Program-made: the position numbers and the translations under genes
NCBI GenBank assembly: GCA_032718475.1
Contig: JAUCBJ010004634.1
Coordinates: forward strand, 62,001-126,000
DNA: 64,000 nucleotides
Direction of reading: 5' to 3'
DNA from: Nemertoderma westbladi
Taxonomy: Eukaryota > Animalia > Xenacoelomorpha
Notes under the pieces: generated by a model
The model's input: the letters and a program-made list of their open reading frames with translations, nothing else
Told to the model about the DNA's origin: nothing
Database searches by the model: none
Shown: in pieces, positions 1 through 64,000 of the stretch
Layout: each line of letters begins with the position of its first letter
Position numbering within the stretch: position 1 is the first letter of the stretch

Positions 1-1215
1 CCTTTCTGCCCTTGTACCGGTACTACAGTCAGACACACATTGCACTCCTTATCCGTTCTGCCATTTGTGACGGTACTACAGTAAGACACACATTGCACTC
101 CTTATCCTGTCTGCCCTTGTACCGGTACTACAGTCAGACACACATTGCACTCCTTATCCTTTCTGCCCTTGTACCGGTACTACAGTCAGACACACATTGC
201 ACTCCTTATCCTTTCTGCCATTTGTGACGGTACTACAGTCAGACACACATTGCACTCCTTATCCGTTCTGCCCTTGTACCGGTACTACAGTCAGACACAC
301 ATTGCACTCCTTATCCTTTCTGCCTTTTGTGACGGTACTACAGTCAAACAGACATTGCACTCCTTATCCTTTCTGCCTTTTGTGACGGTACTACAGTCAG
401 ACACACATTGCACTCCTTATCCTTTCTGCCTTTTGTGCCGGTACTACAGTCAGACACACATTGCACTCCTTATCCTTTCTGCCTTTTGTGACGGTACTAC
501 AGTCAGACACACATTGCCCTCCTTATCCTTTCTGCTTTATGTGACGGTACTACAGTCAGACACACATTGCACTCCTTATCCTTTCTGCCCTTGTACCGGT
601 ACTACAGTCAGACACACATTGCACTCCTTATCATTTCTGCCCTTTGTGATGGTACTACAGTCAGACACACATTGCACTCCTTATCCGTCCTGCCCTTTAT
701 GACGGTACTACAGTCAGACACACATTGCACTCCTTATCCTTTCTTCCCTTGTACCGGTACTACAGTCAGACACACATTGCACTCCTTATACTTTCTGCCC
801 TTTTAACGGTACTACAGTCAGACACACATTGCACTCCTTATCCTTTCTGCCCGCCTTTTAACGGTACTACAGTCAGACACACATTGCACTCCTTATCCTT
901 TCTGCCTTTTGTGACGGTACTACAGTCAGACAGACATTGCACTCCTTATCCTTTCTGCCTTTTGTGACGGTACTACAGTCAGACACACATTACACTCCTT
1001 ATCCTTTCTTCCCTTGTACCGGTACTACAGTCAGACACACATTGCACTCCTTATACTTTCTGTCCTTTTAACGGTACTACAGTCAGACACACATTGCACT
1101 CCTTATCCTTTCTTCCCTTGTACCGGTTCAACAGTCAGACACACATGGCACTCCTTATCCTTTCTGTCCTCGTACCGGTACTACAGTCACACACACATTG
1201 CACTCCGTCCTTTCT
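1..1215. repeat. Minisatellite, 52-53 bp unit (~23 copies), truncated by window start
   Basis: Unit CCTTTCTGCCCTTGTACCGGTACTACAGTCAGACACACATTGCACTCCTTAT repeated head-to-tail with scattered substitutions and 1-bp indels. Confidence 0.97.
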
Positions 1216-1508
1216 AACTATAGAAACGGTAATACTGTACAGGAAGAAATTTATGAAATTATTAATGTAATTTACTTTACAAGTAATATGGTAGTAGGAT
1301 TTTTTTTTTCTCGATATGTATATTATAATTATCGCAAAAACGCACTAAATGATCAATAGGATATTGCTTGCAGTACAGATGGTAACAACTCCATTACACA
1401 GTTACAATGAGCAATAATTATGTAATATACAATACCATACCATACCACTCAAGTAATATGGTACCTCGCTTGTATGTTGTATGAAAAACTACTTTATTTT
1501 ACAAATAG

Positions 1509-1661
1509 ATCCATCCGTAAAGGTGCCTGGCAAACAAAAAGGGATGTTGTTGAGTATCTCGTTGGAGGGTCACCCTGTACTCCCCAGCTGGCAGCTGGTA
1601 ATTGCTAATGACTCCGAACAAGTTCATTTTGTGTGCGACAACTTTGGCATGGAAACTGAAA
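1509..1661 (+). CDS. Internal exon (phase 1-1) of a host Ig/EGF-type extracellular protein: DPSVKVPGKQKGMLLSISLEGHPVLPSWQLVIANDSEQVHFVCDNFGMETE
   Basis: Acceptor ttttacaaatAG, donor GTAAGT at 1662, 153 bp, open frame; joins the next exon in frame. Confidence 0.7.
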
Positions 1662-1816
1662 GTAAGTAGTAACAACAAAATGTTAAGTTAATTGTTAGTT
1701 TTTATGATTTTAATTTTTTTACAACCGTAGATTTTTTATCCAATGATCTCATATTTTTCCGTTTATGAACATATTTATCGAAACTTTCCGCACAAAAGAT
1801 TCCGTTTATATCTTAT

Positions 1817-1952
1817 AGATAGATAGATTTATTTATACTTTATGTAAAAAACAATAACAAATACACCAAACAATGTACCGGTATAAAGGTATTGTCCAAC
1901 ATAACATAAAGGAATACCCCTAAAGCTTTGCAGCTTATTTCCAAGGGGGTCC
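1817..1952 (-). mobile_element. Possible 3' tail of a LINE/SINE
   Basis: Minus strand reads GGACCCCCTTGGAAATAAGCTG... and ends in AATAAAT(CTAT)n; a similar GGACC..TGGAAATAAG motif occurs in the SINE near 60490. Confidence 0.3.
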
Positions 1953-2154
1953 TTTATGTTTCTTGGTTACAAATACAATATTACACTACGCTAACCTAAA
2001 ACCAATATAAAACGTAATTACACTATGTACATGTACAACTTTACCGAGAGCGTGACAATGTCCGACTCAACGATAAAGATGTAACAGATTATAACAGATT
2101 TATCAACGTAGACCTCGTCCAAAACTAATATTTAATCTCAATCACTTTTTACAG

Positions 2155-2343
2155 GAGTTACATTTTATTCCGCCACACCAGAAGATAAAAAATGGAATAT
2201 TTGGAAAAATGACACCAATATTACCACCTACACTCTCCCAGCCAGCGAGGTCTTACAGGCGGCATATAAATGCGAGATTAAGTTTACAAAAATTCGACAA
2301 ATTCGCACTTCTAATATGTTTTGGATATACAAAACTCCGGATG
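2155..2343 (+). CDS. Internal exon (phase 1-1), second half of an Ig-like domain: VTFYSATPEDKKWNIWKNDTNITTYTLPASEVLQAAYKCEIKFTKIRQIRTSNMFWIYKTPD
   Basis: Branch-like ACTAAT near 2124, acceptor cactttttacAG, donor GTAAGT at 2344, 189 bp open; YKC motif pairs with the Cys in the previous exon. Confidence 0.75.
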
Positions 2344-2641
2344 GTAAGTCGGTATGATCCTAAGGCCTAAAGGGTACATTATCTCTAACAGTAGTTTATG
2401 TCAGGGGCGAGCCATAAAGTAAGTGAAATTTATACAAACTATTTAGTTTGTACAAAAAAGGCACTATAAGTTCCGTCTCCACTTGTCTCAATAATTATTG
2501 TCGAATGTCAATATCTATATGCGACGCCCCTATCAAGTTTGGTGACAATAAGTGCTGCCAGTATGTTTACAGTGGGGGTGTACGGGTTATTCATTCATTT
2601 TAACAAATCATATGTAAATTATTTTATATTTTGGTCAACAG

Positions 2642-2695
2642 GTAACACCTGTGACGAAATCAAAACTGATATTTGTGTTGACGGACAAATTTCCG
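2642..2695 (+). CDS. Internal exon (phase 1-1), Cys-rich: GNTCDEIKTDICVDGQIS
   Basis: Acceptor ttttggtcaacAG, donor GTTAGT at 2696, 54 bp open, phase matches neighbours. Confidence 0.65.
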
Positions 2696-2823
2696 GTTAG
2701 TAATATTATATAATTATATGACTAATTCTTGTCTAGGCCTATCGAGCAAATTATTTATTAGAATTTTCTAGGTTTCTCTCCGTTACATTGCTTATATGTC
2801 CATCCGTTATTTCCTTCCAATAG

Positions 2824-2949
2824 GTCAGAAGATCTGTCCGCTTGGTCACATACCAGATCCAGTCAACGTTGGCTTTTGCGTTCTGTTTCAGTGTGGGACT
2901 GTGAATTCGGACCATTGCTTCACTCAGGGGAGACCTTGGAGTCTGTATG
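2824..2949 (+). CDS. Internal exon (phase 1-1), EGF/laminin-EGF-like: GQKICPLGHIPDPVNVGFCVLFQCGTVNSDHCFTQGRPWSLY
   Basis: Acceptor tttccttccaatAG, donor GTTGGT at 2950, 126 bp open. Confidence 0.65.
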
Positions 2950-3100
2950 GTTGGTTAACTTTTAATATTAATTAGAAAAAAATAATAAAATAAATAAATA
3001 AAATAAATAATCAACTAATTTACACCAGTCAGGTTTCACACATTCTAGAAGTTGGGTGCAGGTTAGGTGCCTTATTTATTCATATTTAATACAATAAATA

Positions 3101-3400
3101 TGTGGGGCGAGCCATGAAGAAAGGGTGGACTTATCATAGGAGTACCATTAATCAAGCCGTCCTTTTGTTAATCCTGTCGTGTACAATATTTGAACATAAA
3201 TAACTCGATCAATACTCGATGAAATCTAACCAAACTTGGTACACATGTAGTCGGGGGTAAGTAATCTAACAGAACACAAAATATTACACGCAATACATTA
3301 GACTAACGAAATCGGCCTGTAGTTAAATGGATCCCATCCCCAGGGGGTGGGTTTCAAATGACAATTTAATGAAATATTGTAATCATCAAATATCAGTAAG
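3101..3400 (+). mobile_element. Diverged fragment of the HINE-like family seen at 28285 and 61227 (3' end approximate)
   Basis: Starts TGTGGGGCGAGCCA like those copies; internal AAACTTGGTACAC motif. Confidence 0.35.
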
Positions 3401-3560
3401 CCTATCTATGTAATCAGTCTGATTTTATCAACATCCCAATTTTTTACTCATACTGTAGGGGTACAGGGTATGCCATCAAATAACTTTTGCTATTATTATG
3501 TTTATAATTAATTAATTACAGAATTTATAAAACTATCAGTTAACTTTTAAATTCTTCAAG

Positions 3561-3659
3561 GTACCAAATGCGTCACTTCCGGTGACCCTAGCAGTACTAG
3601 CTATATTTCAGTTATCGCTTATGCTCAGGATTACGATACCTTTACTCCAACATGCTTAG
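3561..3659 (+). CDS. Internal exon (phase 1-1): GTKCVTSGDPSSTSYISVIAYAQDYDTFTPTCL
   Basis: Acceptor aattcttcaAG, donor GTGAGT at 3660, 99 bp open. Confidence 0.7.
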   Translation, partial: VPNASLPVTLAVLAIFQLSLMLRITIPLLQHA

Positions 3660-3774
3660 GTGAGTAAAAATTTATAATATACATTTATTTTATATTATTT
3701 TATTAAATATAAACCATAATATTAAAATATTAAAAATACCAAAATAATACCAAAATATTAAAAATATAGACCAA

Positions 3775-3950
3775 GCAGAAGCTTTGTCTAGTGGTGACAT
3801 TACTGTGCTGCCGATTAGGGAGCCCGGGTTCGATCCCTAGATGGGGCAGCACTATTTGGGCACAGTGCTTTAAATGCCGCAGCCTAGCCCAACCCCGGAT
3901 TTCATCCTTCAGTGGTCGATAAATGGGAAACAAGGCAACTTGGGAAACAG
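3775..3950 (+). mobile_element. tRNA-derived SINE with a Meta-domain-like core
   Basis: A-box-like TTGTCTAGTGG (~3784), B-box GGTTCGATCCC (3827-3837), then TTTCATCCTTCAGTGGTCGATAAATG (~3900-3925), which resembles the MetaSINE core. Confidence 0.6.
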
Positions 3951-4370
3951 AGTGGAAGTGTTCGCGGTATTTCAACTTTTCCTAACGCGAGTTGAATATT
4001 TTTTGGATTTATTTAAAATGAATATTCCGATATCACTACTGGGTGCGGGAACATGGGATTTGGGCACATTCAATGGACTGTGGGTGATTTATGGGCGAAT
4101 ATTGGGGCGACTTACGGGGTACGGGACTCATTTCATGTATTTAAGGGCCAGAGGTGGGAGGTAAATTTAAGCAGTATTCAGGTTTAAATGATTACTATTA
4201 GGCCTAGCCAACTTCCTGCTGCCTGTAGAGGTGGATTTGGTAACTCGCTAGGTCTAAAGGACAAGGACTGCACTTAGTGGTCCCTGTCCAACAGCAGTTA
4301 TTACGAGCCTGAAAAGGACATCGGAAAGTCTGCTGCTTGTGTCAGGGATTTGCGACGGGAACCGACGACA

Positions 4371-5117
4371 GACCCCTAGCCAAGCCGTACTGGTTCCTGA
4401 CCGATCCCTTCGGGGTTCGGGAAGGGTGGGATGGACACGCGAATGGGTTGACCGACTAACGGAGGAAGGGTTCGACGAGGACTGCCTTCTGGAAGTGGGT
4501 TCCACGACCGGCGTTAGTACGAGCTTGGATCGTAAGGACTCGGAAAACCACCAACCGTTGGGGCTCACGATGGGCTGACAGACACCTTGCCAACGACACG
4601 CGAACGGGTCGACCGACTAACGGAGGAAGGGTTCGACGAGGACTGCCTTCCTGAAGTGGGTTCCACGACTGGTGTTAGTACGAGCTCGGATCGTAAGGAC
4701 TCGGAAAACCACCAACCGTTGGGGCTCACGACGGGCTGACAGACCCCTTGCCAAGCCGTACTGGTTCCTGACCGATCCCTACGGGGTTCGGGAAGGGTGG
4801 GATGGACACGCAACGGGGTCGAAAGACAAAGGACTGGACTCTACTGGCCTGCCGACTGTTTGGAGCAGCTTCTCGGCTGCCGAAGCGACTACGAGCCTGA
4901 ATAAGGACTCGGAAAGCCTAGGTGGTTGGGTCTCTGCGATGAACCGACGGACCCCTAGCCAAGCCGTACTGGTTCCTGATGATCGATCCCTTCGGGGTTC
5001 GGGAAGGGTGGTACGGACACGCAACCGGGTCTACCGACTGGACCGACCCTTAGCCAAGCCGTACTGGTTCCTGATGACCGATCCCTTCGGGGTTCGGGAA
5101 GGGTGGGACGGACACGC
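4371..5117. repeat. Complex GC-rich intronic repeat: four copies of a ~70-bp motif interleaved with two copies of a ~135-bp motif
   Basis: CCAAGCCGTACTGGTTCCTGA(TGA)CCGATCCCTTCGGGGTTCGGGAAGGGTGG near 4380, 4750, 4960 and 5055; GACCGACTAACGGAGG...GGGCTGACAGAC near 4450 and 4611. Confidence 0.85.
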
Positions 5118-5392
5118 AACAGGGTCGACCGACACCAACACTACGGTACCGAGACTAGGACCGGGGGAAAATTGGGGAACATTAGTTAGGCTAAAATCTG
5201 AGCGAACAGTGGGTAATTAAATAATGTACTGTAGGGATTTATATTGTCGTGTTCTATTATTGTGAATATTTGGTGTATATTGGTTTGGGGAAGCCCAACT
5301 TATTCTCAATCAAGGCTCAACTGTAGGGAAGTTACATTAAAGAGTATATCCAACCAATGAAACTTTTCCTCAACCGCAATCTTGCATTTAAG

Positions 5393-5538
5393 AACGTATT
5401 CCTTCTCCACTACCAATATCCGGTGACTGGCCGGGATTCCGTGGTCTGAAAAGTTCCGCCTCCAGCATCGGCGTTTTCCCCCATGTTGTCAGGAATAACG
5501 GCAACAGGAAGGGTTTACTGTGGAAGATCACCCATGGT
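5393..5538 (+). CDS. Possible further phase-1 exon (ERIPSPLPISGDWPGFRGLKSSASSIGVFPHVVRNNGNRKG...) running into the satellite-derived hairpin; 3' end undefined
   Basis: Acceptor cttgcatttaAG; frame stays open until a TGA inside the hairpin; no clean donor site. Confidence 0.35.
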
Positions 5539-5580
5539 CACCACCATGGGTGATCTTCCACAGTAAACCCTTCCTGTTGC
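5501..5580. repeat. Perfect 38-bp inverted repeat (4-nt loop) at the left boundary of the 63-bp satellite
   Basis: GCAACAGGAAGGGTTTACTGTGGAAGATCACCCATGGT (5501-5538), loop CACC, exact reverse complement at 5543-5580. Confidence 0.97.
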
Positions 5581-8500
5581 AGACATTCCTTTAGGAAACA
5601 GAGTGGAATGGTTTACTGTGGAAGATCACCCATGGTGGTGAACAGGCATTCCTTTAGAAAACAGAGTGGAAGGGTTTACTGTGGAAGGTCACCCATGGTG
5701 GTGAACAGGAAACAGAGTGGAATGGTTTACTGTGGAAGATCACCCATGGTGGTGAACAGGCATTCCTTTAGAAAACAGAGTGGAAGGGTTTACTGTGGAA
5801 GGTCACCCATGGTGGTGAACAGGCATTCCTTTAGGAAACACAGTGGAAGGGTTTATTGTGGAAGATCACCCATGGTGGTGAACAGGCATTCCTTTAGGAA
5901 TCATAGTGGAAGGGTTTACTGTGGAAGATCACCCATGGTGGTGAACAGGCATTCCTTTAGGAAACAGAGTGGAAGGGTTTACTGTGGAAGATCACCCATG
6001 GTGGTGAACAGGCATTCCTTTAGGAAACACAGTGTAAGTGTTTACTGTGGAAGATCACCCGTGGTGGTGAACAGGCATTCCTTTAGGAAACGGAGTGGAA
6101 GGGTTTACTGTGGAAGATCACTCATGGTGGTGAACTGGCATTCCTTTAGGAAACAGAGTGGAAGGGTTTACTGTGGAAGATCACTCATGGTGGTGAACAG
6201 GCATTCCTTTAGGAAACAGAGTGGAAGGGTTTACTGTGGAAGAGCACCCATGGTGGTGAACAGACATTCCTTTAGGAAACAGAGTGGAAGGGTTTACTGT
6301 GGAAGATCACCCATGGTGATGAACGGGCATTCCTTAGGAAACAAAAAGTGGAAGGGTTTACTGTGTACTGTGGAAGATCACCCATGGTGATAAACAGGCA
6401 TTCCTTTAGGAAACAAAGTGGAAGGGTTTACTGTGGAAGATCACCCATGGTGGTGAACAGGCATTCCTTTAGGAAACGGAGTTGATGTGTTTAATGTGGA
6501 ATTTCACCCATGGTGGTGAACAGGCATTCCTTTAGGAAACAGAGTGGAAAGGTTTACTGTGGAAGATCACCCATGGTGTTGAACAGGCATTCCTTTAGGA
6601 AACAGAGTGGAAGGGTTTACTGTGGAAGATCACCCATGGTGGTGAACAGGCATTCCTTTAGGAAACGGAGTTGATGTGTTTACTGTGGAATTTAACCCAT
6701 GGTGGTGAACAGGCATTCATTTAGGAAACAGAGTGGAAAGGTTTACAGTGGAAGATCAACCATGGTGGAGAACAGGCATTCCTTTAGGAAACACAGTGGA
6801 AGGGTGTACTATGGAAGATCACCCATGGTGGTTAACAGGCATTCCTTTAGGAAACGGAGTGGAAGGGTTTACTGTGGAAGATTACCAATGGTGGAGAACA
6901 TGCATTCCTTTAGAAAACAGAGAGGAAGGGTTTACAGTGGAAGATCAGACATGGTGGTGAACAGGCATTCCTTTAGGAAACAGAGTGGAAGGGTTTGTGT
7001 GGAAGATCACGTGGTGAACAGGCACTCTTTTAGGAAACAGAGTGGAAGGGTTTACTGTGGAAGATCACACATGGTGGTGTACAGGCATTCCTTTAGGAGA
7101 CAGAGTGGAAGGGTTTGTGTGGAAGATCACGTGGTTAACAGGCACTCTTTTAGTAAACAGAGTGGAAGGGTTAGTGTGGAAGATCACGTGGTGAACAGGC
7201 ACTCTTTTAGGAAACAGAGTGGAAAGGTGTACTGTGGAAGATCACCCATGGTGGTGAACAGGCATTCCTTTTGGAAACAGAGTGGATGGTTTACTGTGGA
7301 AGATCACCCATAGTGGTGAACAGGCATTCCTTTAGGAAACAGAGTGGAAGGGTTTGTGTGGAAGATCACGCGGTGAACAGGCACTCTTTTAGGAAACAGA
7401 GTAGAAGGGTTTGTGTGGAAAATCACGTGGTGAACCAGCACTCTTTTAGGAAACAGAGTGGAAAGGTGTACTGTGGAAGATCACCCATGGTGACGAACAA
7501 GCATTCCTTTAGGAAACAGAGTGGATGGATTTACAGTGGAAGATCACTCACGGTGGTGAACAAGCATTCCTTTAGGAAACAGAGTGGAAGGGTTTACTGT
7601 GGAAGAGCACCCATGGTGGTGAACAGACATTCCTTTAGGAAACAGAGTGGAAGGGTTTACTGTGGAAGATCACCCATGGTGGTGAACTGGCATTTCTTTA
7701 GGAAACAGAGTGGAAGGGTTTACTGTGGAAGATCACCCATGGTGATGAACAGGCATTCCTTTAGGAAACAAAGAGTTGAAGGATTTACTGTGGAAGATCA
7801 CCCATGGTGGTGAACTGGCATTTCTTTAGGAAACAGAGTGGAAGGGTTTACTGTGGAAGATCACCCATGGTGATGAACAGGCATTCCTTAGGAAACAAAG
7901 AGTGGAAGGGTTTACTGTGGAAGATCACCCATGGTGGTGAACTGGCATTTCTTTAGGAAACAGAGTGGAAGGGTTTACTGTGGAAGATCACCCATGGTGA
8001 TGAACAAGCATTCCTTTATGAAACAGAGTGGAAGGGTTTATTGTAAAAGAGCACCCATGGTGGTGAACAGGCATTCCTTAGGAAACAAAGAGTGGAAGGG
8101 TTTACTGTGGAAGATCACCCATGGTGGTGAACTGGCATTTCTTTAGGAAACAGAGTGGAAGGGTTTACTGTGGAAGATCACCCATGGTGGTGAACAGGCA
8201 TTCCTTTAGGAAACATAATGGAAGGGTTTACTGTGGAAGATCACCCATGGTGGTGAACAGACATTCCTTTAGGAAACAGAGTGGAAGGGTTTACTGTGGA
8301 AGATCACCCATGGTGATGAACAGGCATTCCTTAGGAAACAAAGAGTGGAAGGGTTTACTGTGGAAGATCACCCATGGTGGTGAACTGGCATTTCTTTAGG
8401 AAACAGAGTGGAAGGGTTTACTGTGGAAGAGCACCCATGGTGGTGAACAGACATTCCTTTAGGAAACAGAGTGGAAGGGTTTGTGTGGAAGATCACGCGG

Positions 8501-11500
8501 TGAACAGGCACTCTTTTAGGAAACAGAGTAGAAGGGTTTGTGTGGAAAATCACGTGGTGAACCAGCACTCTTTTAGGAAACAGAGTGGAAAGGTGTACTG
8601 TGGAAGATCACCCATGGTGACGAACAAGCATTCCTTTAGGAAACAGAGTGGATGGATTTACAGTGGAAGATCACTCACGGTGGTGAACAAGCATTCCTTT
8701 AGGAAACAGAGTGGAAGGGTTTACTGTGGAAGATCACCCATGGTGGTGAACTGGCATTTCTTTAGGAAACGGAGTGGAAGGGTTTACTGTGGAAGATCAC
8801 CCATGGTGGTGAACTGGCATTTCTTTAGGAAACAGAGTGGAAGGGTTTACTGTGGAAGATCACCCATGGTGATGAACAGGCATTCCTTTAGGAAACAAAG
8901 AGTTGAAGGATTTACTGTGGAAGATCACCCATGGTGATGAACAGGCATTCCTTAGGAAACAAAGAGTGGAAGGGTTTACTGTGGAAGATCACCCATGGTG
9001 GTGAACTGGCATTTCTTTAGGAAACAGAGTGGAAGGGTTTACTGTGGAAGATCACCCATGGTGATGAACAGGCATTCCTTAGGAAACAAAGAGTGGAAGG
9101 GTTTACTGTGGAAGATCACCCATGGTGGTGAACTGGCATTTCTTTAGGAAACAGAGTGGAAGGGTTTACTGTGGAAGATCACCCATGGTGATGAACAAGC
9201 ATTCCTTTATGAAACAGAGTGGAAGGGTTTATTGTAAAAGAGCACCCATGGTGGTGAACAGGCATTCCTTAGGAAACAAAGAGTGGAAGGGTTTACTGTG
9301 GAAGATCACCCATGGTGGTGAAGAGGCATTCCTTTAGGAAACATAATGGAAGGGTTTACTGTGGAAGATCACCCATGGTGGTGAACAGACATTCCTTTAG
9401 GAAACAGAGTGGAAGGGTTTACTGTGGAAGATCACCCATGGTGGTGAACAGGCATTCCTTTAGGAAACATAATGGAAGGGTTTACTGTGGAAGATCACCC
9501 ATGGTGGTGAACAGACATTCCTTTAGGAAACAGAGTGGAAGGGTTTACTGTGGAAGATCACCCATGGTGATGAACAGGCATTCCTTTAGGAAACAGAGTG
9601 GAAGGGTTTACTGTGGAAGATCACCCATGGTGGTGAACAGGCATTCCTTTAGGAAACATAATGGAAGGGTTTACTGTGGAAGATCACCCATGGTGGTGAA
9701 CAGACATTCCTTTAGGAAACAGAGTGGAAGGGTTTACTGTGGAAGATCACCCATGGTGATGAACAGGCATTCCTTAGGAAACAAAGAGTGGAAGGGTTTA
9801 CTGTGGAAGATCACCCATGGTGGTGAACAGACATTCCTTTAGGAAACAGAGTGGAAGGGTTTGTGTGGAAGATCACGCGGTGAACAGGCACTCTTTTAGG
9901 AAACAGAGTAGAAGGGTTTGTGTGGAAAATCACGTGGTGAACCAGCACTCTTTTAGGAAACAGAGTGGAAAGGTGTACTGTGGAAGATCACCCATGGTGA
10001 CGAACAAGCATTCCTTTAGGAAACAGAGTGGATGGATTTACAGTGGAAGATCACTCACGGTGGTGAACAAGCATTCCTTTAGGAAACAGAGTGGAAGGGT
10101 TTACTGTGGAAGAGCACCCATGGTGGTGAACAGACATTCCTTTAGGAAACAGAGTGGAAGGGTTTACTGTGGAAGAGCACCCATGGTGGTGAACAGACAT
10201 TCCTTTAGGAAACAGAGTGGAAGGGTTTACTGTGGAAGATCACGTGGTGAACCAGCACTCTTTTAGGATACAGAGTGGAAAGGTGTACTGTGGAAGATCA
10301 CCCATGGTGACGAACAAGCATTCCTTTAGGAAACAGAGTGGATGGGTTTACAGTGGAAGATCACCCATGGTGATGAACAGGCATTCCTTAGAAAACAAAG
10401 AGTGGAATGGTTTACTGTGGAAGAACACCCATGGTGATGAACTGGCATTCCTTTAGGAAACAGATTGGAAGGGTTTACTGTGGAAGAGCACCCATGGTGG
10501 TGAACAGACATTCCTTTAGGAAACAGAGTGGAAGGGTTTACTGTGGAAGATCACCCATGGTGGTGAACAGGCACTCTTTAAGGAAACACAGTGGAAGGGT
10601 TTGTGTGGAAGATCACGTGGTGAACCAGCACTCTTTTAGGATACAGAGTGGAAAGGTGTACTGTGGAAGATCACCCATGGTGACGAACAAGCATTCCTTT
10701 AGGAAACAGAGTGGATGGGTTTACAGTGGAAGATCACTCACGGTGGTGAACAAGCATTCCTTTAGGAAACAGAGTGGAAGGGTTTACTGTGGAAGATCAC
10801 CCATGGTGGTGAACTGGCATTTCTTTAGGAAACGGAGTGGAAGGGTTTACTGTGGAAGATCACCCATGGTGGTGAACTGGCATTTCTTTAGGAAACAGAG
10901 TGGAAGGGTTTACTGTGGAAGATCACCCATGGTGATGAACAGGCATTCCTTTAGGAAACAAAGAGTGGAAGGATTTACTGTGGGAGATCACCCATGGTGG
11001 TGAACAGGCATTCCTTTAGGAAACAAAGAGTGGACGGGTTTACTGTGGAAGATCACCCATTGTGGTGAACTGGCATTCCTTTAGGAAACAGAGTGGAAGG
11101 GTTTACTGTGGAAGATCACCCATGGTGGTGAACAGGCATTCCTTTAGGAAACAAAGAGTGGAAGGGTTTACTGTGGAAGATCACCCATTGTGGTGAACAG
11201 GCATTCCTTTAGGAAACAGAGTGGAAGGGTTTACTGTGGAAGATCACCCATGGTGATGAACAGGCATTCCTTTAGGAAACAGAGTGGAAGGGTTTACTGT
11301 GGAAGATCACCCATTGTGGTGAACAGGCATTCCTTTAGGAAACAGAGTGGAAGGGTTTACTGTGGAAGATCACCCATGGTGGTGAACAGGCATTCCTTTA
11401 GGAAACAGAGTGGAAGGGTTTACTGTGGAAGATCACCCATTGTGGTGAACAGGCATTCCTTTAGGAAACAGAGTGGAAGGGTTACTGTGGAAGATCACCC

Positions 11501-12214
11501 ATGGTGGTGAACAGGCATTCCTTTAGGAAACAGAGTGGAAGGGTTTACTGTGGAAGATCACCCATGGTGGTGAACAGGCATTCCTTTAGGAAACAGAGTG
11601 GAAGGGTTTACTGTGGAAGATCACCCACGGTGGTGAACTGGCATTTCTTTAGGAAACAGAGTGGAAGGGTTTACTGTGGAAGATCACCCATGGTGATGAA
11701 CAGGCATTCCTTTAGGAAACAGAGTGGAAGGATTTACTGTGGGAGATCACCCATGGTGGTGAACAGGCATTCCTTTAGGAAACAGAGTGGAAGGGTTTAC
11801 TGTGGAAGATCACCCATTGTGGTGAACAGGCATTCCTTTAGGAAACAGAGTGGAAGGGTTTACTGTGGAAGATCACCCATGGTGGTGAACAGGCATTCCT
11901 TTAGGAAACAGAGTGGAAGGGTTTACTGTGGAAGATCACCCATTGTGGTGAACAGGCATTCCTTTAGGAAACAGAGTGGAAGGGTTTACTGTGGAAGATC
12001 ACCCATGGTGATGAACAGGCATTCCTTTAGGAAACAGAGTGGAAGGGTTTACTGTGGAAGATCACCCATTGTGGTGAACAGGCATTCCTTTAGGAAACAG
12101 AGTGGAAGGGTTTACTGTGGAAGATCACCCATGGTGGTGAACAGGCATTCCTTTAGGAAACAGAGTGGAAGGGTTTACTGTGGAAGATCACCCATTGTGG
12201 TGAACAGGCATTCC
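5581..12214. repeat. Satellite array, 63-bp unit (~105 copies) with higher-order variant blocks
   Basis: Consensus GGAAACAGAGTGGAAGGGTTTACTGTGGAAGATCACCCATGGTGGTGAACAGGCATTCCTTTA; produces the 21-aa periodic pseudo-ORFs in the track. Confidence 0.98.
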
Positions 12215-12224
12215 CTTCCATTAA

Positions 12225-12939
12225 GGGGGGGGGGGGGGGGGGGGGGGTACACCATTTTGATCCAAAATATGTCGAAATTTGTTTATGGTCTAATATAATG
12301 CACCATTGAATGGTGTTTCCAAATCTGAAAACCGCTATTTAATAGCTCTTTTAGTTTTCAAGTTATATAAATTTCCATTTAGGCAATCCTATTGAAATTA
12401 CTATTACTATGTATAATGAAAGGTCGATTATCTCCAAATATTTTTTTTATGAAATTGTCAACTTCAAAACCCTAATACTTCTACAAATTTTGAGTAATTA
12501 GTGTGAAATTTTCTGTGGGTGTCTAGATAGCCACCCTGCATAAAAGTATCAGACAACTTTTCGAAATTTTTTGTTAATAAAATGTAATACTATTTATAAC
12601 AAACCTAAAAGTTTGCATAAATTTTCAGCGCCACCTAGCGGTGCAGAATTATTTTAACAAAATTTCGCCTGATAAATATGTTGCCCCATCTTTGATCTAT
12701 CATATAAAAAAACTTTCATGTGATTAGGTTCAAAACTGTAAAAGCCCTGGGTTTTAAGCGCAACCAAATTTTTTTTATTGTTAACTAGTATTAACTAATA
12801 TTTAATACCGAAAAAAATGTTTTTTCTGACCTGTTATGTAGAATAGCATTTTAGGCACCTATATACCAAATTTTAGCCAAAACCAAACAATTTTGAAACG
12901 CTGAGAGTGATAAATCGAAGAGTTGTCCGAAAATGGTGT

Positions 12940-12973
<34 letters not shown>

Positions 12974-12977
12974 ACCC
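12225..12977. mobile_element. Non-autonomous TIR element (Kolobok-like MITE)
   Basis: TTAA at 12221-12224 and 12978-12981 flanking TIRs G(n)TACACCATTTT / AAAATGGTGTAC(n); a TTAA TSD with purine termini fits Kolobok rather than piggyBac. Confidence 0.75.
12626..12643 (-). promoter_or_regulatory. CTCF-like motif inside the MITE
   Basis: Minus strand CACCGCTAGGTGGCGCTG closely matches the CTCF core consensus. Confidence 0.45.
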
Positions 12978-13059
12978 TTAATAACATATCCCCCCCCCCC
13001 CCTTAATAACATATTCCCATTAATATAATTTTACACTTTTTTAAATCTTGAATCTTTAG

Positions 13060-13245
13060 AGAGATGTCCATTAGGGGAATTCTATAACCAACTTGACTAC
13101 AATGTTATTCCACCCGTGGACCAGCTGACTTGCGGTCCCATCTGCACCCCCGACCAACCAGCGCCGCATTGCGAGTGCAATTCACTCGGTACCCGATGCG
13201 GATGCCAGTTGGGTTACCATAGTATCATTGGTAGAATTTGTGCAG
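13060..13245 (+). CDS. Internal exon (phase 1-1), EGF-like: RCPLGEFYNQLDYNVIPPVDQLTCGPICTPDQPAPHCECNSLGTRCGCQLGYHSIIGRICA
   Basis: Acceptor ttgaatctttAG, donor GTTTGT at 13246, 186 bp open, 8 Cys with a C-x-C-xx-GY ending; shares CPLG with the exon at 2824. Confidence 0.75.
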
Positions 13246-13494
13246 GTTTGTGTAATCATGATGTCAAATACAATTAATTGATAATCAAATACAATCGAAT
13301 CATTACGTACAAATGTGTAGTTATGTAAGTACAGTGGAATTGTGCCGTCTACGTGTAGGCTTACATTGACTTTATGAATTTTTATTTTGGTCAACATTTT
13401 TTCCTATATTTCAATACGGGTTGAAATTTATTGTAAAAATCTCTTTGATCAAAATTTAAATATTTAAAAATAAAAATTAAATAATGTAGTGCAT

Positions 13495-14798
13495 TGTTAC
13501 GGCTGCTTTCAGCCAAATTTAGAATTCGCCAGAGGGTAAAAAGAACAAGTGTCGCGGACACGTGGGTAACTGGTATATTAATATATATAAATGGTTATTG
13601 ATACAGTTACTTAAGTTACATATGATATGGGTAAAGAGGGCTGGAGTAATCATACGATCATACGAAGTACCAGTATCACGGTAACAGAGCAGGTCTGCTA
13701 TCCAGTCAGGGTATGGGTGATACAGCTCCGCAAGTGTGCAGAGCCAGGTAATCAGATAGTCTGATCCCTGCTCACCGGGGGACCGGTGAGTCACCCGGTG
13801 TGATCTAACTAGTGACCACACAAGGTCTGTCAACCGGCTTGACGGTTGGCTGGCGTGATCCCTTTTTTTCTTTCTTTCTACTTTACCTTTCGATAGTTAG
13901 TTCTGCCCTTTTATGAATTGCAAATATAAAAAGGGTGCCGGCATTGACTAATGATAAGGCCTACCTAACTTACTTTCAGTTTCTCGCGAATAGGTACGGT
14001 ACGTTTTATACTACAACTGTATGCACAATTAAATAAGGACATTTAACCACCGATCGGCTTTCCTACTAATAATACTACAAATAGAATGAACAACGCATGA
14101 AGACGCCTAACTAAATTATTTTCAGTTTCGTACGGACAAGGTCAGTCAGTTTCTCAAGTACTACGACGCGTTTAAAGCGGATTGTAACAGACTGGCAAAA
14201 AAAATAGACTATACTAAAGGGATGCAAATATGCAAACAAACTAAGGGCCAATAGTAATGGCCGCTGTAACGCACGGGATACCATAAACATGTAGGAAAAC
14301 TTTAGTATTGTGGTGTAATCATGGTAGAGGAAACCCATAGTAGTCTGGTGGGCGCGTATGACGCTGAGGACGCCGGGTGTGTGGAGGAACGTTGTCCACA
14401 TCGTCGAACCCGAGGAACACCTCGTCTAGGGATGAAGAGGGTGACGGGGAGCGCGCTGGTGCCGGAGGGGGTGTAGTTGGACGCACAGAAGGTACCGGAG
14501 GAGAGGCCTGGTAATGTCGCTCACCCGGCGGTTCGGTGCCGGTTGGTCGCGGGGAAGGTAGACCCGCAGACCCCTCGTCATCGTCGTTGGACGAGGGCTC
14601 GTCGACCGCAGGTACCGAGGTATCGCGGTAGGGTACGCAATAACATTCGGACCGCGGAACCCGATATGCCTGCGAACGTAGTTGGCGACCGACGAACTTC
14701 CGGACACTTACCCAGGATTGGTCCGTTGTCGCTACAATGTACCGGGGTCGGCCCTGTAGTTGCGGCGAATCGGCGTGGAGGTAGACGATATCTCCTAC
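13495..14798 (-). mobile_element. 3' remnant of a Ty3/Gypsy-like LTR retrotransposon, truncated by BEL copy A
   Basis: Integrase C-terminal frame, then a polypurine tract (minus AAAGAAAGAAAAAAAGGGA, ~13859-13877), then a probable LTR ending ...TAACA at 13495. Confidence 0.6.
14319..14798 (-). pseudogene. Gypsy-type integrase C-terminal tail (not in ORF track)
   Basis: Manual translation, open for 159 codons plus stop: VGDIVYLHADSPQLQGRPRYIV...WVSVRKFVGRQLRSQAYRVPRSECYCVP...RRPQRHTRPPDYYGFPLP*; VGDxVYL and RPQRxxRPPxxY are typical pol endings. Confidence 0.65.
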
Positions 14799-16010
14799 TG
14801 TTCGCGCTTTCAGACCTTTGGCAGTTTAACCCGCCAAATTAGGATGTCTTCTAGATAATAAATCGCTTTTAGCCTCTGACAAGTATTTGATTCACTACAC
14901 TAGTTGAAACCAATCTGTGCGCGATCATTCACCCGCTGGATATACCCGGGAGATTGACTTCGACGGCTTAATCTTATTGCTATGTAAGCCTAATGTATTA
15001 TTCGACTGACAGTATTATATAATCTCTGACAATATTATTCACCTTCGGGGAATATTAACAGTTCCTTTTGGACGTGGCGCTCTATCTATATAAACAGAGC
15101 TATGACTTAAACTACATGCAACGATATGGCTTAGTTACAATTCACATATATGGCGCATTCTTTAGGAAATGCTTCGTTATCAGTCTCACTCATACACAAT
15201 GCTGCACAATACTGCACACTGATCTGCCGATCTTCACTGATTTTAGTCACATATAAAAGGAACACAGACCGACTCATGTAGGGTCTATCAGATAACATTA
15301 GATTCACTTCAAACCACTTTAACATAAGTCACAATCGTTATATGTAACCTGTCTCTCTTACCTTCGGTATATCAAGAATATTGGGTTTTCGGGGTTATTT
15401 CTCGTTATTCCAAATATAATATTTCATCAACCATATAATGAATAACCGACAGTAAATAGCAGTATAACGTTATAAAAGTATGCACGACAAGACCAGCCAA
15501 GCATTGAGTAAGTTGTTAACCATTGAGTTACCCAGATAACGGATATATGTCCTTATAATTAAGCCTACTAGTGTTAGGCTAAAAGCAGAAAAGCACAAAT
15601 ATTCCAAAAGCCGTTCTTTCTTGGCTCAGGACTGAATGATAACACTGCCCATAAAGCATTGCGTGATTTCTAGGAAATTTCTGTACAAGAACAGTAAAAA
15701 CGCTCTGATTGGTTGACTGAACTGAGAGGCACCGTAGAACAAAGAAAATCGACACGTATACAGCTCAGCTGTTAACCGTCGTCATAGTAACTACTGTTTC
15801 AAGAGGATCTAGCTATTTTGCGTCATAGAATTGCCATAGAATCACCAACCATGTCCCCCAAAGTACACATACGGAAGAAATAGCTCTTAGGTCCTCTAAA
15901 AAACACCGATACAGCAATAATACGGCCTCTTACGCCTACTAAACCAACTACAGAGTATTTTACGGGAAAAATAAGGAAAATAACCGGGCAATTCCGCAAA
16001 AGCTTTTACA
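14799..16010 (-). repeat. 3' LTR of copy A (1212 bp)
   Basis: Minus strand TGTAAAAGC...GCGCGAACA, preceded by PPT-like GGGAGCGG; homologous to the other LTRs. Confidence 0.93.
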
Positions 16011-16480
16011 CCGCTCCCAGAAAATGGGATTTTCAGTCTATAAAATATAAAAATCACAGTTTCTAAAACATAAAGATACTCTAAACAGTTAGTTTTTCTT
16101 GCGCGGACGGCGTTCACGCAGTTTCCCGAGGCCAGCAAGAGTCCTTTTCTCTTTGGGGCGAGCCACTTTACTAGAAAGGCTATAACTCCTGGGTAAAGGG
16201 TGCAATACAATTGCATTAGAAGGTTTGGGTTTACGGTCGGTGTCTCGTCCATTTCGATATGCTTCTCCTCGAGCTGATTTTCCTCCGCTTGTCATGGGAT
16301 ACGTTCGTCCAAAACTCTCGCAGAGAATAGGGTTTTCTAAGCTTGATATCTTCTTAGAGATTCGAGATTTCCCAATCGAACTGAGATAAGGCCAATTCGT
16401 TTATCGATTGGACTTACTGTTATAACTTACGTTTATCTGAACAAACGCAGGTTTCTTTTTTGATCTTTATAGAATAGCGT

Positions 16481-17606
16481 TTAACTCGTTTCGTACAACG
16501 CTCTCCTTCACCTTGATGAAGGGTTGTATCGCGTTAAACGGGGACGACCATACGGTTGGATAGTGATATTAGGTGTCCGCGTCACAATCCGGCTAGGTAA
16601 GATGGGCGGCTAGCTAGAAATCACTGTCGGAGTGTTACCGATTAATTGTTAGGGTAGCACTAGATCTTTGAACAGTGAATACAGTCCGCGAGGATCCGCG
16701 ACACCACCAGGATCGCAGGTCTGAGGTCCAACTAAGGAATGAGGAGGTTTGACCGAGTATTCCGGGACTCTGATCGTAGGTTTACTCCAGGATCGTTCGA
16801 GCCGAGTGAGCATAGGTGATACGTCAAACAAGTTTCGCTCGAAACTCCAGTAAATATAACGAGCACAACTGTGTTTAACACAACGTTTCCGTGGATGTTT
16901 ATGTCTTTCCGTTTATTGGCTGGGTCTAGGGCATTTATCGTAATAATACCAAAGACGCACGTCTTGAAGGGGAAACGCGGGTGATCGCTCTCCAGTTTTA
17001 CAATATTCCTCCATCTGTTCGAAGCTATCTGGAACGACAGGTAGCGGTCGATCGGCGGTAAGATACATCATCGTAAAATAGAGCCGTTTGAGTTCCATCA
17101 TAGGGTCTGGATGTATACCTTGAGGATATCGAGTTTCGAGGTTTTGTTGACTGGCAATATTGAGATAGGTCTCTCTTAGGAATTCTAGATAATCGTTGAA
17201 GTCGCGACGTTTATCAGGTTCTTCAACGTCTTCCCTCTCGAGTCTGTTTCGAATAGAGTTCTCGTGTTCTATTCTCGATTTATCGTTTCGACTCCGCTGG
17301 GTATGATATTTAAATAAAACCATTTCCCTTTCGGTGTCTATATCGTCGGTGTCGTGTAAATCAATAGGATGACCAGTAGTCAAGAAGTCCATATACGTAC
17401 CATTACGATGCGTATAGCGAGCGGTGAATTTTCCATAGTCCAATTCACGCGTAAGTTACTTCCAGGAAATCGTAGGTTCGATATAACGACCATCATCCTC
17501 CGTAGTAGTTGGACTAGTATCACCGCGTATCAAGCTATCAACAAACGCTTGAAAGTAGAGTATATCGCTCCCTGATACCAAGACCATCTTCTATCAACTC
17601 CGTCAT
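16481..17606 (-). pseudogene. Disrupted copy of the extra 3' ORF
   Basis: MTELIEDGLGIRERYTL... homologous to 44012-45142; 2-bp frameshift near 17555, in-frame TAA near 17456 and at 16913; ORF-track pieces 16913-17443 and 16649-16831. Confidence 0.85.
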
Positions 17607-19248
17607 ATCTGCTATATATGAGTTTATTAATATTATAATGAGTTTATATTTAGGCTAGCGAGCGTCGCTGCCTACCCCAATCAGCCCCCGGACAGTGCGA
17701 GATCCTCAGCGCCGATGTGTCGTCGCCGCTGTACTTTCGCCAACGACGTAGCCGCACAACGACAACGACAACCGGCACAAGTCACTCGACTGTCCGTCCC
17801 AAAGGCTTAGATACACCTCAGGTTCTTACTGGAGAGTTAGGGTTACTTTCACAATTGCGACTCGCTACTGTAAACACACCTTAGTAGTGACATTCGCCTA
17901 TAAACTCACAAATACCACACACACAACTTGTCACAAATTACACACACTCGGGTCACTTGTCCGTTAGTCAGTGCCTTCCAGAATGTCACGTTATTATCAT
18001 GTATCCTTGGATACTAGCAGTGCGCTATTTATTCCCTATGCTATTCAATGGGACAAGCTTTCTATTGTTCTTTTAACTCAATTCTAATTCTAGCGTGGAT
18101 GTTGCTATGGTGACATTATGTAAAGCTAGCAGTAGAATTAGGGTAATTCCAATGCATACAGATCTGGGATGTTATTTAATAGTAATTCTTTAATGGTCAA
18201 TGTCCTGTTTTATACATGACTTTATGAATTTTATCGGCTATTGACTATGTTTGGGAGACTTTCTCACACTCATACGCATAATAAGATAAATCTCCGCTCC
18301 CTTGATCTATTAATTAATGGAATTTTGGGAATGTTATAAATTGTCTAAAATGACAATTTATTAAATTCATTAAAATATCTGAATTTAAATTTATTCCCGT
18401 AAATTTTATTATTTAATGTTAAATAGACACAATTTTATTCCAGAACGTGTCTGGGGACTGGGATCCTTGATTCTAGGAATTTTGTCCTTTTAAGAGTATC
18501 GGTAAATGCTACGATGTCTTAATTGACTAGAATTGTTGAAGGATCTGAATTTTACAGATTTTGATTTATTAGATTTGCAAATATTAAATAATTAATATTT
18601 GAGATGGGCACCGATTTATTCCAGAACTTGTCTGGGGACGTTAACCACTGATTCTAGAATTTGTCTTTCAAGTATATCGGTGGGTGCCGCGATATCTTAA
18701 TCGACTAGAATTACAGATGGTCAAAAGGTTTAACAGATTTATTTGCGTTTCACGCTACTGTTAGAGGGACATCACGCTACTATATGTATTATTTAATATA
18801 CGGTATGAGAGCAATATCGCACAAAGCAATGTCAGTGTGAAGAGGCAAGTCGTTTCCAAGGTCTACCCAGAGCTTGGTTTAGCCGAGACACGAGGATCTG
18901 AACTTTGCATTCCATGCCTACCAATAATACTTGAATATAGTAGTGGCTTTATTGTACTTTAATAAGTACGGACATTTCATCTTACTGTAGTTACGTATTT
19001 ATAATATAACACGGACAGTAAGGAAAGAGAAAAATACTTGTTTCTCACCGTCACACTAAATATAATATAAGTAATTACGTACGCAATAAACACGAATATA
19101 TTGCACTATTCTACTAAATAATCGCTAAATAATATTCTACTAAATTAAATAAAACGATTATAATAAAATTACATAGTAATACATACAGAAATATAAAAAT
19201 AATAAAATAATATAAAATAATAGAGTCACACACCCACTCCATATGTTG

Positions 19249-22200
19249 TTACGTTATGGAGTCCCTAGATGTTTGAAGGATTAGGGAGGTGGTCGTGGGA
19301 AGAGAATCTTGCCTTCCACAGTTTCCGGAGAGTCCTCCATTCCCTTCCGGTAAACACAAACGACCGACTGGGTGATTGAGTCGCTGCATCCCGAATACAA
19401 TTCCAGGTTTCCTCTTCGTCCTGGAATAGTGACGATAGAAACATCGCTCTAGGTACACGACGGCCTTACAAAGCCGATTCCAGGAGCTATAGTGGTCCGT
19501 CGCTCCCTGCAGGAGAGGTGAGAGTCCCTGCGAGACGTCTGATGTTCCAGAGCTCCAATCGCTCTCTCTGATTTTCATGAAGGATCCACTCGCGGTGGGG
19601 AGGTCCAGATCCACGGCGTCGTCCCTGGCAATATGTAATACCGACAGATCTATCCCGGGTTCAAATAACTCCGATCCACCCGTCCGGGTTTTAGGTTTGA
19701 CTTTCTCCGCTCCCTTGGCTGGTCTAATCTCAGTCGGAGTAAGATGGGGAGGCCATTCATCCTCCTTACTCAGGAAGTCGGGTTCACCTAACCGGTCTGT
19801 AGTATCTGTCAGTTCTTGAGGAGTTGCTCCTCTGGAAGCGATGTCAGTTGGATTAAACTTCTTGGGGCAATATCTCCATTGATCTACATTGGAGCTAATA
19901 TCGTCATTATCTGAGGAGTATGGTGTTCCCTCAGTTGGGTCGTCTCCCTCACTAGTATCATCTTCCCATTCACTCACCTGGCAGACGCGATCTTGAAGCA
20001 GTCTTTCTCTGAGCGTTCTTCGGGAAGGTCCAGTAAGGTACCAACCTACTCTAGTTCTTACCGCATAGGTCTGAAGTGGTTGCGGTTGAGCAGGTCGTTT
20101 CTCCAATGTCTCCAGCGCCTCATGCGCGTTTTGACCGATTAATATTTGTACTCCAGGATAATCGGTGTCGAATCTAGGAATGTTAAGTTGTTGGGCATGA
20201 TCATCTTCGTCCCAATTATAAGGTTCCACTTGGGTGGTAGCGAAGTTCTTTATTGCCACCATTTTGACTGACCTTATACTGTGTTCTCCTAGTTTATCCT
20301 GTGGAGTGGACAACGCACCTACATAATAATCTGCGATTACTGTAGATTTCCAAACCTGCATAATTCCTGACATGTTTAGCTTAGTTCGGAACTTGGGTTG
20401 TCCAGCAAAGATGTCTTCGGCTAGTTCTTTATCGATGAATGTTCCTGTGCTGCCGGAGTCCAGGAGGGCGTTCACTACATAACTCCTTTTTGGTCCGTGG
20501 ACCCTTACCTGTACCACAGGAAATTCTCTAATCCCTACATTGGAAGTTGGCGCTTTCCAAAATGGTGGTTGACCAGAAGTAGTTAGAGTGAGGTCACTTT
20601 CTGTATCTTTTTCATAAGTGAGTGCTCGATACACTGCGGTATTTATCATGTAACAGGATTCGTTTTCGTCGGAGAACTCGTCCGTATAGAATCCTTCCAT
20701 CTCAGATTGATCAGTGTCGTTCACATCACTGAATTGGACATGTAGTTCGGAATCACTCACCTGACTCGGACTATTTCGCTCGAATTCAGTGTGCAACAAG
20801 ATATGATGTTTCGCACCGCACTTTGCACACCTTGCGTCGGAGTAACAGGTTCGCCGTTGGTGTCCTCGTCTGAGGCAATTATAACACAACCGCTTATCCC
20901 ACATGACTTCACGTCTGTCCTTTAGTGATTTCCTCAGGAATTCATCACACGCACTTAAACGGTGGGGCCCATCGCACAGCACACATTTGGGCTTGATGTT
21001 ACTTACTTTAACATGTGCTGTGTGGTGCACGTTCGTTCTTTCCTCGGGCTTTCTCACCTGAATTCTCTTGGGAGACGTAGGAGGAGTTTTTCTTACCTGT
21101 TTTCTCCTGTCATTGGTTCGAGACTTGAATTTACTTACCTGGTCTTTAGGCGTTTTATTGACATAATAAGATCTTTCAGTGTCTTTCCCGCTATCCTCTC
21201 CTTGAGAAGTCTGGCTTTCGCCATCGTCTGTATAACACACTGGTGTTACCCTTCTCCTAGAAACGGGTTTCTCACTTACCTTGTTTTCCAGTGTCTTCTC
21301 TCTGGACTGCCTTAGGAGCTGTAATTTCACTTCTCCATCTAAGAATGACATGAGATCAGCCATGGTAGGGTCTCGTCGTTGTTGTTCCATCATATATAAC
21401 ACTTTCTTGTCCCAGCGTGTACCTACTCCACCCTTGGGCAAAGTAGATGCTAAGGCTCCTACAACCATAGAATTCTGGTATTCATGAGACTTACCTAGCC
21501 AATCTAATTGTCTACAGATCTCCTGAATCTCATCGGAAAACTCTATAATCCCGCTGCTAAGAAACTTTCGGGGCGCTATTAATTTTGCATACAAATACCT
21601 AGCTATGTTATTCCTATTACCATACCTGATGTTTAGTGTATCCCAAACTTGTCTTAATCCGTCTGGATGTCCAATAAACTTTAACGCCATTAACTTGGGA
21701 GATCCTTCCAAGCACTCGATGAGGAATCTAAGTTTCTCTCCATTAGATAGCACAGAGTTCTGTATGTTATCTTTGTAATATTCATTAAAAGGTAACCATT
21801 TCATCTCATCTCCATTGAACTTGACGATCTCTCCCACCTTTACTGCTTGCCGGGCTTCGGTTCTAGCCATTTGACGCGTAAAACTTTCTTGGGCCATTGT
21901 GTTATTTAATATCGAGTTATCGGTATATAAATTTCTCGGATTATGATCCGGTCTATAGGGAATATCATTATCAACAGGTCTATAATTACTCTTAATAGGG
22001 TTCACTATAGGAGTTTCTACTTCGCTAGCAGTATAGATGCGTGTAGGCTCCACACCTTGCGCATGAGATACTTCAGACCTAACAGGTTGACACATTGTTA
22101 CAGGGGGTGGTAGTATACCCTTTTGTAAATTTACTAATTTATCACGTTCTAGCGCGATATTTTGCTGCACTTCTTGCAACTCTAATCTACTTTCCCTTAC

Positions 22201-24366
22201 TGTGCCCTTGAATTGCTGAACGGTCTCCTGCATCTGTCCGAGCAGGAGATCCATCCCCCATCGTCTCTCATCCACCCATTCAACCGCTGAAGCGGGATTC
22301 GCCAACGTTGTAGCGGGCGGACGAGGGACAACGGGCGACAAATCGTGAATATTTCGCTCGGAGTCCAGGGCATGAACTGTCTCATGGGCTGTTCTGCTGG
22401 GCACAGGTAGCTTAGTGCTGTGCAAAGGGAATTGAGAGGTAGGTTCAGGGAGTACAGGTGTCTCTACGACCGAAAGGGTGGCTTCGGGAACAGGCCTAAT
22501 TATTTCAGGCTCATCTACTATAGTAGGGAGTCTCTCTATTGTAATTATTTGGTCTGTGGGTTCTGTACAACCTAAGTTGGTGTTATTTAGTTGCCTTCGA
22601 ACAGCTGGAGGCAAATCAGGCAATTTCTGACGGTGGGATGTTCTTTTACGTCTGCTTAGGTGAGATCTATTTCCTTTGCCTTCAGTGTCGGTGGTATCGC
22701 CTTCCTCAGATGATGTATAACCTTGTCTTTTGGGAGTAGATTGATTCATCATCTGCATATTACTAGCTGTTAACTGTTTATTAAAGTTGTCTTGTCTCTC
22801 TTGAAGATTTTCCAACTCTAGTTGGGTTGTCTCTTCAGATGCCCTCCGTTCTGCTTCTGCCACTGCTATTTTTCTTTCCGCTTCGGCCGCCTTTCTTTCC
22901 GCTTCTGCTGCTGCCACTTTTCTTTCCGCTTCGGCCGCCTTTCTTTCGGCTTCTACTGCTGCAGCTGCCACCTTTCTTTCCGCTTCGGCCGCCTTTCTTT
23001 TGGCTTCTACTGCTGCAGCTGCCACCTTTCTTTCTGCTTCGGCCGCCTTTCTTTCGGCTTCTACTGCTGCAGCTGCCGCTTTTGCCTCTGCCGCTGCCGC
23101 TTTTGCCTCTGCCGCTGCCTCTGCCGCTTTTCTATCCACTTCTGCAGCTTTTCGTTCCGCTTCTGCCGCTGCCACTGCCGCTGCTGCTGTCTTTCTATCT
23201 TCTATACGTTTTTTCTTTACTTGTTCTTCTTGAACCTTAGCGATGCGGATGCTTTCATTGAATTTAGCTTGGTTCGCAGCTAACCTATCCACATCGATTG
23301 CGTCCAACACACGCTGGGCTCCTTCACTATTAGGGCTAAGCCCCTCTAACCTTCTCCTCAACTCTTCATCACCTAAAAAACGTTGATAGTCTGACAGATA
23401 GATGTCAATGGCATCCCTCTTATGCGGTTTCTCTGCCGTCGCTTCACTTTCCACTTGGGAAAAAGTAGCATCTGTTGATTCTCCATGGGTTGAGCGCTCC
23501 TCCAGCTGAGCTTTCCACTGAGCTGTTCCTTGAACCTGGAGACTCACCTGCTGAAACCAAGTCTTTACGGCAACTTGCAACGACGTGTCTTGTCTTCTTT
23601 TAGAAGCCTCCTCAAAGGCCAATAAGATTAGCCTAATTCGCAGAATTCTTTCTCTAACTTGATAAAGCAGTTGTCCCTGCTCTTGAGGTCCTTGAGGTTG
23701 TTGAAACAGCTGTTCTTTTACTCGCTCCATAGAGCTGAAGAATCCCTGTGCGTATCCGGCTGCGGACCTCTTCCACACAGCTGGATCGATGGTTTCCTTG
23801 GCTACTCCCATCTGGTGTATGTCTTCCCAGGCAGCTTCTGATAAATCAAACGGGAGTCCAGGTCCGGGGAAGTTCCATTGCGACTCGACAATAGATTTCA
23901 GTTCTTCCTTTGTGTATCCCGCATAACTATCTTTAGTCGATCGCTTACTTCTCGCCCAATCGATCTGGTGTTCTTCCACCGCGATCAATATCCTAGTGAG
24001 TACGGCTGCAGGAAGGATGAGAAGGGGATCCGAATAAACCGCATCCGTCATCTTTGCTCCGCGCTCGGGTGTCAGCTCTACAGTATCCTCACTACTGGAG
24101 CTGTTGGGCCGCTGAGAAATAAGTTCTTGGCTCGCGGGTTGTTGCTGTTCCGCTGCTTCTTGGTCCCGCTTGACCTGAGCTCGAGTGCCTATGATAGACC
24201 TACGATGTTGGACCAGCCTAGGTTCTGATATTACTACTGGAGGGATGATCTTCCTCACAGTGGGAGGTGAACTGAACTTAGGACTAGACGGTTCTACACC
24301 TCTATCTGAGTCGCAGATAGTTACATCTAATAAACTGTCTGACAGGTTCTGCTTAGTATCAGACAT
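19249..24366 (-). CDS. gag-pro: BEL/Pao Gag-protease polyprotein (1705 aa) lacking RT, most of RNase H and the integrase core
   Basis: Coiled-coil AAEAERK repeats, DUF1759-like KFNGDEMKWLPF, three Cys/His knuckles (CVLC..H..C, CYNC..H..C, CAKC..H..H), protease LLDSGS; no YxDD or integrase DDE motifs. Confidence 0.93.
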   Translation of the reverse strand: MSDTKQNLSDSLLDVTICDSDRGVEPSSPKFSSPPTVRKIIPPVVISEPRLVQHRRSIIGTRAQVKRDQEAAEQQQPASQELISQRPNSSSSEDTVELTPERGAKMTDAVYSDPLLILPAAVLTRILIAVEEHQIDWARSKRSTKDSYAGYTKEELKSIVESQWNFPGPGLPFDLSEAAWEDIHQMGVAKETIDPAVWKRSAAGYAQGFFSSMERVKEQLFQQPQGPQEQGQLLYQVRERILRIRLILLAFEEASKRRQDTSLQVAVKTWFQQVSLQVQGTAQWKAQLEERSTHGESTDATFSQVESEATAEKPHKRDAIDIYLSDYQRFLGDEELRRRLEGLSPNSEGAQRVLDAIDVDRLAANQAKFNESIRIAKVQEEQVKKKRIEDRKTAAAAVAAAEAERKAAEVDRKAAEAAAEAKAAAAEAKAAAAAVEAERKAAEAERKVAAAAVEAKRKAAEAERKVAAAAVEAERKAAEAERKVAAAEAERKAAEAERKIAVAEAERRASEETTQLELENLQERQDNFNKQLTASNMQMMNQSTPKRQGYTSSEEGDTTDTEGKGNRSHLSRRKRTSHRQKLPDLPPAVRRQLNNTNLGCTEPTDQIITIERLPTIVDEPEIIRPVPEATLSVVETPVLPEPTSQFPLHSTKLPVPSRTAHETVHALDSERNIHDLSPVVPRPPATTLANPASAVEWVDERRWGMDLLLGQMQETVQQFKGTVRESRLELQEVQQNIALERDKLVNLQKGILPPPVTMCQPVRSEVSHAQGVEPTRIYTASEVETPIVNPIKSNYRPVDNDIPYRPDHNPRNLYTDNSILNNTMAQESFTRQMARTEARQAVKVGEIVKFNGDEMKWLPFNEYYKDNIQNSVLSNGEKLRFLIECLEGSPKLMALKFIGHPDGLRQVWDTLNIRYGNRNNIARYLYAKLIAPRKFLSSGIIEFSDEIQEICRQLDWLGKSHEYQNSMVVGALASTLPKGGVGTRWDKKVLYMMEQQRRDPTMADLMSFLDGEVKLQLLRQSREKTLENKVSEKPVSRRRVTPVCYTDDGESQTSQGEDSGKDTERSYYVNKTPKDQVSKFKSRTNDRRKQVRKTPPTSPKRIQVRKPEERTNVHHTAHVKVSNIKPKCVLCDGPHRLSACDEFLRKSLKDRREVMWDKRLCYNCLRRGHQRRTCYSDARCAKCGAKHHILLHTEFERNSPSQVSDSELHVQFSDVNDTDQSEMEGFYTDEFSDENESCYMINTAVYRALTYEKDTESDLTLTTSGQPPFWKAPTSNVGIREFPVVQVRVHGPKRSYVVNALLDSGSTGTFIDKELAEDIFAGQPKFRTKLNMSGIMQVWKSTVIADYYVGALSTPQDKLGEHSIRSVKMVAIKNFATTQVEPYNWDEDDHAQQLNIPRFDTDYPGVQILIGQNAHEALETLEKRPAQPQPLQTYAVRTRVGWYLTGPSRRTLRERLLQDRVCQVSEWEDDTSEGDDPTEGTPYSSDNDDISSNVDQWRYCPKKFNPTDIASRGATPQELTDTTDRLGEPDFLSKEDEWPPHLTPTEIRPAKGAEKVKPKTRTGGSELFEPGIDLSVLHIARDDAVDLDLPTASGSFMKIRESDWSSGTSDVSQGLSPLLQGATDHYSSWNRLCKAVVYLERCFYRHYSRTKRKPGIVFGMQRLNHPVGRLCLPEGNGGLSGNCGRQDSLPTTTSLILQTSRDSIT

Positions 24367-26298
24367 GTTTGTTTACACAGTTGAATGCCTACTGCTATAT
24401 TACAGTCTAAGCAAGTCTAGTAATTCAGTATTAACTGCTAGCCTAGTAATTAATTACCGATACTGCTACTCAGTGTAGCGTGATATATATATAATATTAG
24501 GATACCGGTATGCTTATAGTATATATAAGTATTATTACAGACTAGGTTTTTTACAAAATACCGGTATATAATTTTAGCACAAATATATATAAATATATAA
24601 TAGGCCTATCGTGGATACCGGTATGCAGTTTACACTTATAGTATATATAAGTATAATTATTAACTAGAATTAATTACAGAATACCGGTATGATTTCAGCT
24701 TAATTTTATGAAAATAAAGATAATAAGCCTATTGTAAATACCGGTATATCAATTATTTTAAATAATTGAATTTCTGAATTTTAAGGGTTACTTGGTTACT
24801 TTAACTTACTTTATTACCGTTATTTAAGCAGTAGTCCAACTAATATTGAGACCTAATTGTTGTATGGCAGGCCTACTATTTATAAATCGTTTGAGTTGAT
24901 TTATAATATATATATACCCGTTGAAATGGGTTTTTGTCAATGTTTGAAATAAATGTTATTATTTCTGGGGGAGTCACTACACATAAGCTGTGCGCTCTCA
25001 GTGGAGTGCTACTTGTTAGACACTAAAACAAATAATTCTAATTTACCTAAGTTACTTAATACTACAAATTACGTACAATTCGGGTTGAGATTACAATCTC
25101 TAAATAAACACAAAAATTTAATTACAAATACACAAATACAAATTTTTAGGGTAATTTTACAAGAAGTCTACTAACCAGCCTAACAAAGGGTTAGAATATC
25201 TGGTTATTACAACGGACAGGTTACTACGGTATTTGAAAATAATAAGTAGTAGTAAATATACTGCGCTGTCCAGATAGGAAAATACCACCGCCTGACGACC
25301 TATAACCGTATCGCTATAGGTACTACGTTATGTATCACGGAGTGTCCCTACCTAGAAGTTAATTACCGCGGTCTACCAGAACCAACGTGCCTATTAACCA
25401 CTTTACAACACAAATACACTGCCTACACACTAATCACCTTCGGAAAGTACTGTACACTAAACCCTAAATTAGGTACAAGTACTTGTACAACAAATAATTA
25501 GTAGTTAAAAATACTTGAACAGCTAAAAGAACCACGGTATCTGCCGGAGTGACCAAAGCACAAAATCTCCAGTCTTTACCTACGCCGAGCAGCCCTGATG
25601 TAGTACCGGGGTTAGTTTAACTATAACGGTATGTATAACAAACACAATTACTGTAGGAATAAACTTGGGGATATGAATGTTGCGAATAATCGCATAAACT
25701 CTGAATAATAAATATTACGCTACGCGTACAAACCATTCAAACAAAATGCAGACCAAATACTGACAGACTACTATCAAGCCTAAACAAACTACGGTATATG
25801 CAGACTCCGAAATGATTAGTTAGTATGCGTTCTAACCCAGTAGTACGACTTATTCTTTCACAGGGGGTTTACCTCACAGCACTTGAAGCCCCTACTTTCC
25901 TAACTTAGCACTTTTTCGGACAGATGCTCTACACACACCGAAATTTCCTCAAACCCAACAACAGCCAGACAACTATCCAGCCTACAAATTATCTAAATAA
26001 AATTATACGCTACCCGTACGACTACACAAACAAAGTACAGACCAAACACTGGCGGACTCCTATCAAGCCTAAATAAACCACAGGACATGCAGACTCCGAA
26101 ATGGTTAAGTAGTATGCGTTCTAACCCAGTAGTACGACTTATTCTTTAGATGGGGGTTTACCTTACAGCTATGGCTGCCCCTACTTCCTAACCGTTCTTT
26201 ATCGGACATACACTCTACATGCACTGCAATCCGTTCAGACCTAATCAACAGTTAGCCAACAGTCAAGCCTACAAATTATCTGTACAATCTGAGCAGGC

Positions 26299-27514
26299 TG
26301 TAAAAGCCTTTGCTGAATTGCCCCGTTATTTTATTATCTTTTACATTAAAATACTCTGTATTTGATTTAATAAGTGTAAGAGACCGTATTATTGCTGTAT
26401 CGGTGTTTTTAGAGGATCTAAGACCTATTTCCTCCGTATGTGTACTGTGAAAGGCATATTTTATGATTCTATGGCAATTCGTGACGCAAAGGGGTGATAG
26501 CTACTCTTGAACAGTAGTTACTATGACTACGGTTAACAGCTGACATTCATACGTGTTGATTTCCTTTGTTCTACGGCGTCTCTCAGTTCAGTCAGCCAAT
26601 TAGAGCGTTTTTGTGGCTCCTTGTACAGAAAATTTCCGAGAAATGACGCAATGCCTATGTGCAGTGTTTACATTCAGTCTTGAGCCAAAGAAAGAACGGT
26701 TTGGAAGTATTTTGTGCTGTACTGCTTTTTAGTCGTACACTAGTAGGTTTAATTATAAAGGGCATATATCCTTTAACTGTAAATATCTCACTGCTGACAT
26801 ACCGGTACTGATGTACCGATCTACCTAACTGTTCAGTTGTTGTTTTATACTGCTATTTACTGTCGGTTCTTCATAATATGGTTGATGAATTATTATATTT
26901 GGAATAACGATAAATAACCCCGCAACCCAATATTCTTGATATACCGAAGGTAAGAGAGAAAGGTTACCAATAACGATTGTGACTTATGTTAAAGTGGTTT
27001 GAAGTGAATCTAATGTTATTTGATAGACCCTACATGAGTCAGTCCTGTGTTCCTTTTATATGTGACTAAAATCAGTGAAGATTGGCAGATTAGTGTGCAG
27101 TATTGTGCAGCATAGTGTATGAGTGAGTCTGTTAACGAAGCATTTCCTAAAGAATGCGCCATATATGTGGATTGTAACTAAGCCATATCGTTGTGAGTAG
27201 TTTAAGTCATAACTCTGTTTATATAGATAGAGCGCCACGTCCTAAAGGAACTGTTAATATTCCCCGAAGGTGAATAATATTGTCAGAGATTATATAATAC
27301 TGTCAGTCGAATAATACATTAGGCTTACATAGCAATACGATTAAGCCGTCGAACCCAATCTCCCGGGTATATCCAGCGGGTGAATGATCGCGCACCGATT
27401 GGTTTCGACTAGTGTAGTGAATCAAATACTTGTCAGAGGCTAAAAGCTGATTTATTATCTAGAAGACATCCTAATTTGGCGGGTTAAACTGCCAAAGGTC
27501 TGAAAGCGCGAACA
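26299..27514 (+). repeat. BEL-family LTR (1216 bp) in inverted orientation relative to copy A
   Basis: Plus strand TGTAAAAGCC...AAAGCGCGAACA; reverse-complement similar but not identical to 14799-16010; flanks CAGGC and AGTAC are not a TSD. Confidence 0.92.
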
Positions 27515-28284
27515 AGTACCATAGCGCGTAACGGTTACCTCGACACAGATACAGCTAGGGCCGTAGCAACATCATCAAGAATAAGCAATCCCCCATCACG
27601 CTATACGAACTGCGACTACACTGCACAATAAAAAAGACAATACATGATATCACGAGTGTGTGTAATAGCGAAACACGGACTATAATAACCGTAGGCCTAC
27701 CCCTAATATTAGTTAATCAAAATTTGATTATTATTTTCAATCACCCGGTCTTTAAAAATATGATAGAATCTGTATCTAGTTAATTTCGTTACCAAATTGG
27801 ATTGTAAAAATATATTGCCGCATGGAAGCGGGGTGAAATAGATTTGGATATTCGAATGAAATCGCATGGGTCACGTACTTTACTTGGCCATGTCACGTAC
27901 TTTACTTTGTTTTACATCAAATTCACTGAATAGCGTTAGGTTTGAAATGTCAATAAAGGCTGTTTTGGAAACAACAATATTACCTCTTGGCTGCTGTGGA
28001 CTCATTTATTACCTCAAGGTGCTCAATTCGCTGGATTTTGGACTTAAATTAAAAAAAATATTTTTTAAAATTTCTGCGCGTCACGTACTTTACCTGCGTT
28101 TGGTTGATGATTACTTATGCAATCTACACTATTTTTTAAAATTTCTGCGCGTCACGTACTTTACCTGCGTTTGGTTGATGATTACTTATGCAATCTACAC
28201 TAAGAAGTTTAGCTTCTATACTAATCGTGTAGCAGAATACTTTGTCTCTCAGAATATCACAAGTTGATGCTCTATGAAGACTGT

Positions 28285-28819
28285 TGTGGGGCGAGCCACG
28301 AAGTTGGCGGAGCCTTAGCGAATTGACACTGTTAGGGGGTGGGTCAATTTATGCAAATAGTTGTCGTCGTCGTCGTTGTCGTCGTCGTCGTCGTTGTCAT
28401 TGTCGTCGTCGTTACGATTTTGACATGCTAATAACTTTGTCGGATTTAAAGCTGCCAAGTTGAAAATTTGTAGGTATCAATATGAGCAAAAGTTGAGATT
28501 TTTGAGAGACTTTCAGACACCATCAGTGCAATGGTCTCCCGCTAGAGGGCCACATGTCTAAACATTAAATGCCCTCCCATTTCTTTGCTTTTAATCCGTT
28601 TAAGCTGAAACTTGGCAGATATGTATTAGACCATTAGCTGTGACTTTCAAAGGAGGCGAATCCATCTGCAGTTCTCCAGTCTGCCGCTAGAGGGCCAAAG
28701 GTCTGAAAGTGAAAACAACTAACGACGACAACTATTTGCATAAATTGACCCACCCCCTAACAGTGTCAATTCGCTAAGGCTTCGCCAACTTCGTGCTGCG
28801 CGAAGTCCCCACTTCGTGT
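28285..28819 (+). mobile_element. Non-autonomous HINE/pearl-like (Helentron- or Crypton-related) element with an internal inverted duplication
   Basis: 5' TGTGGGGCGAGCCACGAAG, (GTC)n microsatellite, AAACTTGGC core, 3' GCGCGAAGTCCCCACTTCGTGT; near-identical inverted copy at 61788-62234. Confidence 0.65.
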
Positions 28820-29278
28820 ATATATGTAATTTGCAAAAGAATGTAAAAATTGGTCTCTGACAGTCACGTACTTTACCGTGGAACGTGCCAAATATAGCAA
28901 AATCGTTAATTGCCGGACAAAAGCATGAAAATGTGACTATATATGTAAAAAAAATGTGTAGATTAATCTGAGCCTGTGTACCAAAAAAATTGACTACTTT
29001 CCTAGCAACAGGGTGACTTTTTCATAGCAACCGTTGTATATTTAATGTAATTATGATTGAAACTTGGGATAAACAACCTGTCTAGCAATAGAAGATGGTT
29101 ATTAGTGACATCGGCGCTGATAAACGTTTCCTTAGCAACAAGGTGACCTTTCCCTAGCAACTGCCTGCAATTCTGATTGAATCTTGGGATCATGTTGGTA
29201 TAATCAACCTGTATAGCAATATAAGGTCCATGTGAAGAATACCAGACTTTCTGCTGTTATATTTCACTTTGCAGTTAC

Positions 29279-29502
29279 TCCCTTGTGAAGAATACCAGGT
29301 TTTCACCAAAACCATAGGTTACAGAAGGGATGAATCTAACCAAAACAATAAACGAATTAGTATATGTACAGGTTATAAGACAGAAACAAGAGCTATAAAA
29401 CACTTAATTAAGATAAATTTAAAAAAAATAAAAAATCTTCATATATAAAATTCCAATAAAAAGTCGACCGAAAAGTGAAATCCTGGTATTCTTCACGTGG
29501 GG
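29279..29502. mobile_element. Small MITE-like insert
   Basis: Inverted repeat GTGAAGAATACCAGG (29285-29299) / CCTGGTATTCTTCAC (29482-29496); extra partial copy near 29232. Confidence 0.4.
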
Positions 29503-30600
29503 CATGGGCGAATATAAGATATTATCTTATTTAGTAGTTATATTAGAGCTGATTGATACACGTTTCCATAAAAATATTTAACTTTATGGGAATATTGTGT
29601 GTTTATAAAACTACAGTGTAAAAGTACAGTTAAAAATCCAAAAATGTAGCCACGGGCGGAGCTGGCCCGAGAATAATAATAATACAATATGGATAAATTT
29701 CTCTAAAAAATCTGTAAGAACTACTGTACTTCCAACTTCAACAATTTTTTTACTATTTCACTTGCCAGGCCCAGTGAACATCGTCATGCACTTAAAGGAG
29801 GCCAGAGGAACAAGATATCCTTGGCAATAACTTAAATCGTTCTAGAATGTTTCGCATATAATGAAAACAAACACAGATAAATATAATAAATACCAATACT
29901 ACCGTTGTATTTTATTGTTGTATTTTATTCGTGTAGGAAAATGGTCAATAATCAGAGTGTAATATAATAGTCACAGTCATTTTGCGATTCTAGAATTATA
30001 ATTATGATACAGAATAGTACATCATGGTACTAGTGAGCTGGTTATTGCTTATTCCCTCGAAATTAACATTATGTAACTTTCGTTTTGGTTTGTGGTTTGT
30101 ATATATTTATTGGCACTACTTCGCCCTGTCGACAGCCTCTGTCAATTTTTTTAACCACTAATTTTTTTGTGTTTTTCAATGTTTTGTTTGATAATGGTGA
30201 ATGTTCTAGAACCTTAAGTAGATATTTTTTTTAATAGCAGCTAGCGTTTTTTTACTAGCTATCAGTTTTTGAAAATAAAAAAAAATTTTTGTTAACATTA
30301 TTAATTAGCTAGCGTTTTTATGAAGGTAGTGGGTTTTTTACTACAGTAGCTAGGAATAGTAAGTATTTAAGATCTTTCAAACTGATTTTTTTAATGTTAC
30401 GTTATTTATGGGTGTGGTTGGTTGGTAAACAAGCCTATATTTTTTATGGGTTTTATTTTTATTCTTTCCAGCGACACTTTGCTGAAATTAGACTCAGAAA
30501 ACTGTACCGCCACACGATGTTCAAATAATCTCAAACGATGTTTGTCATGCCAGAAATCACATCAACTTTCAAGGCAGTATACGATCAGCCATTTAATCCC

Positions 30601-31032
30601 TTCCCAAATGGAATCGAAAGTGTAGAATTCAAAGCGTTGGAAATATTTGTCATACGTATGTATGACAAAAAATCAAACAGAACTATTATAAATAATACAT
30701 GACGGGATCTATTCACCAAACGCAACTGCGTGATTGATCGCTTGCCACCAACTCAACACACCCTTTACCAACATGTGATGCGGGCTACATATCAAGCCAG
30801 CGTTTGGGCAGTCTGCACACAGGACAAACCGATACTCCCTTGACCAGCAGATTTCGGTTGGGTATTTAATACTCAATGGAATCCCGTCTGGAGTTCACTG
30901 CCAGACGCTGCAACGATGTGCTACGAATTCATTAAATATGCATGCAAAAAGCGCAATTGCACAAACTGCAAGTGTGGGAAGGCTGGGTTTAAATGCACAG
31001 AATTATGCACTTGCACTTGCTCTTGTTATTGA
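30601..31032 (+). pseudogene. C-terminus of an Academ-type transposase (XPG-associated region plus Cys-rich zinc finger), not in ORF track
   Basis: Manual translation: ...LEIFVIRMYD...*RDLF...LPPTQHTLYQHVMRATYQASVW...P*PADFGW...WNPVW...CKKRNCTNCKCGKAGFKCTELCTCTCSCY*; two in-frame stops (30700, 30841). Confidence 0.8.
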
Positions 31033-32533
31033 TCACATATGATTCGTATATAATTAAAAGAATTGGTATAACTATAATACTAAATAATTTAAATTTACAG
31101 CCTTGTGGCTGTGTATTTGATGTATAAACACATTATCCTCATAAAGCCAAAAGTGCAATATTTTTTAAATATAGATATCACCTTTTGTTTCTATGGAAAC
31201 GTGCTTCACAGCTCCAATATAACTACTAACCATCTTATATTGCTATAAATGCTGTTTACCTCCAGTTTCAATATTAATTACACTAAATTCCAGGCAGTTC
31301 CTAGGGAAAGGTCACCTTGTTGCTATGGACACGTGTATCAGCGCCAATGTTATTACTAACAATCTTCTATTGCTAATCAGGTTGATTATCCAAAGTTTCA
31401 ATCAAATTCCATTAATTATAGAGCGGTTGCTAGGTAAAGGTATCCTTGTTGCTATGGAAACGTGTACAGGCTTATATTATAAACTAAACCAGTTATATAA
31501 TCGTAATTTTTGAATATGGTGAGTTTCAATAACAGAAATGACCAATTTTACCCGGTTGCTATGTAAAAGTCACTCTGTTGCTAGGGAAGTAGTCAATTTT
31601 TTTGGTACACAGGCTCAGATTAATCTACACATTTTTTTTACATATATAGTCACATTTTCATGCTTTTGTCCGGCAATTAACGATATTCACCTTAAGCGAC
31701 CCCACTAATTGAGATTTAATTAATTATCTAAAAATGATATCGATTTACGTCTCAATCGCACTGTTGAATGTAAAAGTTATACTTATTGTTATATTAAATA
31801 AAATATAAATAAAAACTGATAACAGTACTTTGTGATGGGTGATGAAAGATGAAAGCTTATGTGTGCAAATCTTATGTCGGGCCTTAAAAGTACACATTAT
31901 TTACATTTGAGTTCAGCATGCTTGAGTGCACAGTAGGCTACAACGAAAGCAATTACTATACAGGCCTCTGCCTCTGCTAATGCACATAAAAAGATGTAGG
32001 AATAGAATATGAAATAGCATCGCACGAATCAAATTAAAAACAATCAGACACAATTTACTTTTATTTTCTTCCATAGATAAGAAGTAGGAGTTCGTTTACC
32101 AGTACCTATGTGAAATAAAAAGTCTAAATGATGATTATTAAAAGTTCATAGGTATTTCGTTGTCGAAATAATATGGCCGGGTGAACGCTTGTAGGTTTTC
32201 CATCCTGTTCTGTAAAGGGAAAGCACAGTATATATGGCTTGGCAACTACGCTACACAGCTATTTATTGTAGCGGGATCTACTGTAACTTCATCAACAAAT
32301 CAGGGAATCGTAGCAATAGGGTTGGTGCGCGAAAAAATTGTTGGGCTAGAAACAATCGAATAAGGGGTAACAAGGTGCCCTGAATCGAGTAGCGGGGTGT
32401 GTTTTTTGTAAAAACACGTGGAAACGGTCTAAATGGCGGGTTTAAGTAAGAGCGGGAAGCCAATTTTGAAAATCGGCTGTGATTGGCTGCTACATATTTG
32501 ACGTCATTATGCGCAGTGATCTGATAATTTTTT

Positions 32534-32650
32534 ATCTTGGTTTCTATGGAGAGAGATTTTCGATCGATTCAAATACACATTAAATCTCAATCATTTCACA
32601 CGTGGCTTATACCAATTGAAAGCGGAGAGTCTTGCGCGTCTTTTGACACT
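32534..32650. repeat. Dispersed DNA-transposon-like segment with a diverged inverted partner at ~41393-41505
   Basis: ...TTCAAATACACATTAAATCT...GGAGAGTCTTGCGCGTCTTTTGACAC vs GTGTCAAAAGACGCGCAGGACTCTCC...TTAATGTGTATTTGAA. Confidence 0.55.
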
Positions 32651-33814
32651 AAAATTAATTAAATTCATGATGAGGAACATTGATAAATAGATGTATTCAT
32701 CTGTATTTCCAGCAGCAATACCGGTACTGCATTCCATTCTGTATTGATTAGGGTAGATTAGATTTAAAATAACACTACTCCATTGATTGGGCCAAATTCG
32801 TCTGGGCTGTAAAACACAATAAGCGGGTGGTAATTAACTGTTGCCGATATACAGTAGGAGTAGGCTAAGGTTTAATTAGGGTTGGTTGAGGCCTGATCAA
32901 CAAACAAATCCTTACAAAAATAATAAACCATAATATTTACAAGTCCTTAAAAGATATCACCCTGCTCCATAGCCCGGAAAATTCAAATGATAGAAATGTA
33001 GGTGTACCTAGGCGTAGGTGTAGCGTTTGCACTGCTTTGTCAGTACCGGTATACTGCGCTTCTATAAGGCTGTTGTTAGTACTGCAGTACTGCAGTACCG
33101 TTACTGTGTACCGGCACGGGAAGCCGGGTGCGGAGACGAAGAATGCCAGCAGTAGGAGAGTGTTAGTTTGTTAGCATTGTGTATGCCATATACTGTTAGT
33201 GGAGATTTGGCGGTTAAGCTCCAGGTCAATTGAATTAAGTAACTTGTAATCCTGCGACCGGGTTTTTTTTAACCAGTTAACATCTATCCACCAAGGCGTT
33301 TGTTTAGTTTCCAAAGATATACCGGTATTCTAATATATAAATACCAATGTTTAAACTTGAAGTTTATAAATACCTATCTGATACTGGGACTGGCAGTAAT
33401 AATATTTATTTAATATGGTGCATTATCGGTTGAGGGATATCTTCAACATGGCCGTTAAATCGCCCAAGTTTCATCACTAAACACACTAAAATAATAGTTT
33501 TTAATAACGCCTTTGCCCATGGGTGAGTTATATTTTACGCATAATTCAACGCCTTTGCCCATGGGTGAGTTATATTTTACGCATAATTCAAGTGGTAACT
33601 TGTCTGCTTGGGTAGGCCTACCCTGTCCTGTACTGCAATATTTGACAATGCAATGCAACACCAGTAACTTTTAACATAAGTAAAGAGGATTAAAAATTTG
33701 TTTGAAAATAATAAATACTGAAACAAAATATCAGGAAAATCACAAATGTAATAAATAAATATTAATATTAGGCCTAAATAAATAAATATTAATAAAATAA
33801 ATGTTATATAAATA

Positions 33815-34890
33815 CACCATAACCCGTAATATAGTGTCATTTTCTGATGCTTCACATTAGTCATTATAATAATTATTATTATAATAACCATTATTATTAT
33901 TATTAGCCATTATTAGCAAGTCGTAGGACTTGATTACTGTAAGAATTGTTGGCTGATTGACTGGCTGGCTGACTGACTGATCTACAGCCAAAACTACTCT
34001 AACGATTTTGATGAAATTTTCACAGCATCTAGATACCGCGATTCTAAGGTCTCTGGTATATCCGCTATTTCGTCCATGAGCCGTTGGCTCGAAAAATAGA
34101 CATAAACGAAAAAAACGCCATTGGCGCAATGGTAAAATAACACCAATGACAGCTTGTTGATGGAATTTACATTTGATTGATGACTTCCGACTTGCTTAAC
34201 GGCGTCTTGACGCCGTCTCTAGTTATATTTTTATATCAATATAGAAAGCTTGCGTTGCAAGGATTCCAAATATGTAACAATATCTGAATTTCGTTAAGAA
34301 ACAGCTGAGAAATAGGCGTTCAAGGATTGCAAGAATTATTGTTTGCTGAAGGCCATTTTATTCTATTTAATAAATACACAATGTTCTGGAATATTTTGTT
34401 TATGTATGAATAGCTAGGCAATATAGATATTGGATAGGAATACCGCTGTTGCCCACCAACTCGTACAATAAAATAATACTGTGTATTTTTTTATTATAAT
34501 AAATGGCGTTCAGCGAACAATACCTCTTGCAATCTTTAAATGCTTATATCTCAGCTGTTTCTCAACGAAATTCAGATAATGTTACATATTTGGAAACCTT
34601 GCAACGCAAGCTTTCTGATGATATAAAATAAAAATGACTCTAATGGGAAGAATGGCCACGGTACGGAGGGTGCGATTTCGCAAAAGATACTTTTTTAAAA
34701 CGCTTATAAAAAAATTTATAGCAAAATCGAAAATTCCGGCTTCATGTGGACATCGACCTCGATGGTGAGTGGAAATAGTTGTGTTTCAAATTTCAAGCAA
34801 TATGATAAAGATTTGTAGAAAAAGTGGGGGGGGGGGGGGGGGGGGGGTCCGTGTCATCAGAAAATGACACTATTATTACGGGTCATGGTG
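33815..34890. mobile_element. TA-flanked non-autonomous TIR element (Tc1/mariner-type MITE)
   Basis: TA|CACCATAACCCGTAATATAGTGTCATTTTCTGATG ... CATCAGAAAATGACACTATTATTACGGGTCATGGTG|TA; additional internal ~90-bp inverted repeat (~34243-34333 / ~34526-34616). Confidence 0.8.
33911..34224 (+). mobile_element. HINE/DINE-1-like element nested in the MITE
   Basis: Subterminal IR AGCAAGTCG (33915) / CGACTTGCT (34188), (CTGA/CTGG)n microsatellite, 3' hairpin ACGGCGTC-TT-GACGCCGT (34199-34216), then CTAGTT. Confidence 0.75.
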
Positions 34891-36369
34891 TATAACGCCA
34901 CTAACTTACAAATAATTTAATGATACCTAAAATGTGAATTCGATATATAATACTGTAGTAGATAATATCGTGAAGTTAAATTACAGTATTTCCCGTTATT
35001 GCTGTTTTGTGACAAATGTTTTGCGATTTATTTACTACCAATATATAAATATTATTTATTAGATGGCGCCAACCAGAATATCATCATTATCAAGGATACA
35101 GGACAACTCTGGCCATCAGTCATGGACCAAACGTTACGGTGTGGAGAGCCAGCGGGAAAACGAGCACCAGGACTCCGATAACTATACATTGAAAATGTCA
35201 AGGGAGTTCGTCTTCGACAGAATATTCATTGTTGGTGCTTCGTGGTATAGTCAGAGTCATCGTCAATGTCCCATAGGTATCTCCAATATGCTGAGTTTTC
35301 TATCGAGATAGTCATTGGTGTACTGGAGCCCGTTATACTGGAGAGGTTCCTCTCCAACGCGTTGGAGAACCCAATAGTGAACATCCGATTCCCATTCCAA
35401 CCAGCCACCCAAACGGTCGGTCCCTGACTCCTTTGGCTCTCTCAACTACCAGGTCGTGTACCAGCAGTACCGGTTCCACAACCAGCAACTGGTTATTAAT
35501 TCCGCAATGGTTGTCTGATTGTGGACCCGACCTTCTCGAGAGAGCTCTGTGACAACGATCCAATTAAACCCTGTGTAGAGAGACCCCCGTAGGCTGGATG
35601 GTCGGTTTCTGCTCAGATCATACTGGAAACAGAAAATGACGCAATTGATTTTGGTTACTAATGTTGCAACAGGTTGATGGCGAAGTTGTTCGTTCATTTC
35701 CCTGCCGTCGCTGGAACATCCCGCATCCTTTGAGCAATTGAGCAACAGGGCCTTACAGTCTGAGGACGGCTGTTCAAAGCATCATGGACAGAGGGATGTC
35801 ATAAACACCAATGGTGGTAGGACTGTATCAGGTTGGTTTAAGTGCGCCAGCATAAAGGAGGAGGGAACTTCGATCGTTGTTTACGAAGTCCACATCGCCC
35901 AGCAGCCATCCTCCAACTAACCCGCAAGGTTGACAACATCAACACCCTCAAATACCGCCGTCAAACCATCGCCCCAGACCCTGGAGTGCAGCATCGGAAT
36001 CTTATTGATATTTATTCTACTTGTACATTGGGAATGGCCAGAGATCGTTAGGACCTTTAGTAGTATGTGATGGCATCAGCTCTGCAATTTATAATTACGC
36101 ATCACGATGGCAAAAGAGATATAGTAACACGAGCAATGCTACTGCTTTATCTTGCCACTTTGCATTATATTACAGCTCCAACATTATTCTAGCACTAAAA
36201 AAAATTCAAAATTAGTTAAATAAACGTTGTGCAATGTAAAAAATATAAAACATATAGATTTTAGGATTTGCGTAACTTTAGATAGAAAAAAATATACAAG
36301 CTCTCTGTGAACTTTTGATTTGATCGATTTGATTTGATATCCGCCACTGACTTGGATTCATTGCAGTCC

Positions 36370-37158
36370 TCTATATTGCCCGCAGTTGTCTTTTGCATTT
36401 TAAAGGCATTGCCAAGTCTCTGCAGGAACAGTCTTCAATCAAGTGTCTCTTGTTGTAAGAGAAACTCTCTCGGATGTTCGAAACAATATAGATGAATTCC
36501 ACAATAAACAATTCAATGAAGCGAGAAAGATGGCCAATACACTTGACATTGCTGTGGAGAAGCCCCAGACATGTATCAGACAAACCAAGTACAATAATGT
36601 ACCCGCCAAGGATCCTAGTGAATATTATTGGAGATTTGTTACAATCCCACTGATCAATCATCTAATATTAGAAATGGTTACTCGGTTCACATGCTTACAT
36701 GAGAGCGCGACTATGGGACTTATAGTTGTTCCTTCCATGATGACAGCCAGACCATCCATCAATTAATTCGAATTATATTTTCATCTCTTTTCATCTCGTC
36801 TACAAGCACCGCCTAGCAAGTGAGATCCACCTGTGATTCAAGATATGGAAAGGGCGTGAAGATGCACCAGCAACGATTGTTGACAAGGATTTTTTCCCCA
36901 ATGTGAAGCGTGTTCTACAAATACGTGCATTGTTCCTGGTAACCAGTTGTGAGTGAGAGGTGTATCGTCAATGTACTGCGCCTCCTCGAAACATACCTCA
37001 GGTCGACAATGGACCAACATAGATTTACATCTCTTGCACAAATGTATGTCCCTCGTGAAATTGACATAAACTACGATGATGTTGTCAAAGAGTTTGATAG
37101 GGCCCCACGCGGTTTCTACTTCCCAATGTTCTTGTCGAAATATAGAGTAAAAAGATAA
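36370..37158 (+). pseudogene. hAT (Tip100/ZMYM1/THAP12-like) transposase C-terminal remnant with dimerisation domain
   Basis: KPQTCIRQTKYNNVPAKDPSEYYWRFVTIPLINHLILEMVTRF and FFPNVKRVLQ...VTSCE/ER...LETYLRSTMDQHRFTSLA; stops and frameshifts. Decayed upstream sequence from ~35050 may belong to it. Confidence 0.85.
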
Positions 37159-37219
37159 GAGTTTGTAACTTATTATTAATATTATACCCATTGATCATAT
37201 TACAATATTATTATATACT

Positions 37220-38300
37220 CAATGGGGCGATATACACAAAAGTGGCCAAACCAGTGTCATTTTTTGGGAAAAAATAAAGTTTCTCAAAACCCAACATATG
37301 ATATATATTCTGAAAGCTCAGAGTCCGTAGAATTCAATGCGAGTATTGGCCGACCTTAAATATGATCTGTAAAAAAATATACTGCTTGTCCCTTCCTGTC
37401 CACTTCCTGTAACCATTATTTTAACACATTTTCTAGGATAATTTGTTACAGGCGTGGGACCCTTCCTTGCCTGTAACCTTCCATGTAAATGTAATGAGAG
37501 CCGGTTACAGGTGGGGGGAAGTTTTATGGTACGACTGACACTGCCAAACACACATTATAAATGCTGCGTATGACCATTATACATAAAATGATAGCATTTT
37601 CAAGGAGGATTTCAGAACTGTTATTGTTTTACCGAGGTACCAATTATATGCGATTTTATCAGCTTTAACGTTAGTTACAGGGGGGGACAGTTTATGGTTT
37701 TCCCTCCCGATCTGAGGCTCTTCAAACTCACATATTTTCAAAAGTTTTTAATGAATTTGTATAATTGTTTTTGTGTGTTAGAGCTGAGTAATTACGGATT
37801 CTTAAAAAAAAATTTCAAGGTGTGCCTGTAACCACAATTCCCGTTATTCTATTTTTGCCATTGGGTGGGGACATTTTTAGTGGTGTAGTAGAAAACAAAA
37901 TGTTCCAGTATCTCCTATATGCTAACTATACATCTACAGACTATGATGTTTCTTAAAATTAATAGACAAATTTTCGAGCTTTCATTTGGTATATAAAATA
38001 TTAACTTCTATTGACATCAGATAGAAAGAAACTAGAGCTCCTTATTTAACTTCTCCTAATCATTGTTTTTGTCAAAAATCACGTTTTCCGTGGTTTTTGA
38101 CGATATCAAGCAAAATTTAATACTATTTATTTGCAGTAGCGTTTAGCAAACATGGTATCCTAGATTCCTGATGAAAATGTCAACCTGTAACATTTTATTT
38201 CATGAGATTTCATTCAGTAGAAATGGAATTAAAATGGAATTACAACTCTCACTTTTTTGTATGTTTTGGCCACTTTTTTGTATACTGTAGTGCTCCCAAT
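37220..38300. mobile_element. Old non-autonomous TIR element
   Basis: Imperfect TIRs CAATGGGGCGATATACACAAAAGTGGCCAAA / TTTGGCCACTTTTTTGTATAC..GCTCCCAATG; no clear TSD. Confidence 0.45.
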
Positions 38301-38829
38301 GATATTTATATAGTTTTAATGGGTTTTATTGTGTATAAATAGTTGTACTGTTTTGTTCTGTTTCATATGGTTTTAATTCTGTAATGTCAGAAAACTCAAA
38401 AATAACACCAAAAAATATTTTTTTAATTTTTATCGCCCCGAATTCCCTACCCCCCCCCCCCCCCCCCCCGTGTCCAAGTTTGTCCGGTAACCCAACACCC
38501 CCCACGTAGTTCGGATGTCTGAATTTAAAAACGAAAAAAGGTTACATTATTATTATTAATTATATTATTATAGGCCTATATAATTATAATAATAGACGTA
38601 CAGGAACTGGTACCTACTGTATAAACTCAAAATACTGTAGAGATTGTTGTTTCATATTGGAGATCACATGCTAGACAAGTGGTCAAAGGTATGCCCCTAA
38701 CTTACCGGTAATATCTACATCCCGACAGCAAACTGCTCGTTTTAAAGAAGACATGTTTAATTATTTCATTGAATAAATTATTGGTCTTTAACTTTTAAAT
38801 AAATCAGCTGGTGACCATCTATCTATTTA

Positions 38830-39120
38830 CATATTCTCTACCTGTTTTCCTGTAGTGTCTGTGGTCTATGACTCCTATATTTGACTTACTAAGAGACATT
38901 TCGCAACAATACACGCCACATAGCGGAGCATACTGGCATTATCAAACTCTTACAGGCCGTTTTAGTCCACCCCCTGACTCAGCAGTATTCAATCATTCTG
39001 TCGAATGTGATCATCATATCAGAGCTACTCACTCTAGTATCATAGGCTCAACCAGAAATTATTTTGAACTCCATGTCAATGAAACGTTGTTAATAATTAA
39101 GAAGCTTACACCGACCTGCC
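38830..39120 (+). pseudogene. GIY-YIG endonuclease remnant of a Penelope-like retroelement
   Basis: Across frames: ILYLFSCSVCG / DSYI*LTKRHFAT / EHTG / TGRFSPPPDSAVFNHSVECDHHI...IIGSTRNYFELHVNETLLIIKKLTPT, matching the PLE pattern Y..C..C..YIG.T.RH..EH...SA...H...H...E.LLI...P. Confidence 0.75.
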
Positions 39121-39168
39121 GACCCTCAAGGCCTCGACACACAGTTACTTATTACATTCAACTTAAAC

Positions 39169-40489
39169 GCCTGAAGGCCCTTATTCAGTACAAAATAACG
39201 CAGTGGTGGGAGCCCTGCCTGAAGGCCCTTATTCAGTACAAAATAACGCAGTGGTGGGAGCCCTGCCTGAAGGCCCTTATTCAGTACAAAATAACGCAGT
39301 GGTGGGAGCCCTGCCTGAAGGCCCTTATTCAGTACAAAATAACGCAGTGGTGGGAGCCCTGCCTGAAGGCCCTTATTCAGTACAAAATAACGCAGTGGTG
39401 GGAGCCCTGCCTGAAGGCCCTTATTCAGTACAAAATAACGCAGTGGTGGGAGCCCTGCCTGAAGGCCCTTATTCAGTACAAAATAACGCAGTGGTGGGAG
39501 CCCTGCCTGAAGGCCCTTATTCAGTACAAAATAACGCAGTGGTGGGAGCCCTGCCTGAAGGCCCTTATTCAGTACAAAATAACGCAGTGGTGGGAGCCCT
39601 GCCTGAAGGCCCTTATTCAGTACAAAATAACGCAGTGGTGGGAGCCCTGCCTGAAGGCCCTTATTCAGTACAAAATAACGCAGTGGTGGGAGCCCTGCCT
39701 GAAGGCCCTTATTCAGTACAAAATAACGCAGTGGTGGGAGCCCTGCCTGAAGGCCCTTATTCAGTACAAAATAACGCAGTGGTGGGAGCCCTGCCTGAAG
39801 GCCCTTATTCAGTACAAAATAACGCAGTGGTGGGAGCCCTGCCTGAAGGCCCTTATTCAGTACAAAATAACGCAGTGGTGGGAGCCCTGCCTGAAGGCCC
39901 TTATTCAGTACAAAATAACGCAGTGGTGGGAGCCCTGCCTGAAGGCCCTTATTCAGTACAAAATAACGCAGTGGTGGGAGCCCTGCCTGAAGGCCCTTAT
40001 TCAGTACAAAATAACGCAGTGGTGGGAGCCCTGCCTGAAGGCCCTTATTCAGTACAAAATAACGCAGTGGTGGGAGCCCTGCCTGAAGGCCCTTATTCAG
40101 TACAAAATAACGCAGTGGTGGGAGCCCTGCCTGAAGGCCCTTATTCAGTACAAAATAACGCAGTGGTGGGAGCCCTGCCTGAAGGCCCTTATTCAGTACA
40201 AAATAACGCAGTGGTGGGAGCCCTGCCTGAAGGCCCTTATTCAGTACAAAATAACGCAGTGGTGGGAGCCCTGCCTGAAGGCCCTTATTCAGTACAAAAT
40301 AACGCAGTGGTGGGAGCCCTGCCTGAAGGCCCTTATTCAGTACAAAATAACGCAGTGGTGGGAGCCCTGCCTGAAGGCCCTTATTCAGTACAAAATAACG
40401 CAGTGGTGGGAGCCCTGCCTGAAGGCCCTTATTCAGTACAAAATAACGCAGTGGTGGGAGCCCTGCCTGAAGGCCCTTATTCAGTACAA
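39169..40489. repeat. Homogeneous minisatellite, 48-bp unit, 27.5 copies
   Basis: GCCTGAAGGCCCTTATTCAGTACAAAATAACGCAGTGGTGGGAGCCCT; no variant unit seen. Confidence 0.98.
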
Positions 40490-40929
40490 TCCCCCTTTCG
40501 TAGCTACTGTCTCCTGCATTCCTTGACCGATTTTCTACTTAGTCATTACTTCAAGTCATTAATATTATATTAATACTGTAATAGACTGCACGCATAAAAT
40601 ATGTTCAAAGTATTATGAGTTTTAATTGATTAGAAGCGGTAAACGAATAATTAACATACAATACCTATGTGTGCGAGTCGATGAGGATGTCGTTTACACC
40701 ACTTGTCGGCACCGCAGAAGGTAAGGAAAACCAACACATCTTCATATATCACCTCGTAGAGAAGAAAAAGAGTTATGACAACTGAAGAGATCGGAAGTTA
40801 ATATAAGATGATGGATATGTCTACATGGGATGAGAGTAAAAAATCGGCTTATGCAAAAGCAATACGAAACCAAATAGAATTGACACAAGCGAAGAAACAA
40901 AACAAAGAAGGGATGGAACGCGGTCGCGG

Positions 40930-40990
40930 CAGAGATGGACAAGGGCTGGTTTTTCACGGCCCGGCCCGTTGGGTCTCGGCCCGCCACGGC
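40930..40990 (+). mobile_element. Possible hAT terminus
   Basis: CAGAGATGG followed by clustered GGCCCG subterminal repeats; partner end not found. Confidence 0.35.
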
Positions 40991-41854
40991 CTGGCCCGGG
41001 CCCGGGCCCGTTAATTTTGATTTTTTAAACATGACAGCATAAAGTAAAATTTTCTAGGCTCTACTATTTAAGTAAATATGTACAGTACAGTATATGTGAG
41101 TCTGAGTCCTGTATATAGCAAAGGTACATTACAAAGTTAAACAAAGGTACATTACAAAGTTAAACAAAGGCACAAATAAATCATGAAACAACCCTAGTTA
41201 CAGGAAAATTAAATATAAATATTTAATTTAATTTTGTGTTAAAAAATGTGAAAAAAATTGTCATATTTTTGTGTTTTGTTAACTGGATAATATATTCAAC
41301 AATAGCGGGCTTTCCAATGTTTAGAATACGACCCGCCACTCTTTTCTTTGTGCTTTCTTGCAAAAAGCATTTTATGACCTTTCTTCAATTATCGTGTCAA
41401 AAGACGCGCAGGACTCTCCGGTTTCTAGATAAGCCAGATGCGAAATGATTAGATTTTAATGTGTATTTGAAATGGATCGAAAATCACTCTTCATAGAACG
41501 CAAGGTTAAATTACAAGCAGCACCGATAAGAGGTCTTTAAACACAATGTTTATTATAATTACGATTATTTTTGCCAAAAATTTCCATAAACAATTTTATA
41601 TTATACATTTATGTGTTTAAGGACCTATTTAAAACTCCCTTTTCCTCACGTAACATTTTTTTTCACACACCATCACTACAACAGTATTTCGCAATATTAT
41701 AATGATAATATAAAGTTAAATTGCTGTAAACCCGAACTAACCCGAACTATAAGACGTACATTATTGCATGTAGATCTGGTTATAAAGTGATGAGTTGCAT
41801 GTACAGTACGGAAGAACTGGTTATGTTGGGTTCGTCTTGACTTTAGAAGCAGTA

Positions 41855-42376
41855 TGTTCGCGCTTTTAGACGTTTAACAGTTTAACCTGCTAATTTAAGT
41901 GACTTCTTGAATCGACTATTGCCCTTGCTAATTAACATCAGTTGAAACCAGTCTATGCGCGGCGTATGACCCACTGTGTGAGAGACTGGATTAGGTTCTA
42001 GAGAAAGTTATTGCAGTGTAGGCTACATTGTATCATTCGATTGATCGCTACTATATAATCTCCGACAACTATATTTACTTTCGGGGAAATATTAACAGTT
42101 CCTTTGGGACGTGGCGCTTTAAGTATCAAACAGAGTTATGACTTACACTAATCACAACTGGAGGCTATAGTGTATCACAATCGCAAATAGCGCATTATTT
42201 AGGAATGCTTTATTAACCTTCGCACTACTTCACACTAATTCACACTAATGGACACTGATTTGCCGACCGTCACTAATTTTGATCATATATAAGGTGGATT
42301 GCAACTAACATACGTAGGGATTAAGAAAGTTGAGGGGTTTACGATTTCTTATCGGTATTCTCCAAATATAACATCC
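41855..42376 (-). mobile_element. Left part of an older BEL-family solo LTR split by copy B
   Basis: Begins TGTTCGCGCTTTTAGAC after CAGTA (41850-41854); diverged homolog of the other LTRs. Confidence 0.88.
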
Positions 42377-43519
42377 TGTTTGCGCTTTTAAGACCTTTGA
42401 CAGTTTAACCTGCCAAAATTAGAATGTCTTTTGGATGATAGATAGTCTTTAGCCTATGACGAGTATTTGATACACTACATTAGCCGAAGCCAGTCTATGC
42501 GCAATCATTCACCCGTTGGATATACCCGGGAGACTGAGTTCGGAGCTTAATGATTGATGGTGTAAGCCTACCGTATTATTCGACTGATCGTAATATATAA
42601 TCTCTGACAAATATTATTCACTTTCGGGAAATATTAACAGTTCCTTTAGGACGTGGCGCTCTAAATATGTAAACAGAGTTATGACTTAAACTAGTCACAA
42701 CGAAAAGGCTATAGATTCACGTATATGGCGCATTCTTTAGGAGATGCTTTGTTATCAGTTACACTCATACACAATGCTGCACAATACTGCACACTAATCT
42801 GCCGACCTTCACTAAATTTAGTCACGTATAAAGAGAGCAACAGACAATTTATGTTGGGCATATGAAATAGCATTAAATTCACTTCAAACCACTTAACATA
42901 GGTCGCAATCGTTTATCTGTAACCGGTCTCTCTAACCTTTAGTATATCAAGAAGGTGGGGTGTCTGACTATTGATCAGTATTCCGATATAATATTTCATC
43001 AACAAATATAATGAATAACCGACAGCAAAAGCAGTAATATTAGTAATTTATGGATAGTGAGTGAATAAGTGAGTAGATAACAGATATACGTTCTATAATT
43101 AAGCCTACTAATGTAAGACTAAAGACTGAAACACGGAGGTGCCAAAAGCCGGTGTTCTTAGGCTCTGGGCAAAAACATAACACTGAACTACTGAGTTTCT
43201 GTATCCACCTCCAACACAGAGACAAAAAACGCTCTGATTGGTCAACCGAACAACGAGAGAACAAAGAAACAAAGAAATGTCGACGTGGCAATATCAGCTG
43301 TTAGCCGTCGTCATGGTAGCGACACTGTTTTCAAGAGTATCTAGCTTATCGCGTCACGAGATTGCGGATTATGTCCTCTAAAGTACAAATACAGAAGAAA
43401 TGACTTTTATGTCCTCTAAAACACCAGTACAGCAAGGACACGGCCCTTTTATGCCTGGTAAACCAACTACAGAGTACTTTAAGGGAAAATAACCGGTTAA
43501 TGACGCAAAAGCTTTTACA
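42377..43519 (-). repeat. 3' LTR of copy B
   Basis: TG...CA termini; matches 57247-58389, with one substitution noticed (GCCGACC ~42803 vs GCTGACC ~57673). Confidence 0.97.
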
Positions 43520-43545
43520 CCGCTCCCAGAAAATGGGATTTAAGT

Positions 43546-43821
43546 CTATAAAATATAACAAATCACAGTTTCTAAAATATAAAGATACTCTAAACAGTTA
43601 GTCTTTCTTACGCAGACGGCGTTTACGCAGTTTTTTGAGGCTAGCAAGAGTCCTTTTCTCTTTGGGGCGAGCCACTTTACTAGGAGGGCTATAAATCCTG
43701 GGTGAAGGGTGCAATATGATTGCATCAGAAGGTGTAGGATTATGGTCGGGGTATCCGCCGTTTCGATATGCTTCTCCTCGAGCTGATTTTCCTCCGCTCG
43801 TAGCTTGATACGTTCATCCAA
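43546..43821 (-). CDS. Possible small second accessory ORF or exon just upstream of the PPT
   Basis: Same frame is open in copy A (track ORF 15896-16252); shared LVKWLAPKRKGLLLAS..CVNAV...KTNCLEYLY with several third-position changes. Confidence 0.3.
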   Translation of the reverse strand: MDERIKLRAEENQLEEKHIETADTPTIILHLLMQSYCTLHPGFIALLVKWLAPKRKGLLLASKNCVNAVCVRKTNCLEYLYILETVICYIL

Positions 43822-44011
43822 AACTCTCGCAGAGAATGGGGTTGTCTAAGTTCGATATCTTCTTAGAGATTCTGGATTTCACAATCGAACTGAGATAAAG
43901 ACAATTCGTTTATCGCTTGGACTTGCTGTTACAACTTACGTTTATCTGAACAAATGCAGGTTTACTTTCTGATCCTTCCTTCTTTCCTTTCTGATCTTTG
44001 TAGAATAGCGT

Positions 44012-45142
44012 TTAACTCGTTTGGTACAACGTTCTCCGCCACTTTGGTGACAGGTTATATCGTGTTAAGCCGGGACGATGGTAAGGGTTAAACGGCGATA
44101 TTAAATGTCCGCGTCCCAATCCGGCTAGGTAGAATGGGCTAATATCTAGGAAGCCCACAACTAGGGTGCCACCGACTAATTGTTCAGGTAACACTAGATC
44201 TTTGAGCAGTGAGTACAGCTCGGGAGGATCCGTCATACTAATAGGATCAAGAGTCTGAAGTCTCACTAGGGAATGAGGAGTTCTGATCGAGTATTCCGAA
44301 ACTCTGATCATTGGTTTATTTAAGGATCGTCTGAGTCGAACGAGCGTAGGTGATACATCGAACAAGTTTCGCTCGAAACTCCCGTAAGTATAGCGAGTAA
44401 AACCGTGTTTAAAGCAACGTCTCCGCGGATGTTTATGTCTTTCCGTTTGTTGGTTGGGTCTTGGGCATTCATCGCAATAATACCCAAAAACGTACGTCTT
44501 GTAGGGGAAACGCGAGTGATCTTTCTCCAGCTTACAATATTCCTCCATCCGTTCGAAGCTATTCGGTACAACAGGTAGCGGTCGATCGGCGGTAAGATAC
44601 ATCATAGGGGAATAGAGCCGTTTGAGTTCTACCATGCGGTCATGATGTATACCTTGAGGATATCGAGTTTCTAGATTTTGTTGACTGGCAATATTGAGAT
44701 ATGTTTCTATCAGGAATTCCAGATAATCGTTGAAGTCGCTGCGTTTATCCGGCTCCTCAACGTCTTCTCTTTCGAGTCTGTTTCGAATAGAATTCTCGTG
44801 TTCCATTCTCGGTTTATCGTTCCGCCTCCGCTGGGTAGGATATTTCAATCGTACCATTTCCCTTTTGGTGTCGACATTGTCCGTATCGTGTAAATCGATA
44901 GGATGACCAGTAGTTAAGAAGTCCACATACGTACCATTACGATGCGTATAGCGAGCGGTGAATTTCTTATAGTCCAACTCACGCGTGAGCTGCTCTTGGG
45001 ACATTGGCGGTTCGATATAACGACTATCGTCCTCCGCAGCAGTTGGACCAGCGTCGCTGTGTATCAAGCTATCAACAAACGCTTGTAAAGGTAGAGTATA
45101 TCGCTCCCTGATACCAAGATCATCTTCTATCAACTCAATCAT
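44012..45142 (-). CDS. Extra 3' accessory ORF of the BEL element (376 aa), unknown function, possible Cys/His metal-binding cluster
   Basis: ATG-initiated, same strand as pol, lies between pol and the 3' LTR; homolog in copy A with many synonymous differences. Confidence 0.8.
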   Translation of the reverse strand: MIELIEDDLGIRERYTLPLQAFVDSLIHSDAGPTAAEDDSRYIEPPMSQEQLTRELDYKKFTARYTHRNGTYVDFLTTGHPIDLHDTDNVDTKREMVRLKYPTQRRRNDKPRMEHENSIRNRLEREDVEEPDKRSDFNDYLEFLIETYLNIASQQNLETRYPQGIHHDRMVELKRLYSPMMYLTADRPLPVVPNSFERMEEYCKLEKDHSRFPYKTYVFGYYCDECPRPNQQTERHKHPRRRCFKHGFTRYTYGSFERNLFDVSPTLVRLRRSLNKPMIRVSEYSIRTPHSLVRLQTLDPISMTDPPELYSLLKDLVLPEQLVGGTLVVGFLDISPFYLAGLGRGHLISPFNPYHRPGLTRYNLSPKWRRTLYQTS

Positions 45143-46794
45143 ATCTGCTATATAAATTTATCCATATTATAATGAGTTTATATTTAGGCGAGCGGGCGTC
45201 GCTGCCTACCCCTCTCTGCCCCCGGACAGTGCGAGATCCTCAGCGCTGGTGTACTTTCGCCGATGTGCCTATCGCCAACGTCGTAGCTGCACAACGACTA
45301 CAACAACCAGCACGAGCCACTCCACCGTCCGTCCCAAAGGCTTAGATATACTTCAGGTTCTTACTGGAGAGTTAGGGTTACTTTCACAATTGCGACTCGC
45401 TACTGTAAACACACCTTAGTAGTAACATTCACCTACAAACGCACAAATTCCACGTAACAGTCACAAATGGTACACATTCTATCACACATTCGGGTCATTT
45501 GTCCGTTAGTCAAGTGCCTTCCAGAATGTCACATTGTTATTATGTATCCTTGGATACTAGCGGTGCGCTATTTATTCACTATGCTATTCAATGCGCAAGC
45601 CCTTTATTGTTCTTTTAACTCACTTCTAATTCTAGCGTGGTTGTTGCCATGGTGACATTATGGAAAGCTAGCGGTAGAATTAGGGTAATTCTCATGCATA
45701 CAGATCTGGGATGCTATTTAATAGTAAGTCTTTAATAGTCAATATCATCTTTATACATGATTCTATGAATTTTATCGGCTATTGACTATACATTGGAGAT
45801 TCTCGCACACAAATACACTTAATAAAGTGAATCTCCGCTCCCATGATCTATTAATTAATGGAATTTTGGGAATGTTATAAATTGTATAAAATGACAATTT
45901 ATTAAATTCATTGAAATATCTGAATTTAAATTTATTCCCGTAAATTTTATTATTTAATGTTAAATAGACACAATTTTATTCCAGAACGTGTCTGGGGACT
46001 GGGATCCTTGATTCTAGGAATTTTGTCCTTTTAAGAGTATCGGTAAATGCTACGATATCTTAATCGACTAGAATTTTAAAGGATCTGATATTTGACAGAT
46101 TTTTGTAAATATTAATAATTAATATTTAGGATGGGCACCAGTTTATTCCAGAACTTGTCTGGGGACGTTAACCATTGATTCTAGAAATTTGTCTTTCAAG
46201 TATATCGGTGGGTGCCGCGATATCTTAATCGACTAGAATTGCAGATGGTCAAAGGGTTTAACAGATTTATTTTGCGTTATACGCTACTGTTAAAGGGACA
46301 TCACGCTACTATATGTATTATTTAATATATGGTATGAGAGCAATATCGCACGAAGCAATGTCAGTGTGAAGAGGCAAGTCGTTTCCAAAGTCTACCCAGA
46401 GCTTGGTTTAGCCGAGACACGAGGATCTGAACTTTGCATTCCTAATACTCTGCCTACCAATAATACTTGAATATAGTAGTGGCTTTATTGTACTTTAATA
46501 AGTACGGATATTTCATCTTACTGTAGTCACGTATTGATAATGTAATACGGGCAGTAAGGAAAGAGAAAAAGAATTATTTCTCGCCGTCGCACTAAATATA
46601 TAATATACGTAATTAAATAATAAACGCGAATATATATTGCACTAATCTACTAAATAATCTCTAAAATACTATACTACTAAATAAAATTAAATAAAACGAT
46701 TAAAATAAAATTACATAATAATACATACATAAATATAAAAATAAAACAAATACAAATATAAAGTAATATGGTCACACACCCACTCCAGCCGTTG

Positions 46795-47425
46795 TTAAGT
46801 TGGGGAGTCCCTAGATGTTTGTTGGATTAGGGAGGTGGTCGTGGGAAGAGTATCTTGTCTCCCATAGTTTCCGGAGAGTTCTCTGTCTCTTTCCAGTAAA
46901 CATAAACGTCCCACCAGGCGATTGAGCTGCTGCGTCTCGAAGACAATTCCCGGTTTCTTGAAGTTACGTCGCATGACGACGAGTTCTACCGATCGCACCA
47001 AACCGTCATCCGAGATGTGGGTCTCGATGATACGACCTGTCTGCCACCTCTTACGTGGAAGATCTACATCCACAATAAGAACCATGTCTCCAGCGCTAAC
47101 GTTTTCTTGCTGCGCAAACCACTTAGTTCGAAGTTGTAGCGTGGGCAGATAATGTTTTTCGAAATGGTCAGCGAAACGACGGGATAACAACTGCATGAGT
47201 TGCCAAGTTTGTCGGCAGTATTCGTCTCCGTCTGTGATTTCTGATTGTGGGAGCATGGCTACAGGTTTCTTCAGTAGGAAGTGCGCGGGTGTTAGCGCCT
47301 CCAGGGAATCGGGACTCGATGAGACTGGCATAAGCGGTCTCTCGTTGAGATAGGCAGCGATTTCTTCCATTAACGTCCACAAAAGTTCGTCGGTGAGATA
47401 AGCGCGACAAGGCACTATAAAATGA
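46795..47425 (-). pseudogene. pol: Integrase C-terminal part (DUF5641-like), separated from the core by a 1-bp frameshift
   Basis: LNERPL...LTPAHFL...YLPTLQLRTKW...GDMVLIVD...WQTGRI...DGLVRSV; frame changes just after WERLIRSVKTA. Confidence 0.9.
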
Positions 47426-49523
47426 ATGCCGTCTTCACACTTCTTATTAATCTCTCCCAACTTCCTCCCCACCAAGAGGCGTCGGCGGCGTTGAAGGTCC
47501 AACTAGACGCTGTTACTCGTAGTTGGTCGTCCACCTGTCTTTGGTTCCAATCTTTGACGTAAGCTTTGATTTCATTGTTGGCACCAATGAAGTTTGTTCC
47601 CTTATCAGATCTCATCGTGTTACTAGTGCCAAAGCGAGCGATCTGTCGTCGTAAGCTTAATAGAAAGCTGTTGGTAGATAAATCGTTCACCATATCGAGA
47701 TGGATGGCTCTACAAGTCATACAAACAAAGATTACACACCATCTCTTGACTATAGTCCTAGCACGATATACTTCAATAGGGCCAAATAAATCCACACCGG
47801 TGTTAGTAAAGGGTGGTTCATAAAAGCTTACTCGTTCCCTAGGTAATTCTGCCTCTCTCTGTGTTAAAGGCCTACTGAATGCTTTCCTACAGGGTATACA
47901 ATTCCTAAGAACTTGGTTCAGAGCTCTACGGGGTTTATAAAAATAATAGCGAGTTCGAATTTCGCTAAGAACTCGTTCTCTACCAGCATGATAAAGTTTG
48001 CTGTGAACATCTACTATCATCTTGACTTGTATTTCAAGATTTCTAATGAGTATGGGGAACTTAGTATCAAAGGATAATGGGGCATTCGTTAACCTTCCTC
48101 CAACACGTATCAACCCATCTATCATTGTGCTAGAGAAACGATCCCTTAAGCGCATCTGTGGATTTCTCAACAACAGGAAATACTTATCGGAATCTTCATA
48201 GCATTGTAAGAGTCTCAGCATCTGTTTGTTGGTTTCTTCATGCTCCTGATAACTGATCTTCTCCTTCAGAAACCTGGTGGGTATCTTATATGGGGGAAGA
48301 TCTTTAATAACATGGACCTGCACTGATGTGATTGGAGCGGTATCACCCTTTGTTTTCATCCCAGAGTAGTGATGGTGAAAACATCTCTTTAAATATGTAA
48401 CGGCCTTACAGAGCCGATTCCAGGAACTGTAGTGATGTATCGCTCTCTGCAGAAGAGGTGAGAGTCCTTGCGAGACGTCTGGTATACCAGATTTCCAATC
48501 CTTATCACGGATTTCCACAATGGGTTTATTTGTGGCTGTGGGTTTCTGATCCAAAGCGTCGTCTCCGGAAGTATGTAGTACAGACAGATCCACTGTGGGT
48601 TTGAATAACTTCGATTTACTCGCCTGAGTTTTAGGTTTGACTTTCTCCGCTCCCTTGGCCTGTCTAATTTCTGCTGTAGTAAGATGAGGAGGCCATTCTT
48701 CTTCTTCTTGGTAGAGGAAGTCGGGCCCACCTAACCAGTCTGGAGTATCTACCAGTTCTTGTGGAGTTGCTCCCCTGGAAGCGATGTCCGCTGGATTAAT
48801 CGTTCCGGGGCAATGTCTCCATTGATCCATCGTCGTGCGACTGAGTATAATAGCTACTCTGTTGGTAACGAAGACGCTGAACTGACAGACTTCATTGGTT
48901 ATATACTCCAACACGAGTAAAGCGTCGGTCCAATAGACAGTTTTCTCCAGGGGATAGTCGATCTGTTCTGTTACATTCCGGCCGATGGCTGTAGCGTATA
49001 GAGCCGCTTTTAACTCCGCTCGAGGAACTTTCAACTTGTTGTTTATTAATGCCTTAGAGGTAACCAAGGCGACTTTAATTCCGTCCGGAGTTTCCACCCT
49101 TAGGTAGGCTACTATACCTATTCCCATATCGCTGGCGTCTCCAAACACATGGAGTTGATATGAATACGTAGGGAGAACATGACCAAAATATGAACGGGAA
49201 ATTATAAAGTTTTCGATGGCTGGTAGAGAATCTTCCCATTTCATCCACTTCTTTAATAATTCTCCCTTAAGTGGATCGTCCCATGAGTGGTTTTCAAGCC
49301 ACATTTGTTGTACTAAACTCCGAGCAATTAATATAACTGGGCTAATAAATCCCAATGGATCGAAATAAGTGCTCAGGATACTTAAACAAATCCATTTAGT
49401 CCGAACTGGATTATCTCGCTGTTTTAGTTGGAAAAACAGGATATCTCTTTCTGTGTCCCATTTCAAACCAAGGGTCTTAGTTTCTGGGAGATCATCCTTT
49501 ATTAGATCTAGGTCTTTTGCTCC
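47415..49523 (-). pseudogene. pol: RT C-terminus, RNase H and integrase core
   Basis: YFDPLGF, LHVFGDAS, PRAEL, WTDA, NPADIASRG; integrase H-H-C-C finger, GVDLFGP, SDKGTNF, WERLIRSVK; in frame with the upstream ORF across the TGA at 49524. Confidence 0.93.
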
Positions 49524-52500
49524 TCAATCTTCTACCGGGATCGACTCCAGAAACTCACGGGAGTTGCTAGTGAATTTAGTTAATCGAAATCCACCTCTTT
49601 TTAAGCATTCCACCGTTCCTTTAGCGACCTCAATGGCTTCTTCGACTGATGGAAGGGACTTCAGATTATCATCCATGTAGATGTCTCGTTTGATATTGTC
49701 GATCACTTCTTTAGAGAAGGCGTCTCGGTTGTCATCCGCAGTGGTGCGCACCACGGAACAGGCGTTTGAAGGGCTCGAGATTATCCCAAAGGCTTGGATG
49801 GTCATCCAGTATTCCACAGGTTTCTTATTGAGGTCTCCTTCAGGCCACCACAAAAATCGTAGGCTATCTCGATCCCTATCCAGCGCTTTGACTTGTAAGA
49901 ACATGCCTTCTATATCTGAGGCGAAAGCAATGGAGTATTGTCTTAATCTTAATAGTATTCCCAACAAGGATTGAAGTAAGTTGGGTCCGGGTAACAATTC
50001 AGAATTAAGAGATTGGCCCATATAAAGGGCGGAACCGTCAAACACCACTCGTACTTCATGGGGTTTACCGGGTTTGGGAACGTAATGGTGAGTTAAGTAA
50101 TACGTTCTCTCAGTTATAGGGGTTTCTTCCGGTACTAGCTCCGCATATCCCTTGCTAATAAACTTCTTCAACTGTGTTTTATACATTTCTTTAGCTGAAG
50201 AATTTGCCGTAAGGCGTCGATGTAGTTGAGCAATTCTTTTCTCTGCCAAAGGTCTGTTGTTAATGAACTTTGGTTCTCGCTTTCGGAAAGGAAGTCCGAT
50301 CTCATACCTACCTTGATCTTTAAGAAAACGAGTAGTTGTCGCTTGGATCTGCTTGGCTCTTTCTTCCTCCACCGATAGGGCCTTATCGTAGGAGTTGGGC
50401 TCTACGACCTCTTGAGTAAAGAATCTCACGGCGTGTTCATCCCGAGTCTTGGCATTATAACGTTCAATGACGTCATTAAGCTCGTCGTTATAGTCGTCTC
50501 GCTTGGATGGGAGAAGGAGTTGACATAAGTTCACTTGATTTTGCCAAGTCTCGCTTTCCTTAAGGAGATCGATGGCATTCTCCTCATCAAAGAGTTGATG
50601 TATATCGTCGTTGTCTGAGGAGTATGGAGTTCCCTCAGTTGGATCGTCGAACTCACTGTTCTCAACTTCCCATTCTCGCGCTTGATATACCTGATCTTTA
50701 GGTAATCTTTCCATGAGAGTTCTACGGGAAGGGCCAGTAAAGTACCAACCTACTCTAGTTCTTCCCGCATAAACTTGTAGAGGTTGCGGTTGAGCAGGTC
50801 GTTTCTCCAATGTCTCGAGCGCCTCATGCGCGTTTTGGCCGATGAGTATTTGCACTCCAGGATAATCTGTCTGGAATCGAGGTATCTTAAGATGTTGGAT
50901 GCTCTCATCCTCGTCCCAATTATAAAGGTCTGCTTGAGTAGTAGCGAAGTTCTTTATAGCCACCATTTTCACTGACCTTATGCTATGTTCTCCTAGTTCG
51001 TCCTGGGGGGTGGACAACGCACCTACATAATAATCCGCTGTTACTGTGGATTTCCAAACTTGCTTAATCCCTGACATGTTAAGCTTAGTTCGGAACTTGG
51101 GTTGTCCAGCGAATATGTCTTCGGCTAGCTCTTTGTCGATGAATGTTCCTGTACTACCGGAGTCAAGGAGGGCGTTCACTACATAACTCCTTTTTGGTCC
51201 GTGGACCCTTACCTGTACCACAGGAAATTCTCTAATCCCTACATTGGAAGTTGGCGCTTTCCAAAATGGTTGTTGATCAGAAGTAGTTAGGGTAAGGTCG
51301 CTGTCCGTATCCTTTTCATACGTGAGTGCTCGATACACTGTGGTATTTATTGTGTAACAGGATTCGTTTTCGTCGGAGAACTCGTCTGTATAGAATCCTT
51401 CCATCTCAGATTGATCAGTGTCGTTCACATCACTGAATTGGACATGTAGTTCGGAATCACTTACCTGACTCGGACTATTTCGCTCGAATTCCGTGTGCAA
51501 CAAGATATGATGTTTCGCACCGCACTTGGCACATCTTGTGTCAGAGTAACAGGTTCGCCGTTGGTGTCCATGTCTGAGGCAATTATAACACAACCGCTTA
51601 TCCCACATGACTTCACGTCTCTCAGTTAATGATTTCTTTAGAAATTCATCACACATATTCAAGCGATGGGTCCCATCACATAGCGCACATTTCGGTTTGA
51701 TGTTACTCACCTTATTTTGCGTAACATTGTGCACACTTGCTTTTTCTTCGGGCTTTCTCACCTGAATTCTCTTGGGAGACGTAGGAGGAGTTTTTCTTAC
51801 CTGTTCTCTCCTGTCATTGGTTCGAGACTTGAATTTACTTACCTGATCTTTAGGCATTTTATTTACGTAATAAGATCTGTCAGTGTCTTTCCCGCTATCT
51901 TCTCCTTGAGAAGTCTGGCTTTCGCCGTCATCTGTATAACACACTGGTGTTACCTTTCTCCTAGAGACGGGTTTTTCACTTACCTTGTTTTCCGGTGTCT
52001 TCTCTCTGGACAGTTTCAGGAGCTGTAATTTCACTTCTCCATCTAGGAATGACATGAGATCAGCCATGGTAGGGTCTCGTCGTTGTTGTTCCATCATATA
52101 TAACACTTTCTTATCCCAGCGTGTACCTACTCCACCCTTCGGTAAAGTAGAAGCCACTGCTCTAATAACCATAGCACTCTGATACTCATGAGACTTACCT
52201 AGCCAATCTAATTGTCTGCAGATCTCCTGAATCTCATCGGAAAACTCTATAATCCCGCTGCTAATAAACTTTCGGGGCGCTACTAACTTTGCATACAAAT
52301 ACCCAGCTATGTTATTCCTATTACCATACCTGATGTTTAGTGTATCCCAAACTTGTCTTAATCCGTCTGGATGTCCAATAAACTTTAATGCCATTAACTT
52401 GGGAGATCCTTCCAAGCACTCGATGAGGAATCTAAGTTTCTCTCCATTAGATAGCACAGAGTTCTGTATGTTATCTTTGTAATATTCATTAAAAGGTAAC

Positions 52501-53615
52501 CATTTCATCTCATCTCCATTGAACTTGACGATCTCTCCCACCTTTACCGCTTGCCGGGCTTCGGTTCTAGCCATTTGACGCGTAAAACTTTCTTGGGCCA
52601 TCGTGTTATTTAATATCGAGTTATCGGTATATAAATTTCTCAGATTATGATCCGGTCTATAGGGAATATCATTATCAACAGGTCTATAATTACCCTTAAT
52701 AGGGTTCACTATAGGAGTTTCTACTTCGCTAGCAGTATAGATGCGTGTAGGCTCCACACCTTGCGCATGAGATACTTCAGACCTAACAGGTTGACATTGA
52801 CACATTGTTACAGGGGGTGGTGGTATACCCTTTTGTGTATTTACTAATTTATCGCGTTCTAGCGCGATACTTTGCTGCACTTCTTGCAACTCTAGCCTAC
52901 TTTCCCTTACTGTGCCCTTGAATTGCTGAACGGTCTCCTGCATCTGTCCGAGCAGGAGATCCATCCCCCGTTGTCTCTCATCCACCCATTCAACCGCCGA
53001 AGCGGGATTCGCCAACGTTGTAGCGGGTGGACGAGGGACAACGGGCGACAAATCTTGAATATTTCGCTCGGAGTCCAGGGCATGAACTGTTTCATGGGCT
53101 GTTCTGCTGGGCACAGGTAGCTTAGTGCTGTGCAAAGGGAATTGAGAGGTAGGTTCAGGGAGTACAGGTGTCTCTACGACCGAAAGGGTGGCTTCGGGAA
53201 CAGGCCTAATTATTTCAGGCTCATCTACTATAGTAGGGAGTCTCTCTATTGTAATTATTTGGTCTGTGGGTTCTGTACTACCTAAGTTGTTATTTAGTTG
53301 CCTTCTAACAGCTGGAGGCAAATCAGGCAATTTCTGACGGTGGGATGTTCTTTTACGTCTGCTTAGGTGAGATCTATTTCCTTTGCCTTCAGTATCGGTG
53401 GTATCGCCTTCCTCAGATGATGTATATCCCTGTCTTTTGGGAGTAGATCGATTCATCATCTTCATATTACTAGCTGTTAACTGTTTATTTATGCAGTCTT
53501 GATTCTCCTGAATATTTTCCAATTCTAATTGGGCAATCTCTTCAGCCGCTATCCGCTCCGCTTCTGCCGCTGCTCTTGCCGCTTTTCTTTCCATTTCGGC
53601 TGCTTTTCTTTTCGC
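49524..53615 (-). pseudogene. gag-pol: Gag core, zinc knuckles, aspartic protease and reverse transcriptase
   Basis: KFNGDEMKW, three Cys/His knuckles, LLDSGS, RVVFDGS, SDIEGMFLQV, FGIISSP, YMDD; ends at a premature TGA. Confidence 0.95.
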
Positions 53616-54929
53616 TTATGCCTCTGCCGCTGTCGCTTTTCTTTTCGCTTCTGCCTCTGCCGCTGCCGCTGCCGCTTTTCTTTCCATTTCGGCTGCTTTA
53701 CTTTCCTCTTCGGCTGCTTTCCTTTCGGCTTCTGCAGCTGCTACTGCTGCTTTCTTTCTGTCTTCTATGCGTTTTTTCTTCACCCTTTCTTCTTGGTCTC
53801 TAGCGATGCGGAGTTGTTCATCGAATTTAGCTTGGTTCGCCGCTAACCTATCCACATCAATTGCGTCCAACACACGCTGGGCTCCTTCACTATTAGGGCT
53901 AAGTCCATCTAGCCTTCTCCTCAACACTTCATCTCCCAAAAAACGCTGATAGTCTGACAGATAGATGTCAATGGCATCCCTCTTACGCGGTTTCTCTGCC
54001 GTCGCTTCACTTTCCACTTGGGAAAAAGTAGCGTCTGTTGATTCTCCATGGGTTGAGCGTTCCTCCAGCTGAGCTTTCCACTGAGCTGTTCCTTGAACCT
54101 GGCGACTCACCCGTTGAAACCAAGTCTTTACGGCAACTTGCAACGACGTGTCTTGTCTTCTTTTAGAAGCCTCTTCAAAGGCTGATAATATTAGCCTGAT
54201 TCGCAGAATTCTTTCTCTAACTTGATAAAGCAGTTGTCCCTGCTCTTGAGGTCCTTGAGGTTGTTGAAACAGTTGTTCTTTTACTCGCTCCATAGAGCTG
54301 AAGAATCCCTGTGCGTATCCGGCTGCGGACCTCTTCCACACAGCTGGATCGATGGTTTCCTTGGCTACTCCCATCCGGTGTATGTCTTCCCAGGCAGCTT
54401 CTGATAAATCAAACGGGAGTCCGGGTCCGGGGAAGTTCCATTGCGACTCGACCATAGACTTCAGTTCTTCCCTTGTGTATCCCTCATAACTATCTTTAGT
54501 TGATCGCTTACTTCTCGCCCAATCGATCTGGTGTTCTTCCACCGCGATCAATAACCTAGTGAGTACGGCTGCAGGAAGGATGAGAAGGGGATCCGAATAA
54601 ACCGCATCAGACATCCTTGCTCCGCGCTCGGGTGTCAGCTCTACAGTATCTTCACTACTGGAGCGGTCGGGCCGCTGAGAAATAAGTTCTTGGCTCGCGG
54701 GTTGTTGCTGTTCCGCTGCTTCTTGGTCCCGCTTGACCTGGGCTCGAGTGCCTATGATAGACCTATGATGTTGGACCAGCCTAGGTTCTGTTATTACTAC
54801 TGGAGGGATGACCTTCCTCACAGTGGGAGGTGAACTGAACTTAGGACTAGACGGTTCTACACCTCTATCTGAGTCGCAACTACTTACATCTAATAAACTG
54901 TCTGACAGGTTCTGCTTAGTATCAGACAT
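53616..54929 (-). pseudogene. gag: Gag N-terminal extension, ended by a nonsense mutation
   Basis: Near-identical to the N-terminus of the 1705-aa ORF; TAA at 53616-53618 replaces GAA in the repeat GCA-GAA-GCG-AAA-AGA-AAA. Confidence 0.92.
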
Positions 54930-57246
54930 GTTGGTTTGCACAGTTGAATGCCTACTGCTATATTACAGTCTAAGCAAATCTAGTAATTCAGAATTAACTG
55001 CTAGCCTAGTAATTAATTACCGATACTGCTACTCAGTGTAGCGTGATATATATATAATATTAGAATACCGGTATGCTTATTGTATATATAAGTATTATGA
55101 CAGACTAGGTTTTTCACAAAATACCGGTATATAATTTTAGCACAAATATATATAAATATATAATAGGCCTATCGTGGATACCGGTATGCAGTTTACACTT
55201 ATAGTATATATAAGTATAATTATTAACTAGAATTAATTGCAGAATACCGGTATGCTTATGGTATATATAAGTATTATTACAGACTAGGTTTTTTACAGAA
55301 TACCGGTATATAATCTTAGCACAAATATATAAATATATAATAGGCCTATCGTAAATACCGGTATGTCAATTATTTTAGAATAATTGAATTTCTGAATTTT
55401 AAGGGTTACTTGGTTACTTTAACTTACTTTATTGCCGTTATTTAAGCAGTAGTCCAACTGATATTGAGACCTAATTGTTATATGGCAGGCCTACTATTTA
55501 TAAATCGTTTGAGTTGATTTATAATATATATATACCCGTTTAATGGGTTTTGTCAATGTTTGAAATAAATGTTATTATTTCTGGGGGAGTCACTACACAT
55601 AAGCTGTGCGCTCTCAGTGGAGTGCTACTTGTTAGACACTAAAACAAATAATTATAATTTACCTAAGTTACTTAATACTACAAATTACGTACAATTCTGG
55701 TTGAGATTACAATCTCTAAATAAACACAAAAATTTAATTACAAATACACAAAGACGAATTTTTTAGGGTAATTTTACAAGAAGTCTACTAACCAGCCTAA
55801 CAAAGGGTTAGAATATCTGGTTATTACAACGGACAGGTTACTACGGTATTTGAAAATAATAAGTAGTAGTAAATATACTGCGTTGTCCAGATAGGAAAAT
55901 ACCACCGCCTGATGACCTATAACCGTATCGCTATAGGTACTACGTTATGTATCACGGAGTGTCCCTACCTAGAAGTTAATTACCGCGGTCTACCAGAACC
56001 AACGTGCCTATTAACCACTTTACAACACAAATACACTGCCTACACACTAATTGCCTTCGGAAAGCACTGTACACTAAACCCTAAATTAGGTACAAGTACT
56101 TGTATAACAAATAATCAGTAGTTAAAGATACTTGAACAGCTAAAAGAACCACGGTATCTGCTGGAGTGACCGGTGCACAAAATCACCAGTCTTTACCTAC
56201 GCCGAGCAGCCCTGATGTAGTACCGGGGTTAGTTTAACTATAACGGTATGTATAACAAACACAATTACTGTAGGAATAAACTTGGGGAATGAATGTTGCG
56301 AATAATCGCATAAACTCTGAATAATAAATATTACGCTACGCGTACAAACTACTCAAACAAAATGCAGACCAAATACTGACAGACTACTATCAAGCCTAAA
56401 CAAACTACGGTATATGCAGACTCCGAAATGGTTAAGTAGTATGCGTTCTAACCCAGTAGTACGACTTATTCTTTAGATGGGGGTTTACCTTACAGCTATG
56501 GCTGCCCCTACTTCCTAACCGTTCTTTATCGGACAGATGCTTTACACACACCGAAATTTCCTCAAACCCAACAGCAGCCAGACAACTATCCAGCCTACAA
56601 ATTATCTAAATAAAATTATACGCTACCCGTACAGACTACACAAACAAAGTACAGACCAAACGATGGCAGACTACTATCAAGCCTAAATAAACCACAGGAC
56701 ATGCAGACTCCGAAATGGTTAAGTAGTATGCGTTCTAACCCAGTAGTACGACTTATTCTTTAGATGGGGGTTTACCTTACAGCTATGGCTGCCCCTACTT
56801 CCTAACCGTTCTTTATCGGACATACACTCTACATGCACTGCAATCCGTCCAGACCTAATCAACAGTTAGCCAACAGTCAAGCCTACAAATTATCTGTACA
56901 ATCTGAGCAGGCTTACACGCCTTCTGCTCAATACTGGCCTACAAATAAATAAAACTGACAGAAATAAGTAAGCTCCAAAAGAAACAAGGGGTGTACAGTC
57001 CCTAATCTCTTAAACAGCCTACCGGTATACAATACCACAATCGAATAATACTGCTGTACCTGTACTACTGTAGGTACCGGTCCGGATGATCAGGCAGTCA
57101 GGCCTACTGGTTACCGGTCGACCGGTACTTTCGACTAGATTGCTTACACCGCAATCCAGAAGCAAATATCTGTTATTGTTTTTACCAAAAACAATATTAG
57201 ACTGTATTTATTGCCTACACCACAATCAGAACCGTATATATGTTAT

Positions 57247-58389
57247 TGTTTGCGCTTTTAAGACCTTTGACAGTTTAACCTGCCAAAATTAGAATGTCTT
57301 TTGGATGATAGATAGTCTTTAGCCTATGACGAGTATTTGATACACTACATTAGCCGAAGCCAGTCTATGCGCAATCATTCACCCGTTGGATATACCCGGG
57401 AGACTGAGTTCGGAGCTTAATGATTGATGGTGTAAGCCTACCGTATTATTCGACTGATCGTAATATATAATCTCTGACAAATATTATTCACTTTCGGGAA
57501 ATATTAACAGTTCCTTTAGGACGTGGCGCTCTAAATATGTAAACAGAGTTATGACTTAAACTAGTCACAACGAAAAGGCTATAGATTCACGTATATGGCG
57601 CATTCTTTAGGAGATGCTTTGTTATCAGTTACACTCATACACAATGCTGCACAATACTGCACACTAATCTGCTGACCTTCACTAAATTTAGTCACGTATA
57701 AAGAGAGCAACAGACAATTTATGTTGGGCATATGAAATAGCATTAAATTCACTTCAAACCACTTAACATAGGTCGCAATCGTTTATCTGTAACCGGTCTC
57801 TCTAACCTTTAGTATATCAAGAAGGTGGGGTGTCTGACTATTGATCAGTATTCCGATATAATATTTCATCAACAAATATAATGAATAACCGACAGCAAAA
57901 GCAGTAATATTAGTAATTTATGGATAGTGAGTGAATAAGTGAGTAGATAACAGATATACGTTCTATAATTAAGCCTACTAATGTAAGACTAAAGACTGAA
58001 ACACGGAGGTGCCAAAAGCCGGTGTTCTTAGGCTCTGGGCAAAAACATAACACTGAACTACTGAGTTTCTGTATCCACCTCCAACACAGAGACAAAAAAC
58101 GCTCTGATTGGTCAACCGAACAACGAGAGAACAAAGAAACAAAGAAATGTCGACGTGGCAATATCAGCTGTTAGCCGTCGTCATGGTAGCGACACTGTTT
58201 TCAAGAGTATCTAGCTTATCGCGTCACGAGATTGCGGATTATGTCCTCTAAAGTACAAATACAGAAGAAATGACTTTTATGTCCTCTAAAACACCAGTAC
58301 AGCAAGGACACGGCCCTTTTATGCCTGGTAAACCAACTACAGAGTACTTTAAGGGAAAATAACCGGTTAATGACGCAAAAGCTTTTACA
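57247..58389 (-). repeat. 5' LTR of copy B
   Basis: Direct repeat of 42377-43519, followed on + by the TSD CATCC. Confidence 0.97.
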
Positions 58390-58394
58390 CATCC

Positions 58395-58864
58395 ATTAAT
58401 ATAAACAGCAATTAACAACAATATAAAACAGCATTAAGACAGTGCGGTGAACAGAGTCAGTATGTGTTATATTGAAGCAATGCAAATTACGTACGATATG
58501 GTATGAAATATGTAAAATATGTTAATAGATTTGCGTTCTTATGACTCTAGCCTCTGATGTTTTTAGGGCAAAGTCTGAAACGTCAGAACTTCAGAATGAA
58601 TCCAGAATGAAGAAGGATTCTAGGAAAAAAGGTGGCGCATGCGCCATTTTCCATAGACCGCTATTAACAGGGCAGGGGAGATTGCTCTGATTGGCTGAAA
58701 TATGTCAAACAAAGAAAATTCCACACACAAAGAAACAGCTGGCAGATTTCGTCATCTCAGTTGTGTGTTTCTTGACAGACGCGTAGGTGAACAATTCTAA
58801 GCCCTTTTTAGAGTATTTAGCGCATTGTGTAACATGACTTGTTATGTCCGCAAAAGCTTTTACA
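58395..58864 (-). mobile_element. Right part of the older solo LTR
   Basis: Ends ...GCAAAAGCTTTTACA and is followed by CAGTA (58865-58869), matching 41850-41854; reconstituted length ~990 bp. Confidence 0.88.
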
Positions 58865-60429
58865 CAGTATTCGTTACACCAATAGACGGATATATTTACA
58901 GGCCTTGTTTGATGGGAAAAAAGTCACGTTTTATACACAAAAAAACAGGTAGTCAATTAATTATGCTACCCACACAGCCGGAGCGCTGGTATAAAGTAAC
59001 GCTCAGATATCGCTTACTACTGGATTAGGGAGCTGGTGCATTTATACAACAAATGTACTTTTTGCTGCCAATGCTAACTGTATACAGAAATCTTATATTT
59101 TCATCGGGTTATTATACGGTTTCAGTGCATATAATATTTGTGCTTCGTATGTATTGAATAGCCCATAAAATTGTTTATATTGTTGCCTAACAACAGTTGT
59201 GGTATTACTGAACTCTCATTGGTAACTACCGAAGCCGGTATTCTTGCGTCTTATTGGCTGTTCTATTTTTACTGAACATTGTGTATTCATATATAACTGT
59301 TGTCAGCCTCGATAGGCTTAGGCTTAACTTGATATTTCAAGTACATTACATCGATTCTATAAGCCCTGCGAGCCACGTTAGTTACAGTGGTCTGCAATAT
59401 TTACCTAGTCACTAATCACTCGCAATTTGTAACTAATCGCTTGTACTAATCATTAATCATTTGCAATTTACAACTTATATTTGCATTTACTATTATTGCA
59501 TTACTTGTTGATGAATATATTGGACCAGAGATCAAACCAACTCGATTTCCACACTGTGAGTGTAAATGCGCCTTGTCAGTAATAAGATTCGGTTCATTTA
59601 ATGCGAATGTGTGAGTCCATAGTATTGTTATATTATTCCCAACTAGTAACTATTATTTACCAGCAATGCAAGTGATTCGAGTAAATCGTGCGCTTATCAC
59701 GCACTAGACCAACATAGTGTCCAACCTACAATATAAAGTATGTAAGTCATACGTACATTTACTAGCCAACAACACAATATAACGGAACGGTTTACACGTA
59801 ACTATCGCACCCCTTTGAAGCAGTTTGTAAGTGCTGAGGCATTATACTTACAGTAACTAATTCTAGATCTCGTTAAGATATATATATTAGATAATATATA
59901 TATATACCCCCACACTTTTGTGAGTGTTCCTGCTATGTGGCAGGTGTCCCGAGTCTTTGATAACACTCATAAGAACTACATAACGGCTCGCTGGGCATTT
60001 TCAGGTTAGCCTCCCATAAACGCCTCGACAGTACTTCTGTATACATGTTGAAGCAAAAATAAATAAAAAAGATAAACTATTAAAAATGACTGAAATTTTA
60101 ACCTCACAAACTTCAACTTGCAAAGGTTATACGGCAACACTATATCGTTATACTCCCATGTCATAAAATACGTTTTATATCACTATTATATTTTATCTTT
60201 TATAACTAAAAGTTATAAATTGATCCATTATTATTACTTTTACTTACTACTACTACCTTTTAGATTATATTTTAACTAAATTTAGTTATCCTCTGTTTTG
60301 GTTTTTTAGAAATTATCTGGTATTGTATAATTTACTTTATGTTATTATTTTATTATTATTTATACTATTATATTACGATTGTCGACCCAATATTGCCCAG
60401 TGTAAAAACACATTTACCGGCTCAAAAAA

Positions 60430-60655
60430 GTAAAGTTTTCTTCGGCCGACAGGCCAGGCATTAAGCACAAAGTCTGACAACTTATTTCCAGTGCGGTCCC
60501 CCCAGAACTATACCCCCCAGAGGAAACTCCAGTTCTTATTTAGCTACAATTTAAAGATGCAAGGTAGAGATGCGACCTGTCTTGTCCCTTGGAAGCATTA
60601 ATGACGAATCGAACTACCCTGGCCCCCATGCGGGTTCGAAACCAGGACCTCTATA
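60430..60655 (-). mobile_element. 5'-truncated tRNA-derived SINE
   Basis: Minus strand GAGGTCCTGGTTTCGAACCC (B-box-like, 60632-60651) and downstream GGACCGCACTGGAAATAAG tail motif. Confidence 0.45.
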
Positions 60656-61226
60656 TAGATGTGAATTCAATGTAACGGATAAAACCATAGATCCAAGCCA
60701 AGGTGGGACTTATAATTATATTTAATAATTAACAATGCTTCTCTGATTTATTATGTGATTGTATGTACTTTCCTAACGATTGAGGTTAATATCTGGTACC
60801 GCAAGATAATGGCAACTTTGCCAACAAGTCTAACATTGTTCTAGATGACATCCGAACCATAATAGACGAATGGGAGAAGCTAGGGTTGCAAATAATCTCC
60901 GCATAAAAAAACAAGCTATCCGTTCTTGCTCGTTGCGAGAGCTATCGATAACGCAAGATCCGAGGTGTGTAGTAACGGTTATTAAAATAAAATAACAGTG
61001 AGACAGGCAGACTCACAGGCAGGTGAAATTTTATTAATAATAATAATGGTATACAGCACTCACCCCAGCCAATCCGATTACAACACGAGTAGCCAATAGG
61101 AATCCCCAATGAATTCGAGCAGCTACTGGACACAACAACGTGGCAATTGATTTGCACGCCATACATATGAGAATGATGTACTTTCCACTGAACCTGAAAA
61201 TATGTAATAATAGAATACATAAATAA

Positions 61227-62102
61227 ACACGAAGTGGGGCCTTCGCGCAGCACGTGACTTAAATTTAATTTAAGTACTAATTCGAAAGTATTACTGTATT
61301 AGCAAATTTTAAGCAGATTTCGCCTAATCACTTTTTACCTCTTTCATTTCTATTCAGACATTTCTGACTCTAGCGGTATAGTGAGAACTGAAGATGGATT
61401 AGGGTCTCCAGCCCCACAAAGACACAGCCTATGGATGAATAGTACATACGTACATCGGCCAAGTTTCATCTTGAATAACGGATAACGAAATGAGAGACGG
61501 ATCTCACTTTCAGAAATTTCGTCGTATAGCGGCAGACCGATTAAATCTCCCCCCCCCCCCCCCCCCCCCCCCCCACAAAGACGCAGCATGTGGTCCAGAA
61601 TATATGGCAAGATTCAGCTTAAACTGATTAAAATCAATGAGACGGGAGAATCTATTCACTTTCAGGCATAAAGTAGTCCTATAGCGGGTGACTGTTGAAC
61701 TGATTTTCAACAAAACAAATTTTCAACTTGGCAGCTTTAAATTCGACAAAGTTATAAGCATGTCAATATCATAACGACGACAACGATTTCACTTTCAGAC
61801 ATTTGGCCCTCTAGCGGCAGACTGGAGAACTGCAGATGGATTCGCCTCCTTTGAAAGTCACAGCTAATGGTCTAATACATATCTGCCAAGTTTCAGCTTA
61901 AACGGATTAAAAGCAAAGAAATGGGAGGGCATTTAATGTTTAGACATGTGGCCCTCTAGCGGGAGACCATTGCACTGATGGTGTCTGAAAGTCTCTCAAA
62001 AATCTCAACTTTTGCTCATATTGATACCTACAAATTTTCAACTTGGCAGCTTTAAATCCGACAAAGTTATTAGCATGTCAAAATCGTAACGACGACGACG
62101 AC

Positions 62103-62134
<32 letters not shown>

Positions 62135-62234
62135 CAACGACGACGACGACGACGACAACTATTTGCATAAATTGACCCACCCCCTAACAGTGTCAATTCG
62201 CTAAGGCTCCGCCAACTTCGTGGCTCGCCCCACA
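61227..62234 (-). mobile_element. Second copy of the HINE/pearl-like element
   Basis: 61788-62234 is nearly the exact reverse complement of 28285-28714; 3' end GCTGCGCGAAGGCCCCACTTCGTGT at 61227-61251. Confidence 0.7.
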
Positions 62235-63099
62235 TGTCGAATCACATAGGCCTACTGCAATTAGAAATAGATATCCAATCAAATTATCTTGTTGAGTAAA
62301 TCAAACACGCATTTAGAACTTGTTGACTAATGTTTATTTTGACAGTTATTTGCTGTTTTCCAATTCCAACCATACTTTCGGTCTCAAATTTGTTATACAT
62401 TATATATAATTTGGTTCCTGATATTTTTAATTTGGTTACATATTTACTTATTTGCAGTAGGTTTGCTCTACTCTAATTGTTCGTGTACTTTAACCTACTG
62501 TAAAAACCTATACAAGAATAACTATTACATAGGCCCTATGTATTAATCTTCAAGAATAGGCCTACACGGTGCGCATTCTGATTCTGTTCCTTTTATTCAA
62601 ATTCCAGTTACTGGGTTGATACAGATGCAGTAAAAATTCAGTTCTCATTCCTTATAGCAACTGTTTCCTTTATTAACCCTATCTTAGGAAAAATTCTAGA
62701 AACAGTGAAATCCTGAAATCATATGCCTATTAGAATATTGTTTGTAGAATTGTTTGACCAGCACCAGCACTTCGGGCACATACAATAAATCACTATAAAT
62801 TCACCTTTCAGCTAACCAACCTCCAGGTAGTTGAGTCACAAGATAACCCCAGAAGAATGAACTCAGAATGTATCCCTTAATATCTTGCGACCATTCAAAC
62901 TCGCCATCAAACTATAAGAAAATAGTAAAAAATTTATATTATAATTAAAAACAATTCAAATCTGAAATTTGTAAATTTGATTTCCATTTATAGTCCGGCA
63001 GATATTGCATTTATACCGTAGAAGAATAGCAAATGTTATGGCTGATTTTGATAGGTAATATTAATTGTTGTCATTTGGCTTTTTTAATACTGTCACTTT

Positions 63100-63877
63100 G
63101 AAAACAGAGTAGAAGGATATACTGTGGAAGATCACCCATGATGGTGAACAGGCATTCCTTTAGGAAACAGAATGGAAGGGTTTACTGTGGAAGATCACCC
63201 ATGGTGATGAGCAGGCATTCCTTTAGAAAAAACAGTGGAAGGATTTACTGTGGAAGATCACCCATGGTGGTCAACAGGAATTACTTTAGGAAACAGAGTG
63301 GAAGGGTTTCTGTGGAAGATCACCCATGGTGGTGAACAGGCATTCCTTTGGGAAACAGGATGTAAGGGTTTAGTGTGGAAGATCACCCAAGGTGGTGAGC
63401 AGGCATTCCTTTTATAAACTGAGTGTAAAGGTTGACTGTGGAAGATCAACCATGGTGGTCAACAGGAATTACTTTAGGAAACAGAGTGGAAGGGTTTCTG
63501 TGGAAGATCACCCATGGTGGTGAACATACATTCCTTTAGGAAACAGCGAGGAAGGGTTTACTGTGGAAGATCACCCATGGTGGTGAACAGGCATTCCTTT
63601 AGGAAACCGAGTGGAAGGGTTTACTGTGAAAGATCACCCATGGTGGTGAACAGGCATTCCTTTAAGAAACCGAGTGGAAGGGATTATTGTGGAAGATCAG
63701 ATCACCCATGGTGGTGAACAAGCATTCCTTTAGGAAACAGAGTGGAAGGGCGTACTATGGAAGATCATCCATGTGGGGTGAACAGGCATTCCTTTAGGAA
63801 ACAGAATGGAAAGGGTATACTATGGAAGATCACCCATGGTGATGAACAGGCATTCATTTAAGAAACCGAGTGGAAAG
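63100..63877. repeat. Second, more diverged array of the 63-bp satellite (same orientation)
   Basis: ~12 units of the same consensus as 5581-12214. Confidence 0.95.
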
Positions 63878-64000
63878 TGTTTGCGCTTTTGAAGACCTTT
63901 GACAGTTTAACCTGCCAAAATTAGAATGTCTTTTAGATGATATATATTCTTTAGCTTTATGACGAGTATTTGATACACTACATTAGCCGAAGCCAGTCTA
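63878..64000 (-). mobile_element. Another BEL LTR of the copy-B type inserted in the satellite; runs off the window
   Basis: TGTTTGCGCTTTTGAAGACCTTTGACAGTTTAACCTGCC matches the start of 42377 and 57247 with a few differences. Confidence 0.92.

Follow-up and report, generated by a model that had tools for sequence, protein, structure and literature searches.

The window analysed here, a 64,000-nt stretch of a Nemertoderma westbladi contig (GCA_032718475.1, JAUCBJ010004634.1, positions 62,001 to 126,000 of the forward strand), contains on its minus strand a BEL/Pao retroelement with a long open frame, ORFx, located after pol and before the 3' LTR. Elements such as Cer7 and Tas have env-like genes. 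The env-like genes of BEL/Pao elements also comprise the F-type gene of roo and the chuvirus-like gB type of mosquito elements (described in the excerpts of PMC13524379), and the ICTV profile, in which BEL/Pao elements are metazoan and their replication is called poorly understood, gives only env-like extra genes for them (PMC8742986). A previous sequence-only reading of the locus proposed that ORFx is a non-env accessory gene carried by a giant element. We asked whether ORFx is a gene of its element or a segment that sits there by chance or decays after capture, and, if it is a gene, how it would be expressed and what it would do.

The copy with the open ORFx (copy A, Table 1) has LTRs that differ at one base and is flanked by a 5-bp duplication, and hence is a young insertion. 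Its interior consists of a 5' UTR of 2,317 nt, gag-pol of 8,135 nt, a spacer of 1,652 nt, ORFx, and a terminal segment of 492 nt. The gag-pol frame has Pfam matches to DUF1759, Peptidase_A17, Integrase_H2C2 and DUF5641; the three knuckles, LDSG and YMDD stand in the BEL order, and the listed homologs have the same BEL domains. The PR-RT-RH-INT order with BEL-type domains is that of Belpaoviridae, as are LTRs within 0.2-1.2 kb, the target duplication and the polypurine tract. The length of 16,013 bp falls outside the 4.2-10 kb given by ICTV for Belpaoviridae (PMC8742986), a range that is descriptive and not a criterion. The word "giant" is nevertheless overstated, as the element stays below the bar of 20 kb of PMC6431247; in PMC3118150, full-length elements were bounded at 15 kb. 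The gag-pol frame is broken by in-frame stops at 53616 and 49524 and by a frameshift near 47415, so copy A was likely mobilised by proteins of other copies.

Table 1. Features of the two element copies in the window (all coordinates are window positions)
Feature	Position	Strand	Details
BEL/Pao copy A	58389-42377	minus	16,013 bp
5-bp target-site duplication, copy A	58390..58394	minus	partner 42372-42376
5' LTR, copy A	57247..58389	minus	1,143 bp, TG...CA; single base apart from 3' LTR
gag-pol, copy A	46795..54929	minus	long N-terminal extension, DUF1759, three zinc knuckles, PR, RT, RH/Peptidase_A17, INT, DUF5641
Eight AG/GTRAG splice-donor motifs	51207..52200	minus	in gag; first intron bases 52198, 51983, 51842, 51800, 51761, 51710, 51464, 51212
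Two diverged 135-bp direct repeats	45940..46240	minus	non-coding spacer, pol to ORFx
Block before the ORFx ATG	45143..45242	minus	common to A and B; TATAAA 45182-45177, 52-nt AG-free zone, tandem TAG/CAG acceptor-like site ending 45145; candidates only
ORFx, accessory ORF	44012..45142	minus	376 aa, ATG-initiated, open in copy A
ORFx core, strongest purifying selection	44543..44992	minus	codons 51-200; silent 31 of 55 changes, 15.3 expected
Cys/His cluster	44405..44476	minus	ORFx codons 223-246, basic stretch: C223, C226, H236, H238, C243, H246
3' LTR, copy A	42377..43519	minus	1,143 bp; short purine-rich tract just before
Copy B	14799..26318	minus	3' LTR 14799-16010, open gag-PR frame, 5' end rearranged
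Copy B gag-PR frame	24366-19249	minus	1,705 aa open; RT, RH core, INT deleted
Broken ORFx homolog, copy B	16481..17606	minus	5 indels; 5 internal stops when read in A's register

Several features of the leader and of Gag stand apart from the question of ORFx. Belpaoviridae are described with an 18-nt primer-binding site for tRNA-Arg or tRNA-Gly after the 5' LTR; in copy A, although very young, no TGG-led site adjoins this LTR (57202-57246), and copy B lacks the region. The longest complement inside the LTR measures 8 nt, and AATAAA is absent from the LTR. The 5' UTR contains a tandem duplication of 289 bp (56316-56895), each unit with a weak donor-like AAGGTAA (56778, 56491), which could provide a non-coding leader. 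The Gag N-terminal extension of several hundred residues (53619-54929 in copy A, 22800-24366 in copy B) evolves with dN/dS 0.29 and has zero matches in Pfam, PDB and the comparator BEL loci described below; it is followed by Ala/Glu/Lys/Arg repeats, unequal in number between the copies. An Rfam search of the element returned nothing real, and two spacer windows fold at z -2.9 and -3.9 against a crude control of 30 shuffles.

The second copy in the window, copy B, carries the disrupted ORFx homolog reported by the sequence-only reading, which we located at 17606-16481. Two deletions leave the copy B frame open, ending at the normal pol stop (19249-24366); by eye the pol deletions have no GT-AG ends, and the copy may belong to a gag-PR-only non-autonomous subfamily. 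An LTR of 88% identity lies inverted against the copy B 5' UTR (26299-27514), without target duplication.

If ORFx were a chance frame, neither its length nor the pattern of changes between the copies should stand out. The frame starts 1,652 nt past the pol stop and ends 492 nt before the 3' LTR (45142-44012, minus strand), in agreement with the earlier description of a 376-aa ATG ORF about 1.65 kb past pol, and when the spacer was shuffled 2,000 times, no stop-free frame exceeded 196 codons, vs 376 for ORFx. The 21-codon stretch that had been put forward as evidence of selection indeed contains exactly 7 silent and 0 replacement changes, yet it is the best stretch of the alignment, and the very next codon carries a replacement change. 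Over all 373 aligned codons, dS is 0.36, dN is 0.13, and dN/dS is 0.35 (bootstrap 0.25-0.47), decreasing to 0.06-0.27 in codons 61-205. For comparison, the two remaining sense frames have dN/dS of 0.89 and 1.03, the spacer upstream has 0.72-1.01, and gag, 0.21-0.29. One antisense frame of ORFx yields 0.42, but has 19-20 stops, and the low ratio results from third positions shared with ORFx. The silent changes number 75 of 180, compared to 52.8 expected, and none of 2,000 permutations matched for base and CpG context reached this value. The excess is concentrated in the core, where there is a patch rich in Arg and, predicted with low confidence, a helix at 135-160; it is weak at the C-terminal end and absent from codons 1-50 and 201-350.

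The divergence between the copies varies along the element, being 0.09 in the spacer, 0.16 in ORFx as a whole, and 0.13 at ORFx replacement sites. As the spacer is less diverged than the replacement sites, the copies are mosaics, and all pairwise rates carry that caveat. A compensating pair of indels puts A and B out of register over 44532-44486, where the 7 substitutions are too few to tell the selected register. Past the ORFx stop (43520-44011), where the coding frame may once have extended, the silent excess is weak, with 8 of 16 in-frame changes silent vs 5.0 expected (p 0.07); the 84-aa frame before the 3' LTR has no Pfam match. A one-base length variant at 43819 is frequent in all four sequencing runs examined.

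The family-wide variation was assessed in public sequencing data: six of seven runs (four studies) contain the ORFx stretch or a part of it, and four of the seven (X1, X3, X4, X6) were analysed. In X1, 22,423 contigs lie over a 4.1-kb stretch of the element and 6,139 over ORFx, a similar density per base (contig counts, not copy numbers). Thus, the family is abundant, and ORFx is present in more than a few copies. Places with indels are much rarer relative to places with substitutions in ORFx (16/349) than in the rest of the 4.1 kb (100/506, obtained by subtraction; p 3e-9), and none of the 12 best-supported indels of the stretch is within ORFx. We classified the 40 best-supported of the 349 ORFx variants, which are not a random sample. 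Among the 24 with a share below 0.85 in X1, 15 are silent vs 7.1 expected (p 0.001), whereas the remaining 16, where nearly all other copies differ from A, comprise 14 replacement and 2 silent changes (4.4 expected silent). Hence the family kept ORFx under selection while the lineage of copy A drifts, and the changes of copy A itself look neutral. That X6 is an RNA run is a guess, and the spacer as well as ORFx is covered by its contigs; thus it gives no information on ORFx expression. No ORFx transcript or splice junction was observed.

If the ORFx segment were an independent nested element or repeat residing there by chance, it might differ in composition from its surroundings, as it does (G+C 0.45 vs 0.35 in the spacer), but should also have termini of its own. 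The pol-LTR stretch has no inverted termini and no transposase match, ORFx occupies the same place in both copies with continuous flanks, and the fractions of mapped contigs that continue into unlike sequence are 0, 0, 0.07 and 0.12 in the four runs. We rejected the nested element as a candidate and consider a chance insertion highly improbable. The proposal of an element-borne non-env gene once under purifying selection is borne out: dN/dS is 0.35 and not 1, matches to env or other transposable-element proteins were not found, and the segment lacks its own termini. We conclude that ORFx is, with high confidence, a selected gene of its BEL/Pao family.

The predicted product is hydrophilic (GRAVY -0.81), with 4 Cys, an acidic N-terminus, basic patches, and a basic and aromatic composition. 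It has no N-terminal hydrophobic stretch, and the only borderline hydrophobic window (residues 322-340, KD19 1.61) is less hydrophobic in copy B, where it is preceded by a stop. By hydropathy and composition, the absence of an evident signal peptide or transmembrane anchor noted before is thus upheld, and the features of env-like proteins (signal peptide, Cys-rich ectodomain, C-terminal anchor) are lacking. Neither does ORFx resemble the sORF2/FAST-like proteins, as it has 376 aa (vs 63-107), no Gly at position 2, and no conserved membrane helix. The C-x2-C...H-x-H...C-x2-H cluster pointed out earlier is present in copy A, but its interpretation as a metal-binding zinc finger or a conserved part finds no support: copy B has Tyr in place of C223, and a silent excess is absent from codons 201-350. 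We therefore refrain from calling it a zinc finger. NES-like patterns occur at the chance level (10 vs 8.1), and no clear NLS was seen in ORFx.

Homology searches with ORFx produced zero matches in Pfam (whole protein and halves), in PHROGs, in a set of 5.8 billion proteins at near and longer lengths, and among 1.84 billion representatives, where a donor gene was sought as well. The best PDB sequence had E 0.78, the best ESM Atlas values, 0.80 and 0.86, are leads only, and of 77 pattern matches in metagenome contigs 0 were confirmed. The single match in a viral contig involved a 93-aa phage protein (E 0.24) and was discarded as a chance word of 8 residues. Single-sequence AlphaFold models had pLDDT 32 and 37 and were unusable, and Foldseek gave no match at E 0.001 for the model with pLDDT 37. 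The protein searches found no sequence similarity to viral fusogens (F, gB, class II), and these database searches were also blank with respect to CERV of the Cer1 element.

These data bear on the possibility that an env or another viral or host gene was captured and now decays as ORFx, its silent excess being older than the capture. Fusogens have been captured by BEL/Pao elements (excerpts of PMC13524379), ORFx differs from gag-pol in codon use (more CGN Arg, p 0.02; more NCG, p 0.004), 14 of the 16 near-private changes of copy A are replacements, and the ORFx of copy B is broken. Were the excess inherited from a donor gene, though, it would not be seen among variants differing between family copies, which arose after the capture. 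Since, in addition, indels are depleted family-wide, env features are absent, and the 1.84 billion representatives contain no donor gene, we regard a captured remnant as improbable.

We then considered how common such a gene is in this position, using 104 other BEL loci with 28-43% pol identity: 79 from the best 80 of at least 549 confirmed metagenome matches, and all 25 from genome contigs. ORFx has no match in these 104 loci (best E 6.8). The INT C-terminus was present in 100, one of which was dropped as having no stop (L105); of the remaining 99, the 3' LTR could be located in 28, 10 were circular, and in 61 the gap was not placed. The median distance from pol to the 3' LTR is 248 nt in the 28 loci, compared to 3,275 nt in copy A, and the median distance from pol to gag in the circular loci is 1,075 nt. 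Among the 38 loci with a resolved gap, a 238-aa sense ORF was observed in L091 (4234-4947, between pol and the next gag); it has no Pfam match and shows by eye a motif like that of SGNH/GDSL esterases. In L090 the gap frame resembles the next gag by eye, in L049 it proved to be the next gag, and the 3-kb gap of L093 contains no ORF. Thus, an extra gene in the pol-LTR slot is rare among these distant BEL relatives.

If ORFx is translated from a spliced message, splice sites should be present upstream. Following a generic donor scan, we noticed, post hoc, that all 8 sense AG/GTRAG motifs of the 16-kb element fall within 990 nt of gag (52198-51212), a segment that starts at the DUF1759 end, spans the knuckles and stops shortly before the protease. 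Shuffling of synonymous codons yields 1.3 motifs on average, and 0 of 5,000 shuffles reached 8; the antisense strand has 2, and the 10.4-kb flank, 0. Copy B keeps 7 of the 8 donors and has 9 in total vs 1.7 expected. The same tendency was not observed in the comparator loci: the 54 of 104 with an unbroken frame of at least 1,300 codons have 37 donors vs 44.7 expected, and the count in the best kilobase is 0-2 in 53 of the 54 and 4 in one, L076 (195-5864). The latter has 8 donors vs 1.45 expected, scattered, four of them in the C-terminal part of INT, and no extra ORF.

On the acceptor side, an acceptor-like AG stands 2 nt before the ORFx ATG; the spacer contains 10 AG-free zones of at least 40 nt, so this candidate is not unique. 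By phase arithmetic, splicing from the donor at 52198 (phase 1) would place ORFx in frame behind about 910 gag codons, although a single match with three possible phases is weak; from the seven phase-0 donors, a stop would follow two codons past the junction, with the ORFx ATG overlapping that stop. ORFx may accordingly be expressed from RNA spliced from the gag donors to the AG just before its ATG, the first junction giving a Gag-ORFx protein similar to CERV and the other seven, Gag-only products. From the sequence of these sites, we lean slightly towards splicing of the ORFx RNA.

Alternatively, ORFx could be driven by its own internal TATA promoter and encode a nuclear factor that transactivates the LTR or counters its silencing, on the model of the foamy-virus internal promoter with tas and bet; an internal promoter and Tas are given in a figure legend of PMC7828637. 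The TATAAA 40 nt before the ORFx ATG (45182-45177) and the GC-rich block before it are conserved in A and B, the start ATG is kept in both copies, and the acidic N-terminus and basic patches would suit a transactivator. On the other hand, with such a promoter the 5' UTR would be only about 10 nt long, TATAAA is present twice in the AT-rich spacer, the spacer and the LTR share words of at most 10-11 nt, and the donor cluster would be unexplained. CpG depletion is absent from the element (o/e 0.84-1.34), which makes a DNA-methylation antagonist unlikely and, BEL/Pao being metazoan, points to a probable invertebrate host. We consider the internal promoter rather unlikely; anti-silencing or targeting roles of ORFx, suggested previously, have no direct support.

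Whatever its expression, the predicted soluble product likely acts in trans. Copy B has no internal stops in the 1,705 gag-PR codons and 5 in ORFx (p 2e-4); its loss of ORFx, as of pol, while gag stayed open fits such action, and so do the near-identical LTRs of copy A despite its broken gag-pol. Judged from these two copies, action in trans is probable.

A known system with this anatomy is Cer1 of C. elegans. According to the excerpts of PMC10309623, its post-pol ORF, formerly taken for env, is the C-terminal half of CERV, a spliced nuclear protein required for the export of genomic RNA. Hence, the arrangement is less unprecedented than had been claimed, CERV being a close working precedent. 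The strong gag donors, the orphan ORF for a soluble protein past pol, and tolerance to its loss in cis fit the CERV pattern, and with eight strong donors the element would need some means of retaining and exporting its full-length RNA, which is the job proposed for ORFx. By analogy, ORFx would act on the unspliced RNA of its own element and help it to leave the nucleus, as CERV does for Cer1. Our tentative reading, held at less than even confidence but ahead of each alternative, is that ORFx may be a spliced, trans-acting regulator of the element's RNA, CERV-like in its working but without detected homology to CERV; the more specific job of RNA export or splicing control is possible, though doubtful. 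The donor cluster could also serve Gag-only splicing or U1 protection of the long RNA, independently of ORFx.

The differences are substantial. Cer1 is a Ty3/gypsy element, while the element studied here is BEL/Pao; a sequence or fold link of ORFx to CERV or Rev was not detected; the Cys loop of CERV is invariant and essential, whereas the Cys/His cluster of ORFx is not conserved in copy B; and for CERV the localisation and export have been demonstrated, while for ORFx they are predictions (CERV data from the same excerpts of PMC10309623). A far-reaching version of the regulator reading would be that BEL/Pao independently evolved the lifestyle of complex retroviruses, with a battery of gag donors yielding Gag-only and Gag-ORFx proteins, and ORFx serving as a Rev/CERV-like exporter with a new fold for the ~15-kb genomic RNA, which would let the defective copies A and B spread in trans; we deem it unlikely.

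Instead, ORFx alone or fused to Gag could be a component of the cytoplasmic particle (an RNA chaperone, assembly or targeting factor) and not a nuclear regulator. The possible in-frame fusion after most of the capsid-region domain and the basic and aromatic composition speak for such a role; the unusually long 5' UTR and genome and the lack of a tRNA primer site beside the 5' LTR also suggest special packaging or priming needs. However, structural or sequence support is absent, and copy B lost ORFx yet kept gag. A particle role thus appears quite unlikely.

Compared to other systems, ORFx shares with the env-like BEL/Pao genes the superfamily, the slot and the strand, but differs from them in having no signal peptide, conserved membrane anchor, Cys-rich ectodomain or fusogen match. 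The ORF3s of gypsy-like elements of bdelloid rotifers are, like ORFx, family-specific sense ORFs after pol in an animal element, and are typically expressed from spliced messages, but they can be recognised as captured enzymes (DEDDy, GDSL) or as membrane proteins, whereas ORFx is an orphan (excerpts of PMC5408684). In Retand, the pol-LTR region is 2.9-6.6 kb, vs 3.3 kb here, and both regions have a conserved ORF, that of Retand possibly regulatory; however, the additional ORFs of plant elements, including Retand TRP28, belong to plant gypsy, and those of Retand, unlike ORFx, are antisense with a named domain (parts of PMC7264820 and PMC11963269). The sORF1 and sORF2 of the Drosophila MDG1 group resemble ORFx in being selected, non-env accessory genes of an LTR element in an animal, and sORF1 is nuclear; they differ in size (70-110 aa vs 376 aa) and location (mostly upstream of gag vs after pol), and sORF2, a membrane protein, bears a myristoylation motif that is absent from ORFx (parts of bioRxiv 10.1101/2025.03.14.642691).

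Thus, non-env genes in the env slot are already known from gypsy; new here are the BEL/Pao host element, the absence of a homolog, and the gag donor cluster. The literature searched by titles and abstract starts, with few subscription journals covered, describes no non-env gene after pol in BEL/Pao. ORFx and the donor cluster make it testable how an element with a single gag-pol frame makes excess Gag, and how a BEL element exports its long unspliced RNA. Should ORFx work in the manner of CERV, control of the Rev type would have arisen separately in another reverse-transcribing family; otherwise, it is still an orphan protein of a very abundant family, in a slot that is empty in nearly all resolvable comparators.

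Several minor observations were made along the way. BEL pol occurs in 25 contigs of prokaryote genomes, mostly likely host contamination, and one BEL element with 95%-identical LTRs (L089, 10001-11681) is surrounded by bacterial genes in a Wolbachia record of 1.4 Mb. Elsewhere in the window, the long open frames at 5600-12300 (a 63-bp satellite) and 39025-40620 (a 48-bp array) are repeat artefacts, and partial LTRs of the same family are situated at 41855-42292 (70% identical) and 63878-64000 (95% identical).
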